DNA from: Candidatus Omnitrophota bacterium
GTDB taxonomy: Bacteria > Ratteibacteria > UBA8468 > MWAK01
Direction: 5' to 3'
Length of the DNA: 61,011 nucleotides
Assembly (NCBI GenBank): GCA_043797665.1
Contig: JAZDPL010000011.1
Coordinates: forward strand, 1-61,011
Part shown: piece after piece, positions 1 through 61,011 of the stretch
Layout: each line of letters opens with the position of its first letter
Position numbering within the stretch: position 1 is the stretch's first letter
The notes under the pieces: generated by a model
What the model saw: the letters and a program-made list of their open reading frames with translations, nothing else
What the model was told of the DNA's origin: nothing
Databases searched by the model: none
Program-made: the position numbers and the translations under genes

Positions 1-99
1 TCTGGCGTTAAGAAGGTGGGTTTCCAGAAGATGTCTTTCCTGGCGTAGTTTAGAAATAAGTTGTTTTACTATGTCTTTGCTCAAAATTTGCCTATTCAT
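1..99 (-). CDS. 5' end of a hypothetical protein running off the window (MNRQILSKDIVKQLISKLRQERHLLETHLLNAR...)
   Basis: Open frame from ATG at 99 to the window edge, with a sigma70-like promoter upstream. Confidence 0.5.
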   Translation of the reverse strand, partial: MNRQILSKDIVKQLISKLRQERHLLETHLLNAR

Positions 100-127
100 A
101 AATTGTCAATATTTTATACTGGTTATG

Positions 128-157
128 ATTTTAACATAAAAGCAAAAACGGTGTCAA
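128..157 (-). promoter_or_regulatory. sigma70-like promoter TTGACA-N18-TAAAAT
   Basis: TGTCAA at 152-157 and ATTTTA at 128-133 on the + strand. Confidence 0.55.
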
Positions 158-241
158 GAGGCTGACAAAACAGGGGGTTATACCTGGAAATCTTAAGAAT
201 AAAGCGGATCTCCGGAGGCTATTCCTTATGTCGGAATTTTA

Positions 242-365
242 GTAAATATTCAGTGAAGTACGTTATGTTAGGCGAAAAATGTAGGGGTCGGATTCATCCG
301 ACCCGAATAAGCGGGCTTGATGAATCAAGCCCCTACCTTGCTAACGGTGTTCACTGAGTATTTAC
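242..365. mobile_element. MITE-like unit with 16-bp inverted ends GTAAATAYTCAGTGAA enclosing a REP doublet
   Basis: GTAAATATTCAGTGAA at 242-257 and TTCACTGAGTATTTAC at 350-365 (1 mismatch); a further 21-bp perfect inverted copy of 242-262 lies at 14043-14063. Confidence 0.6.
281..336. repeat. GTAG-type REP inverted doublet
   Basis: GTAGGGGTCGGATTCATCCGACCC...GGGCTTGATGAATCAAGCCCCTAC. Confidence 0.9.
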
Positions 366-370
366 CCGTG

Positions 371-503
371 TTAAAGAAGTTTTAAGAATTGGACAGGAGT
401 TAGGAGGGGAATTTTACGAAAAGGAGAAAGAACGAGCAAATCCTTGTCACCCGTAATAATAAAATATATTGGTATCAATTACTACCTTTGGTATTTCTCT
501 CAT
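371..503 (-). pseudogene. PIN-domain toxin remnant with large internal deletion and frameshift
   Basis: MREIPKVVIDTNIF joined out of frame to IITGDKDLLVLSPFRKIPLLTPVQFLKLL*, matching the N- and C-terminal motifs of the intact PIN at 14060-14479. Confidence 0.8.
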
Positions 504-741
504 ATCTTTCTTGTCTCACTTCCTCACATATGCGGGTAATTTCTTCATCAAAAATCGGGGTCCCTTCTTTATATCTTTTTCTAATTCCGGAAACAAGTTC
601 CGTCCATCTTTCCCTTCTTGTTTCTCTTTCCAAGCGTTTAAGAAGTTTAAGTTTCTCAGCGACATCAAGTTGTTCTATAACCGATTCTACTTGTTTTGTG
701 TCGATTTCAACCATTACCTTTCCCATATCTATCACCTCCAA
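475..741 (-). CDS. Small helical protein, probable antitoxin of the PIN remnant
   Basis: 88-aa charged ORF overlapping the start of the PIN remnant. Confidence 0.65.
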   Translation of the reverse strand: MEVIDMGKVMVEIDTKQVESVIEQLDVAEKLKLLKRLERETRRERWTELVSGIRKRYKEGTPIFDEEITRICEEVRQERYERNTKGSN

Positions 742-746
742 CTTTA

Positions 747-2207
747 TTATATCACATTAAGGAAGGTTAAAATATCCTCCATCTTCAGGAAGCGGGAGCC
801 TTTCAGGAAAACAAAGGTGCCGGGACTTAGATGTTTCCGGATAATTCCGGCGGCGGTCTGGTTGTCCCTGGCAAACCGGAGCCGGCGGTACGGAAAACCG
901 GCCTGCATAGCACCGGCACAGACTGCTCGTTTCTCCGGACCAATCAAAAGGAGAAAATCCGGTCTGAGCCGGGCAAGAAATTTGCCTAAACTTAGGTGGC
1001 TTATGGTGGAAAACCGGCCCAATTCTGCCATAGAACCCGCTACCACTATCTTTTTGTTCTCTCCGGCCAGCCGGTAAAAATCAGAAAGCGCCAGGCGAAA
1101 CGAGGTCGGGTTGGCATTGTAGGTATCGTCAACAAAATAGACCCCGGCCTTTTTTTTAAGTTCAAACCGGTGCGGAAGGCTTTTAAAACTCTTCAACCTC
1201 TTTACCAAAACGTCTTCCTTGACCCCGAACTCCAGGGTAAGGGCTATTGCCGCCAGGACGTTCTTAAGGTTGCAGGAACTGAAAAGGGGAACTTTGATGG
1301 AAAGAGGCTCTCCTTTTTTGCGATGCAGGATAAACGAGGCACCCTTTGAATCAAACTTAGGGGGTGTCGCACCCCCCTTAACCTCTCTCAGAAAATAATC
1401 CGCGGTCGTTTTGAAACCAAAGGTAATCTTTCGGGCAACCGGAAAAGAAGAAAGAAAAGGGAAGAAGGTATCATCTGCCGGAAGGAACGCCGTAGCGTCT
1501 TTTACGGAAGCGAGATACGCTAACAGTTCTGCCTTGGCATGAGCAATTTCCTCACGACTGCGGAAGAAACCCAGGTGGGCGGAACCGATATTGGTAATCA
1601 TTCCGTATTGGGGTTGAGCCGCTTCACTCAAAGCGGCAATCTCGCCCGGATGGTTCATGCCTAATTCTAAAACCGCCACATCGTGTCTTTTGGTTATGCT
1701 TAAGAGGGAAAGGGGCAGTCCAATCTCGTTATTGAAATTCCCGGGGTTAGCCAGTACCTTATAGGAATCTTTTAAGATGTGGGTTATTAACTCTTTGGTG
1801 GTGGTCTTACCGCAGCTTCCGGTGAGGCAGATTACCGGAATCCGGAACTTCCGGCGATAGTTCTTGGCAATGGCCAAAAGGGCTTGCCGGGTATCTTTAA
1901 CTTCTATTAAGATGAAATCACCCCCTCCGCACCTCCCCCCTCGAGGAGGAGGATTAAGGTGGGGGGGAGGAACCTTTGCCGGAGAAAAATAACCAGTAGA
2001 GTAGAAGGAACCGCGGGCGCCTTTCCGGGCCGCGTCAAAAATGAATTTGTGTCCGTCAAATATGGAACCGGAAATCGGGATGAAAAAGTCTCCCGGACGG
2101 ATATTCCGCGTATCAGTGGAGAAGGATTTGATAATACACTCTTCTTTTCCCTGACGCAGGGTTCCGCTGGTCCAGGCTAAAGCTTCTTTAAGGGTTATCG
2201 GTTCCAT
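747..2207 (-). CDS. murF: UDP-N-acetylmuramoyl-tripeptide--D-Ala-D-Ala ligase, with in-frame repeat-derived insertions
   Basis: TGSCGKTTTKE, NFNNEIGLP, ELGMNHPGEI, DDTYNANP, KGSR motifs; dcw context. Confidence 0.95.
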   Translation of the reverse strand: MEPITLKEALAWTSGTLRQGKEECIIKSFSTDTRNIRPGDFFIPISGSIFDGHKFIFDAARKGARGSFYSTGYFSPAKVPPPHLNPPPRGGRCGGGDFILIEVKDTRQALLAIAKNYRRKFRIPVICLTGSCGKTTTKELITHILKDSYKVLANPGNFNNEIGLPLSLLSITKRHDVAVLELGMNHPGEIAALSEAAQPQYGMITNIGSAHLGFFRSREEIAHAKAELLAYLASVKDATAFLPADDTFFPFLSSFPVARKITFGFKTTADYFLREVKGGATPPKFDSKGASFILHRKKGEPLSIKVPLFSSCNLKNVLAAIALTLEFGVKEDVLVKRLKSFKSLPHRFELKKKAGVYFVDDTYNANPTSFRLALSDFYRLAGENKKIVVAGSMAELGRFSTISHLSLGKFLARLRPDFLLLIGPEKRAVCAGAMQAGFPYRRLRFARDNQTAAGIIRKHLSPGTFVFLKGSRFLKMEDILTFLNVI

Positions 2208-2223
2208 ACCCCCCACCTTCATT

Positions 2224-2287
2224 AGATTCTTCGTTTCACTCAGAACGACATACTACGTCGGATTCTTCGCTAACGCTCAGAATGACA
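2224..2287. repeat. Two tandem GATTCTTCG...CTCAGAAyGACA palindromic repeats (family 2)
   Basis: Copies at 2224-2250 and 2260-2287; the second encodes the glycerate kinase C-terminus. Confidence 0.85.
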
Positions 2288-3415
2288 AATTGTTTTGAGG
2301 AGGGAGGCGACTTCGGCGCTGGCGGCAAGTAAGAACTCTTCCGCTTTATCCATCGCCTCTTTTAAGGTGCAAGGACCAGGTAGAATCGGGAAGATGGCAG
2401 TAATTCCGTATCTCCGGAGTTCCTCTGCTTCCGGCGTGCGGGAGCCGCAGAAAGCAACCACCGGAATATTAAGATTTTTGCCTGCCTTCGCTACACCCAG
2501 GAGCGCTTTGCCAAACTTTACCTGAAAGTCAATCCTGCCCTCACCGGTAATAATCAAGTCTGCGGCCTTAACTTTTTCCGGAAATTCCACCAGGTCCAGA
2601 ACAAGTTCAATACCTCTCTTTATCCTGGCACCCAAAAAAGCGTAAAGCCCGGCCCCAAGACCTCCGGCGGCGCCACCTGCCGGAAGAGATGAAATCTCTT
2701 TGCCTAAATCTTTGGCGATAACCCGGGCAAGATTGCTCAGTCCCGCTTCTAAAACCTTTACCTGTTCCGGATCCGCACCTTTCTGTGGTCCGTAGACACA
2801 GGCCGCGCCCTCCTTGCCTAAAAGGAGATTATTCACATCAGCCGCCACCAGTATTTCCACCTTTTTTATGGCCGGCTCTAAACCGGAAACGTCAATCCTG
2901 GCTAACCTCTTTAATCCTCCGCCACCGTCAGGAATCTCTTTCCCTTTCCGGTCCAAAAACTTTATACCTAACGCCCTGGCCATGCCTGTTCCGCCGTCAG
3001 ACGTGGCACTTCCGCCGATTCCGATAATTAACCGCTTAACATTGCGTTTGAGTGCGTCCGCAATCAATTGACCGGTGCCATAAGTAGAAGCCTTCAGGGG
3101 ATTACGTTCTTCCGGTTTTAAAAGGGTTAAACCACTGGCTGACGCCATCTCCAGAACTGCGGTCTTTCCATCCGGCAGAACTCCGTAAGATGCTTTCATT
3201 GGTCTGCCCAAAGGGTCGGAAACATTACCGGATAATCTTTTGCCGCCTATTCCGGAGAGCAGAACATCAACCAGTCCTTCCCCACCGTCGGAAATCGGCA
3301 GAAGAGAATATTTTGCGCGGGGGAAAGAACGAAGAAAACCTTTCTTGATAATTTTTGCGGCGGTAATTGCGGAGAGACTGCCCTTAAAGGAATCCGGGGC
3401 GATTATAATTTTCAT
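2270..3415 (-). CDS. glxK: Glycerate kinase (GlxK/GarK family)
   Basis: IIAPDSFKGSLSA, DGGEG, GIGGSATSDGG, GAAGGLG, ITGEG motifs. Confidence 0.93.
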   Translation of the reverse strand: MKIIIAPDSFKGSLSAITAAKIIKKGFLRSFPRAKYSLLPISDGGEGLVDVLLSGIGGKRLSGNVSDPLGRPMKASYGVLPDGKTAVLEMASASGLTLLKPEERNPLKASTYGTGQLIADALKRNVKRLIIGIGGSATSDGGTGMARALGIKFLDRKGKEIPDGGGGLKRLARIDVSGLEPAIKKVEILVAADVNNLLLGKEGAACVYGPQKGADPEQVKVLEAGLSNLARVIAKDLGKEISSLPAGGAAGGLGAGLYAFLGARIKRGIELVLDLVEFPEKVKAADLIITGEGRIDFQVKFGKALLGVAKAGKNLNIPVVAFCGSRTPEAEELRRYGITAIFPILPGPCTLKEAMDKAEEFLLAASAEVASLLKTICHSER

Positions 3416-4908
3416 TGCGAGAGAAATTTTCTGGCGACCAGCCGGTCGTCAAAAGGAATAATCGTATCCTTAAGAATCTGGTAAGTTTCGTGACCCTTGC
3501 CGGCAATTAGTACGATGTCGCCTTTTTTAGCCAGAGAAATGATTCGCTGAATCGCTTCCAGCCGGTTCGGAATCACTTCGTACTTCTTTTCCAGATTCGG
3601 AGATATCCCGGCCTGAATATCTTTGATGATGGCCATCGGGTCTTCGGTACGCGGGTTATCGGAAGTAAGCACAAGGTAGTCCGCGTAAGTTACCGCGAGC
3701 AGACCCATCTTGGAACGTTTACTCTTATCCCGGTCTCCGCCGCACCCAAAGATGAGAAGAATCCGGCGGCTGCGGTCACCCGAAGCCTCACGAACACCGA
3801 GCGCGGTTAAGAGAAGATTTTTCAGGCCGATATCGGTATGGGCGTAATCAACGATGACCCGAAAGCCTAATCCATTCTCAACCTCTTCAAAACGACCCGG
3901 TACCACCTTTAAATCGGCAATGCCCTGCCGGATGGTCTCTAAAGGGAAACCTTCACCGACTCCAAAGGCTAACGCGGCCAGGGCATTGTAAGCGTTGTGC
4001 TGACCGGGAAGGTTCACCGCAATGTCCACATTCCCCATTGGCGTACGCGCCTGGAAAGAAACACCTTTTTCCTTAGAAATAAGTCTGAATCCCCGCACCA
4101 TTGAGGGAAAACGGAAACCGAAGGTCAAGAGTTTTACGCCTCTGGGAACGGAACGATAAAAGTACCGGCTTGAGGAATCATCCCGGTTAATGACCGCGAT
4201 GCGATTCTCTTTGTTACTTTCTGCCAGGTATTTTGAAAAAAGGCTGGCTTTTGCCGAGAGATAGTTACGGAAGGTACGGTGATAGTCAAGGTGTTCATGG
4301 GGAGTGGCGTTGGTGAAGATACCGACGTCAAAAGGAATCCCGCTCACCCGGCCCTGCGCCAGCCCATGCGAAGAGACCTCCATTACCGCATACCGGCATT
4401 TGGCATCCACCATCTGGGCAAATATCTCCTGAATGTCCAGGGTCCCCGGTGTGGTATTGAGCGCCGGCACCTGACGGTCTGCCACCCGATAGTTCACGGT
4501 ACCGATTACGCCTGAGGTCTTGCCGGCCGAAGCAACCACCTTCTCGATAAGATAAGTGACGGTGGTCTTGCCGTTCGTACCGGTGACGCCGACCACCCGT
4601 AACTTCTGACCGGGCTGCCGGTAAAAACGGTTTGCTAATTCCGGCAGATACGTTCGGGTGTCAGTTACTGAAATTACTACGGCCCGGCCAGCCGGTTCAA
4701 ATTCGTTCCGGATTACCAGAGCCTTAGCCCCGCGCTCCAAAGCATCGGAAAGGTACCGGTGCCCGTCCTCTTTTTCTCCCACGACCGCGACGTAGAGGTA
4801 CCCGGGCCGAACCTTCCGGCTGTCAGCCGTAATTCCGGTAATGTCCGGGTTTTCCGAGCCGGTGACTTTCTTCACGGACAAACCATCAATCAGGTCTCGC
4901 AATTTCAT
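3412..4908 (-). CDS. murE: UDP-MurNAc-L-Ala-D-Glu--meso-diaminopimelate ligase
   Basis: GVTGTNGKTT, MEVSSH, DYAHT, FGCGGDRD, DNPR (DAP-type), AGKGHE. Confidence 0.96.
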   Translation of the reverse strand: MKLRDLIDGLSVKKVTGSENPDITGITADSRKVRPGYLYVAVVGEKEDGHRYLSDALERGAKALVIRNEFEPAGRAVVISVTDTRTYLPELANRFYRQPGQKLRVVGVTGTNGKTTVTYLIEKVVASAGKTSGVIGTVNYRVADRQVPALNTTPGTLDIQEIFAQMVDAKCRYAVMEVSSHGLAQGRVSGIPFDVGIFTNATPHEHLDYHRTFRNYLSAKASLFSKYLAESNKENRIAVINRDDSSSRYFYRSVPRGVKLLTFGFRFPSMVRGFRLISKEKGVSFQARTPMGNVDIAVNLPGQHNAYNALAALAFGVGEGFPLETIRQGIADLKVVPGRFEEVENGLGFRVIVDYAHTDIGLKNLLLTALGVREASGDRSRRILLIFGCGGDRDKSKRSKMGLLAVTYADYLVLTSDNPRTEDPMAIIKDIQAGISPNLEKKYEVIPNRLEAIQRIISLAKKGDIVLIAGKGHETYQILKDTIIPFDDRLVARKFLSQ

Positions 4909-4924
4909 AATTTCTGTAACATCC

Positions 4925-6643
4925 TTAATTGGTTAAGGTTTCTTTATTCGGTCCGGTATCAACAGAATTGTTTTGCTGTAATTCGGTTACTACTTCGCGG
5001 TCCGGCGGGATATCCAGAACCAGAAGGGTTCTCTGCCCAATCCGGTTAAAGGCCGGTCCGGCCACCACACCGCCGTAATAGGAACCTTTGGGTTCATCCG
5101 CCATAACGAAGATAATCAGGTTCCGGTGCGTGGTCTTTATAAAACCCGCGAAGGAAGCAAAAAACTTGTTGTGGGAATAATGTCCGCCCACCACTTTTTG
5201 GGCGGTTCCGGTTTTGCCGCCCACAAAATAGCCCGGGATGTCAGCCCAACGCGCGGTTCCTTCTTCCGTGGTAACCTCGCTAAGAATCTCGCTCAAAGTC
5301 CCGGTTGTCTTTTTTGAAATGACCTCTCTGGCTGGAGGTTTTTGCGTCTGCGGATATAACAAGAGATACGGCCGGTAATACTTGCCCCCATTAACGATGG
5401 CCGCCAGGGCTACGGAACATTGGAGTGCGGTGGCACCCACCTCCTGACCGATGGGAATAGCGGTAATTGAATATCCGGACCACCTGGCAAGGGGCCTCAA
5501 GATTCCGGAAATCTCACCCGGCAGGTCAATGCCGGTCTCTTTGCCGAAACCAAAAACCTCGGCATATTTATACATTTTCTTTTCGCCTAACCTCAGTCCT
5601 ACCTTTACGGTACCGATGTTACTGCTCTTGACGATTACCTCCCGGAAAGAAATGGTACCGTAGGGATGGGCATCGTGTAAAACGTGCCCCCGGACAAAAA
5701 ACTTCCCTGCCTCGCAGAAGATTAGGTCCTCGGGCCGAACCAGGTTCTCTTCCAGACCCGCGGCCGCGGTAATTATTTTAAATACCGAACCCGGCTCAAA
5801 GAGGTCGGTGATAGCCCGGTTTCTTCGGAAATCTATCGGATAAAGATTAGGCTGGTTGGGGTCATACGTGGGCCGGTTAGCCAGGGCTAATATTTCACCG
5901 TTATTGGCGTCCAGAACGATTCCCACGACTCCCCGCGGTGAATATGCCTCAAAAACCCGCTCAATCTCTTCTTCCAGAACACGTTGTACGCGCCGGTCAA
6001 TCGTCAGATAGACGTCCTGACCCGGCTGGGGTGCATCACCCTTATTATAAGAAGGGATTGACCTCCCCCGGCCGTCCCTGAGAATATTGGTCTTTCCGTC
6101 TTTACCCACCAGAAGATGGTTATATTCTTTTTCAATCCCCTCTAACCCTTTCCCGTCTATATTCACTACACCTGTAATATGACTGGCAAATTCACCCTCG
6201 GGATAAAAACGGCAGTAGGTCTCCTGAAATCCGATACCCTCTATCTTCAAATCCCGAACCGTCACGTAATCATCATAATCCAGACGCCGCTTCAGCCAGA
6301 CAAACCCTTTACCCGAAGAAAGAACCGCGGTTAACTGAACCGGAGATTCGTCAAGAATCGGCGCTAACCTTTCCGCCACGGATGCGGGAGGCTCTTTTAA
6401 ATATTTGGGTTCGGCGTAAAGAGCGTAATATTTGACTGAAACAGCCAGCGGCTTTCCGCTGCGGTCGTAAATTGTACCCCGGGATGCCGGAAGTAAAATG
6501 GTCCTAAAGTGTTCCGCCCTTGCCCGGCGCTTCAATTCCGGCGCATCTTTTATTTGCAGCGTTGCCAGTCTTAAAAAGAGGAGCCCGAAGCAGACAAGAA
6601 AATTTAGCCGGACCAGATCCAGCCTGTTCTTCGGTTTTACCAT
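4925..6643 (-). CDS. ftsI: Class B penicillin-binding protein (PBP3)
   Basis: RGTIYDR, GLEGIE, SVFK (SxxK), SSN, KTGT; dcw position. Confidence 0.9.
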   Translation of the reverse strand: MVKPKNRLDLVRLNFLVCFGLLFLRLATLQIKDAPELKRRARAEHFRTILLPASRGTIYDRSGKPLAVSVKYYALYAEPKYLKEPPASVAERLAPILDESPVQLTAVLSSGKGFVWLKRRLDYDDYVTVRDLKIEGIGFQETYCRFYPEGEFASHITGVVNIDGKGLEGIEKEYNHLLVGKDGKTNILRDGRGRSIPSYNKGDAPQPGQDVYLTIDRRVQRVLEEEIERVFEAYSPRGVVGIVLDANNGEILALANRPTYDPNQPNLYPIDFRRNRAITDLFEPGSVFKIITAAAGLEENLVRPEDLIFCEAGKFFVRGHVLHDAHPYGTISFREVIVKSSNIGTVKVGLRLGEKKMYKYAEVFGFGKETGIDLPGEISGILRPLARWSGYSITAIPIGQEVGATALQCSVALAAIVNGGKYYRPYLLLYPQTQKPPAREVISKKTTGTLSEILSEVTTEEGTARWADIPGYFVGGKTGTAQKVVGGHYSHNKFFASFAGFIKTTHRNLIIFVMADEPKGSYYGGVVAGPAFNRIGQRTLLVLDIPPDREVVTELQQNNSVDTGPNKETLTN

Positions 6644-6652
6644 AAGTTTGTA

Positions 6653-6973
6653 TTATTTGACGGGTTCCCTACCATCAAGGTAGGGGTCCCGGATGTATAA
6701 ATAATAGATGTTCCACTCTTTTGGCTCTATCAAAGGTAACCGGAATTCCCGCAGCCTCTGCCTTATTGCGGACACATTCTGCAGTGCTACTATCCGGGTA
6801 TGTAACTGCTGATTTTCCATCAGGAGTTCTTTATACTGCTCCTCGGTACTGTGAATCTGATACCCTAAATTGACGACGAAACCCTGCTGCCAGACATAAA
6901 AGAAGATGCCCATCAAAATAAAGATGGTATAATACCCGAAGGTAAGTTCCGGCTTCTTCCGTCGGGTAGACAT
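6653..6973 (-). CDS. ftsL: FtsL-like bitopic coiled-coil protein
   Basis: One TM helix plus coiled coil, located between rsmH and ftsI. Confidence 0.7.
   Translation of the reverse strand: MSTRRKKPELTFGYYTIFILMGIFFYVWQQGFVVNLGYQIHSTEEQYKELLMENQQLHTRIVALQNVSAIRQRLREFRLPLIEPKEWNIYYLYIRDPYLDGREPVK
6659..6690. repeat. CCCT-hairpin-AGGGAACCCG repeat (family 4) in the ftsL 3' end
   Basis: 32-bp exact reverse complement of 31703-31734. Confidence 0.85.
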
Positions 6974-6986
6974 TTTGTCTCCTTCA

Positions 6987-7080
6987 CCCCTCTCTTCTAA
7001 TCCCCCTTCTTCCCCCTTGCCAATCCTATGGCAAGTGCACCCGCCTTTGCAAAAGGGGAATTGAGGGGGATTCCCCCTTA
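6987..7080. repeat. Composite C/G-rich palindromic region including a family-4 hairpin at 7014-7043
   Basis: AATCCCCCT...AGGGGGATT outer arms; inner CTTGC-CAATCCTATG-GCAAG. Confidence 0.7.
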
Positions 7081-7081
7081 A

Positions 7082-7948
7082 TTATATCTTTTCTGCGGCG
7101 CGCAGACGGGCGCTCCGGCTGGCCGGGTTATCCAGGATTTCTGGCCGGTCCGGTTTAACCACCTTTTTAGTAATAACTTTCAGGTAGGGATTTGTCCGTA
7201 AAAAGTTTTTCACGATGCGGTCTTCCAGGGAATGATACGAAACAACCACTAACCTCCCGCCTGGTTTCAAAATATTAACCGCCTGGGGCAGGGATAACGC
7301 TAAGTTGCCCAATTCATTGTTGGCCGCGATCCGGAGCGCCTGAAAGACCCGGGTTGCCGGGTCCGTCCTGCCCTTCCTTCGTAAAACCTTACGGACAATC
7401 CCGGCTAATTCTCCGGTGGTACTGATAACATGCTTCTTCTCTTCCTCTTTAATCCGGCGTGCCAGCACCCGGCTTTCGCGAATCTCTCCGTAGCGGTACA
7501 GAATATCAGCCAGCGGGTCGGCGGATAAGTTCCGCAACAATTTTTGAACCGACTGACCTTCCGCCGGGTCATAGCGCATACAGAGCGGCTCATCCCTCTG
7601 AAAAGAAAAACCCCGGCCGCTTTCCGTCAAAAGGTAACTGGAAAGACCCAGGTCGTATACCACTCCGTCAACCTTTTCCACGCCGATTTCTGCCAGGATA
7701 TCCTTCAGATTCCGGAAGTTGCCTTTCAAAAAGGTGACCTTTTCCCGAAAAAGCGCCATCCGCTGCCGCGCCTTCTCCAGAGACTGGGAATCCTGGTCCA
7801 GGGAAATAAGTCTTATCTTTCCGCTGACACGTTCCAAAAGGGCTAAACTGTGTCCGCCGGTGCCGGTAGTGGCGTCAACAAAGACTCCGCCTCTTTCCGG
7901 TTGAAGGAACTCTAAGACCTTTGCGGTTAGGACCGGTGTGTGCAGCAT
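7082..7948 (-). CDS. rsmH: 16S rRNA m4C1402 methyltransferase
   Basis: HTPVL, DATTGTGGHS, DLGLSS, RGFSF, FQALRI, SYHSLEDRIVK. Confidence 0.96.
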   Translation of the reverse strand: MLHTPVLTAKVLEFLQPERGGVFVDATTGTGGHSLALLERVSGKIRLISLDQDSQSLEKARQRMALFREKVTFLKGNFRNLKDILAEIGVEKVDGVVYDLGLSSYLLTESGRGFSFQRDEPLCMRYDPAEGQSVQKLLRNLSADPLADILYRYGEIRESRVLARRIKEEEKKHVISTTGELAGIVRKVLRRKGRTDPATRVFQALRIAANNELGNLALSLPQAVNILKPGGRLVVVSYHSLEDRIVKNFLRTNPYLKVITKKVVKPDRPEILDNPASRSARLRAAEKI

Positions 7949-7969
7949 CTTGGGGGTTGCTCAACAAGT

Positions 7970-8367
7970 TTTCATTGCGGGAGCGTTAAGCCGGGTTCTG
8001 TTTAGGTAGCCATTTCTCTAAGCCCCGGCCTTTCGGCCGGGGTCAAGCAGTCCACCCGGGAGATTAACGGAACGGGCATCCATACTCCCTTACTTGACCT
8101 TGCTTCAGAGAGGAGTTTTCCAGACAAAAGACCTTGCGGTCTTTCCGGTGAGCTCTTACCTCGCCATTGCACCCTTACCCGCCTTCGCCAAGGCTACGAC
8201 GGGCAAGCCCGCCGAAACTTTAGTGTAGGGAGGGCGGTATCCTTTCTGTGGCACTTTCCATCTCCTTGCGGAGCCTGGGTGTTACCCAGTCTCGGCCCGA
8301 TTGAAGCCCGGACTTTCCTCAGCGGCCGGTACCCGGTCGCCGCAGCTACTTCACTCCCGCAATGAAA
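7970..8367 (-). ncRNA. rnpB: RNase P RNA (bacterial type A)
   Basis: Minus strand has GAGGAAAGTCCGGGC, GTGCCACAGAAA, GGTAAGAGC and ACAGAACCCGGCTTA; terminal P1 pairing TTTCATTGCGGGAG/CTCCCGCAATGAAA; typical position next to rnhA and rsmH. Confidence 0.95.
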
Positions 8368-8394
8368 GACTAATACAGAACGTAATAATTACAC

Positions 8395-8471
8395 TGCCAT
8401 TCCCGCATGTATTAAGCGGGAATCCAGTAATTAGGAGTATGGATTCCTGTTTACTATCCACAGGAATAACA
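8395..8471. repeat. Inverted pair of ATTCCyG...CrGGAAT palindromes (family 3)
   Basis: TGCCATTCCCGC...GCGGGAATCCA and TGGATTCCTGT...ACAGGAATAACA. Confidence 0.75.
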
Positions 8472-8499
8472 ACCATAAATATACATCCGTTACAAAAAA

Positions 8500-8958
8500 T
8501 TAAGAGGCATTATCCAGAGCTTTATTGGCAAGAGAATCAGCGGTCTTATTCTCGTCGTGGCTCAGTTTTTCAAACGAGACCTTTTCAAATCCGGAGAGCA
8601 GATGCTTTGCCAGGAGGTGAAGGCGTTTGATGTCCTCATTTTTCACCTGAAAACGGCCGGTTACCTGATTGATTACCAGCTCGCTGTCGCTGTAAATTAT
8701 TATTGACCCCTCCTGCTGACTACATGCAGAACTTGCCCCTGTAGTAGTAAACAGGGGGGCAGACTTTACTCTCCAGAGGAGCGCTTCCGTCAGACCATAA
8801 AGCAACGCAACATACTCCGCGACATTATTGGTCGTGATACCAATCGCAAGTCCGGCCTCCTTTATCGCCTTGCCTTCGCCATCGTAGAGAGCCACACCGA
8901 TTGCGGCCCGGCCCGGGTTACCCCGGCTTGCTCCGTCGATAAAAAGGGTCAGATTCAT
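8500..8958 (-). CDS. rnhA: Ribonuclease HI-like protein with in-frame palindromic insertion
   Basis: DGASRGNPG, TNNVAEY, SDSELV, NKTADSLAN. Confidence 0.9.
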   Translation of the reverse strand: MNLTLFIDGASRGNPGRAAIGVALYDGEGKAIKEAGLAIGITTNNVAEYVALLYGLTEALLWRVKSAPLFTTTGASSACSQQEGSIIIYSDSELVINQVTGRFQVKNEDIKRLHLLAKHLLSGFEKVSFEKLSHDENKTADSLANKALDNAS

Positions 8959-8960
8959 AA

Positions 8961-9662
8961 TTATTCCAAATAGAGGATGCGGCTGCAACCGTCACAAAAA
9001 ACCGTTTCGTTTCCTTTGTGCAACTTATCCATCGTAACCGTAGGAATCCGGAAGTGGCAGCCGCTGCAGTTACCATTGGCTACGCCGGCTAAAGCCTTAC
9101 GATTCGCCTTGGTAGGCAAAATACGTTCGTAGATTGACAGTATCTCTTTAGAAACCGATCCAGACAGAACCGGTCTTTTTTTTTCTTCTTCTTCCAGCCG
9201 GAATTTGGTCTCGGCTTCTTCCTCAATCAAGACTTTCCGTTTCGTTTCCAGGAGACTTTTATCCTGCGTTACTTTCTTTTCTTCTTCCTTATAGGCGTTC
9301 TTCATCCCGCTTATTTTATCCATCAGAAGTAACGCTTTCTCCTCCTGGTCAGAAATAGCCTTTTTGGCTCGTTCAATCTCAGCCAAGACTACTGAGTATT
9401 CTTTATTCGTCTTTACTTCCATCAGGCGCTTCTGACACTTTCTTATTTCCTCTTCCCCGACGGCAAGTTCAAGTTCGGTCTCCTTTTGAAGAACCTGTTC
9501 TTTCTTAGTTTCTTTCTCCAGAACCGCCAACCGCTCCTCCTGCTTCTTTAATTCCGCTTCCAGGTCTGCTATTTCCTTCGGTATCCGGTGCATCCGCTGG
9601 GTTAATTGAAAAATAACCAGGTCTAGGTTCTGTAAATCCCTGAGTCTATCAAAAAGAACCAT
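8961..9662 (-). CDS. Coiled-coil protein with C-terminal C4 zinc ribbon (CT398/DUF164-like)
   Basis: Long coiled coil, CSGC...CDGCSRILY; adjacent to rnhA. Confidence 0.88.
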   Translation of the reverse strand: MVLFDRLRDLQNLDLVIFQLTQRMHRIPKEIADLEAELKKQEERLAVLEKETKKEQVLQKETELELAVGEEEIRKCQKRLMEVKTNKEYSVVLAEIERAKKAISDQEEKALLLMDKISGMKNAYKEEEKKVTQDKSLLETKRKVLIEEEAETKFRLEEEEKKRPVLSGSVSKEILSIYERILPTKANRKALAGVANGNCSGCHFRIPTVTMDKLHKGNETVFCDGCSRILYLE

Positions 9663-9675
9663 ACGACGTCCTTTG

Positions 9676-9734
9676 CCCTTCCCAATCCTATGGGAAGGGA
9701 ACCCGTGTTCCCGCATGCTTTAAGCGGGAATCTA
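9676..9734. repeat. Family-4 hairpin abutting a family-3 palindrome
   Basis: CCCTTCC-CAATCCTATG-GGAAGGGAACCCG followed by TTCCCGC...GCGGGAATCTA. Confidence 0.75.
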
Positions 9735-9743
9735 TTCTGTTTA

Positions 9744-10058
9744 CTAAATTTTCAACAAACTGCGAATTTTGGTCCACCAGGGGTAGCGTGGACTTGGAGC
9801 CGCTACCCTGACAATCCGGACAACCCGCTCCCCATCTTTTATTAATCCAAGTTCCTGACGCGCCAGTACTTCGGTAAGGAACGGGTCAGTCCTTAGTTGT
9901 GCTATTTCATTCTTCAAAAACCTATTCTGATAAGAAATCAGGGGAATCTGCTGGCGGTAATAACGGAGGGTGGCGGAAGAACGGGTTAGGCGCAGAAAGC
10001 CGGGTAAATACACCGCCATCAGCACCAACCATACGGCAACCTTCTTCCATCTTATCAT
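9744..10058 (-). CDS. ftsB: Septum formation initiator (FtsB/DivIC family)
   Basis: N-terminal TM, short coiled coil, DP..TE.LARQELGLIKDGE motif. Confidence 0.75.
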   Translation of the reverse strand: MIRWKKVAVWLVLMAVYLPGFLRLTRSSATLRYYRQQIPLISYQNRFLKNEIAQLRTDPFLTEVLARQELGLIKDGERVVRIVRVAAPSPRYPWWTKIRSLLKI

Positions 10059-11116
10059 AGGCGGACTTCTCTGCCGGAAGAGGCAGAACGGTAAATACCC
10101 TCAATGATTTTGCTCACCGCCAGAATTTCCGCCGGCGTAGTAACCGGCGCACGTCCCTCCCGAACACAGGAGACAAAATCTTTTATCTCGGCGTCAAAGA
10201 CGTTGACCGAAGGCAGGTCCGGAACCGTATCCGTAAGCACCCCGGAATTTTCGCCGAATATTTTCAAACCGGAGCCATCTTCTCTGGCACCGGCTTTTGT
10301 GCCAAAAAGATCATAGGTAAGGCCGGTCTGGGAATTTCCGGCCCAGGAAGCCTCCAGTACCAGTGTGGCGCCGTTTTCGAAACGGACAAAAGCTCCGGAT
10401 AAATCTTCCACATCAAAGGTACCGGTAAACTTATCGCCGACCCGGCTGTCGGGCGGCGGCCAACCGCCATCGGTAGCAATCTTTTTGAACTTCTGGTAAA
10501 TAACACCGGTGACCGAAACCGGTTTGGGTGCACCCATTAACCAGTAAGTCCTATCCAGAACATGGACACCTATATCAATTAACGGACCACCCCCGGAAAA
10601 TTTTTTGGTAGTGAACCACCCGCCCAATCCGGGTATTCCCCTCCGCCTCAGACAACCTGCCTTGGCATAATAAATATCTCCAAATTCACCCCGGTCAATC
10701 ATTTTTCTGAGAAAAGCGGAAGCGGCGGAAAAACGATGCGGAAATGCCACCATAAATTTCCGGCCGGTATTTTTCACTTTTGCCAGAATATCTTCGGTCT
10801 CTTTACTGCTCATTGCCACCGGCTTCTCGCAGAGAACGTCCTTCCCGGCAGACAAGGCCAAAATCGCCTGTTCTTTGTGGAGATAGTTGGGCGAACAAAT
10901 ACTGATGACGTCAATCTCCTTTTTCCCGATCAATTCCCGGTAATCGGCAAAGGTCTCAGGTATCTGAAACTTCTTCGCCACTGTTTCCAACTTCTTCTTA
11001 TTCGGGTCGGCGAGCGCAACGACCTCCGCTTCCGCCAACTTCTGGAAACCGGGGATGTGTCCGTACTGAGCGATACCACCGGCCCCAATAATTCCCACCT
11101 TCAACCTTTTTGCCAT
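10055..11116 (-). CDS. Gfo/Idh/MocA family oxidoreductase
   Basis: GIIGAGGIA, CEKP, GGGPLIDIGVH. Confidence 0.92.
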   Translation of the reverse strand: MAKRLKVGIIGAGGIAQYGHIPGFQKLAEAEVVALADPNKKKLETVAKKFQIPETFADYRELIGKKEIDVISICSPNYLHKEQAILALSAGKDVLCEKPVAMSSKETEDILAKVKNTGRKFMVAFPHRFSAASAFLRKMIDRGEFGDIYYAKAGCLRRRGIPGLGGWFTTKKFSGGGPLIDIGVHVLDRTYWLMGAPKPVSVTGVIYQKFKKIATDGGWPPPDSRVGDKFTGTFDVEDLSGAFVRFENGATLVLEASWAGNSQTGLTYDLFGTKAGAREDGSGLKIFGENSGVLTDTVPDLPSVNVFDAEIKDFVSCVREGRAPVTTPAEILAVSKIIEGIYRSASSGREVRL

Positions 11117-11153
11117 CTGCCGCCTCTTCTAATTTTAATTTACATCAATATTT

Positions 11154-11203
11154 GTAGGGGCTTGATTTATCAAGCCCGCGGGTCGGATAAATCCGACCCC
11201 TAC
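11154..11203. repeat. GTAG-type REP inverted doublet (50 bp)
   Basis: GTAGGGGCTTGATTTATCAAGCCC-GC-GGGTCGGATAAATCCGACCCCTAC. Confidence 0.92.
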
Positions 11204-11213
11204 GTCAAAATAT

Positions 11214-11990
11214 TTAATCGTTTGTATTAAGACGTTTCAACATGGCAATGGACTTGGGCACCATTACATCCTCTTCCCCTTCTCCTTCAAATTCCAGAGA
11301 AAGGAAGCCCCGATAGGAGGCATCGTGCAAAATTTGAAATATCTGTTTGTAATCCAACCTCTTCTCGTTACCGGATTCGTCTATTTCAAAGGTCTTGGCA
11401 TGAACAAAGACCGCTAAGGGTACTGCCTTTCGGATGGAACCGTAAGGGTCCTCAGAAAAGTTCCCGGTATCCAGGGTCAAACGGAACCAGTCCCGGCCCA
11501 CTTCTTTAATCAGAGAGAGAATCTGTTCTGCGGTCGTACCGCCGTGGTTCTCCATCGCCAGAACGATACCATAATTGTCCCGGCAATAATCCGCGCACTC
11601 CTGCAAAGCGCAGGCGGTTTTAGTAAAAACTGCGGGCTCGGATAATTCCTTGCCGCTGCCGGCAAAACAGCGCAAAACCGGCGCCCCTAAATAGGCGGCG
11701 ATATCAGCCCAGCGTTTCACCCTGGCGATTTCCTTTGTCCTTGCTACGTCGTCCGGAGTGGTGAAATGATTGCTGGCACTGACCGCAGAGATGGTTAAAC
11801 CCAAATCAATAATCTGCTTCTTCAGACTCTGCAGGTAGGACCGCTCCACCTCTTTGGGAAAGTGGATGTCCAGAAGTTCTACGCCATCCAGTTCCAACTC
11901 CCGGGCACACTTTACAATCCAGCCTTTCTGGTCTAACTTCCCGGCTTCAATGGTCCGGTGGTAAGACCAGGAACTACACCCAATCTTCAT
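11214..11990 (-). CDS. Sugar phosphate isomerase/epimerase (xylose isomerase-like TIM barrel)
   Basis: GVEL, MENHG, LDTGN, VHAK, YRGFLSLEFEG. Confidence 0.88.
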   Translation of the reverse strand: MKIGCSSWSYHRTIEAGKLDQKGWIVKCARELELDGVELLDIHFPKEVERSYLQSLKKQIIDLGLTISAVSASNHFTTPDDVARTKEIARVKRWADIAAYLGAPVLRCFAGSGKELSEPAVFTKTACALQECADYCRDNYGIVLAMENHGGTTAEQILSLIKEVGRDWFRLTLDTGNFSEDPYGSIRKAVPLAVFVHAKTFEIDESGNEKRLDYKQIFQILHDASYRGFLSLEFEGEGEEDVMVPKSIAMLKRLNTND

Positions 11991-12010
11991 AATCCTCCCT
12001 GTTAAAGGAT

Positions 12011-12037
12011 AGATTCTTCGTTGCACTCAGAATGACA
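12011..12037. repeat. Family-2 palindrome
   Basis: AGATTCTTCGTTGCACTCAGAATGACA. Confidence 0.85.
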
Positions 12038-12063
12038 CTTTGTGTCAATTTGGTTAATATATA

Positions 12064-12138
12064 ATTATAAGCCATCAGCGGAGGTGGTGTCAAAAACTCC
12101 GGTTGGAATTGACGCAGACCACCGGAGAATGGTATCTT
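12064..12138. promoter_or_regulatory. Divergent sigma70-like promoters
   Basis: Minus: TTGACA (12088-93)-N18-TATAAT (12064-69). Plus: TTGACG (12109-14)-N18-TATCTT (12133-38) with TG extension. Confidence 0.6.
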
Positions 12139-12146
12139 AATTCCCG

Positions 12147-14030
12147 ATGACTAAGATGAGTGAGTTTGACCTGTATCTCTTTAACGAGGGGACCCTCTAC
12201 CGGGCTTACGAAAGGTTGGGTACCCATCTGAGGACGGTTGAAGGCAGGGCCGGCGTCTTCTTTGCAGTCTGGGCGCCAAACGCCCGGAAGGTAAGCGTGA
12301 TCGGCAATTTCAACAACTGGGACGGCAATAAAAACCTGATGCATCCGGTCGGCTCTTCCGGAATCCGGGAAACGTTCGTTCCGGACTTGACCGAGGGGAC
12401 TCTTTACAAGTACGAAATTACTACCAAAAAAGGCGACGTCTTCCACAAGGCTGACCCTTACGCCTTCTTCTCTGAAGTCAGACCGAAAAGCGCCTCCATC
12501 GTCTGGGGCATCAACAAGTACCGGTGGCAGGACATAGAGTGGATGACAAAACGAAAGGAAAAAGCACGCCTGGATGGTCCGATGGCTACCTACGAAGTCC
12601 ATCTGGGTTCCTGGATGCGGGGACCGGATAATACTTTCTTGAATTACCGGGAGATGGCGGAGCGGCTGGCGGAATACGTTAAGAATATGGGCTTTACCCA
12701 CATTGAACTTCTGCCCATAACAGAACATCCGTTAGATGAATCCTGGGGTTACCAGACCACCGGTTATTTCGCACCGACCAGCCGGTTTGGCACACCGGAT
12801 GACTTTGCTTTCTTCGTAGACTTCCTCCACCGGGAGGGAATCGGCGTGATTATGGACTGGGTGCCGGCTCATTTTCCCAAGGATAGCCATAGTCTGAGTT
12901 GGTTTGACGGCACCGCCTTATACGAACACTTAGACCCGCGTCAGGGAGAACACAAAGATTGGGGAACCGCCATCTTTAATTACGGACGACCGGAAGTATC
13001 CAACTTTTTGACTAACAGCGCCTTATTCTGGTTGGATAAGTACCACCTGGACGGACTGAGAATCGATGCGGTTGCCTCAATGCTCTACCTTGACTATTCC
13101 CGCAAAAGCGGAGAATGGATTCCCAATAAGTACGGCGGAAACGAAAACCTGGAAGCGATTGCTTTTCTTAAAAGACTCAACGAGGTTATCTACCAATACC
13201 ATCCGGATACTTTTACCGTGGCGGAAGAATCCACTGCCTGGACCATGGTCTCCCGGCCTACCTACGTAGGTGGTTTAGGTTTTGGTTATAAGTGGAATAT
13301 GGGCTGGATGAACGACACGCTTTCTTACTTTTCCAAGGAGCCGATACATCGTAAATACCATCACCAGAACCTCACTTTCAGCCTCCTTTATGCCTTCAGC
13401 GAAAACTTCATCCTCCCTCTTTCTCACGACGAGGTGGTCCACGGAAAGGGCGCGCTGCTGGCTAAGATGCCCGGAGATGACTGGCAGAAATTTGCCAATC
13501 TGAGGCTTCTCTTAGGCTACTTTTATACCCACCCGGGTAAAAAACTCCTCTTTATGGGTGCGGAAATCGGCCAGTGGCGGGAATGGAACTGTTCAGGCGG
13601 TCTCAGTTGGGACTTACTACAGTACGAACGCCACCAGAAACTCCAGCGGTTCGTCCAGGACATTAACCGACTCTACCGGAGTGAACCATCCCTACACCAG
13701 TCTGACTTTGAACCGGCTGGTTTTGAATGGATAGATTTCCACGATGTGGAAGGAAGTGTTATCGCTTATCAGCGTTTTGCAGAAGATAGAAAAGACTCGG
13801 TAATTGTAATCTGTAACTTTACCCAGGTCCCCAGACATAACTACCGCCTCGGCGTTTCCCAGCCGGGCCGGTACCGGGAGATGTTCAACAGCGACTCCGC
13901 TTACTACGGCGGGAGTAACCTGGGTAATGGAAGTATAATTACCAGCGAAGAAGTACCCTGGAACAACCGCTCCGGCTCTCTCTCCTTAACCCTGCCTCCG
14001 TTAGCCGCTCTGATTCTGAAGCACACCTAA
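12147..14030 (+). CDS. glgB: 1,4-alpha-glucan branching enzyme (GH13), short N-terminus
   Basis: [44 protein letters not shown]. Confidence 0.97.
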
Positions 14031-14059
14031 ATCTGACATTCCCGTACTTCACTGAATAT

Positions 14060-14479
14060 TTACCGGAAAAGTTTCAGGAAATCTCCGGGCCGGGCTATTT
14101 TGATATTATGAAACTCTCCCACATCCAAAAGATGCCGGTCACCACTTACAAGATATTGTGCCTTGCCATCCAAAGCCAGGTCGAGAAACTTATTGTCAGA
14201 GAGATCATTTTTTATCACTTCAATTTCTGTCTTCACCTCCACGATCTGAACGTAAGGAATTAGTTCCTTCTCAATAATCTGCCTGATATCTGTTCTATTC
14301 AAAGCAAATTTTGGGTAGGATAATACTTTCAGGTATTCCGCCAGAATTTCTCTGGAGATTAAAAATACAAACTCTCCTTTTTGCCATAGGTCAACCAACC
14401 GGTTTATCTCTCCCGGAAAAAGAATGGCGGAAACAAATACATTCGTATCGATGACTACTCTCAGCCTGGCGCCTGTCAT
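14060..14479 (-). CDS. PIN-domain putative toxin (VapC-like)
   Basis: VVIDTNV, SDNKFLDLA, LVSGDRHLL; ATGA overlap with the antitoxin. Confidence 0.9.
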   Translation of the reverse strand: MTGARLRVVIDTNVFVSAILFPGEINRLVDLWQKGEFVFLISREILAEYLKVLSYPKFALNRTDIRQIIEKELIPYVQIVEVKTEIEVIKNDLSDNKFLDLALDGKAQYLVSGDRHLLDVGEFHNIKIARPGDFLKLFR

Positions 14480-14706
14480 TTCTTTCGTGCCCACCGGATC
14501 GCTTCTTCTATATCCTGTTCTGTGAGCCCCAGTGCGAATATCTTTTTTCTAATCCGGGTGAGGGAGACAATCGGTTCCATCTCCACCGGTGTCAGGATAA
14601 TCTGTTCGTCTTCTATCCCGACTTTAAGATACTCAAAATCTCCGAACTGTTCCACAATCTTTTTGGGCAGAGTAATCTGATTTTTATAAGTTTTTTTACA
14701 GAGCAT
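14476..14706 (-). CDS. AbrB/MazE-type antitoxin
   Basis: KNQITLPKKI...IILTP; GGAGG SD; upstream of PIN. Confidence 0.85.
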   Translation of the reverse strand: MLCKKTYKNQITLPKKIVEQFGDFEYLKVGIEDEQIILTPVEMEPIVSLTRIRKKIFALGLTEQDIEEAIRWARKK

Positions 14707-14729
14707 AGAGGTCCACCTCCATTGTGGGA

Positions 14730-14765
14730 AGGATACCATGTAGTAAGGATTCTGTCAAGTAAGGA
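14730..14765 (-). promoter_or_regulatory. TA promoter TTGACA-N17-TATCCT with candidate operator direct repeats
   Basis: TGTCAA at 14753-58 and AGGATA at 14730-35; AGTAAGGA repeated at 14742-49 and 14758-65. Confidence 0.6.
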
Positions 14766-14782
14766 AAGACAGAAAGCGTTAC

Positions 14783-14809
14783 GGATTCTTCGCTACGCTC
14801 AGAATGACA
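14783..14809. repeat. Family-2 palindrome
   Basis: GGATTCTTCGCTACGCTCAGAATGACA. Confidence 0.85.
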
Positions 14810-14821
14810 TACCCCTTAATT

Positions 14822-15841
14822 TTACTCGATGTCGCGCAGGTAGGCGGCGGCTTCTTCCGGCGGGGTGGGATTGATGTAAAAACCTGTCCCCCACTCAAAG
14901 CCGGCGATACCGGTAACCCGGGGAACAATCTCCAGGTGCCAGTGGTAGTCTTTGTCAATCGTCTGCCAGAATCCGGACCGGGGAACCCGGTTGGGCGCGG
15001 TATGAATCAGGTAGTTGTAAGGGGGACTATTTAGAGCCTGGTTGATACGGACAAGGGTCTTCTTCAAAACACCGGCCAAATCATTACGCTCTATCTCATC
15101 CATCTGGTCAAAATCAGGATGGTGCCGTTTGGGTAAAATCCAGGTTTCAAAAGGGAAACAGGCGGCAAACGGCGACAAGACAAGGAAGTGCTGGGTCTCC
15201 TGGATAATCCGTTTTCCGGAATCTAATTCCTGCTCAATGATGTCGCAAAAGATACACCTTTCCTTTAACTTGTAGTGTTCCGCACTTCCGATTAGTTCTT
15301 CCCGGACCCGTTTGGGTGTTACCGGAGTGGCGATTAACTGGGAATGACTGTGTTCCAAAGAAGCCCCGGCGCCCTCACCGCAGTTTTTAAAAATAAGGAC
15401 ATAACGGAACCTGAGGTCTTTCTTAAGGTCCAGGGAACGTACCTGATAGGCTAAGATTATCTCGGCAATCTCTTTTTCGGAAAGTTCTGCGGTATCAACC
15501 AGGTGCCGGCTGGTCTCCACGATTACTTCGTGCGCGCCGATGCCGTTCATCTGGTCAAACATTCCGATTCCCCGGCGGTCGAATCCGCCTTCAATGGCTA
15601 ATGCGGGATACTTGTTGGACACCACCCTTACCCACCAGCCCGGTTCGTCCGGCTTGGTGCCGGGTTTGCGGAAAGCCATAATTTCCGGCGGCGTCTTGGA
15701 TTCGTTCCCTTCACAAAAAGGGCAAAAACCACCTTTCATTGTAGTCCGGCTTTCAAAAACAAAATCACTGGGCCGGCGGGCACGGTCGGTGGAAATGATT
15801 ACCCAGCGGTTAACAATCGGGTCCCTTCTTAATTGTGGCAT
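14822..15841 (-). CDS. galT: GalT-family nucleotidyltransferase
   Basis: CPFC, NKYPAL, GAHEVIVE, GASLEHSHSQ, CIFC, GFEWGTG. Confidence 0.88.
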   Translation of the reverse strand: MPQLRRDPIVNRWVIISTDRARRPSDFVFESRTTMKGGFCPFCEGNESKTPPEIMAFRKPGTKPDEPGWWVRVVSNKYPALAIEGGFDRRGIGMFDQMNGIGAHEVIVETSRHLVDTAELSEKEIAEIILAYQVRSLDLKKDLRFRYVLIFKNCGEGAGASLEHSHSQLIATPVTPKRVREELIGSAEHYKLKERCIFCDIIEQELDSGKRIIQETQHFLVLSPFAACFPFETWILPKRHHPDFDQMDEIERNDLAGVLKKTLVRINQALNSPPYNYLIHTAPNRVPRSGFWQTIDKDYHWHLEIVPRVTGIAGFEWGTGFYINPTPPEEAAAYLRDIE

Positions 15842-15855
15842 GTAACCTCCTTCAT

Positions 15856-15905
15856 GTAGGGGGCGGATTCATCCGCCCCGCGGGCTTGATAAATCAAGCC
15901 CCTAC
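15856..15905. repeat. GTAG-type REP inverted doublet
   Basis: GTAGGGGGCGGATTCATCCGCCCC-GC-GGGCTTGATAAATCAAGCCCCTAC. Confidence 0.92.
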
Positions 15906-15923
15906 GGTTATAGGAATCAAAAA

Positions 15924-15945
15924 GTGCGATAAATCACACCGCTAC
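15924..15945 (-). repeat. Single degenerate GTAG REP supplying the gatA stop codon
   Basis: Minus strand GTAGCGGTGTGATTTATCGCAC. Confidence 0.7.
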
Positions 15946-17378
15946 CTCATTTCTTGCTCTAAATGATGGGCAAACCGTAAAACGTTATCTTCGGCAAAGG
16001 CCGGTCCTAAAATCTGCAGACCCGCCGGCAATCTATCCCTGATAAAACCGATGGGCAGACTCAAACCGGGGATACCAGCCAGATTGGTGGAGACGGTGTA
16101 AACGTCGGAAAGGTACATCTGCAACGGATTGGTAACCTTTTCGCCGATTTTGAAAGCCGGCGTGGGTGAAGTAGGCGTAAGAATTAGGTCCACCTCACTA
16201 AAGGCATTTTCAAAGTCCTGGCGGATAAGGGTCCGGACCTTCTGAGCCTTGCGATAATAAGCCTCATAGTAGCCGGTGGAAAGGACAAAAGTACCCATAA
16301 TGATACGCCTCTTCACCTCGGCACCAAAGCCCTCGTCCCGGCTGGCTTCGTAAAGTTGCCGCATCGACTCGGTACCATCTTTGCGGAAACCGTAACGAAC
16401 TCCGTCAAAACGGGCTAAATTGGCACTGGCTTCTGCGGTAGCTAAGACATAGTAGGTTGCGATGGCATAGGGCGTGTGGGGAAGGGAAATTTCAGACACC
16501 TTAACACCGGAACTGCGCACCGTACTTAAAACAGCCTCTATCTTCTTCGCTACTTCACCGTCAAGCCCCTGGCCGAAATACTCTTTCGGAAGACCGACCT
16601 TCAAACCGGGAACGGGTTCCTTAAGCAGTCTAGGGTAATCCGGTACTTCCTTCTCTGCCGAAGTGGAATCCATCGGGTCAAAACCCGCTATCTCTTTAAG
16701 GATAACGGCGGAATCTTCTACCGTCCTGGTAAACGGTCCAATCTGGTCCAGGGAAGAAGCAAAGGCGACCAGACCGTACCGGGATACCCGACCGTAGGTC
16801 GGCTTCAGACCGACCACGCCGCAAAAGGAAGCCGGTTGCCGGATGGAACCTCCGGTATCGGAACCCAAAGCAGCCACTGCCAGACCGGCGGACACCGCAG
16901 CCGCAGAACCACCGCTGCTGCCGCCGGGAACATGCTCTAAATTAAAGGGGTTGCGGGTGGGACCAAAAGCCGAGTTTTCGGTGGAGGAACCAAAAGCAAA
17001 TTCGTCCATATTGGACTTACCCAAAAAGATGACGTTCCGGTCTCTCAGCCGTTTTATTACCGTGGCGTCGTAAGGTGAGACAAAATTCTCCAGGATGCGG
17101 GAGGCACAGGTGGTCTTTGTCCCTTCCTGACAGATATTGTCCTTTATCGCCATCGGAATTCCGGCCAGAAGGGGAAGGTTCTCTCCCAGAGCGAGCCTCC
17201 GGTCAATTTCTTTTGCCTGCTGAAGAGCGGATTCTTCGTTCAGGGAAAGGAAGGCGTGGATAGAGGGGTCTTTTTCTTTTATCCGGGCATAGAAACCGGA
17301 GATGACCTCAACGACCGAAACTGTTTTCTTCCGGTAAAGTTCCGCTAATTCTCTAATACTCAATTTCTCTAATTCCAT
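15942..17378 (-). CDS. gatA: Glu/Asp-tRNA amidotransferase subunit A
   Basis: KDNI, GKSNMDEFAFGSS, PGGSSGGSAAAV, GSDTGGSIRQP, NLARFDGVRYG. Confidence 0.97.
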   Translation of the reverse strand: MELEKLSIRELAELYRKKTVSVVEVISGFYARIKEKDPSIHAFLSLNEESALQQAKEIDRRLALGENLPLLAGIPMAIKDNICQEGTKTTCASRILENFVSPYDATVIKRLRDRNVIFLGKSNMDEFAFGSSTENSAFGPTRNPFNLEHVPGGSSGGSAAAVSAGLAVAALGSDTGGSIRQPASFCGVVGLKPTYGRVSRYGLVAFASSLDQIGPFTRTVEDSAVILKEIAGFDPMDSTSAEKEVPDYPRLLKEPVPGLKVGLPKEYFGQGLDGEVAKKIEAVLSTVRSSGVKVSEISLPHTPYAIATYYVLATAEASANLARFDGVRYGFRKDGTESMRQLYEASRDEGFGAEVKRRIIMGTFVLSTGYYEAYYRKAQKVRTLIRQDFENAFSEVDLILTPTSPTPAFKIGEKVTNPLQMYLSDVYTVSTNLAGIPGLSLPIGFIRDRLPAGLQILGPAFAEDNVLRFAHHLEQEMR

Positions 17379-17394
17379 CTCTAATACAAACATC

Positions 17395-17444
17395 GTAGGG
17401 GTTTGATTCATCAAACCCGCGGGCGCCATGAATGGCGCCCCTAC
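17395..17444. repeat. GTAG-type REP inverted doublet
   Basis: GTAGGGGTTTGATTCATCAAACCC-GC-GGGCGCCATGAATGGCGCCCCTAC. Confidence 0.92.
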
Positions 17445-17470
17445 ATCTCAATAGGATATATAGGATTGCA

Positions 17471-18142
17471 TCAATTTTTGCACAGGTCCGGTCTTAAGTT
17501 CCTGGTCCTCTCCTCCGCCATTTTAGTGCGCCACTGCGCAATCTTTTTGTGGTCTCCGGAAAGCAGGACTTCCGGAACCTTCATCCCTTCCCAATCTGCG
17601 GGCCGGGTATAATGAGGCCAGTCTAAAAGACCGTCGGAAAATGAATCCTCTTCCGCAGCGCCGGCCGGCAAAACTCCGGACAGAATCCTGGTTACGGCAT
17701 CAATCACTACCACGGCGGCCGGTTCGCCTCCGGTAAGGACATAGTCGCCGATTGAGAGTTCCAAATCGCAAAGAGCCCTTACCCGTTCGTCTATCCCTTC
17801 GTAATGTCCGCAGATAAAAATAAGCCCTTTTTCCTGAGAAAGTTCCCGCGCTGATGTTTGATTGAAGACCTTGCCGGCGGGTGAAAGGAGTATCGTTCTG
17901 GCGTCTTTATTCTCTTCTTTTACCTTTTTTATTGCCCTGGCGAGGGGTGCTACCATCATCACCATTCCCACACCGCCGCCGAAGGGTTTGTCGTCTACCT
18001 TGCGGTGCCGGTCAGTGGTGAAATCACGCAAGTTATGGATAGCCACATCCAGAGCACCGGATGCTTTCGCCCGGCCGATAATGCTCAAGTCAAGAGGCGC
18101 AAATGCCTCCGGAAATATCGTAATAATATCCACCCGCAACAT
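17471..18142 (-). CDS. trmD: tRNA (guanine37-N1)-methyltransferase
   Basis: VDDKPFGGG, CGHYEGIDER, SIGDYVLTGGE, HYTRP. Confidence 0.97.
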   Translation of the reverse strand: MLRVDIITIFPEAFAPLDLSIIGRAKASGALDVAIHNLRDFTTDRHRKVDDKPFGGGVGMVMMVAPLARAIKKVKEENKDARTILLSPAGKVFNQTSARELSQEKGLIFICGHYEGIDERVRALCDLELSIGDYVLTGGEPAAVVVIDAVTRILSGVLPAGAAEEDSFSDGLLDWPHYTRPADWEGMKVPEVLLSGDHKKIAQWRTKMAEERTRNLRPDLCKN

Positions 18143-18147
18143 TATAT

Positions 18148-18831
18148 TCAATCTAAGAGGTTAATTCTATCCATGATTTCATGGGCAAGGTCCAAAAACT
18201 TACTTTTTAATTCTCCGGCATTTATCTCAGCAACCATATCCACTGGCCATTGAGTAATTTCGTCAGGAAATTTGTCGGCTTCTTTAAGGGCGATAGCAAA
18301 CCAGTAAAGGTCAAAACCCGGGTCCTTCTGTTTTGCTAGCCCGATTAAATTTTCCATGGGTTCGGTTCCCAAAATGAAGAACAAGTCAATGGCATCTCGA
18401 TGTTTCCACCGTCCAAAATAGGTAAGGAGTTTATCCGTTATCAGGTCATTGTAACTGTTTATCTTTACTCCGTATTCCGAAATCTGAGGTTCTTCAAAAT
18501 GAAAAGGTGAATCATAAGCAAGATGGAGTCGCACACTTTCACCCTCTTTTTTAACTTCAAGTTCGGCGAAAGATTCGAATCTACGAGTGACACTAAATGG
18601 GTATCCCTCTTGCAGCAACTTTTCTTCTAAAACCCTGACAAAAGGTACGATTAGACCTGTCTCTCGAGTGAAAAAATCAAGGTCATAAGAATGGCGATGT
18701 CCCAGGTAAAACTCTGCGAGGGCAGTTCCGCCGGTTAGATAGAATAAAGCCGCCTCTTTGACTTTTCCAAACTCGACCAACAGATTCTTCTGAAGTGGCG
18801 TGAGGATACCCTTACCCTTTAGCGTATTCAA
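18148..18831 (-). CDS. AbiEii/AbiGii-like nucleotidyltransferase (type IV TA toxin-like)
   Basis: FYLTGGTALAEFYLGHRHSYDLDFF, DKL, RDAIDL. Confidence 0.85.
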   Translation of the reverse strand: MNTLKGKGILTPLQKNLLVEFGKVKEAALFYLTGGTALAEFYLGHRHSYDLDFFTRETGLIVPFVRVLEEKLLQEGYPFSVTRRFESFAELEVKKEGESVRLHLAYDSPFHFEEPQISEYGVKINSYNDLITDKLLTYFGRWKHRDAIDLFFILGTEPMENLIGLAKQKDPGFDLYWFAIALKEADKFPDEITQWPVDMVAEINAGELKSKFLDLAHEIMDRINLLD

Positions 18832-19033
18832 AATAGTCCTCCCATAGTCTCTGGACTCTTTCTGGCAAGTTAATCTCAGGAAGGAGCTTCCTTATTTCTT
18901 TCCAGTCCAATTCAGCGATGTCCTCTGTCCTGCCGTTAGAGAGAACTTCTTCGATATACCATTTCCTTTGCCGAGGGTCATTAAGGTCAATTTCTTTGTT
19001 GGTTGACCAAATTATGTATCTTTTAGGACGCAT
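18812..19033 (-). CDS. Small partner protein of the nucleotidyltransferase (putative antitoxin)
   Basis: 73 aa, IIWS...YIEEVLSNG pattern, overlaps the toxin start. Confidence 0.7.
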   Translation of the reverse strand: MRPKRYIIWSTNKEIDLNDPRQRKWYIEEVLSNGRTEDIAELDWKEIRKLLPEINLPERVQRLWEDYFEYAKG

Positions 19034-19040
19034 ATCTTTA

Positions 19041-19116
19041 ATTGTAATATATTTCCCCCTGAGTTTGCAATTATTGGGGGGGTTGAATTTGACAAATTGG
19101 TTGGTTATGGTATAAT
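19041..19116. promoter_or_regulatory. Divergent promoters for the TA module (-) and island regulator (+)
   Basis: Plus: TTGACA (19089-94)-N16-TATAAT (19111-16) with TG extension. Minus: TTGCAA (19065-70)-N18-TACAAT (19041-46). Confidence 0.7.
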
Positions 19117-19138
19117 ATGGTTGATAAAGGATGGTGAA

Positions 19139-20245
19139 ATGTCTCAAGAAAATTTTGTAAGTGCTGCCACTATCTGTTTTGAATCTTCAGAACCTCTTTA
19201 TCTACAAATTGCACGAAGTCTTGAACAAAATATACGAAAAAGGAAGTTTAAACCTTTTGAGAAGCTTCCCCACGAGCGGGCGCTCGCTAATCTCTATAAT
19301 GTCAACCGAGATACGGTAAGAAAAGCAAACAGACATTTAGAAAAAGCCGGGGTTTTGATCCGGGTCCAGGGCAAGGGTACATTCGTAACCGATATCACCA
19401 AGGTAGGGAAAGGGCGCCGCAGGATAGGAATAATAACGGATCGGCCAAATGACAGCACTGATGATTTTATTCCAAACGTGTTTAAAGGCATCTGGTCCGC
19501 CCTCGCCGGTAAGGAAAACAGATATAAAATAGAGTTTTTCACCGCTGAGGATTACGTTGCTCATCAAGATGAATTAGAGGGAAATATTGATGGACTGCTC
19601 TTTTTTGTCCTTGAGGCAAATGAAGAATTTATATTGACACTAAAAAAGAAAAAAATCCCATTAATCATGGTTAATTATTATATTCCCGGCGTTAAACTTA
19701 ATTGTGTATTGTGTAATCACGAGAAAGCAACCCTTGAAGCTACCGAATATCTTCTTAAATTGGGACACAAAAACATTGCCTTCCTCTGCGGTAATTTTAC
19801 CTACCAAAGTGACATCAAACGATTAGAAGGATACAAGATGGCTCTGAAAAAACATGACGTTATTTTCACTCCCAATCTGGTAAAAAGGTGTGGCTACATG
19901 AAGAATGAAACGGAAAGATGTGTGGATGAGTTTTTGAGCCTTCCCGAAAGACCATCCGCCATTATCTGCGCAGATGACAGGGTTGCCTACTGGGTGGCAC
20001 GGATTCTCCGTCAATATCACTTATCCGTTCCGGATGATATATCTCTGATGGGTTTCAATGATATGAAAATAGCTTCCACCATGCATCCTCCGCTCACGAC
20101 TATGAGGATGCCTATGGAAGAGATTGGAAAACTGGCTACGGAGATGTTGTTAGAAATTATTGGGGGTGGAAAATTGCCCAAAAAAGAGAGCGAATTGAAT
20201 TTTACGCTCGTGGAACGAAGGTCGTGCAAGAAAAATGTGGAATAG
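19139..20245 (+). CDS. GntR-wHTH plus LacI-type sensor transcriptional regulator (AraR-like architecture)
   Basis: [46 protein letters not shown]. Confidence 0.92.
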
Positions 20246-20255
20246 GAGGTACAAA

Positions 20256-20975
20256 ATGTTGCGGAAAATGATTTTACAGGGTAAATCCGTCCTTTCGCAA
20301 ATCCGACATGCCTTCACACTCATAGAGCTTTTGGTCGTAATTGCCATCATCGCCATTCTGGCGGCAATGCTTTTGCCGGCGCTCAGCCAGGCAAGGGAAC
20401 AAGCACGAAAATCAAATTGTATGAATAATCTTAAACAATTAGGCTTGGCGATTATGATGTATGCAAACGACCAGGAAGAACGCCTTCCATCCGCGTACCT
20501 TTATCCTTACCCTGCTGAGCCCGCCACCCAATGTGGTTGGGGTTGGCTTCTGGTAAACTCTGGTTATGCACCACCTGTTGCCAGTCTCCGAACTCTAACT
20601 ATATTCAAATGTCCCGGCGAAGGGAATAGGGATTTCAATTATTATGTCTATACTGGCAGTATTTACGGATATAACTATGCAAATTTGGCAGAAGTAAAAA
20701 TGAGCCAAATTAAAAACCCAACGGAAACAATTATGCTTGCAGATAGTTCTTACTATGAAACCGGTAATGGCTTTTTCCTCATAAACGCGACCTGGGCTCA
20801 AAATTGGTATCGTATCTGGGCACGGCACAGTGGTGGTTTAAACATCCTATGGGTAGATGGCCATGTCTCTTACTATCGGCCACCTGATTCCACCAATCCG
20901 TATTCAGGGATGCTGGCTAATGGAACCCCTCCTGGCGCTGACGGGGATCCTAGTAATTACTGGGATACAAAATGA
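20256..20975 (+). CDS. Prepilin-type N-terminal cleavage/methylation protein with H-X9-DG C-terminus (DUF1559-type)
   Basis: [29 protein letters not shown]...[22 protein letters not shown]. Confidence 0.92.
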
Positions 20976-21033
20976 GTTAGGAGTAAACAGGCTGATTATG
21001 AACCAAAAAATATGAACCATGTGGGAGGTTAAG

Positions 21034-24006
21034 ATGTCTACTAAAACATGGATTTTGTTTGTAGTTTTCTCACTATACTTGGGAACGCTGGGACAATTAT
21101 TTGCACAAGATGAATCGGACATTTTAGGCGCATACTCAGATTGGGGCTCAACCATGGTTGACATTAGTACTGACACAGAAACGACTAAAGTAACTAAATT
21201 ATCCTTAAGATGCGAAGTCAAAAACAATGGAAATGGAACAGAAGATTACCCCACTATTGTTAGAAATTTTCCGGAAGGAACTGATTGGGGAAAGTATAAA
21301 AAGATAACAGGCTGGGTTTATGTTACATCTTCTGAGCCTGATATTAAATCTAAAGCTTTCTGCATAGTGATCTTCGATCGCAATTTACCCAAGCAACAAC
21401 AAATCACTGCCTGGGCTGACGTGCCGGCGAATAAATGGACGTGGATTGAAGGAGACATTTCAGAGTTTAAGAGAAATAATGTTGAATTCATAACACCTCA
21501 TTTCTATGAAGGGTCAACTTATTTAAATAAGGAAGAAACATATACTTGGTACATCAATAAACTAAAGTTGGTTGGCGCAGAAGAAAAAAACAACCTTTCG
21601 TTGGAAAAAGATTTTGAAATAAAATATGCATTTGTAGACAAATCACCACTGGATGCGACTTACCCAGTGCCGGGCAACTGGGAAATCAAGAAAATCCAGG
21701 GGAGGACATTTTATCCTGTCGTCTACTATAATTATGATTTTGAGCACCCTTTTTGGAAAGCAGCCACACGCCTTGGAATAACATATGAAGGATTTTCGCT
21801 TGCCTGGGGGGTTTCACCTAAAAAAGAGGTGATTGACCATGTAATCGGGTTAGGGACTCCTTTTATCGGCGGGGGATTGGATATTGGTGAGATGACAAGT
21901 AATAGGACTATGGATGAGAAAATACTAAACCTGAAACAGACCCCCGATAAAGCGGTTGATGGAAGCGTTGATACGACAAGTGCCTGGTGGTCAGGAGCAG
22001 AAGCTCCCGTACCTCAATGGTTGGAAATTGACCTTGAGGAACCGACAGAGATTAATGGTATCCACGTTTTCACCTATTGGGATAATACGAGATATTATGG
22101 CTACCGAATTGAAACAAGTTTGGACCGTGAAACGTGGAAAACGGTAGTCGATTACACGAAAAACAATGTTCCAGCAACAAATCAGGGGATACGTCATACG
22201 TTTGAGAGAGAAAAAACAAAATTTGTACGGGTAGTTGTAACTGCCAATAGTGCCAATACGGCCGCGCATCTTGTCGAAGTGCAAATATATGGCCCCGGTT
22301 CCGACAAAAACCTTGCGGTAGGGAAAAAGGCAAGAGCATCCAGTTTTGCTGGTCAGAGGGAAAACGAATTAAGCCGCGATTTCAAATCTCGGGCATTAAA
22401 ACTGAATGAAGATACTTTTCTTGGCAGTGAATTGGGGGAATGGGGGGATCATTACTTGAAAATAGCCTGGAAAGATTGGAGCGTATATGATCCAGCAAGC
22501 ACATGGTCCGGCAGAAAACCTGCAAACAGGGAAGAAGCATCTCGAGATTTAGAATCATTTTTTAAAGAGTATTTTAATGTGGTAAACGGACGAGTGGTTT
22601 CGTTTCTTGGATACAGGTTATTTCACCACCAGGCGGCTGATTGGGGTGCCAAGGTTCTGGTAATGGAATCCGGAGAAAATATACCTAATACGCAATTACA
22701 GTTAGCCTTTACCCGGGGAGCCGCCCGCCAGTTTCAAGTACCATGGGGAGTAGATTTTTCGGGTTGGTTTTCCGGAAGTATGGTTTATTATCTTGAGGGT
22801 CAGCCCTGGGGTGGAGCAGGAACGTATGGTGGTGGAGTTTCTGGTCCTGATTATGGCCATTCTTTGTCGTTAAGAAAAAGGGTCGCTTATGCTTCATATA
22901 TGGCTGGGACCAACTTTTATATAGATGAAGGCGGTTTTATGATAATGTTTACGAGAGACGAAAAAAACGAATTAGTGCTCTCGCCAATCGGAGAATTTAA
23001 TAAGAAATTTACCGAATTTACGCAGAAACATAAAGAAAGGGGAACATCATACACGCCTATTGCAGCAATGATTGACTACGAGCACGGTTGGTCACCAACA
23101 GGTTGCACCCCTCATTTAATATGGGCGGTATTTGAACCGGATGAGGGAGACATGATGTTGGAAGAATTTTTATACTCTATCTTTCCTGCTCGAGTGAATG
23201 AAGATGAACAGGGCTATTATCTGGCAAACGCACCTTACGGAGATATTTTTGACGTTCTGGTCGCTAATCCGAAAGACCACGAGTTGGACCTTAAATCCCT
23301 CAAGGGATACCGGGTATTGTTTTTGCTGGGGGATATACGTCTCAATAAAAAGCACGTTGTTATTTTAAGCGATTACGTCAAACAAGGGGGCACGCTTGTT
23401 CTGAATTATAGCCAGGCGCAGCTTTTCCCCAACAATTTTATAGGTATTGAACGGATAGGTGATATAACTCGCAGTGGAATTGCCTCCTGTACCGTGGACA
23501 ATTACGAATCCGTATATCAGGAATGCACCTATCCGGAAGTCAAACTCATTGGGAATACGCGGCCTATTGTAGTCGATGATGATAATATGCCGCTGGTTAC
23601 AAAATCGGCATTCGGAAAAGGATATGTAATTACAACCCTCCCTTTATGCTCTTTAGGCGAGAATAGAAAATTATTAAAATTTATTCCGCATCTTGTGCAG
23701 CATATTTCACAAGAAGTACTTCCGGTTCGTGTTAGAGGAGATGTTGAATATATTATAAATACAAGGGGAAAGGGCGCGTGGATTATCACCTTAATAAATA
23801 ATAACGGAGTTACTAAAAAACCGCGTGAAAAAGAAAAAATCGAAAGCGAAGCCGCGTCAACAGTTAGGATATTTTTTGATTCCAAAATTAGCAAAATTTC
23901 AGAATGGCTTGAGGAACAACCTGTTGTCTTAGAAAAAGAAAATGTTGCTATAATAGTAATCCCTCCCGGTGATGTTCGCATTATCGAAGTCGTTCTGGAT
24001 GAATAA
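21034..24006 (+). CDS. Large secreted protein with internal F5/8-type C (discoidin) domain; putative glycoside hydrolase
   Basis: Signal-peptide-like N-terminus; AVDG..SAW..PQWLEIDL..VEVQIYG; C-terminal YVKQGGTLV...FGKGYV segment resembling a GH42 trimerisation-type domain. Confidence 0.65.
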   Translation: MSTKTWILFVVFSLYLGTLGQLFAQDESDILGAYSDWGSTMVDISTDTETTKVTKLSLRCEVKNNGNGTEDYPTIVRNFPEGTDWGKYKKITGWVYVTSSEPDIKSKAFCIVIFDRNLPKQQQITAWADVPANKWTWIEGDISEFKRNNVEFITPHFYEGSTYLNKEETYTWYINKLKLVGAEEKNNLSLEKDFEIKYAFVDKSPLDATYPVPGNWEIKKIQGRTFYPVVYYNYDFEHPFWKAATRLGITYEGFSLAWGVSPKKEVIDHVIGLGTPFIGGGLDIGEMTSNRTMDEKILNLKQTPDKAVDGSVDTTSAWWSGAEAPVPQWLEIDLEEPTEINGIHVFTYWDNTRYYGYRIETSLDRETWKTVVDYTKNNVPATNQGIRHTFEREKTKFVRVVVTANSANTAAHLVEVQIYGPGSDKNLAVGKKARASSFAGQRENELSRDFKSRALKLNEDTFLGSELGEWGDHYLKIAWKDWSVYDPASTWSGRKPANREEASRDLESFFKEYFNVVNGRVVSFLGYRLFHHQAADWGAKVLVMESGENIPNTQLQLAFTRGAARQFQVPWGVDFSGWFSGSMVYYLEGQPWGGAGTYGGGVSGPDYGHSLSLRKRVAYASYMAGTNFYIDEGGFMIMFTRDEKNELVLSPIGEFNKKFTEFTQKHKERGTSYTPIAAMIDYEHGWSPTGCTPHLIWAVFEPDEGDMMLEEFLYSIFPARVNEDEQGYYLANAPYGDIFDVLVANPKDHELDLKSLKGYRVLFLLGDIRLNKKHVVILSDYVKQGGTLVLNYSQAQLFPNNFIGIERIGDITRSGIASCTVDNYESVYQECTYPEVKLIGNTRPIVVDDDNMPLVTKSAFGKGYVITTLPLCSLGENRKLLKFIPHLVQHISQEVLPVRVRGDVEYIINTRGKGAWIITLINNNGVTKKPREKEKIESEAASTVRIFFDSKISKISEWLEEQPVVLEKENVAIIVIPPGDVRIIEVVLDE

Positions 24007-25957
24007 TATAGTAATCCCACCAGAAAAGAGTAGCCAATCTCCATTTACCTCAAGAGCATTTATTGCCGGCTTAGTCCTTTCTGCTGTCATCGGCCTTGGT
24101 GGTCCATACATAAATAATATACTCCAAAGTGGTGATTTGACAGCCACTTTAACCACACCCCTTGCAATCTTTTTATTCTTTGTCCTGGCATTTCTGGTAA
24201 ATCCTGTCGTGGGAAAAATCAGAAGGAATTGTATGTTTTCCGGTTCTGAACTGATATTAATCTATATCATGATGAGCGTAGCCAGCGCTATTCCCACTAT
24301 GGGTTTTATCGGCCAGTTATTACCAATCTTGCTTTCGCCATCTTATTATGCTACACCCGAAAACAGGTGGGCTGAATTAATCCTTCCGCACATACCCGGG
24401 TGGATGACCATCCATGACCAGAATGCAATAAAATACTTTTTTGAAGGAACACCTGAAGGTGTGTCTATTCCCTGGAGCGTATGGATTAAACCCTTATCTT
24501 ACTGGTTAATCTTTATGTTAGCATTCTATTTTGTAACAATCTGCATGATGGTCATCCTCAGGAAGCAATGGGTAGAAAATGAACGGCTAAACTATCCTCT
24601 TGTTCAACTCCCCCAGGAAATGGCTAAATTAGGGGAAAAAGGTTCTGTGCTCGGTCCTTTTTTTAAAAACAATCTGATGTGGCTGGGATTCGCCATTCCA
24701 TTTCTGATCGGTGTTATTAATGGACTGGCCCACTACTTCCCGGCTGTTACAAAAATAGATTTATACGCAATCTTGCCAATATTCAGAAATACCGGCTCGC
24801 TAACATTTTTTATAAGTTTTCCCCTCCTCGGATTTATCTACTTCGTAAACCTGGACATTGCCTTCTCTCTCTGGTTTTTTTATCTCTTAACGCTTATCAT
24901 CACAGGCTATCTGAAAATTACCGGTGCCGGAATGGTCGAAAACTTGGGTAGATACGGAATTGACGAACCGATGTTGGCGCATCAGGTTATGGGTGCGATG
25001 ATTATCTTTGTCCTTCTTGGACTATGGAGGGGACGCCACCATCTCCACACTGTTGTTAGAAGAGCAATCGGACGTGGCAAAAACCTTGATGATTCCCAGG
25101 AAATGCTTTCGTATCCGATAGCTTTTTGGGGAATGATCATAGGTTTGCTGGTGATGACAGCCTGGATTAGAGCGTCAGGATTGACTTTATGGGCCACGGC
25201 GGTCTTTTTATTCGCCGCCTTCATTATTTTTATCGGATTAACCTACATTGTGGCAAAAACAGGGATGCCGTATGTGGTACCACCCATGATAGCCGCCACT
25301 TTTCTTGTTTCGGGGGTTGGTGGCAACGCCATTGGCGTTACCGGCCTTGTAGCGCTTTCTCTAACATATGTTTGGTCTGCAGACTTGTGCGTATTTCTCA
25401 TGCCTTCTGTGGCACATAGCCTAAAACTTACCTCGAAAGAAATAAATAAAAAAAGCCGCCTCTTCTGGGCGATTATGATCGCAATTATCATTGCTGCCAC
25501 TCTTTCAGTCTGGATTACCTTAACGCTTACCTATAAGCATGGAGGCCTAAATTTAAGTCCTCACTTTTACCAAATTTCCCCCCAGTCTCCATTTAGTTAT
25601 ATCAGCAATAAGATAAATACTCCCACTCTACCAAATCTCCTCGGCTGGATACATACCGGTATCGGTGCGCTCATAATGTTCTTTCTTGTCTTTATGAAGC
25701 AAAGGTTTTTGTGGTGGCCACTTGAACCGGTGGGTCTTCTATTAGGCCCAATATGGTTTATGGGCGTGTTATGGTTTAACGTATTTATTATCTGGCTGGT
25801 CAAGTTATTGCTCTTAAAATATGGTGGACCTGAAGTTTATAATCGGGGCAAACCCCTATTCCTGGGGTTTATTCTGGGCCAGTTTACCATCGCAGGTATC
25901 TGGCTTGTTATAGATCTTTTTACAGGAATGACAGGAAACTCGATATTCTGGATATAG
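23999..25957 (+). CDS. Polytopic membrane protein, putative transporter (DUF6785/DUF6784-like)
   Basis: Many TM segments; ILRKQWVENERLNYPL, FLWWPLEPVG, KYGG motifs. Confidence 0.7.
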   Translation: MNNIVIPPEKSSQSPFTSRAFIAGLVLSAVIGLGGPYINNILQSGDLTATLTTPLAIFLFFVLAFLVNPVVGKIRRNCMFSGSELILIYIMMSVASAIPTMGFIGQLLPILLSPSYYATPENRWAELILPHIPGWMTIHDQNAIKYFFEGTPEGVSIPWSVWIKPLSYWLIFMLAFYFVTICMMVILRKQWVENERLNYPLVQLPQEMAKLGEKGSVLGPFFKNNLMWLGFAIPFLIGVINGLAHYFPAVTKIDLYAILPIFRNTGSLTFFISFPLLGFIYFVNLDIAFSLWFFYLLTLIITGYLKITGAGMVENLGRYGIDEPMLAHQVMGAMIIFVLLGLWRGRHHLHTVVRRAIGRGKNLDDSQEMLSYPIAFWGMIIGLLVMTAWIRASGLTLWATAVFLFAAFIIFIGLTYIVAKTGMPYVVPPMIAATFLVSGVGGNAIGVTGLVALSLTYVWSADLCVFLMPSVAHSLKLTSKEINKKSRLFWAIMIAIIIAATLSVWITLTLTYKHGGLNLSPHFYQISPQSPFSYISNKINTPTLPNLLGWIHTGIGALIMFFLVFMKQRFLWWPLEPVGLLLGPIWFMGVLWFNVFIIWLVKLLLLKYGGPEVYNRGKPLFLGFILGQFTIAGIWLVIDLFTGMTGNSIFWI

Positions 25958-25982
25958 ATGTATCTATTTGGAGGAAGAAGAC

Positions 25983-27017
25983 ATGAAATTGAAAGTAGGT
26001 GTGATTGGATGTAGACGTGGAAGGCTGTTTATGACAGCTTTCAACAACCATCCTGATACAACTGTTGAAGCAATCTGCGATTCAGATAAAGAAGAACTTC
26101 AGGCGGTAGCTGAGGAAAAGGGAATAGAAAATATTTTTACAGATTATAGAGTAATGTTAAAAACTAATATTGATATCGTCGTGATAGCAACCCCTCCTTC
26201 TTATCATGCAGAAATATCAGTAAAAGCTTTAAAAGCAAAAAAACATGTTTTATGTGAAGTACCCGCAGCTCTCACCTTAAAAGAATGTGAACTTCTTGTT
26301 GATACAGTCCAAAAGACGGGAATGAAATATATGATGGCTGAAAATTGCAGATTTTATTCAGTAGTAGAGGAAATGAAAAAACTGAAAGAAAAAGGAAAGT
26401 TAGGGGATATCTTTTATGGGGAAGGTGAGTATATGCATGATTGTCGGGCTTTGTTCACAAATCCTGATGGTTATACTACCTGGCGAGCAACTTTTCCTCC
26501 ATCTTCCTATTTAACGCACACCAGTGGTCCGATAATGTATATTCTGGGAGAAAGGTTTGTAGAAGTGATGGCATACGGAAATAGTAAAGTGGAAAACCGC
26601 TGGAACACGAACAACTTAGAGGTAGGATTATTTAGGACTGAAAAAGGTGCTATTGTAAAGATACTCAACTGTTTTGCTTTATCTCGACCGTATTTGATGT
26701 ATTACTCAATTTACGGTTCTAAAGGCTGTGTGGAACGTACCCGTGTCGCCGAAGAACCTGATAGGACATACTTTTCTGGAGAAGAAGAGATGATGAAACC
26801 TTTCATATATCAGGAAGTACGTCCTAGTCCACTTAACCTACCCGGAACTCATGAAGGGAGTGAAAATGTTATGGTACACGAGTTTATTGAATCAATATTA
26901 AAAGATACAACTCCTCCTATAGACATCTATACTGCCATTGATTATACCTTACCGGGAATTTGTGCTTTGGATTCCATCCATAAAAACCAAGCTGTCAAAA
27001 TTCCTCACCTACAGTAA
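25983..27017 (+). CDS. Gfo/Idh/MocA family oxidoreductase
   Basis: VGVIG, KHVLCEVP, YMMAEN, GEYMHD, YLTH. Confidence 0.88.
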   Translation: MKLKVGVIGCRRGRLFMTAFNNHPDTTVEAICDSDKEELQAVAEEKGIENIFTDYRVMLKTNIDIVVIATPPSYHAEISVKALKAKKHVLCEVPAALTLKECELLVDTVQKTGMKYMMAENCRFYSVVEEMKKLKEKGKLGDIFYGEGEYMHDCRALFTNPDGYTTWRATFPPSSYLTHTSGPIMYILGERFVEVMAYGNSKVENRWNTNNLEVGLFRTEKGAIVKILNCFALSRPYLMYYSIYGSKGCVERTRVAEEPDRTYFSGEEEMMKPFIYQEVRPSPLNLPGTHEGSENVMVHEFIESILKDTTPPIDIYTAIDYTLPGICALDSIHKNQAVKIPHLQ

Positions 27018-27179
27018 ACAAGTTTTTGACAGGAGAAAGTTCTTCCAAGATAGAAACCTGTGCCTGTATGTAATAGACAGAGGTATTAAACAGGAAAAGG
27101 TAATGTAATGGGACTGAAGGTAGGAAAGATGGGTATCGACCTATCTACCTTATTACGCTGGTGGCTATGGTGGTAGAAA

Positions 27180-27425
27180 TTACTTGAAGATGCCTTTTTG
27201 CTTGAAGAGGCTCCTGACCGTATCCGAGGGCTGGGCGCCGACCTTTAGCCAGTACTTAGCCCGTTCCTCGTTGATTTCCAGAATCTTGGGCTTCATACGG
27301 TTGTTGTAGTGACCTAAATACTCCAGATAATCACCTTTGTTATCTTTTCGACCGTCAAGTACCACGATGCGATAACCGGGCTGATTCTTCTTGCCCACTC
27401 TCCTCAATCTGATTCTTGCTGCCAT
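27180..27425 (-). CDS. rpsP: 30S ribosomal protein S16
   Basis: IRLRRVGKKNQPGYRIVV, GAQPSDTV. Confidence 0.96.
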   Translation of the reverse strand: MAARIRLRRVGKKNQPGYRIVVLDGRKDNKGDYLEYLGHYNNRMKPKILEINEERAKYWLKVGAQPSDTVRSLFKQKGIFK

Positions 27426-27450
27426 TCGTTATCCTCCTCGTTAAAAACTA

Positions 27451-27482
27451 TGGATTCCTGCCAAAGACATGCAGGAATGACA
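27451..27482. repeat. Family-3 palindrome
   Basis: TGGATTCCTGC-CAAAGACAT-GCAGGAATGACA. Confidence 0.75.
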
Positions 27483-27488
27483 AGAATG

Positions 27489-28751
27489 TTATTCCTGGAT
27501 GCGGGAAATACAAGCGCCCAGGGAGTTTAATTTCCTTTCCATATTCTCGTAACCACGGTCTAAATGGTAAATGCGGCTGACAATCGTCTCACCGGATGCA
27601 GCCAAGCCAGCCAGAACCAGGGCGGCGCTTCCCCTCAAATCCGAAGCCATTACCCGTGTCCCGTTAAGCCTGTCCCTGCCCCGGATAATCGCGGTCCCTT
27701 CCTGCAGGGTTATATCCGCACCCAACCTCTTTAATTCCGCAGCGTGGATGAACCGTTCCGGAAAGACCTTTTCGGTAATTATGCTTGCCCCTTCTGCCAG
27801 CGACATTAAAGCCATAAATTGTGCCTGCAAATCGGTGGGGAAACCCGGATAGGGCAAGGTTACCACGTCCACCCCTTTTACCCTTCCGTCACTTTTAATG
27901 CTGACCTTATTTTTACCCTTCTTGATTTCACTGCCCGCCTCGGTCAGTTTGTCCAGAAGAGCGAAGAGGTGGTCCGGGACGCAACGTTGTACTTCTATCT
28001 CACCGCCGGTCAATGCCCCGGCCAGAAGATAGGTGCCGGTTTCAATCCGGTCCGGAATTATCCGGTATGTTGCCGGCTTCAATCTCTTTACCCCTTTTAT
28101 CCGGATAAGGTGACTGCCGACCCCGGAAATTTTGGCTCCCATCCGGTTAAGGAAATTCGCCAAATCAACAACCTCCGGCTCACAGGCTGCAAATTCAATC
28201 ACGGTCTCACCGGGAACCAAAACCGCGGTCATCATAAGGTTGGCGGTAGCCAGAACGCTGGAACCAAAGTTCCCGCCGAGAAATATCGCCGAACCTTTCA
28301 GACACTGCGCTTTCCCTTCAACATATCCTTCTTCCAGTTTAAATTTAATTCCTAATTTTTCCAGGCCATTGATGTGGATATCGATCGGCCGGTCGCCGAT
28401 TACACAACCACCCGGCAAAGAAATACGCGCTTTGCCGAACCGTGCCAGAAGCGGTCCTAAAAAGCAGATGGAAGCCCGCATCTGTTTCACTAATTCGTAA
28501 GGTGCGGTATACCCCTTGATATTTCCGGTATCGACGGTAATGCAACCCCTTTCCCAGGTTACCTTCGCACCCAACGCAGACAGAATCTTAAGCATGGTGC
28601 GGACATCCTGAAGCCTCGGCACTCCGCAAATCCTGCTTTTGCCTTCAGCCAACAGGGTGGCGGCTAAGATGGGAAGGCTGGCGTTCTTGGAACCGCTTGC
28701 GACGACCGTACCTTTTAAACGTTTTCCCCCGATAATTTTCAGTGCTTCCAT
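27489..28751 (-). CDS. murA: UDP-N-acetylglucosamine 1-carboxyvinyltransferase
   Basis: GSKNASLP, MRAS, LPGGCVIGDRP, PGFPTDLQ, HLDRGYE. Confidence 0.97.
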   Translation of the reverse strand: MEALKIIGGKRLKGTVVASGSKNASLPILAATLLAEGKSRICGVPRLQDVRTMLKILSALGAKVTWERGCITVDTGNIKGYTAPYELVKQMRASICFLGPLLARFGKARISLPGGCVIGDRPIDIHINGLEKLGIKFKLEEGYVEGKAQCLKGSAIFLGGNFGSSVLATANLMMTAVLVPGETVIEFAACEPEVVDLANFLNRMGAKISGVGSHLIRIKGVKRLKPATYRIIPDRIETGTYLLAGALTGGEIEVQRCVPDHLFALLDKLTEAGSEIKKGKNKVSIKSDGRVKGVDVVTLPYPGFPTDLQAQFMALMSLAEGASIITEKVFPERFIHAAELKRLGADITLQEGTAIIRGRDRLNGTRVMASDLRGSAALVLAGLAASGETIVSRIYHLDRGYENMERKLNSLGACISRIQE

Positions 28752-28761
28752 AGGACGCTTC

Positions 28762-28830
28762 GGATGTCTGGTTCCCAAAACGGAGCTACGATCTGGACAA
28801 AACTACGCAAGTTTTGCTCATCAGACATCC
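28762..28830. repeat. 69-bp unit bounded by 9-bp inverted ends GGATGTCTG/CAGACATCC
   Basis: Direct reading; internal CAAAAC/GTTTTG hairpin. Confidence 0.45.
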
Positions 28831-28839
28831 TTACTTTAA

Positions 28840-29703
28840 TCATTTTTTACAGACGACAACCCGGTCGATGCCTGCCAAGTCCTTAATTATCGCCTCCAGG
28901 ATGAACCCCCCCCTGGTGACCAGGTCAGTCACCGCTTCTTTCTGCCCATAACCAATCTCAAAGATAAGGTACCCACCCTTGACCAGTATCCGGTAGCCCC
29001 CGGAAATCAGGGAACGAATAAATCTTAAGCCGTCCGGTCCACCGAACAGGGCTCCTTTCGGCTCCCGCTTTACTTCTTCCGGCAGTCTCTCCATCTCGCT
29101 AACCGGAATATAAGGGGGGTTGGAAATGACCATCCCAAACTTCCTTTTGGTTCTAACCACAAAAAACAGGAATCCTGCCCCGGCTAACTTAACCTGCCGG
29201 GGACTTAGACCCAACCTTTTCCTGTTTTCTTCAGCCAGCATAATCGCCGGTTTGCTTTTATCCAACAGGGTCACCTCTACATCAGGGGCTGTCGCAGAAA
29301 ACCGGGCAAGGGTTAAGCCGATTGCACCGCACCCGGTCCCTACATCTAAAACTTTTGTTCCCCCCGTTATTCTTTGCAAAGCCTCTCTCACTAAAAATTC
29401 GGTTTCCGGCCGGGGAATAAAAACACCCTTTCTGATTTGAAATGAAAGCCGGGAAAAACTCACCTCACCGGTTATGTACTGTATTGGCTCTCTCTTGCCG
29501 CGCCGGAACAAAAACCTTTGAAAAAGTTTTACCTGCTGAACGGATACTCTGTCTTGCAGATGCAGATAGAGATTCGGCCGTTCGATATTCAGAACATGAG
29601 CCAGCAGGATTTCCGCGTTCAGGCGTGGTTCGGCAACCCCTCTATCTCTTAAAAAATCACGCCCCCGACTTAAGAAATCAGCCAGGGTACCCGCGGGCAT
29701 CAT
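28840..29703 (-). CDS. prmC: Release factor glutamine methyltransferase
   Basis: EPIQYITG, FIPRPETE, DVGTGCG, SNPPY, EIGYGQ. Confidence 0.95.
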   Translation of the reverse strand: MMPAGTLADFLSRGRDFLRDRGVAEPRLNAEILLAHVLNIERPNLYLHLQDRVSVQQVKLFQRFLFRRGKREPIQYITGEVSFSRLSFQIRKGVFIPRPETEFLVREALQRITGGTKVLDVGTGCGAIGLTLARFSATAPDVEVTLLDKSKPAIMLAEENRKRLGLSPRQVKLAGAGFLFFVVRTKRKFGMVISNPPYIPVSEMERLPEEVKREPKGALFGGPDGLRFIRSLISGGYRILVKGGYLIFEIGYGQKEAVTDLVTRGGFILEAIIKDLAGIDRVVVCKK

Positions 29704-29718
29704 AAATGCCGCCCCTAC
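29694..29718 (-). repeat. Degenerate GTAG REP carrying the upstream stop and the prmC start
   Basis: Minus strand GTAGGGGCGGCATTTATGATGCCC. Confidence 0.7.
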
Positions 29719-29978
29719 ATTTTACTGTTCGGACGGGTATTGGTTTCAATATCCAGAATCACCAGAATCAACTGGCTGATGGTGTAAAGATAGATAAACC
29801 CGAATACCCCGTAAAGTACGGAAACCAGACAGAGAATTCCACCCGCTTCCGGTTTGCGAAAGACCAATCCGATGCCTACCAGAAGACCCGCACCGCAAAG
29901 TCCGACTATTACCCAGGCAAGAATGCGTATCACCTCAGATATCTTTTGCAGCCCTTGATACTTCCCCTCTCCTTCCAT
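29715..29978 (-). CDS. Small two-TM membrane protein
   Basis: GGAGG SD; two hydrophobic helices; C-terminal LDIETNTR. Confidence 0.75.
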   Translation of the reverse strand: MEGEGKYQGLQKISEVIRILAWVIVGLCGAGLLVGIGLVFRKPEAGGILCLVSVLYGVFGFIYLYTISQLILVILDIETNTRPNSKM

Positions 29979-30037
29979 CTTCCCTCCCTCCCTTTATTAA
30001 TCCACAAATCAAAGTGCAAAAATCAAAATGACCGTTT

Positions 30038-30100
30038 TGTCATCCTGAGCCCCAGCGAAGGATCTCGAGATTCTTCGGGGCTTTGCCCCTCAGAATGACA
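30038..30100. repeat. Family-2 inverted pair
   Basis: TGTCATCCTGAG...CGAAGGATCTCGAGATTCTTCG...CTCAGAATGACA. Confidence 0.85.
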
Positions 30101-30107
30101 GTAACTG

Positions 30108-31148
30108 TCATTCTGGACTGAGACCGGCTTTTAATGCCTGGATGGTCGGGTCAATGCCTCCATCCAGAATCTCTTTCAGGTTATAACTGGTGAAATTAAC
30201 CCGGTGGTCGGTCAAACGGTTCTGGGGAAAATTGTACGTCCGAATCTTTTCGCTTCGGTCCCCGGTCTTTATCTTTGACCGGCGCTCGGCAGAAAGCGCT
30301 TCTTCTTTTTTCTGCCTCTCCTGTTCTGCCAGCCGTGCCGCCAGAACCTTCAGGGCGCGTTCTTTATTCTGAATCTGACTGCGTTCATCCTGACAGGAAA
30401 CTATCAATCCGGTGGGTAAGTGGGTAACCCGGACCGCCGAGTAAGTGGTATTGACTGACTGCCCGCCGTGACCGGAAGAACAGAAGGTGTCAATCCTTAT
30501 ATCCTTCGGGTCGATTTTGACCTCCTGGATGTGAACCTCCGGAAATACCGCTACCGTGGCGGCGGAAGTATGTGTCCGGCCGCTGGATTCGGTCTCCGGA
30601 ACTCGTTGTACCCGGTGCACCCCGCTTTCATACTTCAAAAAACCGTACGCTCCTTTACCTTTAACCAGGAAGATGATGGATTTTACCCCGTTCTTTTCGG
30701 TAAAGTTGCTGTCAAAGACCTCCATCTTAAAACCATGCTTCTCGGCAAACCGGCTGTACATCCGGAAGATATCCCGGGCGAAAAGAGCCGCCTCCTCACC
30801 CCCGGTACCGGCCCGAATCTCAACGATGGCGTTCCGGACATCGTCAGGGTCTTCTCTGATTAAAGAATTTTTCAACTCTTCTTCTAATCTTGCCTCTTCG
30901 GTACGGAGCCTGCCTATCTCCTCCTGCGCTAACAGAACCAACTGGACGTCATCCTCATTCTTAGCCAGTTCCCCTGCTTCCCCTAACTCCTGTTTTACTC
31001 TTGCCAGATGCCGGCTGACCGGAAGAATCTCGCTTATCTTTTTTAATTCCGCCAGGACCTTTTCCCGGTCCGCGTTCGCCAAAGACTCCGGCTGACTCAG
31101 CTGAAGACTCAAAGACTGAAAACGTTCTTCCAGTTCCTCAAGTCGCAC
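30108..31148 (-). CDS. prfA: Peptide chain release factor 1 (GTG start inferred)
   Basis: [21 protein letters not shown] (PxT), [17 protein letters not shown]. Confidence 0.95.
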
Positions 31149-31149
31149 C

Positions 31150-31295
31150 TTGCTTCGCTCGGAGCTTCCCAAAGGGGGTTTACACCCCCCAACCAAGGGT
31201 TGGGGTCCCCGCCTATGGCGGTCGCTTCGCTCCCTGTTACCCTCTCTACTGAGCAAGGGGGTTATTCGCCACCCCCTTGGCAATCCCCCCTTGAA
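31150..31295. repeat. Cluster of GC-rich hairpins between rpmE and prfA
   Basis: GGGGGT/ACCCCC, CCGCC/GGCGG and CAAGGGGGT/ACCCCCTTG stems; GCTTCGCTC occurs twice. Confidence 0.55.
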
Positions 31296-31322
31296 CCTAC
31301 TAAAATATAAATTCCTGTAGGT

Positions 31323-31535
31323 TCAAGTCTTAACGGATTTCTTTTCATAACGTTGCCGGTACTTCTCTACCCGGCCGGCGGTATCCACAAACTTTGACTT
31401 CCCGGTGAAGAACGGGTGGCAGGCAGCACAAATTTCCACATGGATATCTTTCTTCGTTGACCCGACCTCCACTGCATTACCGCAGGCGCAGGCTATCTTT
31501 GTCTGATAATAAGCGGGATGAATCTTTTCTTTCAT
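31323..31535 (-). CDS. rpmE: 50S ribosomal protein L31, Zn-binding type
   Basis: [25 protein letters not shown]. Confidence 0.97.
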
Positions 31536-31547
31536 TTCTCCTCCAAG

Positions 31548-31874
31548 GGGGTTATCGCAGAATAAAATTGACTATTTGGAGTCCCGGATTTAAGGTCAGT
31601 GCAAGGCGCGACACGGGTCCCCTTGTCATAGGATTGACAAGGGAGGTTGCTGTGCCCACTGTGGCACATAACCGAGAAGCAACGCTGCAATGACCCAAAG
31701 ATGGGACCCCTACCTTGATGGTAGGGAACCCGTCCCAAAGGGCCAGGGTTCTTTTGGGCTACGACTGCGTCGCTCATCGCTTGCGTAGCGCTGTGGCTAC
31801 GCAATCTTCTTCGCTCCTTGTCTCGTTCCAAAATCACCTCTGGCAAATAGTTAATTTTATTCTGCGACAACCCC
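31548..31874. mobile_element. 327-bp non-autonomous MITE with 31-bp terminal inverted repeats
   Basis: GGGGTTATCGCAGAATAAAATTGACTATTTG (31548-31578) versus 31844-31874, 2 mismatches; no transposase; hairpin-rich interior. Confidence 0.85.
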
Positions 31875-32419
31875 TAATCTAAATCGGCCCGGCTGACCGG
31901 CTTTTCTACTTCGGTCAGACCTTCGCCGCTAAAGTACTTAATCGGCTGGCCATTAATCAGAAAACTTACCCGTTCGATTCCCGGAAACTGGGTGGCGGTA
32001 TAAACAATCTGACGCAGTCTGGCTTCCATCATTGAGGTTCCCCCACCCTCTTCAATCTGAGGCGAAAAGTCCAAAAACGCCGTATCTCCCTCTATGCGAA
32101 CACCTAAAAGTTCGGCACCGGATGGTAAAGCGGAATCGTACCCGGTGGTCTTTTCTGCTCTGTCTGGACCAGCCAACAAGAGGGCAACCGTAGATTTGAG
32201 TTTTTCTTCTTTGCGCCTCACCTGGAGAACCGGCCGGGTTACCGGAACAATCATCTCACCGCGGGTGAAATAAAGGGTCACATCTTCCGTAACCGGCGGG
32301 AAGAACCAAAGGTAGACAGAAACCGCCAGAGCCATCAGAAGGATTATCAGAATTACCTCTTCCGCTCTCTTTTTACTTACCCGTATCTTTTGGGTGATTC
32401 TGAATTTTAAAAACTTCAT
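31874..32419 (-). CDS. GerMN-domain membrane-anchored protein
   Basis: TM, LLAGP, TAFLDFS, GG.SMMEARLRQIVYTATQF, V.FLING. Confidence 0.88.
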   Translation of the reverse strand: MKFLKFRITQKIRVSKKRAEEVILIILLMALAVSVYLWFFPPVTEDVTLYFTRGEMIVPVTRPVLQVRRKEEKLKSTVALLLAGPDRAEKTTGYDSALPSGAELLGVRIEGDTAFLDFSPQIEEGGGTSMMEARLRQIVYTATQFPGIERVSFLINGQPIKYFSGEGLTEVEKPVSRADLD

Positions 32420-32425
32420 GATTGC

Positions 32426-32475
32426 GTAGGGGTTTGATTTATCAAACCCGCGGGTCGGATGAATCCGACCCCTAC
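32426..32475. repeat. GTAG-type REP inverted doublet supplying the pckG stop
   Basis: GTAGGGGTTTGATTTATCAAACCC-GC-GGGTCGGATGAATCCGACCCCTAC. Confidence 0.92.
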
Positions 32476-34241
32476 AGGCTTGCTTTCAATTTATTCAGTT
32501 CATCCCGGATCTCGGCCGGCAGACGGTCCCCGAACTGCTCCAGGAAATTCTGCGCATCCGCAAGTTCGGTCTGCCACTCTTCCGGATTCACTTCCAGAAG
32601 TTTCTTCAGGTTTGTTTCGGAAATGGTGAGACCGGAAAGATCCAGGTCCTGAAAATTCGGAACAAATCCGACCGGTGTCTCCCTGGCGCCGGAGGAGGAA
32701 CCGGCGACGCGTTCAATAATCCACTTCAGAACCCGGATATTCTCACGAAAGCCGGGCCACAAAAATGCACCGGAATCGTCGGTCCGGAACCAGTTGACCG
32801 AAAATATCCTGGGCGGAAGGGAAATCTTTTTGCCCATCTCCAGCCAGTGCCGGAAATAATCGGCCATGTTGTAACCACAGAACGGCAGCATCGCCATCGG
32901 GTCCCGGCGCAAAACCCCTACCTGGTGAATAGCGGCTGCGGTCGTCTCGGAGCCCATCCGGGCACCCAGGAATACCCCGTGCTGCCAGCTGAAACTCTCC
33001 AGAACCAGAGGAACAGTTTTACTTCTCCGGCCTCCGAAAATAATTGCGGAAATCGGCACACCCCGGGGATTATCAAATTCCGGCGACAGGGTTGGGCACT
33101 GCTTTGCCGCCACGGTAAAACGGCTGTTGGGATGCGCCGCGGGAGATTTTGAATCGCTCTGCCACTGTTTTCCCTGCCAGTCCAAAAGATTATCGGGTAC
33201 CGGACCATCCATCCCTTCCCACCAAGGTTCATTGGTCCGGGTATTCAAAGCGGTATTCGTAAAAAGGGTGGGATAAAAAGTGCCGGCTTTCAGGGTAACC
33301 ATCATATTGGGATTGGTCTTAATGGAGGTCCCCGGTGCCACGCCAAAGAAACCTGATTCGGGATTTAAGGCATAGAGCCGGCCGCCCGGACCGATATGGA
33401 GCCAGGCGATATCATCACCCAGAGTCCAGATACGGTATCCGGGCAGGGTTGATTCCAACATCGCCAGATTTGTCTTACCGCAGGCAGAAGGAAGTGCCGC
33501 CGCGATATAAGTTACTTTGCCTTGGGGGTCTTCAATCCCGATAATCAGCATATGCTCAGCCAACCAGCCTTCCTTCAGCCCCAAACAGGAAGCGATTCTA
33601 AGGGAAAAACATTTTTTACCTAAAAGGGCATTCCCGCCGTATCCTGAACCCACGCTCCACACCAGATTTTCTTCAGGAAAGTGCATAATGAACCGCCGGT
33701 CAGGGTCAAGGTCACCTACTGAATGTAACCCCTTTACAAAATTTTCAGAGTTACCGATTTTAGTCATAACTCCTTTACCCATCCGGGTCATAATATACAT
33801 ACTGACCGCTACGTAAGAAACATCGGTCAGTTGAACGCAGGCTTTGGCGTAAGGAGAATCCGGATGGCCCATCATATAGGGCAAAACGTACATCGTCCGG
33901 CCTTCCATACATCCTTCGGAAATCCGGCGCATACTCTCTTTCGCCTCAGCCGGCTCCATCCAGTTGTTGTTCGGACCGGCGGTTTCCCGGTCCGGATGGC
34001 AGACGTAAGTAAGATGTTCGGTGCGTGCCACGTCGGTGGGATGGCTGCGGTGGAGATACGCGTTGGGGAAGGTCTTGTGGTTCAATCCGGAGAATACCCT
34101 GTGGTCACCGATGGACTCTTCCTTCAGTCCTATCTCTACAATCCGGTGCATCTCCTCATCAGAACCGTCACACCACCAGACCCGGGCCGGCCGGGTCAGA
34201 CGTACCTGTTCCTCAACCCACTTTTCTATTGGTGTCGCCAT
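32472..34241 (-). CDS. pckG: GTP-dependent PEP carboxykinase
   Basis: GSGYGGNALLGKKCF, PSACGKTNLAM, GDDIAW, AAHPNSRF, DPMAMLPFCGY. Confidence 0.96.
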   Translation of the reverse strand: MATPIEKWVEEQVRLTRPARVWWCDGSDEEMHRIVEIGLKEESIGDHRVFSGLNHKTFPNAYLHRSHPTDVARTEHLTYVCHPDRETAGPNNNWMEPAEAKESMRRISEGCMEGRTMYVLPYMMGHPDSPYAKACVQLTDVSYVAVSMYIMTRMGKGVMTKIGNSENFVKGLHSVGDLDPDRRFIMHFPEENLVWSVGSGYGGNALLGKKCFSLRIASCLGLKEGWLAEHMLIIGIEDPQGKVTYIAAALPSACGKTNLAMLESTLPGYRIWTLGDDIAWLHIGPGGRLYALNPESGFFGVAPGTSIKTNPNMMVTLKAGTFYPTLFTNTALNTRTNEPWWEGMDGPVPDNLLDWQGKQWQSDSKSPAAHPNSRFTVAAKQCPTLSPEFDNPRGVPISAIIFGGRRSKTVPLVLESFSWQHGVFLGARMGSETTAAAIHQVGVLRRDPMAMLPFCGYNMADYFRHWLEMGKKISLPPRIFSVNWFRTDDSGAFLWPGFRENIRVLKWIIERVAGSSSGARETPVGFVPNFQDLDLSGLTISETNLKKLLEVNPEEWQTELADAQNFLEQFGDRLPAEIRDELNKLKASL

Positions 34242-34294
34242 AAAGTCGCCATAAATTATATATTTTAATATATTAAAGGGCTTTTCTGCAAGAT

Positions 34295-35305
34295 TTATAA
34301 CCTGATTTCCTTCCCTTTCTCTGCGGATTTCAACTCTTTCAAAACCAGGGCTAAAGAATTTCTGGCTTCTTCCGGTGTCACCACCGCAGGCTTCTCTTTC
34401 TTCTCCACACATTCCACAAAGTACTTAATCTCGTTGTAATACCCGCCTAAAGCGGAAATGTTACCGCCGCCTTCCGATGATTGTGGGCTATCCTGGACAA
34501 CTCCCGGGAACTCGGATTTTCCCGGAGTATAGATAGCAAAAGGTTTGGCGTGCATGCTGTTGTACTCAACCACTCCCTTTTCAAAATTGGCGACAAATGC
34601 CATCCGGAAAGGAAACGTATCCACGAAGTCCCAGCCGCCTTCTGCGGTAACCACCAGGTCCGGATATTTAAAGGAAGTCATAATGTGCCAGTAACCTTCG
34701 TCAACCTTACGACCCACCGAGTAGAGGCTCCTGGGCCGGCCCAAAAGATACTGAAGGTAATCGGTATCGTGGATGTGCAGGTCAATTAAGGCGCCGCCGC
34801 TTTTCTGGGAAGTCCCCAACCAGTTTTCCCAGCTCCAGGTCGGCGTCGGAGAAAGCCGGGTGAGGTGAAGGGAAACGAGCCTTCCCAGCTCACCCTTCCG
34901 GTAAATCTCCTTCAGCCTGACATATTCCGGCCAGAAACGGATGACCTGGGCAACCATAAAGATAACCCCCTGCTTATCGGCCGCCTCAACCATCTTATCC
35001 GCATCCTTAACCGTCAAAGCGATGGGTTTTTCGCAAAGGACGTGTTTGCCGGCTTTCGCCGCCTTGACCACCCATTTTTTATGAAGAAAGGTAGGCAAAC
35101 AGATATCAACCGCATCCACTTCGGAATTCTTCAGCAGATTACCCGCATTCTCGTAAGCAATGCATCCAAACTTATCTGCCAATTCTGCCGCTTTCTCTTT
35201 TCGGCAATCCGCGATACCAGATAACTTCACTCCGGGAAGAAGAGCGTAACACTGAGTATGCATACCTCCCATAAAACCTGCTCCGATAACACCTACTCTA
35301 ACCAT
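34295..35305 (-). CDS. Gfo/Idh/MocA family oxidoreductase
   Basis: GVIGAGFMG, CEKP, SGGALIDLHIHD. Confidence 0.92.
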   Translation of the reverse strand: MVRVGVIGAGFMGGMHTQCYALLPGVKLSGIADCRKEKAAELADKFGCIAYENAGNLLKNSEVDAVDICLPTFLHKKWVVKAAKAGKHVLCEKPIALTVKDADKMVEAADKQGVIFMVAQVIRFWPEYVRLKEIYRKGELGRLVSLHLTRLSPTPTWSWENWLGTSQKSGGALIDLHIHDTDYLQYLLGRPRSLYSVGRKVDEGYWHIMTSFKYPDLVVTAEGGWDFVDTFPFRMAFVANFEKGVVEYNSMHAKPFAIYTPGKSEFPGVVQDSPQSSEGGGNISALGGYYNEIKYFVECVEKKEKPAVVTPEEARNSLALVLKELKSAEKGKEIRL

Positions 35306-35341
35306 AACACCTCCGTATTTTTAAATGCAAACAATTTAAAC

Positions 35342-35391
35342 GTAGGGGTCGGATTCATCCGACCCGCGGGCTTGATAAATCAAGCCCCTAC
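35342..35391. repeat. GTAG-type REP inverted doublet overlapping the pyrG 3' end
   Basis: GTAGGGGTCGGATTCATCCGACCC-GC-GGGCTTGATAAATCAAGCCCCTAC. Confidence 0.92.
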
Positions 35392-37020
35392 AGTTTTATG
35401 ATGTAAATTTACCCCTTCGCCTCCCCGGTGCTTTACGCAAGCGGAAATAAATGCGGTAAGGAACGGATGGGGAGAGGAAAGCCGGGACTGAAATTCCGGG
35501 TGGAACTGAGTGGCAACGAAGAACGGGTGGTCTTTCAGTTCCACAATTTCAACCAGGCGTTTATCCGGGGAAAGCCCCACCGGCAAAAGTCCTTTTTTGG
35601 TAATTTCCCCTGCAAAGTCCGGATTGACCTCAAAACGGTGGCGATGGCGCTCAGCCACCCTCTTTTTACCGTACACCCGACGACCAATACTGCCGGCAGA
35701 AAGAACGCAGGGGTAACTACCCAAGCGCATTGTCCCGCCTAAGTCGGTCACCCCTTGTTGAGAAGACAAAAGAGAAATTACCGGATAAGGCGTTTGGGGA
35801 TTGAATTCGGTACTGTGGGCTTCTTTCCAGCCGCAGACGTTCCGGCCAAATTCTATAACCGATAATTGTAGTCCCAAACAGATTCCGAAAAAGGGAATCT
35901 TATTCTCACGGGCATAACGGATAGCCTTCATCATACCTTCTACGCCCCGAGTCCCAAAACCGCCCGGGATTAAAATTCCGGCCACGTCTTTCAGTACCTT
36001 CGCCGGCTCTTCCCCTCTCTCTAATATTTCTGCATCCACCTTGCGAATTCTAACACAGGTACGATTCGCCATTCCGGCGTGGTAAAGGGCTTCGTCCAAA
36101 GATTTATATGAGTCCTGGAGTTTGACGTACTTACCCACCATGGCAATCTCACAGGTATCCGTGGACTGACGCAAAAGGTTGACCTGTGCCTCCCATTTTT
36201 GGAGCCGGGAAGGCCGGGGCCTCAAATGGAGAGTGTGCAGAATAACCGTATCTAATTTCTCCCGGTGGAGAAGCAGGGGAATGCTATATATACAATCCGT
36301 ATCCAACGCTTCCACCACCGCTTCAGGGGAAACACTGCAGTAGAGACCAATCTTGTCCCGGATCTCCGCAGTAAGCGGTCTTTCGGTACGGCAGAGAATG
36401 ACATCGGGCTGAATACCGATCTCCCTCAGGCGCTCTACCGAATGCTGGGTCGGCTTGGTCTTCAGTTCCGCCGCGGCCCGCACGAACGGGACATAGGTAA
36501 GATGGACGTAGCAGGTATTCTCCGGACCCACATCCTGCCGGAACTGACGAATCGCTTCCAAAAAGGGCATGCTCTCAATGTCACCCACGGTCCCGCCGAT
36601 TTCGGTAATCACAATCTCGATACTCCGTGTGGCAACCTGCTTCACCCGGCGTTTTATCTCGTCGGTAACGTGCGGGACCACCTGAACGGTACGGCCCAGA
36701 AAGTCTCCCCGGCGTTCCCTCTCCAGCACCGCATGGTAAATCTGACCGGCCGTGGTATTGTTCAGCCGGGAAAGGGTAAGAGAAGTAAACCTTTCGTAAT
36801 GACCCAGGTCCAAATCGGTCTCCGCACCATCCTTGGTAACAAAAACCTCACCGTGCTGGTAGGGAGTAAGCGTTCCCGGGTCAACGTTCAGGTAAGGGTC
36901 AAACTTCTGAATCGTCACCTTATACCCCCGGGCTTCCAGAAGTGTTCCGAGAGAAGCAGAAGCCACACCCTTGCCCAGAGAAGAGAGCACACCACCGGTA
37001 ACAAAAATATACTTGGTCAT
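35380..37020 (-). CDS. pyrG: CTP synthase
   Basis: FVTGGVLSSLGKG, KTKPTQHSV, GICLG, QFHPE. Confidence 0.98.
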   Translation of the reverse strand: MTKYIFVTGGVLSSLGKGVASASLGTLLEARGYKVTIQKFDPYLNVDPGTLTPYQHGEVFVTKDGAETDLDLGHYERFTSLTLSRLNNTTAGQIYHAVLERERRGDFLGRTVQVVPHVTDEIKRRVKQVATRSIEIVITEIGGTVGDIESMPFLEAIRQFRQDVGPENTCYVHLTYVPFVRAAAELKTKPTQHSVERLREIGIQPDVILCRTERPLTAEIRDKIGLYCSVSPEAVVEALDTDCIYSIPLLLHREKLDTVILHTLHLRPRPSRLQKWEAQVNLLRQSTDTCEIAMVGKYVKLQDSYKSLDEALYHAGMANRTCVRIRKVDAEILERGEEPAKVLKDVAGILIPGGFGTRGVEGMMKAIRYARENKIPFFGICLGLQLSVIEFGRNVCGWKEAHSTEFNPQTPYPVISLLSSQQGVTDLGGTMRLGSYPCVLSAGSIGRRVYGKKRVAERHRHRFEVNPDFAGEITKKGLLPVGLSPDKRLVEIVELKDHPFFVATQFHPEFQSRLSSPHPFLTAFISACVKHRGGEGVNLHHKTVGA

Positions 37021-37045
37021 TTCAGCCCTCCCCAATAATTTTGCC

Positions 37046-37095
37046 GTAGGGGTCGGATTTATCCGACCCGCGGGTTTGATAAATCAAACCCCTAC
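37046..37095. repeat. GTAG-type REP inverted doublet
   Basis: GTAGGGGTCGGATTTATCCGACCC-GC-GGGTTTGATAAATCAAACCCCTAC. Confidence 0.92.
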
Positions 37096-37111
37096 AAATA
37101 TTGATGGCAAT

Positions 37112-37843
37112 TTATTTAGTGCGTTTGTTTAGCCTTGCCAGGTCCTCCGGCGTATCCACACACCGGCTGTCCAAAGGGGTAATTACCACCCGGATTCTGG
37201 CGCCGTTTTCCAGTACCCGCAGTTGTTCCAGTTGTTCGGTCTCTTCCAAATCCCCCGTCTGCCAGGCGGAAAAAGTGAACAAAAAATCTCTGCGAAAACC
37301 ATAAATCCCAAGGTGTTTGTATGCGCCGGTGGAAGGCAGGCTACCTTTGCCGTCCCGGTCGTACGGAATACCGGAGCGGGAAAAGTAGAGCGCATCGCCT
37401 TTCCGGTCAACCACAACCTTTACCACGTTGGTGTCCTCCCATTCTTCATCATTCCGTAAAGGTGTGGCGGCAGTGGTCATCAAAACCAACGGGTTCTGAA
37501 ACGGTTCCAACACCGCCTCAATCACCTCCGGCGGCATCAGCGGTTCATCTGCCTGAATGTTAAGAAAGATATCCGCCTCCATCTCTTTTGCCAGCCAGGC
37601 AACCCGGTCCGACCCACAGGTAAAATCTCCGGTGACCTTGCGCACCTTACCGCCGAACTTTTCCACCGCCGCTACCAGGATATCGTCGTCGGCTGCCACC
37701 ACCACTTCCGAAATCCCGCGTGCCTTCGCCGCCTGGCGATAGACGTGCTCTATTAAGGGCTTACCATTCAGGAGAGCCAGCGCCTTGCCCGGGAACCGCT
37801 TTGACTGGTACCGAACCGGAATAACCGCAATTACTTTCATCAT
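37112..37843 (-). CDS. kdsB: 3-deoxy-manno-octulosonate cytidylyltransferase
   Basis: IPVRYQSKRFPGK, QADEP, ALYFSR, LEQLRVLENG, VDTPED. Confidence 0.94.
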   Translation of the reverse strand: MMKVIAVIPVRYQSKRFPGKALALLNGKPLIEHVYRQAAKARGISEVVVAADDDILVAAVEKFGGKVRKVTGDFTCGSDRVAWLAKEMEADIFLNIQADEPLMPPEVIEAVLEPFQNPLVLMTTAATPLRNDEEWEDTNVVKVVVDRKGDALYFSRSGIPYDRDGKGSLPSTGAYKHLGIYGFRRDFLFTFSAWQTGDLEETEQLEQLRVLENGARIRVVITPLDSRCVDTPEDLARLNKRTK

Positions 37844-38340
37844 TTCTTAACGAAGTTGATTATTTCCTGCACTACCTTTCCCGGAGATTTGCCGGTGGTG
37901 TCCAAACAAAAGTCAGCCTTCCGGTAGTAAGGAAGCCGTTTTTTTAATAACGTCTTAATCCGTGCCTGACGGCCGCCTTCTTTGAGCAGCGGACGGCTGG
38001 TATCATTAGCGGTCCGCCTCGCAATTTCTTTCACCTCTGCCAGCAGGGCAACCGTTACACCCTTCTTCTTTAAATTCGCCCGGTTTTCCGGGGCAATAAA
38101 GGCACCTCCGCCGATAGCGATTACCACGCCGTCTTTTTCCGAAACTTCTTTGATTACTTTTTTCTCCAGAACGCGGAAGTGGGATTCACCATACTGTTCA
38201 AAGATTTTATTGATAGAAAGACCTGCTCTTTCTTCAATCAGTCCGTCGGTATCGACAAACGCAAGTCCTAACCTCCGGGCTAAAATTTTACCAACCTTGG
38301 TCTTGCCGGTTCCCATAAAACCGGTCAGTACAATTTTCAT
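37840..38340 (-). CDS. aroK: Shikimate kinase
   Basis: GFMGTGKT, DTD, GESHFR, GGG, RPLL. Confidence 0.94.
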   Translation of the reverse strand: MKIVLTGFMGTGKTKVGKILARRLGLAFVDTDGLIEERAGLSINKIFEQYGESHFRVLEKKVIKEVSEKDGVVIAIGGGAFIAPENRANLKKKGVTVALLAEVKEIARRTANDTSRPLLKEGGRQARIKTLLKKRLPYYRKADFCLDTTGKSPGKVVQEIINFVKK

Positions 38341-38354
38341 AGATGACCCGAAGG

Positions 38355-38415
38355 GTCATTCTGAGTGCAACGAAGAATCTCTCTTTTAGATCCTTCGCTA
38401 TCGCTCAGGATGACA
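38355..38415. repeat. Family-2 inverted pair encoding the aroC C-terminus
   Basis: GTCATTCTGAG...GAAGAATCT-CTCTTTT-AGATCCTTCG...CTCAGGATGACA. Confidence 0.88.
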
Positions 38416-39555
38416 AAGTACGTCATTTTTGATATTTGATTTTATTTCTTCCAGGGAATCCCCGCCAAACTTCTCCAAAAAAGCATCCGCCAGAATCAGA
38501 GCGGCCATCGCCTCGCCAACGATGCCTGCGGCCGGCACCGCACAGATGTCCGAACGCTCCTTGTGCGCGGAGGCTGGTTTCTTCGTTGCCAAATCCACGG
38601 TTGAAAGCGGCCGACCCAACGTAGAAATAGGTTTCATCGCCGCCCGTAAAATCAGATTTTCACCGTTGGTAATCCCGCCTTCCAAACCGCCGGCCCGGTT
38701 TGTTTTCCGGTAAAAGCCATTCCGGCTGGAATAGAATATTTCATCCTGGACCCGGGAACCAGGTAGTCCGGAAGACTTAAATCCTGCACCAATCTCCACA
38801 CCTTTAATACCCGGAATACTCATTAGGCCCTGAGCCAGACGTCCGTCCAAACGCAAATCCCACTGAGTATAAGTACCCAAACCGACTGGCAGACCGGTTA
38901 CCACAACCTCAAAGATGCCGCCCAGAGTATCCCCCTTCTCTTTGGCGCGATTAATCAAGGTAGTCATCTCTGCTTCTGCCCGGGGTGAAAGACAACGCAG
39001 AGAAGAATTCTCAATTATCGGGTATCCTTTTGAGGGAAGAAACTCGGCGCTATCAATCACCGGACCAATCTGAACTACCCGGCTGTAGACTTTTATTCCA
39101 AAAAAAAGGAGTAACTTGCGTACTACGGCACCGGCGGCTACCCGGCTGGCGGTCTCCCGGGCACTCGCCCGTTCAATTACATTACGGATATCCCTGAACC
39201 CAAATTTAAGGCTGCCGGCCAAATCAGCATGACCAGGCCTTGGCAGAGTGACCGGAGCGCTAATCCCACCAGCCTCTACCTCCATGACCTCTTTCCAGTT
39301 CTCCCAATCCTTATTCCAAACCAAGAGCGCAACCGGACTGCCCAGCGTACAGCCTTTACGGACGCCGGCCAGAATCTCTACTCTGTCCTTCTCTATTGCC
39401 ATCCGGCCGCCCCGGCCGAAGCCCCTCTGACGCCTTGCCAGATCCCGGTCAATCTCGGTTCTGGTAATGGAAAGACCAGCCGGAATTCCGTCTAAAATTA
39501 CCGCCAGACCCTTTCCGTGACTTTCACCCGCAGTCAAAAACCTTATTTTGTTCAT
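38398..39555 (-). CDS. aroC: Chorismate synthase
   Basis: TAGESHG, PRPGHAD, ERASARETA, AMKPIST, ERSD. Confidence 0.97.
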   Translation of the reverse strand: MNKIRFLTAGESHGKGLAVILDGIPAGLSITRTEIDRDLARRQRGFGRGGRMAIEKDRVEILAGVRKGCTLGSPVALLVWNKDWENWKEVMEVEAGGISAPVTLPRPGHADLAGSLKFGFRDIRNVIERASARETASRVAAGAVVRKLLLFFGIKVYSRVVQIGPVIDSAEFLPSKGYPIIENSSLRCLSPRAEAEMTTLINRAKEKGDTLGGIFEVVVTGLPVGLGTYTQWDLRLDGRLAQGLMSIPGIKGVEIGAGFKSSGLPGSRVQDEIFYSSRNGFYRKTNRAGGLEGGITNGENLILRAAMKPISTLGRPLSTVDLATKKPASAHKERSDICAVPAAGIVGEAMAALILADAFLEKFGGDSLEEIKSNIKNDVLCHPER

Positions 39556-39569
39556 CTTGCCTCACCACA

Positions 39570-39620
39570 GCGACCCTAAAAGGGTCGCACTACATCGGGC
39601 GCCATAAATGGCGCCGCTAC
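39570..39620 (-). repeat. Two tandem single GTAG REPs
   Basis: Minus strand GTAGCGGCGCCATTTATGGCGCCC and GTAGTGCGACCCTTTTAGGGTCGC. Confidence 0.8.
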
Positions 39621-40832
39621 TTAAATGGGTATACGCTGAGGAACCACCACAATCCCGGTGTCGGTCACGGTGAACCGTTTTCGGTCCTCTTCCAGGTCAT
39701 AGCCGAGGCGGAATCCTTTGGGTATCTTAACGTGTTTGTCAATGATTGTCCGTCTGATTTTGACTTCCCGGCCTACCTCTACCCCTTCCATAATGATGGA
39801 ATCTTCAATCCGGCTGTAACTGTGGAGAAAGACCCGGGAAGCGATTATGGAATGGACCACCTGAGAACCGCTGACGATAGAACCGTCACAGAGCAACGAA
39901 TCCAGAACTTGTCCGCAGCGGCCCGGGTCGCGAAAGACGGTCTTGGCCGGAGGCAGAGGTGCCTGATAACTCCAGATGGGCCAGGTGGGTTCATAAAGGT
40001 CTAACTGGGGTGTAACCGAAACCAGATCCATACTGGCGTCATAATAGGCTTCGAGCGTACCTACATCCCGCCAGTACCTGGTCTCACCCTTTTGCCAGTC
40101 TTGAAAAGGGTATCCGTAGACCGCCTTGCCCTCCCTCACCAGACGGGGTAAAATATCCCGGCCAAAATCATGGGAACTATCCTCCATTTTGGCATCGGTA
40201 ATAACCTCACGGACCAGATTTTCGGTCTTAAAAACGTAAATCCCCATAGAAACCATCGCCCGGGACGGTGCGCCAACCAAAGCCTTGGGCAAATCAGGCT
40301 TCTCTTCAAAAGAAACGATGCGATTCCCGGAATCCAATTCCACCACTCCGAAACGTTTTGCCTCAGAAACCGGTACATCCAGAACCGCTACCGTAACCTC
40401 GGCATCTTTTGCCGCATGGAATTCAATCATCGGCCGATAGTCCATCTTGTAGATGTGGTCTCCGGCCAGAATCAAAACGTACTTGCTTCTCTCCCGTTCC
40501 AGGGTATAGATGTTCTGAAAAACCGCATCTGCGGTACCCCGGTACCAATCATCACTAACCCGCTGTTGAGCCGGCAGAATGGTAATGTATTCTCCCAATT
40601 CCGGACTCAAAATACTCCAGCCCATCCGTACGTGGCGGTCAAGGGAAATAGATTTATACTGGGTGAGGACAAAGAGCTGGCGTAAACCGGAGTTGATGCA
40701 ATTACTCAAAGGAAAATCGATAATCCGGTAATTACCGCCAAAAGGGACGGCGGGTTTTGCCCGGTCTTTGGTCAAAGGATAAAGCCGTTCACCCTTTCCG
40801 CCGGCTAAAACGAAAACCAAAACTTCAGTCAT
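39621..40832 (-). CDS. glgC: Glucose-1-phosphate adenylyltransferase
   Basis: LAGGKGERL, RAKPAVPFGG, WYRGTADAV, GDHIYKMDY, FEEKP, DFG. Confidence 0.96.
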   Translation of the reverse strand: MTEVLVFVLAGGKGERLYPLTKDRAKPAVPFGGNYRIIDFPLSNCINSGLRQLFVLTQYKSISLDRHVRMGWSILSPELGEYITILPAQQRVSDDWYRGTADAVFQNIYTLERERSKYVLILAGDHIYKMDYRPMIEFHAAKDAEVTVAVLDVPVSEAKRFGVVELDSGNRIVSFEEKPDLPKALVGAPSRAMVSMGIYVFKTENLVREVITDAKMEDSSHDFGRDILPRLVREGKAVYGYPFQDWQKGETRYWRDVGTLEAYYDASMDLVSVTPQLDLYEPTWPIWSYQAPLPPAKTVFRDPGRCGQVLDSLLCDGSIVSGSQVVHSIIASRVFLHSYSRIEDSIIMEGVEVGREVKIRRTIIDKHVKIPKGFRLGYDLEEDRKRFTVTDTGIVVVPQRIPI

Positions 40833-41191
40833 TCCTTGCTCCGGCTTAACAACTCTGTTACCTTGTTCTTCAGTTCCCCGAAATCAGGGGATTTCAATAC
40901 GTAAGCATCCGCAGCCCAGGAAAGAAAACTGTCGCGATAGGAATCGTAAGCAGTATAAATAATCACCGGCAGTCCGGGACGAAGAGACATAACCTTCCCC
41001 AAAACTTCTATCCCATCCATATCCGGCATACGAATATCAAGAATTACCAGCCGGATACTTTCGTCCTCAATCTGTTTTACCGCAGACTGTCCTTCGTTGA
41101 CCACCGTAACCTGGTAACCTACTGCTTCCAGTTCCTTCCGGTAAACCAGACCGGCATCCGGATCATCATCCACCAAAAGTATATGCTCCAT
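40829..41191 (-). CDS. Stand-alone response regulator receiver
   Basis: LLVDDD, LDIRMPDMDG, YTAY, YVLKS. Confidence 0.93.
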   Translation of the reverse strand: MEHILLVDDDPDAGLVYRKELEAVGYQVTVVNEGQSAVKQIEDESIRLVILDIRMPDMDGIEVLGKVMSLRPGLPVIIYTAYDSYRDSFLSWAADAYVLKSPDFGELKNKVTELLSRSKE

Positions 41192-41208
41192 ATCCTCTCA
41201 CCTAATGA

Positions 41209-41295
41209 TGTCATCCTGAGCGATAGCGAAGGATCTTTCTTTTAGATTCTTCGTTTCACTCAGAATGACAAATAAACGCTGAAGCCTTGCCCTAC
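41209..41295. repeat. Family-2 inverted pair (41209-41270) plus GTAG REP remnant (41278-41295)
   Basis: TGTCATCCTGAGCG...CTCAGAATGACA; minus strand GTAGGGCAAGGCTTCAGC. Confidence 0.85.
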
Positions 41296-41296
41296 A

Positions 41297-42700
41297 TTAC
41301 GTCTTTTCCTTTCTAGGTAGATAGATAGTGAAAGTGGCGCCTTTCCCTGCCCCTTCGCTTTCGGCAGTGATTCTACCCTCCAACGTCTCCAGAATCTGAC
41401 GGGCAAAAGCTAATCCTAACCCGCATCCGCCCGGTCGGGTGGTAAAAAAAGGCTCAAAAACCTTGTCTATATCCTCATTCCGGATACCCACGCCGTTATC
41501 GGCCACCGATATCCGGACCCAATCCTTGTCCCAATCACCGCCAAGAAGAATCTCGCCGGCAGGAAGACCGGCAACCGAATGAAGGCTATTTTCAATAACG
41601 TTGACTAAAACATGCTTTACCTGTTCCGTATCCACACAGACCGGAGGGATGTCCGGTTTCAGTGCTTGTTCAATCCTGGCGGCTGAACTCCCCTCTTCCT
41701 TTATCCCGGCCAAAACTTCGGCACAGACCTCTTCTACCAGAGCGTTGATCTTGTAGCATACACCACTTTGGGATTCACCCAACCGGACAAAATTCAGGCA
41801 GAAATTTATGAACCGGGCCAACCGGACCGTCTTTTGGTAGATTAATTGACTCTGATTCTTGATATCTTCTTCCGAAAGGCCGCCCCGGTTGATAGACTTA
41901 GCCAGACCTCCAATGACCGTAACCGGTTCCCTGAGTTCATGACCGACATAAGTTATCGCCTGACCGATAGTCGCTAACTTTTCACTGCGCAAGAGGCGAT
42001 GCCGAACCTCATATAAATCAAGATAGGATTCCTTCAATTCCGCAACCTTTTCCTGCAAAGCCCGATTCATACTGACCAGTTCCAGAATACTACCGGCCTG
42101 CTTGGCAAAAAATGCCAATAATTGCACCTGACGTTCACTGATGGCCCGACTGGAGAAGGCGTTGTCACCGACCAGAATCCCTGCCGTTCCGAAACGTCCC
42201 GGAATAGCGGTAATAACGAACTGGGAGCCGAGTAAAAACGGGCTTAAGACTTTCGGAACCAGATGCGGCTCGTATGGCTTGGACAATAAGTAGGTATTCC
42301 CATCGCGTAACACCTGCGTACAAATATTGTCTGAATCCAACGGTAAAACGAACCGGGCCACCATCTGATTAAAAGGACTATCCGGAGAGAAACTGGCATA
42401 ACTGAAAAGAAGGTCCTGTAACCGGGGATTTTCCCGGGCTAACCGGGACCAGATACGGCCGGCATCCTCGGCGCTTGTGGGTCCAATCCCCATTTTACCT
42501 TCCAGGTTTTTTCGCTTTTCGTCAACCAAAAAGAGAGCTGCCCGCGAAAAACTGAATCCACTGCCTGCGGTAGCCGCGGTAAGGATGATAAAAAAGAGGT
42601 CATCCAGGTCCAACGTTGAGTGCAGAGCCTCATCCAGAATGTAGAGCAGACCCAGCTCATCATCGGTCCAGAAAGATTCTTTTTGAATTGGGGTTATCAT
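41297..42700 (-). CDS. Cytoplasmic GAF-like sensor histidine kinase
   Basis: H-box GHELREP, N-box NVIENS, DNGVG, FEPFFTT, GCGLGL; no obvious TM. Confidence 0.9.
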   Translation of the reverse strand: MITPIQKESFWTDDELGLLYILDEALHSTLDLDDLFFIILTAATAGSGFSFSRAALFLVDEKRKNLEGKMGIGPTSAEDAGRIWSRLARENPRLQDLLFSYASFSPDSPFNQMVARFVLPLDSDNICTQVLRDGNTYLLSKPYEPHLVPKVLSPFLLGSQFVITAIPGRFGTAGILVGDNAFSSRAISERQVQLLAFFAKQAGSILELVSMNRALQEKVAELKESYLDLYEVRHRLLRSEKLATIGQAITYVGHELREPVTVIGGLAKSINRGGLSEEDIKNQSQLIYQKTVRLARFINFCLNFVRLGESQSGVCYKINALVEEVCAEVLAGIKEEGSSAARIEQALKPDIPPVCVDTEQVKHVLVNVIENSLHSVAGLPAGEILLGGDWDKDWVRISVADNGVGIRNEDIDKVFEPFFTTRPGGCGLGLAFARQILETLEGRITAESEGAGKGATFTIYLPRKEKT

Positions 42701-43389
42701 ATATAGAACTTCACCTTCGCTTTGGCGCGTGTCTTCTGATACCACGCCTCTAAAACGCCCGATGCCTTTTGAGAAAACATCATTTGACGCAGGGCATCAT
42801 CGGTGGCTTTTTCACTGTCTTTCTGTGTTTTTCGGAAATCAGTTAGGTCCTGTTCGGTAACGTTAATCCGGGCTTCACTGACCACCAGATTCCGCAGTTT
42901 CTGTAAAGTAAGGGATTTACGAAGGTTCCCTTCAATCTCCAACCACTCGTTTTCAGGAATTCTGGCGACAATCTGCTGGAAACGGTTTTCGTCAAAGACG
43001 CCCTTTTCGTCCCGGAAATTGGGGTCATTCTTTATTGCCTCCAGAATATCCTTGTCGGTTACCCGGATATGGCGCCTTCTGGATTCTTGAAAAAGGATTG
43101 TCTGCCGGACTAAACCGTCCAGAACTTCTTTCTTAATACTCTCCATCTCCGGACTGTTATCAGCCGGCTCCTGACCAAGGATTTTTCTATATTGCGAAAG
43201 AACGTTGTCTAATTGTTTATAGTAGACGTCCTTCGGAATACCCTGACGGTTGACCTTGACCGCCAGGTTCTCATTCATTCCCCGGATTTCCGTACCCACA
43301 CCCCAGACGAGAAAAGAGGGCACGATTACCACCGCCAGACCAAAGAATATCCTTTTGGCTACTTTCTTTTTACCCAGTATTCTTATCAT
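42697..43389 (-). CDS. SurA/PpiD N-terminal domain protein
   Basis: N-terminal TM (PSFLVWG), AVKVN, LDGLVRQTILFQE, F.DEKGVFD. Confidence 0.8.
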   Translation of the reverse strand: MIRILGKKKVAKRIFFGLAVVIVPSFLVWGVGTEIRGMNENLAVKVNRQGIPKDVYYKQLDNVLSQYRKILGQEPADNSPEMESIKKEVLDGLVRQTILFQESRRRHIRVTDKDILEAIKNDPNFRDEKGVFDENRFQQIVARIPENEWLEIEGNLRKSLTLQKLRNLVVSEARINVTEQDLTDFRKTQKDSEKATDDALRQMMFSQKASGVLEAWYQKTRAKAKVKFYI

Positions 43390-44075
43390 TCTTTTCCCCC
43401 AAGAATAATGACAAATTCTCCCCGGGTCTTTTGGGATTGTTGGAAAAACCCGTTGATTTCGGCAAGCGTACCAAACTCAATCTCCTCAAACTTTTTGGTC
43501 ATCTCCCGGCAGACGGTCATTTCCCGGTTACCCACCACGTTCAAAAGGTCTGCCAGGGTCCTGGTTACCCGGTACGGTGACTCATAAATTACACTGGTCA
43601 TCTTACTCTCCTTCAGTTCCTCCAGAACCCTTTTACGTTTTGAGGTCTTGCGGGGCAAAAAACCAAAAAAAGTAAACCTGTCCGTGGGAAGACCGCTTAC
43701 CGACAAACCGGCGGACACCGCACAAGGACCGGGAACCGGAACTACCTTAATCCCTTCCTGAAACGCTGACCGGACCAGAAGGTAAGCCGGGTCAGAGATG
43801 CCCGGTGTCCCACGGCTTGAGACCAGAGCCACGTCCTGACCGGATTTCATCTGGTCCAGAAGCATCTTCACCCGGCGGTCTTCGTTGTCCCGGTAGTAAC
43901 TTACCAGCCTCCCCTTTGCCTTTAATTGGAAATGGAAAAGCAGTTTCCGGACCTCACGGGTATCCTCAGCGGCTATCAAATCGACCGCTTCCAAAACCTT
44001 GAGCGCCCGGAAGGTAATATCCTCCAGGTTGCCGATCGGCGTAGCCACAACATAAAGCACCCCTTTCTCTTCCAT
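43386..44075 (-). CDS. rsmI: 16S rRNA C1402 2'-O-methyltransferase
   Basis: LYVVATPIGNLEDIT, AEDTR, GTPGISDP, YESPYR, REMTKKFEE. Confidence 0.96.
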   Translation of the reverse strand: MEEKGVLYVVATPIGNLEDITFRALKVLEAVDLIAAEDTREVRKLLFHFQLKAKGRLVSYYRDNEDRRVKMLLDQMKSGQDVALVSSRGTPGISDPAYLLVRSAFQEGIKVVPVPGPCAVSAGLSVSGLPTDRFTFFGFLPRKTSKRKRVLEELKESKMTSVIYESPYRVTRTLADLLNVVGNREMTVCREMTKKFEEIEFGTLAEINGFFQQSQKTRGEFVIILGGKE

Positions 44076-44133
44076 TCTTTTTATATTATACCTTAATATG
44101 CTAAAATCTTACAACGTTAATGTGGAGGTGAAT

Positions 44134-45336
44134 ATGGAAGAGGCAATCTTAAAGGAAGTTATTACCAGAAATGAGAGTAAAATTGTGTTGGTAGTGTCGG
44201 ACGGGTTGGGCGGCCTACCCAATCCGGAAACCGGATTAACCGAACTGGAAACCGCCAAAACTCCGGAACTGGACCGCCTGGCAAAAATTGGCTCGGCCGG
44301 TCTTTCCGTGCCGATTGACTACGGCGTTACGCCCGGCAGCGGTCCCAGCCACCTGGCGCTCTTTGGTTACGACCCGGTCAAAAACCTGATCGGCCGGGGT
44401 GTCCTGGAAGCAAGCGGCATCGACTTCCCTCTCCAGCCGGATGACTTAGCCACCCGGGGAAACTTTGCCACCATTGAGAATGGTTTGATTAGAGACCGCC
44501 GGGCAGGCAGAATCTCCACCGAAGAGAACCAGCGTCTCTGCGCGAAACTCAGCGCCGCCATCCCGGAAATAGACGGCGTTAAAACAATTATCCGGACCGT
44601 GAAAGAACACCGTTTTGTAGTGGTCTTCCGCGGAAAAGGATTAGCAGAAGGACTTTCGGAAAATGACCCGGGAAAAGAGGGTTTACCACCTTTGAAAATT
44701 GAGCCCTTGAAACCCGAAAGCCGGTTATCCGCAGAGATTGTCAACAAATTCGTGGAACAGGCTTCCGGAGTTCTTAAGGATGAAAAGGCAAACTTCCCGC
44801 TCCTGCGCGGATTTGCCAAAAAACCAGGACTGCCGGATTTTCAAGAAAAGTATCTCCTTCAAGCCGGAGCCATTGCCGCCTATCCGATGTACCGGGGCCT
44901 GGCCAGGCTGGTAGGGATGGAAGTATTGCCTACCGATGAAAAGACTGCTGACGAACTGGAGACCCTGAAGAAACGTTATCAGGACTTTGACTTTTTCTAC
45001 CTCCACCTCAAGAAGACCGACTCCTACGGCGAGGACGGTAATTTTAACGCCAAGGTGAAGGTAATTGAAGAATTGGATTCCCTGGTGGGTGAGATTGCTA
45101 AGTTAGGGCCGGACGTTCTGGCGATAACCGCAGACCACTCAACCCCGGCGCTTCTTAAAAGCCATTCCTGGCATCCTAACCCGTTTTTGCTGGTCTCCCG
45201 ATACGCGATGGCTGATAGGTTGGATAAGTTTTCCGAGAGAGAATGCCGGAAGGGGAGTTTCGGGGTCTTTCCCGCCACTAAGATTATGCCCCTCCTCCTG
45301 GCCCACTCCCTGCGCCTGAAGAAGTTCGGCGCGTAA
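44134..45336 (+). CDS. apgM: 2,3-bisphosphoglycerate-independent phosphoglycerate mutase (ApgM type)
   Basis: DGLGG, TPGSGPSHL, RGNFAT, DRRAGRI, TADHSTP, HSWHP. Confidence 0.93.
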   Translation: MEEAILKEVITRNESKIVLVVSDGLGGLPNPETGLTELETAKTPELDRLAKIGSAGLSVPIDYGVTPGSGPSHLALFGYDPVKNLIGRGVLEASGIDFPLQPDDLATRGNFATIENGLIRDRRAGRISTEENQRLCAKLSAAIPEIDGVKTIIRTVKEHRFVVVFRGKGLAEGLSENDPGKEGLPPLKIEPLKPESRLSAEIVNKFVEQASGVLKDEKANFPLLRGFAKKPGLPDFQEKYLLQAGAIAAYPMYRGLARLVGMEVLPTDEKTADELETLKKRYQDFDFFYLHLKKTDSYGEDGNFNAKVKVIEELDSLVGEIAKLGPDVLAITADHSTPALLKSHSWHPNPFLLVSRYAMADRLDKFSERECRKGSFGVFPATKIMPLLLAHSLRLKKFGA

Positions 45337-45475
45337 ATAATATCTTGAACATCCTGAAAAAATAAACCTAATTTTTGGAGTATAAACGAAGTATTTCGGA
45401 TAATAAATAAGGGTGTCAGGCTAAAATATTTTTTGTTTGATAGGCAAATGGAGGATATCAGTTCTTATGATTTTA

Positions 45476-45539
45476 TTGTGTATACTAAAATGATAATTTG
45501 ACAAACTATAAAAATTATTATAAGATATTTGTGTATAAT
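45476..45539 (+). promoter_or_regulatory. sigma70-like promoter flanked by TTGTGTATA direct repeats
   Basis: TTGACA (45498-503)-N17-TAAGAT (45521-26); TTGTGTATA at 45476 and 45529. Confidence 0.55.
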
Positions 45540-45554
45540 AAACTCCCCAGGAAA

Positions 45555-46622
45555 ATGACTACATTAATAATGGAAAAAAGCGAGCCGGTCTGGCAGCAAA
45601 TCTATAACGACCTATCTGTTGAGGTCAAAAATTTTGATTTTGGTCAGCGCTTCTATACTCTGGCGGAAATCTGCCGGAAATACGAAGTCAGCGGAATAAC
45701 CGCCCGCCGGGTCCTCTCCGAGATGGAACAGAAAGGCTTAGTTGAAAAGATTCGCAGGAGAGGCACCATCGCAAAAAATTGCAGCGAGAAGTTAAGCATA
45801 AAATTTATATTGCCTGCAGGTATGCCGGCAACAGCATTTTCAACCGAGCCGGTGTTGTTCAGGATTTACAACGGAGTTGCCGCCGAAACAGCCAAAATGA
45901 AAATAAGTCTTGAAACTATCTCGGAAAATTATTTTTCTTCCCTTTCCTTGAATTCCAGACAAAAAATCGGCTTTTTGATTTTTCAACAGACCTGTGATGC
46001 AAACTTCCCGACCTTTCTTAAAGACAACGCCCTTCCTTTTGTCTTTCTCCTTTTACCCGCAAAAGGAGAATTCGCTTCAGTTAGAGTGAATATAAAAAGG
46101 GGTGGTTATCTGGCGGCTAAACACCTTGCTTCCCTGGGGCATCAAAGAATCGGTTTAATAACCGGCCCTATTTCTCTGCCATTCTTTTTACCCAGATTTA
46201 AGGGTTACATTAAGGCACTTAAGGAAGAAAAGATAAAGTTTGACTGGTTACGGGTGAAAGAGACTTCCGGTAAAGACCCCGATGAAGATGAAATTGCACT
46301 TAAGGAACTTCTGGATTTACCTTCCCCGCCCACAGCCATCGTTGCCGGCAACGACTACCGGGCAATGCATATCCTTGACTACTGCCGCAAGAACAATATC
46401 CGCATTCCCGACGACCTGAGTATCATCGGTTTTGACAATATCTCTGAAGCCGCCATAACCCAGCCACCTTTGACCACCGTTGATATTCACCTGAAAAAGG
46501 TTGGCGCGGAGGGATTAAACTTGCTCTTGAGGATGATGACCGAAAAGGGTAAGAAAAATTGGAAGGACATCGTAATCAAGCCGGACCTGGTGGTTCGGGA
46601 AAGTACAAAGGAGGTGATGTGA
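45555..46622 (+). CDS. GntR-wHTH plus LacI-type sensor transcriptional regulator
   Basis: PVWQQIY, VSGITARRVL, RRRGT; LGHQRIG, IPDDLSIIGFDN, PPLTTV. Confidence 0.9.
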   Translation: MTTLIMEKSEPVWQQIYNDLSVEVKNFDFGQRFYTLAEICRKYEVSGITARRVLSEMEQKGLVEKIRRRGTIAKNCSEKLSIKFILPAGMPATAFSTEPVLFRIYNGVAAETAKMKISLETISENYFSSLSLNSRQKIGFLIFQQTCDANFPTFLKDNALPFVFLLLPAKGEFASVRVNIKRGGYLAAKHLASLGHQRIGLITGPISLPFFLPRFKGYIKALKEEKIKFDWLRVKETSGKDPDEDEIALKELLDLPSPPTAIVAGNDYRAMHILDYCRKNNIRIPDDLSIIGFDNISEAAITQPPLTTVDIHLKKVGAEGLNLLLRMMTEKGKKNWKDIVIKPDLVVRESTKEVM

Positions 46623-49600
46623 AAGCTGTGAATAAAATACGTAAATTCGTAGCGCTTTTAGGATTTATTGTAGCCCTGAGGCTTGTCTCGTTGGAAGCAG
46701 CCAATCCGGTCTTTTCAGTAAGTTTTGACGGTAATCTAAAGTCTGCCGGAACAGACTGTACCTGGAAAGGAAAAGAAAAAGCCGTCTTCCAGGAAGGCTA
46801 CGCTGATAAAGCCCTGCTCCTCCGGTCAGATGAATATGAAGTTGAGTACACCGGAGATTTCATAAGTGATGATTTAATGCGCAGTGGTTCTATTGTTTTT
46901 TGGTTTAATCCGACCGATTGGGACCCATTAGCAAAAGAGGATCACTCCATCTATCCTTTCATGCTTTCTGACGGAAAAGGCAATAATGTCTTTATCTATA
47001 TCGCCAGTTTTTCTTCTCCCCAAATAAATAGTCATATCGGTCTCTATGTGGATACTGCGGGACAGAATAGAGCGGCGGGATATCCTGCATTAGAAGAAAA
47101 ACACGGCTGGGGAATGAATAAATGGGTACAAGTAGCCATAACCTGGGACCATTTTATGGGCGAAGCCAAAGTCTATATCAACGATAACCTGCTTACAACC
47201 TTAGCCCTTCCATTGCAATGGAGTAAGTCCGCTGAAATGGGGAAAGAAAATCCTTCTTTGAAAATTGGGGCGATGAATTGCAAACAACCTCTTTGTCACG
47301 CCTTAATCGAGAAATTAACTATATACAAACAGGTTTTATCCCTTAATGATATTTCAGACCTATGGAATTCCCTGGAAAGCCGTGTCGTTCTCGCAAAAAA
47401 GTTCCCCGTACCTACAGTAGTTGTACCCAGGGTAATCACCCCGGTTACACTTGATGGTACTCTGGAAGAGGAACTCTGGAAAAAAGCGAGTGTGGTTCCG
47501 GTAATGGGAAAGAACGAGGGAATTAATCCGGCGACGAGAAGTTCCTGGGCCCTATTGGCTTATGATAACGATAACCTCTACGTCGGTTTTAAATCAGAGA
47601 TAGGACCGGAAGGAGTTAATTGTAAGGCAAAAACAAAAAATGAAGCCCTCTTCTGGAAAGACGACTCCTTCGAAATATTCCTCTGTCCAAGTCAACTGAA
47701 TTGGGATTCCAACGTGAAACAACTGATAGTGAGTTCCGGCAACGTCCATTGGCAGGGTACCGGAATCGGACATCAATTAATTGACGTCCTTCTCTGGCAT
47801 TCAAAGACAAAAATCACCCGGACTCTATTTACCGCTGAGGTGGTGATACCCTTCTCCTCTTTAGGGTGGGGAACACCAAAAGAAAATGAAACCTGGCAGG
47901 CAGAATTATGCCGCAACTGGAATAATTTTGAGATACCGGAGTATGTAAGCTGGGCATCTTCCCCTTCTTCGTATGGTTCTCGGACAGGGACTTTAATCTT
48001 TGGCAGGGAGGAGCAAGCGATAAAGTTTACATTCACCAACACTCTTCAATCAGGCCAGGCTGATCTGGTTTTAAATACCGGTGCAGGATTCCCTGAAAAT
48101 TGCGAACTAACCGCGGAGGTCGAAAAAGATACCGGTATCATCCTTGAGAAGACCTTCCCGGTGGAGGCAAAAAAACCGGTCGATATCCGAATCAAAGAGA
48201 AAATCAAAGATTTAGGTTGGGCTATCTTGAAAGTAGCCCTGAACGAGTGTGGTTCCAAAAAAGAGATTTTCTCTCACGCTACGACTTTTGAAATAGCGCC
48301 TCCTTTGAGTATGCTCCTGTCTCCCGATATTGAAAAAAAAGTCATAAAAATAGCGCTAAAAATTCGGCCTGAGGTTGGAACAAAATGGAAGACAGATATT
48401 GAATCGGGAAATTGTCTTCTGGAGACAGCGATTAAGAAGAGCGTTAAATCTGAAGAGGTATTAAAAACAGAAAGATTCCCTATCCATTCTTTAAATGAAA
48501 CCTTAATCCTGAAATGGGATTGGTGGGAAGAAGGGAATTATGAGATAGCAGTTTCACTTAAAAACAAATCTGTTCCTCCTGGTGCCATAAGCCGTACCTT
48601 CTCTGTTACCATCCCTCCTCTCTCATGGTATGGCAATGACTTGGGTAAGAGTGACGAAGTCCTTAGCCCCTGGTCCCCTTTAGAGTATTCAAAACCCAAA
48701 GCCGTTTCCTGCTGGGGCCGCACCTATACCTTTGCCGGACCTTTTCCCAGCCAGATTACCAACCAGAACAAAGCGCTGTTAGCCGGTCCCATCAGGATGG
48801 TTCTGAAAACAGATAAAGGAGAAGTGGAATTAAAAGAGAAGAATTTTAAGGTATCCGCAGAAAAACCAAACCGATTTGAGTTTGAAGGCAAAGGAGAATT
48901 TGCCGGATTAGGCGGCGAAGTTCTCTTTAACGGTTGGATGGAGTATGATGGTTTAACCGTCTCCAACCTCAAACTTATTCCTCCCAAAGGAGGCTGGCAG
49001 GTTCAATCTTTGTTGATCAAAATACCTTTACGGCCTGACTTAGCCAAATATATTCGTACTCCCAGAAGAATACCGTGGAATGGGGAACGCTGGGAGTCAG
49101 AATTTCTTCCCTATGTCTGGGTAGGAACCGAATACGAGGGGTTCGACTGGTTTATGCCATCAGATGCCAACTGGTTATACAAAAAAGGGGAGAAAACCGT
49201 CATTTTAAACAAAGACCCGGGAAATACCACGGTAACATTGAAGATTATCAGCACTCCGGTTCTGGTAAACATACCGTTAGATTATCAAATTGGTTTTCAA
49301 GCAACACCGGTGAAACCAATTACTGAGGATGTACGGTGCATACGTGCGGGGACTTTCTGGGCCCCCGGATATAAACACAACTATAATGGTGATGGCAAAA
49401 TGAACGCTACCCTGCATACGTACACCGGTATTTACCATGGCATCCATTTTCCTCCTGCCCCCGGTATCAGGGAAGATGTGGGTAATTTTTTTCAGAATAA
49501 GATACGTCTTTTCTACTATATGCACACCTTTACCACCGATGGGAATGACCCGGTCTATAAGTTTTTTGAAAAAGAGTGGCAAAATCCGCGCGCCTGGGGT

Positions 49601-50533
49601 TCCGGCTTCCTAAAACCGGTATGTGCCGGAGCCAAATCATATACCGACTACCTGCGCTGGCAAGCCCATGAAATTCTTTCCAGGCTACCGGAAGCATCCT
49701 ATGGAATATATGTGGATATAGATGGGCTCTATTTCTGCGGGAATCAGAACCATGGTTGTGGCTACACCGATGCTTTTGGACGCAAAGGGCTGACTACCCC
49801 TTTCTTACAAACCAGAGAATACTATAAAAGACTACTTGCCATCTGTCGTCATACCCCCAAACCAAAAGGCTTCTTGTGGCTGCACCAGCACGACTATCTT
49901 GTTTTACCGTACGATTCGTTCGGAGACCTCTGGTTTCCCGGTGAACAGTACAGTCTCGGCGTTTATACGAATCCCTGGTTCTATATGGAGACCTTAGACC
50001 CGGTCGCCTGGCGGGTAGAACTGAGTGGCCGAGCCTCCGGAATCGAACATGTCTTCCTTCCCCAAATAAGGTTGGGACCGGATGTAAATTCGGATTTCAA
50101 TGAATATCGTGAAGATAAAATTTCCATTATGGAAAGTATTATTACCATGTTATTCTTGCATAATATTCCTTTTTCAAACATCTTCAGTCATGTTCCTACC
50201 GGTGCCGCATATTGGGATTTAAGAGACAGACTGGGTTGTGATACTGCAACCTTCCTGGCTTTCTGGGAAGAAGGCTGTCCGGTACAAACAAAACAGGAAA
50301 AAGCCTTAGCCTCTATTTACTACTTCCCGGGAACAAAAGCAATATGTGTCGTCGGTAATCTCTCTTCGGAAGATAAGAACGTCCCGGTAACGATCGACCT
50401 GAACAAACTTGGACTGAACAGACAGAACCTCATCGGTAAAGAAGAACGCACCGGACAACCAGTAGAAATAAAAGAAAATAAATTTACGGTTACGGTAAAA
50501 TCTCATAATTATACAGTTGTATCTATTCAATAA
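46619..50533 (+). CDS. ~1300-aa secreted multidomain protein: LamG-like, CBM9/DOMON-like and putative glycoside hydrolase (DUF6067-like) domains
   Basis: Signal peptide; GSIVFWFNP..WVQVAITWD..VYIN; LDGTLEE.LW..YDNDNLYV..DDSFEIFL; WGRTYTF, MEYDG, QATPVKP, GIYVD. Confidence 0.7.
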   Translation: MKAVNKIRKFVALLGFIVALRLVSLEAANPVFSVSFDGNLKSAGTDCTWKGKEKAVFQEGYADKALLLRSDEYEVEYTGDFISDDLMRSGSIVFWFNPTDWDPLAKEDHSIYPFMLSDGKGNNVFIYIASFSSPQINSHIGLYVDTAGQNRAAGYPALEEKHGWGMNKWVQVAITWDHFMGEAKVYINDNLLTTLALPLQWSKSAEMGKENPSLKIGAMNCKQPLCHALIEKLTIYKQVLSLNDISDLWNSLESRVVLAKKFPVPTVVVPRVITPVTLDGTLEEELWKKASVVPVMGKNEGINPATRSSWALLAYDNDNLYVGFKSEIGPEGVNCKAKTKNEALFWKDDSFEIFLCPSQLNWDSNVKQLIVSSGNVHWQGTGIGHQLIDVLLWHSKTKITRTLFTAEVVIPFSSLGWGTPKENETWQAELCRNWNNFEIPEYVSWASSPSSYGSRTGTLIFGREEQAIKFTFTNTLQSGQADLVLNTGAGFPENCELTAEVEKDTGIILEKTFPVEAKKPVDIRIKEKIKDLGWAILKVALNECGSKKEIFSHATTFEIAPPLSMLLSPDIEKKVIKIALKIRPEVGTKWKTDIESGNCLLETAIKKSVKSEEVLKTERFPIHSLNETLILKWDWWEEGNYEIAVSLKNKSVPPGAISRTFSVTIPPLSWYGNDLGKSDEVLSPWSPLEYSKPKAVSCWGRTYTFAGPFPSQITNQNKALLAGPIRMVLKTDKGEVELKEKNFKVSAEKPNRFEFEGKGEFAGLGGEVLFNGWMEYDGLTVSNLKLIPPKGGWQVQSLLIKIPLRPDLAKYIRTPRRIPWNGERWESEFLPYVWVGTEYEGFDWFMPSDANWLYKKGEKTVILNKDPGNTTVTLKIISTPVLVNIPLDYQIGFQATPVKPITEDVRCIRAGTFWAPGYKHNYNGDGKMNATLHTYTGIYHGIHFPPAPGIREDVGNFFQNKIRLFYYMHTFTTDGNDPVYKFFEKEWQNPRAWGSGFLKPVCAGAKSYTDYLRWQAHEILSRLPEASYGIYVDIDGLYFCGNQNHGCGYTDAFGRKGLTTPFLQTREYYKRLLAICRHTPKPKGFLWLHQHDYLVLPYDSFGDLWFPGEQYSLGVYTNPWFYMETLDPVAWRVELSGRASGIEHVFLPQIRLGPDVNSDFNEYREDKISIMESIITMLFLHNIPFSNIFSHVPTGAAYWDLRDRLGCDTATFLAFWEEGCPVQTKQEKALASIYYFPGTKAICVVGNLSSEDKNVPVTIDLNKLGLNRQNLIGKEERTGQPVEIKENKFTVTVKSHNYTVVSIQ

Positions 50534-50552
50534 AAGAAGTTGAGGAGACACA

Positions 50553-51281
50553 ATGGCGCAGAAACTAATGATAGTGCGGAAAAGAGCAAGTCTCGCCTTC
50601 ACCCTCATAGAACTTTTAGTCGTTATTGCTATTATTGCTCTTCTGGCGGCGATGCTCCTGCCGGCATTGAGCCAGGCCAGGAACAAGGCGCGGGCAGCAA
50701 ACTGTATAAGCAACCTGAAACAACTGGGACTTGCGTTTGTGTTGTACCAGGGGGACAACGACGATTATTTCCCTCCTTTTAACTATGTGGCGTGGGGTAT
50801 AGACGAAAACACGTATAACTGGGCGTGGTATTTTCACCAAGCCGGATATGTAGGAAACAACAACTTGTTCCTGTGCCCACAAGGGAAAGGATATCTAAAC
50901 ATGGCTTACAATCCCGTCCTATCCCCTGACGCGGTTTATACCTACATGTACATTCATTACGGTTATAATTACGCGTACCTGGGGTGTGACTATTACGGCG
51001 CCGGCGGCAGTACGTCATACGCGAATCCTCCGGCCAAGTTCTCACAAATAAAAAACCCCTCGGAGACTATTTTGCTCGCTGACACCTCCTCCCCCGCCGA
51101 CGCGCCTACGAAAGGATTTTACTTGCTAAAATCTGGGGCGGCGGGGAATGGTTATCAAGAAATGCGCGATGATCACGGGGGCGGCTCAAATATTCTTTGG
51201 ATTGACAGCCACGTTTCCTGGTTGGGTAACGCCCGCGCCACCCTGCAGGACGGAAATAAAATTTTCTTTGACCGTAACTGA
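50553..51281 (+). CDS. Prepilin-type N-terminal protein, DUF1559-type with H-X9-DS variant
   Basis: [29 protein letters not shown]...[22 protein letters not shown]. Confidence 0.92.
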
Positions 51282-51306
51282 ACCCAACAAAAAGGAGGGT
51301 AGGAAA

Positions 51307-52101
51307 ATGACACGGTATACAATGCTTATCGTATTCGCAGCAATGCTGTCGTGTCCGGTTCTTTTCGCCGGGACGCCGGAAGGACTTACTTTTTATGCCT
51401 CGTTCAACCAGACGGTAGACGCAGATTTTTCGGTCGCGAAGACAACCTGCAACAGCCCGGCACAGCTCACGGATGAAAACAAGGGAATATCGGGAAAAGG
51501 TGCGCTTGTATGCTGGGACAACCTTGAGGATTTTGCGGATGTAAAGGCGCGTGATTCGCAGCCGCGCCAGGTAAGGGAGCTGGAATTCGCAAACGCGGGC
51601 GTGTTCAATCCGGAAGCGGGAACCGTGGAAATGTGGATAAAACCTTATTTCAACGGTATTTTGCCGACACAGGAAGGGTCATATGAAATATATTATCTGC
51701 TCAACGTCAGGAATTCCAAAATTTCCGGCAAGGGGGGGCTGGCTTTCGCGATATACCGGGCTGTCTCCGGAACCCAACGGTATATCACCGTTAATTTTAA
51801 CGTGGATGGAAATGATGAACAGCCTCCTTCCTCGTGCTGCTTTGAGGTGTCAAACTGGAAGGCAAAGGAATGGCATCATATCGCCTTTACGTGGGATGCC
51901 GCCCAAAAGGTGTTGTACCTTGATGGTGGGAAAAAAGCCGAGTTAAAAATACCGGGTAAGATTCTCGCGCAGCAACCAGAGTTTCAACTTGGCTGCTCGT
52001 GGTCCTCTACCAGCATCTTCCAGGGTGTAATCGACGAGGTGAAAATTTACGACCGGGTCATGTACCACGACACATTTTCCCCGAAACAGGAGAAACAATG
52101 A
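51307..52101 (+). CDS. Secreted LamG/concanavalin-like domain protein
   Basis: Signal peptide; GTVEMWIKP, WHHIAFTWD, LYLDG, FQGVIDEVKIYD. Confidence 0.85.
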   Translation: MTRYTMLIVFAAMLSCPVLFAGTPEGLTFYASFNQTVDADFSVAKTTCNSPAQLTDENKGISGKGALVCWDNLEDFADVKARDSQPRQVRELEFANAGVFNPEAGTVEMWIKPYFNGILPTQEGSYEIYYLLNVRNSKISGKGGLAFAIYRAVSGTQRYITVNFNVDGNDEQPPSSCCFEVSNWKAKEWHHIAFTWDAAQKVLYLDGGKKAELKIPGKILAQQPEFQLGCSWSSTSIFQGVIDEVKIYDRVMYHDTFSPKQEKQ

Positions 52102-52131
52102 AACCGCTCCGGCTGTCGTGGAAGGGGGGGG

Positions 52132-53217
52132 ATGGAATACAAGCCGGATTTTGACGAACTCAAGCCATATTTTGAGGCGTTCTGGAATGGCGAAGTCTTG
52201 GACCGCATAGCCCTTTCCATAACCGCGCCCAGAAAAGTTCAGATTCATTCGGAATCTGCTGATAACTGGTATAAACCAAAAAAGGTATTTCAGGAGGAAC
52301 CGGAGCGTATCCTTGATTATTTTGAAGATTACTGCCGTAATACTTTCTTCGGGGGTCTGGCTGTTCCCAGGTTCTGGCCCAATTTCGGACCGGACGTTTT
52401 CTCGGCTTTTCTGGGAACCGAACTTAAATTTTCCGAAGACTCAAATATCACCTCCTGGATAGACTGGTCGCAAAACATCCTCAAAGATTATAAAAATCTT
52501 TCCTGTCTGGAAATTAGGGATTCAAACCCCATTTACCAAAAAAACTTGGAACTGACCCGCCAGGCAATTAAGAGAGGCCGGGGAAAGTTCCTGGTAGCCC
52601 CTACCGACCTGCACGGAGGTTTTGACAGCCTGGCAGTCTTAAGGGGCGGACCGGATAAAGCCGCTCTGGACCTTATCGAAAATCCGGAAGGGGTCAAGGA
52701 AGCGATGAGATTGCTCTACCGGGCTTGGCAAAAAGTCTATGACGATTATTACCGGATAGTAAAAGACAAGCAGCCGGGCACGAATTCCTGGATGTCTATC
52801 TGGGCGCCCGGGAAATCATATCCGGTTCAGAGTGATTTCTCCTGCCTTGTCTCTGCCGGAATGTACCGGGAATTTTTCTTGGAAGAACTCTTAAGCGAGA
52901 TAGAATACCTGGATTATTCCATTTACCACCTGGACGGCGTTGAGGCGCTGCAGCACCTTGACCTTCTTCTGGAAATACCGGAACTGAACGCGATTCAATG
53001 GGTACGCGGAGCCAGGTTTGACAAGGAAGGTATCAGTCGTTGGTTCCCTCTCTACCGGAAGATTCAGGCGAAGAAAAAATCAATCGTCGTCTACCCCAAA
53101 ACTGAAGAAATTCCCCTGGTTCTAAAAAGTCTCAAACCGGAAGGTTTGCTTATCCAGGTCGGTTGTTCCAGCGAAGAAGAAGCCAGGGCGGTTATGGCGC
53201 AGTTGGGCTGGAAGTGA
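52132..53217 (+). CDS. URO-D/cobalamin methyltransferase-like TIM-barrel protein
   Basis: TDLHGGFDSLAVLRG, QSDFS, YHLDG, IQW pattern. Confidence 0.65.
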   Translation: MEYKPDFDELKPYFEAFWNGEVLDRIALSITAPRKVQIHSESADNWYKPKKVFQEEPERILDYFEDYCRNTFFGGLAVPRFWPNFGPDVFSAFLGTELKFSEDSNITSWIDWSQNILKDYKNLSCLEIRDSNPIYQKNLELTRQAIKRGRGKFLVAPTDLHGGFDSLAVLRGGPDKAALDLIENPEGVKEAMRLLYRAWQKVYDDYYRIVKDKQPGTNSWMSIWAPGKSYPVQSDFSCLVSAGMYREFFLEELLSEIEYLDYSIYHLDGVEALQHLDLLLEIPELNAIQWVRGARFDKEGISRWFPLYRKIQAKKKSIVVYPKTEEIPLVLKSLKPEGLLIQVGCSSEEEARAVMAQLGWK

Positions 53218-53308
53218 CGATTTATGGCGCCCGATTTTTTAAGGAGGAGGATTTCCGGCGGGATAATCAAAGAAATTCGGGACGTAAATAACAGTCAAAA
53301 AGTTTGAT

Positions 53309-54406
53309 ATGACTACACGCGAACGTTTCGTAAGAACGCTTACGGGAAAAGAAGTCGACCGGGTCCCCTTCATTAAGGTATTCGGTGGTACCAACGCTAT
53401 TATACCCAATTGGAAAAAAGAATATCCAGGTATTTCCCAGGCAATTGACAAAATTCTCCAATTCGAAGGTGAATACCGAGGCTGGCAGATCGCACCGGTA
53501 AATATGGACTTGTCCCGGGTAGGCGAACCGACAATAATTGAAGAAAATGAGTCTACACTGGTGAGGAAATGGATATATGGTGCTGTAGAAATTATTAAGA
53601 AGGATGCGGATTTTTCCCACCACACCGTAGAATGGCCGGTAAAGAACCGTGCCGATTGGGAACGAGTTAAAAAAGAACACCTACAGGCAGATGACCCGGG
53701 CCGGTTCCCGGAAGAATGGCCGGAATATGTTCGTCGATTCCATAACCGGGATTATCCGCTTCAGTTAACTCATCGGGGTGTGTACGGCTTTATCCGAAAT
53801 ATGATGGGTGATGAACGCCTTGCCTATGCTTTTTACGATGAACCGGAACTCGTGCACGACATTATGGACTCATACACGGAAACCGCGATACGGATATGGT
53901 CAAAGATGGTACGGGAAGCGGATTTTGACCTTATCGAATGCTGGGAAGACATGGCGTACCGCAGCGGTTCGATTATATCGCCCAAAATTTTCCGGGAGTT
54001 TCTGAAACCGAATTATGGGAAAATCGCGGAATTCGCCCAAGAGCACGGCATTGAGATTATCCTGGTTGATTCGGACGGTTTAATAGAAGATTTGACCGCT
54101 CTTATGCTGGAAAGCGGGGTTACCGCCCTTTATCCTTTTGAGGTGCAGTCAGGCAACGACCTTGACCGGGTAAGAAACAGGCATCCGGAAGTCGGCGCAA
54201 TCGGCGGCTTGAACAAGAGCGTAATGGCACATTCCAAAGATGCGATAGACCGGGAGGTGGAAAAAGCGCGGCACCTTATCAAAAGGGGCCGGTATATACC
54301 GGGTCCGGACCATTTCGTGCTTTCGGACGTCAGTTTTGAGAATTACCGGTATTTCATGGAGCGGCTCCGGGAAGTTGTTTTGACGACCAAACCGGAACCG
54401 GGATAA
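53309..54406 (+). CDS. Uroporphyrinogen decarboxylase-family protein (non-HemE)
   Basis: MTTRERF..G.EVDRVP, WEDMAY, ISP..FREF, DSDG, GRYIPGPDH. Confidence 0.8.
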   Translation: MTTRERFVRTLTGKEVDRVPFIKVFGGTNAIIPNWKKEYPGISQAIDKILQFEGEYRGWQIAPVNMDLSRVGEPTIIEENESTLVRKWIYGAVEIIKKDADFSHHTVEWPVKNRADWERVKKEHLQADDPGRFPEEWPEYVRRFHNRDYPLQLTHRGVYGFIRNMMGDERLAYAFYDEPELVHDIMDSYTETAIRIWSKMVREADFDLIECWEDMAYRSGSIISPKIFREFLKPNYGKIAEFAQEHGIEIILVDSDGLIEDLTALMLESGVTALYPFEVQSGNDLDRVRNRHPEVGAIGGLNKSVMAHSKDAIDREVEKARHLIKRGRYIPGPDHFVLSDVSFENYRYFMERLREVVLTTKPEPG

Positions 54407-54409
54407 AAA

Positions 54410-55204
54410 TTACGGCGTGAAACGGACTACAAAGCAGTGCGCCGGACAGCGCTGGACCGCCTCTTCAAAGTCCAGGCCCTTGTCTATCTGAATACGGGGC
54501 AGGTTATCCTCCATAGTAATGGCGCCGGATTTGGTTGCCTTGGCGCAGAGCCCGCAGCCGATACAGCCCACCGAGCAGACATCCTTAACCACCTTGCCCT
54601 TATCCCTGGTGACACAACCGACGTAGGTCCATTTTCGTCTGGGAATCAGGGTAATGATTTTGCGGGGGCAGACAGCGACACACTTACCGCAGGCGACACA
54701 CTTGTTTTCATCAACCACCGGCAGGCCCTCTTTGTTCGTTGAGAGCGCATCAAAAGGACAAATTCGGACGCAATCTCCCAGGCTCAAGCAGCCGTAAAAA
54801 CAGGCTTTGGGCCCACCCGCGGTGGTATGGCTGGAAAGGCAGGTCCTGACCCCGACATATTCAAACCTGTTTTTAGCCTTACTCTTCCCTCCCTGACAAT
54901 GGATAGAGGCAACCCGGAGTTCCGCCACGTTTGCGGTAACACCCAATAAGGCGGCCATTTTCCTGGCCACCTCCGTCCCGCCCGTCACGCAAGCGCCGGG
55001 CTCAGCCTTGCGGCCGGCAAGTAATTCCGCCAGAGCGTGGCAGCCGGCGAATCCGCAGGCTCCGCAATTAGTCCCCGGCAGAATATCTTCGATTTTAGCC
55101 ACCAGCGGGTCTTCGGAAATCTTAAACCGCCGGGCGGCAAAAACCAGAAAGACCGAAAAGGCTAAGGAAAGCCCACCCAAAATTAATATCGATAAACCCA
55201 ACAT
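54410..55204 (-). CDS. rnfB: Rnf complex subunit B
   Basis: LPGTNCGACGFAGC and several CxxCxxCxxxCP motifs. Confidence 0.93.
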   Translation of the reverse strand: MLGLSILILGGLSLAFSVFLVFAARRFKISEDPLVAKIEDILPGTNCGACGFAGCHALAELLAGRKAEPGACVTGGTEVARKMAALLGVTANVAELRVASIHCQGGKSKAKNRFEYVGVRTCLSSHTTAGGPKACFYGCLSLGDCVRICPFDALSTNKEGLPVVDENKCVACGKCVAVCPRKIITLIPRRKWTYVGCVTRDKGKVVKDVCSVGCIGCGLCAKATKSGAITMEDNLPRIQIDKGLDFEEAVQRCPAHCFVVRFTP

Positions 55205-55232
55205 AAACTTAGCGCACCTTCGGTGCGGACAT

Positions 55233-55282
55233 GTAGGGGTCGGATTTATCCGACCCGCGGGCTTGATGAATCAAGCCCCTAC
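55233..55282. repeat. GTAG-type REP inverted doublet
   Basis: GTAGGGGTCGGATTTATCCGACCC-GC-GGGCTTGATGAATCAAGCCCCTAC. Confidence 0.92.
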
Positions 55283-55306
55283 AAAGGAAATCCCTATGCA
55301 ATATAT

Positions 55307-55885
55307 TTACAAAAGACCGGCAAAACCCATAAAAGAGAGGGCGATCAAACCGGCCAGGATAAGCGTAAGCGGGGCACCTTTGAGCGCCGGCGGTACGTCC
55401 GCCACCGCCAATTCCTCCCGGATGCCGGCCATAATCACCAGCGCTAACATAAATCCCAGACCGGACCCTACCCCGAAAAAGACGCTCTCAATAAGCGAAT
55501 ATTCCCGAATCGCCACCAGGAGAGCCAGGAAGAGAATACAGCAGTTGGTCGTAATCAAAGGCAAAAATATACCCAGGGTACGGTAAATGAGCGGGCTGGT
55601 CTTCCGGATAAACATTTCCACCAATTGTACTAACACCGCAATCACTAAAATGAAGGTGACGTTCTGCAGGAACAGCAGGTCGAATCGCACCAGGAGGTAG
55701 TGGTTAATGTACCAGACGATGGGTCCGGTCAAGGTCATCACAAAGACGGTTGCCGCACCCAAACTGAGACTGGAACTGAGTTTGTCGGTAACTCCCAGGT
55801 AAGGACAGGTACCCAGAAAGTAAGCGAAGACAAAGTTGTTGATAAGGATGGAACTGAGAATCAGGACTAAGATTTCTTTAAACAT
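55307..55885 (-). CDS. rnfA: Rnf complex subunit A
   Basis: NNFV..FLGTCP, LPLITTNC, AGIRE. Confidence 0.95.
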   Translation of the reverse strand: MFKEILVLILSSILINNFVFAYFLGTCPYLGVTDKLSSSLSLGAATVFVMTLTGPIVWYINHYLLVRFDLLFLQNVTFILVIAVLVQLVEMFIRKTSPLIYRTLGIFLPLITTNCCILFLALLVAIREYSLIESVFFGVGSGLGFMLALVIMAGIREELAVADVPPALKGAPLTLILAGLIALSFMGFAGLL

Positions 55886-55887
55886 AA

Positions 55888-56496
55888 TTACTGCCGTTTT
55901 TTGGAGATAAGATTAAAAAATCCCAGGACCGTTCCTAACGTCAGAAACGCACCCGGCGGAAGAAGCATAATAACCCAGGGCTCGAACCAGGTCCCCAGAA
56001 CCTTGAATCCGAAGATGGAACCGTGTCCGATCAGTTCCCGGATGGAACCGATCAGCACCATCGCCAAGAAATATCCCAAACTGTGACCCAAAGCATCCAT
56101 CAGAGAGTTGGGAACAGGGTTTTTGTAAGCAAACGCTTCGGCTCTTCCTAAAATAATGCAATTAACCGTAATCAAAGGAACGTAAGGACCCATCACCTTG
56201 GAAAGGGGCGGGAACCAACCGCGTAAAAAGAGGTCGGCGACCGTAACGAAGGTGGCGATGATTACGACGAAGACCGGTATGCGAACTTCATCCGGAACGA
56301 TACGCCGGATTGCCGAGACAACCACGTTGGACCCGATCAGGACAAAGGCTACCGCTAACGCCATCGCCAAACCGTTAACCGCCATACTGGTTACCGCCAG
56401 GGAGGCGCAGAGTCCTAACATCAACCGGAAGGGCGGCACGTTTCGCCACACCCCAAAAAGAAAATCGTTCCGCAAACTACTCTTACCGTTGCTCAT
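55888..56496 (-). CDS. rnfE: Rnf complex subunit E
   Basis: LGLCASLAVT, VRIP, PLITVNCIILGRAE, LPPGAF. Confidence 0.95.
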   Translation of the reverse strand: MSNGKSSLRNDFLFGVWRNVPPFRLMLGLCASLAVTSMAVNGLAMALAVAFVLIGSNVVVSAIRRIVPDEVRIPVFVVIIATFVTVADLFLRGWFPPLSKVMGPYVPLITVNCIILGRAEAFAYKNPVPNSLMDALGHSLGYFLAMVLIGSIRELIGHGSIFGFKVLGTWFEPWVIMLLPPGAFLTLGTVLGFFNLISKKRQ

Positions 56497-57050
56497 TTGT
56501 TAAGAATTATCGGTTTGAATTTGGTAATCGTATCGTTAACAATCTTCACTATCGCCCGGGAAGAAATGGTGGCGCCGGTAATCGCCTCCACCTCGTTCGC
56601 CTTACTTTTCTTTCCCTTAACCAAGGACACCCCTGGTTCCAGAATAAGGTTACTAAACTTATCCTGAAACTCCTTCTCGGTGATTTTACCACCTAAACCG
56701 GGCGTCTCCACGTTCTCCAGGACCTTCAAACCGGTTGCCTTTTCCAAATCAGGGGTAACGCCGACCATCACCAGAATCACCCCGCCGTATCCGACACCGG
56801 AACCGGGCAGGCCGTAGCCCAAAATCTTTCCGTCATTACCAAAGACTTCGTAATAGGTGGTCTCCGCCTCTACCTTCTTCTCGGTAAACTTTACCGCGGC
56901 CGGAACCACAGCCAGAACCGCCTCCCGGGTGGCTTTCGTCTGCTGGTCCATAACCCGGGGTTCCACCTGGCGGTAGATTAAAGCCAGGCTTAAACTTGAG
57001 ATAAGACCGGTTACGGTCAAAACCAGAATCATCCTAACTGCGTTCTTCAT
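56493..57050 (-). CDS. rnfG: Rnf complex subunit G
   Basis: GYGG, ETPGLG, ITGATISS (FMN site). Confidence 0.93.
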   Translation of the reverse strand: MKNAVRMILVLTVTGLISSLSLALIYRQVEPRVMDQQTKATREAVLAVVPAAVKFTEKKVEAETTYYEVFGNDGKILGYGLPGSGVGYGGVILVMVGVTPDLEKATGLKVLENVETPGLGGKITEKEFQDKFSNLILEPGVSLVKGKKSKANEVEAITGATISSRAIVKIVNDTITKFKPIILNK

Positions 57051-57069
57051 CGCTTTTTACGCAACCTGA

Positions 57070-57233
57070 TGTCATTCTGAACGAAGTGAAGAATCTCTCT
57101 TTTAGACCCTTCGTTCTTCACTCAGGGTGACATGGTAGTCGCAGGCTTCAGCCTGCAAATTCCCCTTTTGCTAAAAGGGGTGGCAGACCAAAGAACCTGC
57201 CCTGAACTTGTTTCAGGGTCTGCCGGGGTATTC
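57070..57233. repeat. Composite repeat stack in the rnfD-rnfG spacer
   Basis: Family-2 pair 57070-57132; GTAGTCGCAGGCTTCAGCCTGC 57135-57156; CCCCTTT/AAAGGGG stem; GGCAGAC/GTCTGCC arms enclosing CCCTGAA/TTCAGGG. Confidence 0.8.
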
Positions 57234-58220
57234 TTATGTTCCGAAACGCCGGGGTTTCGTACCCCGGTTAATCAAAGGCGTCAACGCGTTCATGAAGAGG
57301 ATACTGTAAGCCACACCCTCCGGCATACCGCCAAAGAGCCGGACAACCATCGTTAGGATTCCGCAACCGATGCCGAATATCCAGCGACCTTTCTTACTGA
57401 GCGGCGTGGTTACCGGGTCGGTCGCCATAAACAAAGCGCCTAACATCAGACCGCCGGCCAGAAGATGGAATAAAGGCGTGGCAAACCGGGCCGGGTTAAC
57501 CAGATGAAAAATATTGGAAAAGAGGAAGACGGTCAAAATATAACCGACCGGAATCCGCCAGTCCGCATAACTTCTCACGATAATATAGATACCGCCCAGA
57601 ATCAACAACAGGGCTGAGGTCTCACCCAAAGACCCTGCGGTAGTACCAAAAAATAGCGAGCGGTAAGAAGCAAAAATATGGCTGAACTTGGCTGCGCCTA
57701 AAGGTGTTGCGGTAGTAATTGCGTCAAGTGCGGGTGCAGACCAGGTAGTCATCTGGTTGGGAAAGGTGGCGGAGAGGAAAGCCCGGCCTAAAAGCGCCGG
57801 ATTGAAAATATTGAAACCCAGACCGCCGAAGAAAACCTTGCCGACCACGATACCAAAAACCGCACCCAGACCACCCATCCAGAGCGGAAAAGAGGGTGGT
57901 AAACAGGCCGCCAGAAGAATACCGGTCAATAAGGCGCTCTTATCATTTATCGTAACCTTAATTCTGCGCACTTTCTGACTCACCAGCTCGGCCATCACCG
58001 CAGAAAACCCGCACGTGAGGTAAAGATATAAGGCGTGCCGGCCAAAGAGGTAGACGGAAAAGGCGACCGCAGGCAGAAGCGCCAGGAGAACGCCGGTCAT
58101 CATCTTCTCGGTCGAAAGGCTGGTACCCACCTGCGGACCGACGCTGACGATAAACTTTGGGGCTGCCTTTACACCTTCTTCTTTGCCTGTAATAACTTGG
58201 CTTTCGCTAATTTGACCCAT
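57234..58220 (-). CDS. rnfD: Rnf complex subunit D (start uncertain)
   Basis: FGGLGFNIFNPA, ITTATPL (FMN site), GSLGETS, FMATDPVT. Confidence 0.92.
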   Translation of the reverse strand: MGQISESQVITGKEEGVKAAPKFIVSVGPQVGTSLSTEKMMTGVLLALLPAVAFSVYLFGRHALYLYLTCGFSAVMAELVSQKVRRIKVTINDKSALLTGILLAACLPPSFPLWMGGLGAVFGIVVGKVFFGGLGFNIFNPALLGRAFLSATFPNQMTTWSAPALDAITTATPLGAAKFSHIFASYRSLFFGTTAGSLGETSALLLILGGIYIIVRSYADWRIPVGYILTVFLFSNIFHLVNPARFATPLFHLLAGGLMLGALFMATDPVTTPLSKKGRWIFGIGCGILTMVVRLFGGMPEGVAYSILFMNALTPLINRGTKPRRFGT

Positions 58221-59512
58221 TGGATAATCGGCCTGCGGGCCGGACAGATATAGGTGCAGGCACCGCACTCAATACAATCCAGAACGCCTGCCGGCTCACA
58301 CTCCTGATAAAACCCCTTTTCCGCGTACAGACCATAAAAGTATGGTAACAGATATAACGGACAGATATCAACGCACCGGCCACATTTCAGGCAGGGACCG
58401 TATTCAAAATTCCGCAATTCCTTCCGGGAAAAAACCGTAATCCCGGAGGTTCCCTTTATTACCGGGAAGTCCAGGGAAGGAAGGGGAAGACCCATCATCG
58501 GTCCGCCCATCACCACCGCCACCTCATTTTCGGTCAATCCCCCGCAGTATTCAATAATATCTCTGGCAGAGGTGCCTATCCGGACCAGAAGGTTGGCGGG
58601 TTTTCCGACCTTGCCGCTTACGGTGATAACCCTCTCGTAAAGCGGCTTACCGTCAACGACCGCCTCCTTTACCGCCAGGGCGGTACCCACATTGGAAACG
58701 AGCACGCCCACGTCCATCGGGAGCCCGACGGAAGGAACCTCCCGGTGCAAAAGAGTCCAGATCAAACTCTTCTCCGCACCCTGCGGATACTTGGTCTCCA
58801 CAGAAAAGACCTGCATATCCAATCCTTCCCAGGAACCGGGCACGATGATATTATTCAAAGCGATAAAAGCATCAGTTTTATTATCCTCAACGCCAAAATA
58901 GACCCGGTTCACTTTAAGAATTCTGGCGATGATAACCGCACCTTCCACCATCTCCCTGGTTCTTTCTAACATTACCCGGTGGTCGGCGGAAAGGCAGGGC
59001 TCACATTCGCATCCGTTGATAATTAACGTATCGACCGGCTTGGTCGGAGAAAATTTCACCTCGCTGGGAAAAGCCGCTCCGCCCAGACCCACCAAACCGG
59101 CATCACCGACCCGGTCCCTCAGGACCTCAGGCGAAACGGGATGCCAGTCCATAGGCGGCAGAAAACTAAATCCCTCTTTTTCCGAGGTCTCAATAACCAG
59201 GGTCTCCACCCGGTTACCCGAAGGATGGAGCCTGGGTTCTATCGCAGACACCTTTCCGGTAACCGAACTGTGGACGTTGGCGGAAATAAAGCCGGTCTTC
59301 TCTCCGAGTTTCTGACCGGTAACGACCAGCTCCCCTGGTTTTACTATGGCAACAGCCGCCGCTCCGGTATGCTGGGATAAGGGAATGGTTACCTGACCGG
59401 GGACCGGCATTCTTTCAATCGGGAAGGCTGCGGTCTCCTTCCGTTCCGGAGGGTGTACCCCACCGGTAAAGGTTAGGGTCCCCTTTAATACTCTTTTGCG
59501 GAAATTTTGCAT
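58169..59512 (-). CDS. rnfC: Rnf complex subunit C
   Basis: GGVHP, GLGGAAFP, NGCECEP, KYPQG, GGPMMG, two 4Fe-4S motifs. Confidence 0.95.
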   Translation of the reverse strand: MQNFRKRVLKGTLTFTGGVHPPERKETAAFPIERMPVPGQVTIPLSQHTGAAAVAIVKPGELVVTGQKLGEKTGFISANVHSSVTGKVSAIEPRLHPSGNRVETLVIETSEKEGFSFLPPMDWHPVSPEVLRDRVGDAGLVGLGGAAFPSEVKFSPTKPVDTLIINGCECEPCLSADHRVMLERTREMVEGAVIIARILKVNRVYFGVEDNKTDAFIALNNIIVPGSWEGLDMQVFSVETKYPQGAEKSLIWTLLHREVPSVGLPMDVGVLVSNVGTALAVKEAVVDGKPLYERVITVSGKVGKPANLLVRIGTSARDIIEYCGGLTENEVAVVMGGPMMGLPLPSLDFPVIKGTSGITVFSRKELRNFEYGPCLKCGRCVDICPLYLLPYFYGLYAEKGFYQECEPAGVLDCIECGACTYICPARRPIIQWVKLAKAKLLQAKKKV

Positions 59513-60981
59513 ATCTTTTCCATCCGGTCAGCTGCTTCCAGCCAGGCATCCCTGTCTTTCGGACGATGTGTAGTAAGGGAGAAGGAATTTCGGACAATCT
59601 CCCGGCCCTCGGCTAACGAAGCAAGTTCACGGGTTGCCAGAGCCTGAGTTAGAATATTTCCGGCCGCGGTCGCTTCCACCGGACCGGCCACCACCGGAAG
59701 ACCAATCGCATCGGCGGCAAACTGATTCAGGAGGCGGTTCTGGGAACCTCCGCCCATAATGTAAAGAACCTCCACCTTCTCTTTGTCCGGAAAGAGCCGG
59801 TTGATATTCTGAATGACCTGATTATAGCGCAAGGCTAAACTTTCCAGAATTACCCGGACAAACTCCGCTTTAGCCTTCGGCGCTTTCTGGTTTGTCTTCT
59901 GACAGAATCCGACAATTGCCTGCTCCATATCCTCCGGCGCCAGGAAAGAAGGGTCATCCGGATTAACAATTGCCAGGAACGGTTGAGCAGACTCAGCCAT
60001 CTCCACCAGCGTTCCGTACTCTATCTTTTCCCCGCTTTCTTTCAGCCACTTCTGCCGGCACTGCTGCAAGAGCCACAAACCGGTAATATTGTGAAGGAAC
60101 CGAATCGTTTTTGCCACTCCGCCTTCATTAGTAAAACCGGCATCCATCGCCGGCTTACTTATCAACGGTTCCGGTAACTCCACGCCCAGAAGCGACCAGG
60201 TACCGGAAGACAAGTAGGCGAACCTCTCGCCTTTCCGGGCCGGACAGGCAGCCACTGCGGCTGCGGTATCATGGCTGGCGCCGGCGATTACCGGAATAGC
60301 CGGCAAGCCAGCCTCGTCAGCCACTTTTTTCCGCAGATTGCCAAGCACCGTAGCCGGCGGAACGATTCCCGGCATAATCCCCAACGGAATATTTAAATTT
60401 CCAAAAAGAGGTCTTGCCCAGGTGCCGGAAACCGGATTGTATAACTGGGTGGTGGTTGCCAGGGTAAATTCCTGCGCTTTTTCACCGGAAAGAAAAAAAT
60501 GGAAGAGGTCGGCCATCAGCAAAAGGGTTTTACTTACGGAAAAAAGTTGTGAACCAGCCAGAACCATTGAATATAACTGATAAACAGTATTGACTTGCAT
60601 AAATTGGATACCGGTCTCCTGATATATTCCGTAAGGGGGAACCTTTCGGAAAGCCTTCTCCATCACTCCGTCGGTCCGGTGGTCCCGGTAGTGGAACGGA
60701 TTGGAGACCAGGCTGTCGGCAGAGTCCAGAAGTCCAAAATCACAACCCCAGGAATCGCAGGAAACCCCGGCCAGTTCCTCGCCGAACTTCTGCCGGTACA
60801 GGGAAAGGCCGTTTTTCATCTCGGAGAACTGGTAGAGGATGTCCCAGTGGAGACCGTCCGGAAGGAGAACCGCCTGGTTGGTAAAACGGTGCAGAACCTC
60901 TAACTTCAGCCGGTCTTTTGTCAAACTGCCCACAATCGCCCGGCCGCTCTCTGCGCCCAAATCAAACGCTAAATAATTCAT
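59485..60981 (-). CDS. rhaB: Rhamnulokinase / FGGY sugar kinase
   Basis: DLGAESGR, DSWG, YRDHRT, TGIQFM, HDTA, SSGTWSLLG, FTNEGG, GPVEAT. Confidence 0.88.
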   Translation of the reverse strand: MNYLAFDLGAESGRAIVGSLTKDRLKLEVLHRFTNQAVLLPDGLHWDILYQFSEMKNGLSLYRQKFGEELAGVSCDSWGCDFGLLDSADSLVSNPFHYRDHRTDGVMEKAFRKVPPYGIYQETGIQFMQVNTVYQLYSMVLAGSQLFSVSKTLLLMADLFHFFLSGEKAQEFTLATTTQLYNPVSGTWARPLFGNLNIPLGIMPGIVPPATVLGNLRKKVADEAGLPAIPVIAGASHDTAAAVAACPARKGERFAYLSSGTWSLLGVELPEPLISKPAMDAGFTNEGGVAKTIRFLHNITGLWLLQQCRQKWLKESGEKIEYGTLVEMAESAQPFLAIVNPDDPSFLAPEDMEQAIVGFCQKTNQKAPKAKAEFVRVILESLALRYNQVIQNINRLFPDKEKVEVLYIMGGGSQNRLLNQFAADAIGLPVVAGPVEATAAGNILTQALATRELASLAEGREIVRNSFSLTTHRPKDRDAWLEAADRMEKICKISAKEY

Positions 60982-60997
60982 AAAAGCAAAACGTTAT

Positions 60998-61006
60998 ATT
61001 ATACCA
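60998..61006 (-). promoter_or_regulatory. Extended -10 element TGGTATAAT upstream of rhaB
   Basis: ATTATACCA on the + strand. Confidence 0.5.
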
Positions 61007-61011
61007 TAAAA

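Follow-up and report, generated by a model that had tools for sequence, protein, structure and literature searches.

A run of five genes in the genome of an uncultured bacterium from the class of Ca. Ratteibacteria is very probably a sugar-regulated unit of glycan catabolism, and the locus likely marks an undescribed, pilus-based capture of complex sugars. The evidence comes from the genes of the run, from the predicted folds of two of their products and from the placement of pilin genes in this genome and its relatives.

The five-gene run and its surroundings

In the window (the whole 61,011-nt stretch of DNA that was analyzed), a GntR-LacI regulator, a DUF1559 prepilin, a ~990-aa secreted protein, a DUF6785/DUF6784 membrane protein and a Gfo/Idh/MocA oxidoreductase follow each other on the plus strand (Table 1). 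ORF positions and Pfam/NCBIfam matches bear out this order and the tight packing, both of which had been read from the sequence alone. The starts at 19139, 20256, 21034, 23999 and 25968/25983 are RBS-backed, and the intergenic gaps are 10, 58, -8 and 10–25 nt. The promoter before the regulator is the sole 12/12 site among 25 sigma-70-type matches, a total that is not above that of shuffles (21.2 ± 3.7). Promoter and spacing would fit one transcript for the five genes. The regulator joins a GntR winged helix-turn-helix to a LacI/GalR sugar domain, as in chimeric GntR-LacI regulators of the AraR type.

Table 1. Features of the locus, with positions in the window.
Feature	Position	Strand	Basis
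Small ORF and AbiEii nucleotidyltransferase pair, divergent	18148..19033	-	PF08843; GC 0.419
Sigma-70-type promoter	19089..19116	+	12/12 consensus, extended -10 TG, 22 nt before regulator start
GntR winged-helix + LacI-type sugar-binding-domain regulator, 368 aa	19139..20245	+	PF00392 E 2e-18, PF13377 E 1e-35; RBS, ATG
DUF1559/H-X9-DG prepilin, 239 aa	20256..20975	+	PF07963, PF07596, TIGR02532, TIGR04294, all over cut-off
Secreted putative glycoside hydrolase, 990 aa	21034..24006	+	Sec-type signal, unassigned N-terminal domain, CBM32, predicted TIM barrel + GATase-like trimerisation domain + beta-sandwich
CBM32 (F5/8 type C) module in hydrolase	21940..22278	+	PF00754 E 9e-17; PDB sequence matches to CBM32 modules
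DUF6785 + DUF6784 polytopic membrane protein, 652 aa, predicted OPT/YSL-fold secondary carrier	23999..25957	+	Domain matches and model
Gfo/Idh/MocA NAD(P)-dependent oxidoreductase, 344–349 aa	25968..27017	+	PF01408 E 5e-26

The run is indeed AT-richer than its flanks, as the sequence-only reading had it (GC 0.415 vs. 0.502 and 0.509; genome 0.481). The AT-rich stretch also covers the AbiEii-type pair, which probably arrived together with the island; no insertion-site repeats were found bounding the island, and no integrase appears in the window's ORF list. The idea that pilin loci in general form AT-rich islands was rejected (GC3 of 0.528 near pilins genome-wide vs. 0.522 elsewhere), and the AT-richness is particular to this locus.

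Domain searches of the five ORFs revealed no SusC/D, ABC, PTS or pilus-assembly genes. This part of the earlier description stood, but its picture of a locus devoid of transporters did not, because the "multi-TM protein" is a predicted OPT/YSL-fold secondary transporter. The run brings together a regulator with a glycan-active enzyme and a transporter, the latter two recognised from predicted folds, and so is a CAZyme gene cluster in the broad sense. Bacteroidota PULs (SusC/SusD) likewise group a carrier and a glycan-active enzyme with their regulator as one substrate-specific unit that is repeated dozens of times, and the loci of this genome share both the unit and the dozens of repeats. PULs, however, have susC and susD, whereas the five ORFs lack this tandem and a pilin with a class III signal occupies the specificity slot.

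Predicted folds of the hydrolase and the carrier

The Sec-type signal and the F5/8 type C (CBM32) match, at residues 308–420 of the 995-aa ORF, confirm that the large protein is secreted and discoidin-containing. A glycosidase-like fold had been named as the test of its role, and the model has one: Foldseek (E 1e-17) matched it to three-domain hydrolases of GH42, GH164, GH35 and GH151 (PDB 3tts, 5xb7, 6t5o, 7vkw, 6tvk), and structural comparison with them gave Z 13.7–16.9 over 438–470 residues at 10–14% identity, with Z 15.9 for GH164 and 13.7 for GH151. The predicted barrel, trimerisation domain and beta-sandwich reproduce the GH42 architecture, in a model that is unreliable over residues 17–491 (pLDDT <50) and poor in the N-terminal half of the barrel. 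HHalign related the hydrolase family to a GH42-like paralogue (98.4%) from genome G000, which served as the GH42 reference for column mapping; a search of 5 outside genomes at E 1e-30 yielded no canonical GH42. The protein differs from these families in its low identity, in having no match to Glyco_hydro_42 (PF02449) at E 0.01 and in its nucleophile column (D574). Mapped via the paralogue to the GH42 Glu nucleophile position on strand 7, this column is dominated by Tyr rather than a conserved Glu (Tyr 20, Asp 5, Gly 4 and Glu 1 in 36 sequences). Glu469, Glu545 and Glu632 are conserved in the hydrolase family, and the N-terminal domain had no homologue among the fetched sequences. The 990-aa protein is a putative hydrolase of GH42/GH164/GH151 type with a CBM32, of an unclassified family.

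The carrier model (pLDDT 89.8) has the whole-chain YS1 fold of the OPT/YSL superfamily. Foldseek returned 7wsr/7wst (E 2e-8, TM 0.65–0.71), and VIA comparison with barley YS1 gave Z 24.1, with 556/652 residues aligned at rmsd 4.0 and the next match at Z 6.1. Identity is 11–14%, the carrier has no match to PF03169 (OPT family) and a 92-sequence profile found no PDB sequence match. As the carrier models as OPT/YSL, the operon has its own predicted importer. OPT/YSL proteins typically import peptides or metal chelates together with protons. Barley YS1 carries a metal-phytosiderophore (PMC9691689), whereas the DUF6785 carrier here sits among glycan genes.

The Gfo/Idh/MocA protein fell below every NCBIfam equivalog cut-off; against the glycoside 3-dehydrogenases of BT_2158/BT_2159 type it scored 45.8 and 35.6 bits (cut-offs 750 and 650).

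The pilin family and its genomic placement

A class III signal has a basic leader, a small residue at -1, Phe+1, Glu+5 and a hydrophobic helix. The pilin carries such a signal, with the cut predicted at A19|F20 and Glu+5 at E24, and the -1 residue is G, A or S in 57/58 paralogues. Its identity as an FTLIELL/H-X9-DG prepilin holds against curated cut-offs: 31.4 vs. 21.2 bits for N_methyl (PF07963), 54.2 vs. 23.3 for PF07596 and 25.7 vs. 19 for TIGR04294. The score for TIGR01710, the equivalog of the T2SS major pseudopilin GspG, is below cut-off (36.5 vs. 88.85 bits). Across 47 sequences the C55/C119 pair is invariant and H191-X9-D201-G-H203 is conserved.

The passing of all three models and a large per-genome expansion, present in 31/31 class genomes and in line with the earlier description of PVC bacteria, liken the pilin to their DUF1559/SBP_bac_10 family. 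At 50% identity, 121,533 clusters match the pilin at E 1e-10, with hits to the common N-terminal helix counted in. In the relevant passage of PMC8567305, Planctomycetales genomes have at least 41 copies of DUF1559-type genes each, and those of Tuwongella are distributed evenly, with signal-peptide genes on their flanks; glycan loci are not mentioned there. The family appears as one without an assigned function or as generic solute-binding proteins in the passages covered, whereas here its members stand first in probable glycan operons under sugar-type regulators.

The genome encodes 59 DUF1559 pilins, and 17 lie directly behind a LacI-type regulator, 15 as neighbours and 2 as fusions, against a random mean of 0.85 and a maximum of 4 in 500 permutations; the "LACI" profile also labels ~250-aa DeoR/GntR-type regulators (e.g., loci L128 and L254), which are called only "regulator". 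About half of the sugar-type regulator genes have a different pilin right behind them. Within the 26 co-oriented runs that hold a regulator and a pilin, adjacency occurred 15 times, where 3.0 were expected and none of 5000 shuffles exceeded 10, and GH123N-, LamG-, URO-D- and Gfo-family genes showed no preference for this place (2, 2, 0 and 1 vs. 1.7, 1.2, 1.3 and 0.6 expected). The gene after the pilin has a GH, CBM, lectin or GH-like DUF domain in 35/54 cases vs. 5/82 controls (Fisher p 1e-13), and the second gene after it is glycan-active in 28/48. DUF1559 genes thus lie next to LacI-type regulators and carbohydrate genes far more often than expected, which answers the co-localisation check proposed earlier. 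Some copies have housekeeping contexts (after polA, before nadB).

The closest paralogue of the locus pilin likewise shares its operon with a member of this hydrolase family. Genome-wide, pilin similarity tracks neighbour families weakly (5/44 best-hit pairs vs. a 4.5% baseline, p 0.046), which cassette duplication explains equally well.

Leaders tolerate regulator-pilin read-through fusions, and the linkers keep the pilin's own start. Because fused and split forms share 90% clusters and that start is retained, the view that fusion is a purpose-built signalling device was set aside as the default reading.

In G015, a genome from another family of the class, the order is regulator, pilin, homologous hydrolase (31.6%) and OPT carrier (46%). 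A pilin is present in 5/20 class-level DUF6785 loci and in 2/79 of a broad scan, so pilin and OPT carrier as an obligate pair was rejected. Among 18 non-self hydrolase-family loci, many on short contigs, it is co-oriented upstream in 3. The pilin is an obligate partner of neither hydrolase nor carrier. Among relatives, only 5 of the 29 pilin loci with the highest scores have a LacI-type gene ≤1.5 kb upstream. Searching metagenomes with the carrier turned up 3 distant loci; neither L227 nor L228, the two that were examined, has a pilin.

What the pilin may do

We propose that sugar released from the glycan would lift GntR-LacI repression. The pilin would be processed by the sole prepilin peptidase and join a type IV filament machine that is shared and encoded away from the locus. 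Abundant, with a variable head on a conserved stalk, it would bind or retain the target glycan at the envelope and so replace a SusD or ABC binding protein, nearly absent from this genome. The Sec-exported hydrolase with its CBM32 would cleave the glycan, either on the cell surface or in the periplasm, the OPT-fold carrier would import the products, and the Gfo/Idh/MocA enzyme would oxidise sugar or glycoside in the cytoplasm. We see about an even chance for this mechanism as a whole, including the pilin as a substrate-specific capture subunit on the shared machine. Counting against it are the loose pairing of the pilin with hydrolase and carrier, the weak tracking of neighbour families, the copies in housekeeping contexts, the few LacI-type genes upstream of relatives' pilins and the description of such genes in Tuwongella.

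That the machine lies elsewhere had been suggested from the locus alone, and a genome search for prepilin peptidase and T2SS genes agrees: 1 PilD, 4 secretins and 12 assembly/retraction ATPases over cut-off are encoded outside the locus, giving at genome level the peptidase, ATPase and secretin of a type IV pilin/T2SS system. Classical uptake genes are few: 1 SBP_bac_1, 6 ABC permeases, 3 MFS and 1 SSF. No TonB barrel, DctM or PTS EIIC was found in the genome, which is 86% complete, so that transporters missed are not proof of absence; TonB barrels are over cut-off in 8/31 class genomes, at 1–3 copies.

In Verruconatronum alginivorum, the alginate-induced cluster pgaptmp_000046-60 is headed by a 251-aa pilin of a 67-copy family (PMC13274419). 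In one replicate, this pilin reached 0.513% of the proteome with alginate but was at 0 with either mannose or sucrose; no other protein of the cluster was higher on alginate, and GspG (0.064%) was lower by a factor of ~8 (PMC13274419 Table S3). That cluster, which is substrate-induced, and our locus have in common a similar-sized pilin, secreted glycan enzymes, a secondary carrier and LacI genes. V. alginivorum, however, belongs to a different phylum and has lyases, an SSF carrier and TonB systems, whereas here the hydrolase is GH42-like and the carrier OPT-fold by prediction; the two pilins are likened by size and gene context. The few classical binding proteins and the strong, substrate-specific expression of this similar-sized pilin lend indirect support to a capture role like that of SusD, which is plausible.

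The authors of that study read the pilin together with T2SS export of alginases (PMC13274419). By extension, the pilin of our locus could be a cargo-specific adaptor that loads its own operon's secreted enzymes onto a shared T2SS, for surface display or export, without binding glycan. The genome has several T2SS-like clusters, and the gene after the pilin is usually large (median 681 vs. 300 aa) and often has an N-terminal hydrophobic stretch only (27/56 vs. 371/1823 in the genome, by a crude heuristic). We nevertheless regard an adaptor as unlikely: the alginate-induced pilin outnumbers its cluster's enzymes as well as GspG (PMC13274419), and the hydrolase family has no adjacent pilin in 15/18 non-self loci. 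Canonical T2SS substrates, moreover, are all served by one pseudopilin set.

The invariance of Glu+5 and the hydrophobic helix among pilin paralogues, both needed for filament assembly, argues against a processed, membrane-anchored periplasmic binding protein that would pass oligosaccharides to OPT-fold-type carriers without any filament. So does the ratio of 59 pilins to 3 DUF6785 carriers, one of which forms part of another conserved cassette, together with an M28-FtsX gene. We consider such a protein improbable, although the Pfam name SBP_bac_10, the term solute-binding (PMC2754498) and the NCBI label of one family member ("DUF1559 family PulG-like putative transporter") point to it. Each of the 3 DUF6785 genes also has a pilin no more than 5 genes away (p about 0.03), and DUF1559 pilins of Tuwongella fractionate differently from plain pilins in the passage describing them (PMC8567305).

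Similarly improbable is a pilin with no uptake role, serving only adhesion to a glycan-bearing particle or host, as type IV pili are reported to adhere to polysaccharides in Fimbriiglobus (cited in PMC11131199) and Akkermansiaceae MUL2 (PMC13174399), or being a passenger spread by cassette duplication, as tolerance of read-through fusions might allow. Adhesion alone leaves the scarcity of receptors and binding proteins unexplained. A passenger fits poorly with the constant place next to the regulator and with dozens of divergent copies that keep their frames intact and their core residues invariant.

MUL2 is reported to be one conserved four-gene locus with PilM and MUL2A whose pilus is tied to glycan capture or adhesion (PMC13174399), and a type IV-like pilus linked to glycan capture in a PVC group is common to both systems. 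MUL2 has its own PilM, whereas here ~59 variable pilins are each in their own catabolic operon without assembly genes; the five-gene run has no PilM-like gene and falls outside the MUL2 definition. In the literature searched, from which subscription papers were largely absent, we found no account of a regulator-DUF1559-glycanase rule, of such Ratteibacteria loci or of DUF6785/DUF6784.

These data, with the capture mechanism as the preferred reading, suggest that (i) the fixed regulator-pilin-enzyme order predicts that each pilin head recognises its own operon's glycan or enzyme; and (ii) the locus holds two candidate new activities, a predicted GH42-like-fold hydrolase with a different catalytic set and a predicted OPT/YSL-fold carrier in a sugar context. 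The locus bears on polysaccharide uptake in TonB-poor PVC-side bacteria. More tentatively, the Ratteibacteria class, and probably other PVC-side lineages, might import complex glycans independently of TonB receptors, by a shared type IV filament machine with dozens of interchangeable, sugar-inducible, single-glycan pilin heads, unclassified hydrolases and OPT/YSL-fold proteins re-purposed as oligosaccharide importers. If true, a third paradigm would stand next to SusCD and ABC-based loci, and the very large, unexplained DUF1559/H-X9-DG family would gain a function.

The five-gene run and its DNA setting

The host genome (2.69 Mb, 86% complete) includes the window as its contig C72. ORF calls and Pfam/NCBIfam domain searches recovered, on the plus strand and in the order first described, a GntR-LacI regulator, a DUF1559 prepilin, a 990-aa secreted protein, a DUF6785+DUF6784 membrane protein and a Gfo/Idh/MocA oxidoreductase; the five-gene feature is real and no artefact. 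The first ATG of the regulator was confirmed by RBS-preceded starts. Gaps of 10, 58, -8 and 10-25 nt separate the genes, and their sizes are consistent with a single transcript. Terminator-like matches numbered 12, against 8.3 +/- 3.2 in shuffled sequence, no clear excess.

The run is AT-richer, as the sequence-only reading had it (GC 0.415 vs. about 0.50 in the flanks). An AbiEii-type nucleotidyltransferase and a small upstream ORF diverge from it, with equally low GC. The island formed by the run and this pair is bordered by trmD and by a gene that we take to be rpsP-like from a sequence motif. Boundary repeats were searched for around the island and none were found; the cassette was probably gained by lateral acquisition. 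The host genome falls in the class Ca. Ratteibacteria, and a preprint (10.1101/2023.11.21.568195) groups Ratteibacteria with PVC bacteria.

Features of the window (contig C72) and of other contigs of the host genome
Feature	Location	Strand	Remarks
AbiEii-type pair	18148-19033
Sigma-70 promoter	19089-19116	+	12/12 consensus, extended -10
Five-gene run	19139-27017	+	first ATG of regulator at 19139
DUF6785+DUF6784 protein	23999-25957	+
trmD	island border	-	domain/ORF calls
rpsP-like gene (presumed)	other island border
Palindromic repeats	29978-30108
Second locus	45498-54406
Regulator-prepilin fusion (L059)	C8:31840-33723		in frame
Regulator-prepilin fusion (L038)	C65:29409-31355		in frame
Carrier/M28-FtsX cassette (contig C63)	L027:5770-14108
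Type IV filament cluster	C21:14974-26570

Pilins, regulators and carbohydrate genes

Our own gene calls yielded 2330 genes, 59 of them DUF1559-type pilins (pilins of T2SS/T4P clusters were left out). The suspected co-localisation with regulators was borne out: 17/59 pilins lie directly behind a LacI-type regulator (0.85 expected), and 17 of the 33 LacI-type regulators have a pilin as the immediate next gene. A stricter shuffle inside operons gave 15 regulator-pilin adjacencies vs. 3.0 expected; four other gene families of these loci showed no such effect in the within-operon shuffle.

Pilins also proved to lie beside carbohydrate genes, as had been proposed. The next gene was scanned for 54 pilins; of the other five, two are in the window and three have no co-oriented non-pilin next gene. 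It carried named GH/CBM/lectin domains in 32/54 cases and DUF6259/DUF4838 alone in 3/54; the remainder were URO-D (3), PfkB (1), unmatched (12) or unrelated (3). The two window pilins are followed by a CBM32 hydrolase and a LamG protein, respectively. Among 82 control genes (≥400 aa, >5 genes from any pilin, 20 random regions), four had named domains and one DUF2961. The Fisher p value of 1e-13 overstates the enrichment, because control genes are shorter (median 498 vs. 681 aa) and genes are not independent.

About 66 URO-D/MtaA-like genes (methylcobamide methyltransferase fold) were counted in the genome and are enriched near pilins (20/59 pilins within 5 genes vs. 9 expected); they possibly serve demethylation of O-methylated sugars. 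A few pilins occupy conserved housekeeping positions, after polA and before nadB (contigs C1 and C63; loci L194, L195, L196 and L201), and may be ancestral or shared copies. Short palindromic repeats are plentiful (one motif in >100 copies, another in 72 per strand), some of them in frame inside other genes; at 7 and 2 of the 59 pilins, the two motifs lie no more than 150 nt from the cleavage site.

The operon design recurs. A second locus in the window comprises a GntR-LacI regulator, a 1304-aa LamG/CBM9/GH123_N protein, a DUF1559 pilin, a LamG protein and two URO-D/MtaA-like genes. A genome of another family (G015) has, in order, a DeoR-type regulator, pilin, LamG+CBM32+hydrolase homologue, CBM32, CBM9-like, OPT carrier, PHP and URO-D genes; a further genome (G017:C18, L220) has a pilin, a weak hydrolase-family match and a carrier in one run. 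All 3/3 host operons with this hydrolase family begin with regulator and pilin. Counting against conservation, a co-oriented upstream pilin was absent at 15/18 non-self hydrolase-family loci, and in one genus the hydrolase sits behind a Gfo-domain gene in place of the pilin.

Among the best 120 longer homologues, 19 were regulator-pilin fusions, two from the host genome. Fusions also occur in other phyla and are polymorphic: clusters at 90% contain them together with split forms. We take the fusions for read-through that the cell tolerates, an interpretation in keeping with closely coupled expression and a leader that can be dispensed with. In one database protein (P0154), the N-terminus of this pilin type precedes some 700 residues with a LamG domain at their C-terminal end, a putative fusion or frameshift.

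The secreted protein and the predicted membrane carrier

The 990-aa protein has a hydrophobic N-terminal signal and a CBM32 domain (Pfam, PDB sequence search); none of the 16 homologues in the database (23-39% identity) has a name, and its Atlas neighbours are unnamed clusters, some Glyco_hydro_42M. The model, confident from residue 492 onward, matched GH42, GH164, GH35 and GH151 structures (VIA Z 16.9, 15.9, 14.7 and 13.7; Foldseek E about 1e-17), supporting the anticipated glycosidase-like fold at the level of prediction. E545 and E632 are each kept in 34/36 family sequences and E469 in about 35/36 (counted by eye). The fold resembles GH42, but the GH42-type nucleophile column is mostly Tyr (HHalign to a GH42-like paralogue, probability 98.4%; 36 sequences). 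Together, fold and column suggest a protein that would work like a glycoside hydrolase and is not to be filed as GH42, i.e., a predicted glycoside hydrolase outside that family.

For the DUF6785+DUF6784 model (pLDDT 89.8), structure searches (Foldseek, VIA) returned barley YS1 as sole match, a proton-coupled elevator carrier (PMC9691689). The family was found in 29/31 class genomes. In other phyla its neighbours are mostly sulfatases, oxidoreductases, FlgD-domain proteins or an M28-FtsX gene, and 2/79 loci include a pilin; within the class, a pilin is nearby in 5/20 loci, picked for long contigs. This is thus a general predicted importer family, recruited into part of the pilin operons. One cassette (L027, L098, L099 and L112) consists of the carrier, then an M28 peptidase fused to FtsX (1450-1670 aa) and another, unassigned membrane protein, and is conserved in 9-10/79 outside loci.

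Role of the pilin

The five-gene run is very probably a glycan-catabolic operon. The filament machinery expected elsewhere was located: the genome encodes PilD, 4 secretins, 12 ATPases and several T2SS/T4P clusters. Profile searches found very few classical sugar-uptake parts in the host genome, and TonB receptors exceeded the cut-off in 8/31 class genomes. A type IV filament cluster on contig C21, with two tandem secretins, PilM/N, an ATPase and a platform gene, has no pilin gene of its own among the ORFs listed; this cluster may be the machine that the dispersed pilins use.

The DUF1559 family occurs in 31/31 class genomes searched (3 to at least 57 scored matches each). In the paralogue alignment the stalk, cysteine pair and H-X9-DGH motif are invariant and the head is variable; head co-variation with neighbour genes is weak. 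The best single mechanism, to which we give an even chance, is that the pilin would capture substrate as a subunit of a common filament machine. An enzyme adaptor is less likely; a membrane-anchored binding protein is less probable still, and an adhesin or passenger role is marginally the least likely.

The closest published case (PMC13274419) is an alginate-induced pilin of Verruconatronum alginivorum (one replicate), which its authors interpreted together with T2SS export. No statement of a regulator-pilin-glycanase rule was found in the literature searched, and a term search of the accessible main text of bioRxiv 10.64898/2026.10.06.756941 returned no pilin. The locus is PUL-like; here the pilin would fill the specificity slot and a predicted OPT-fold carrier is present.
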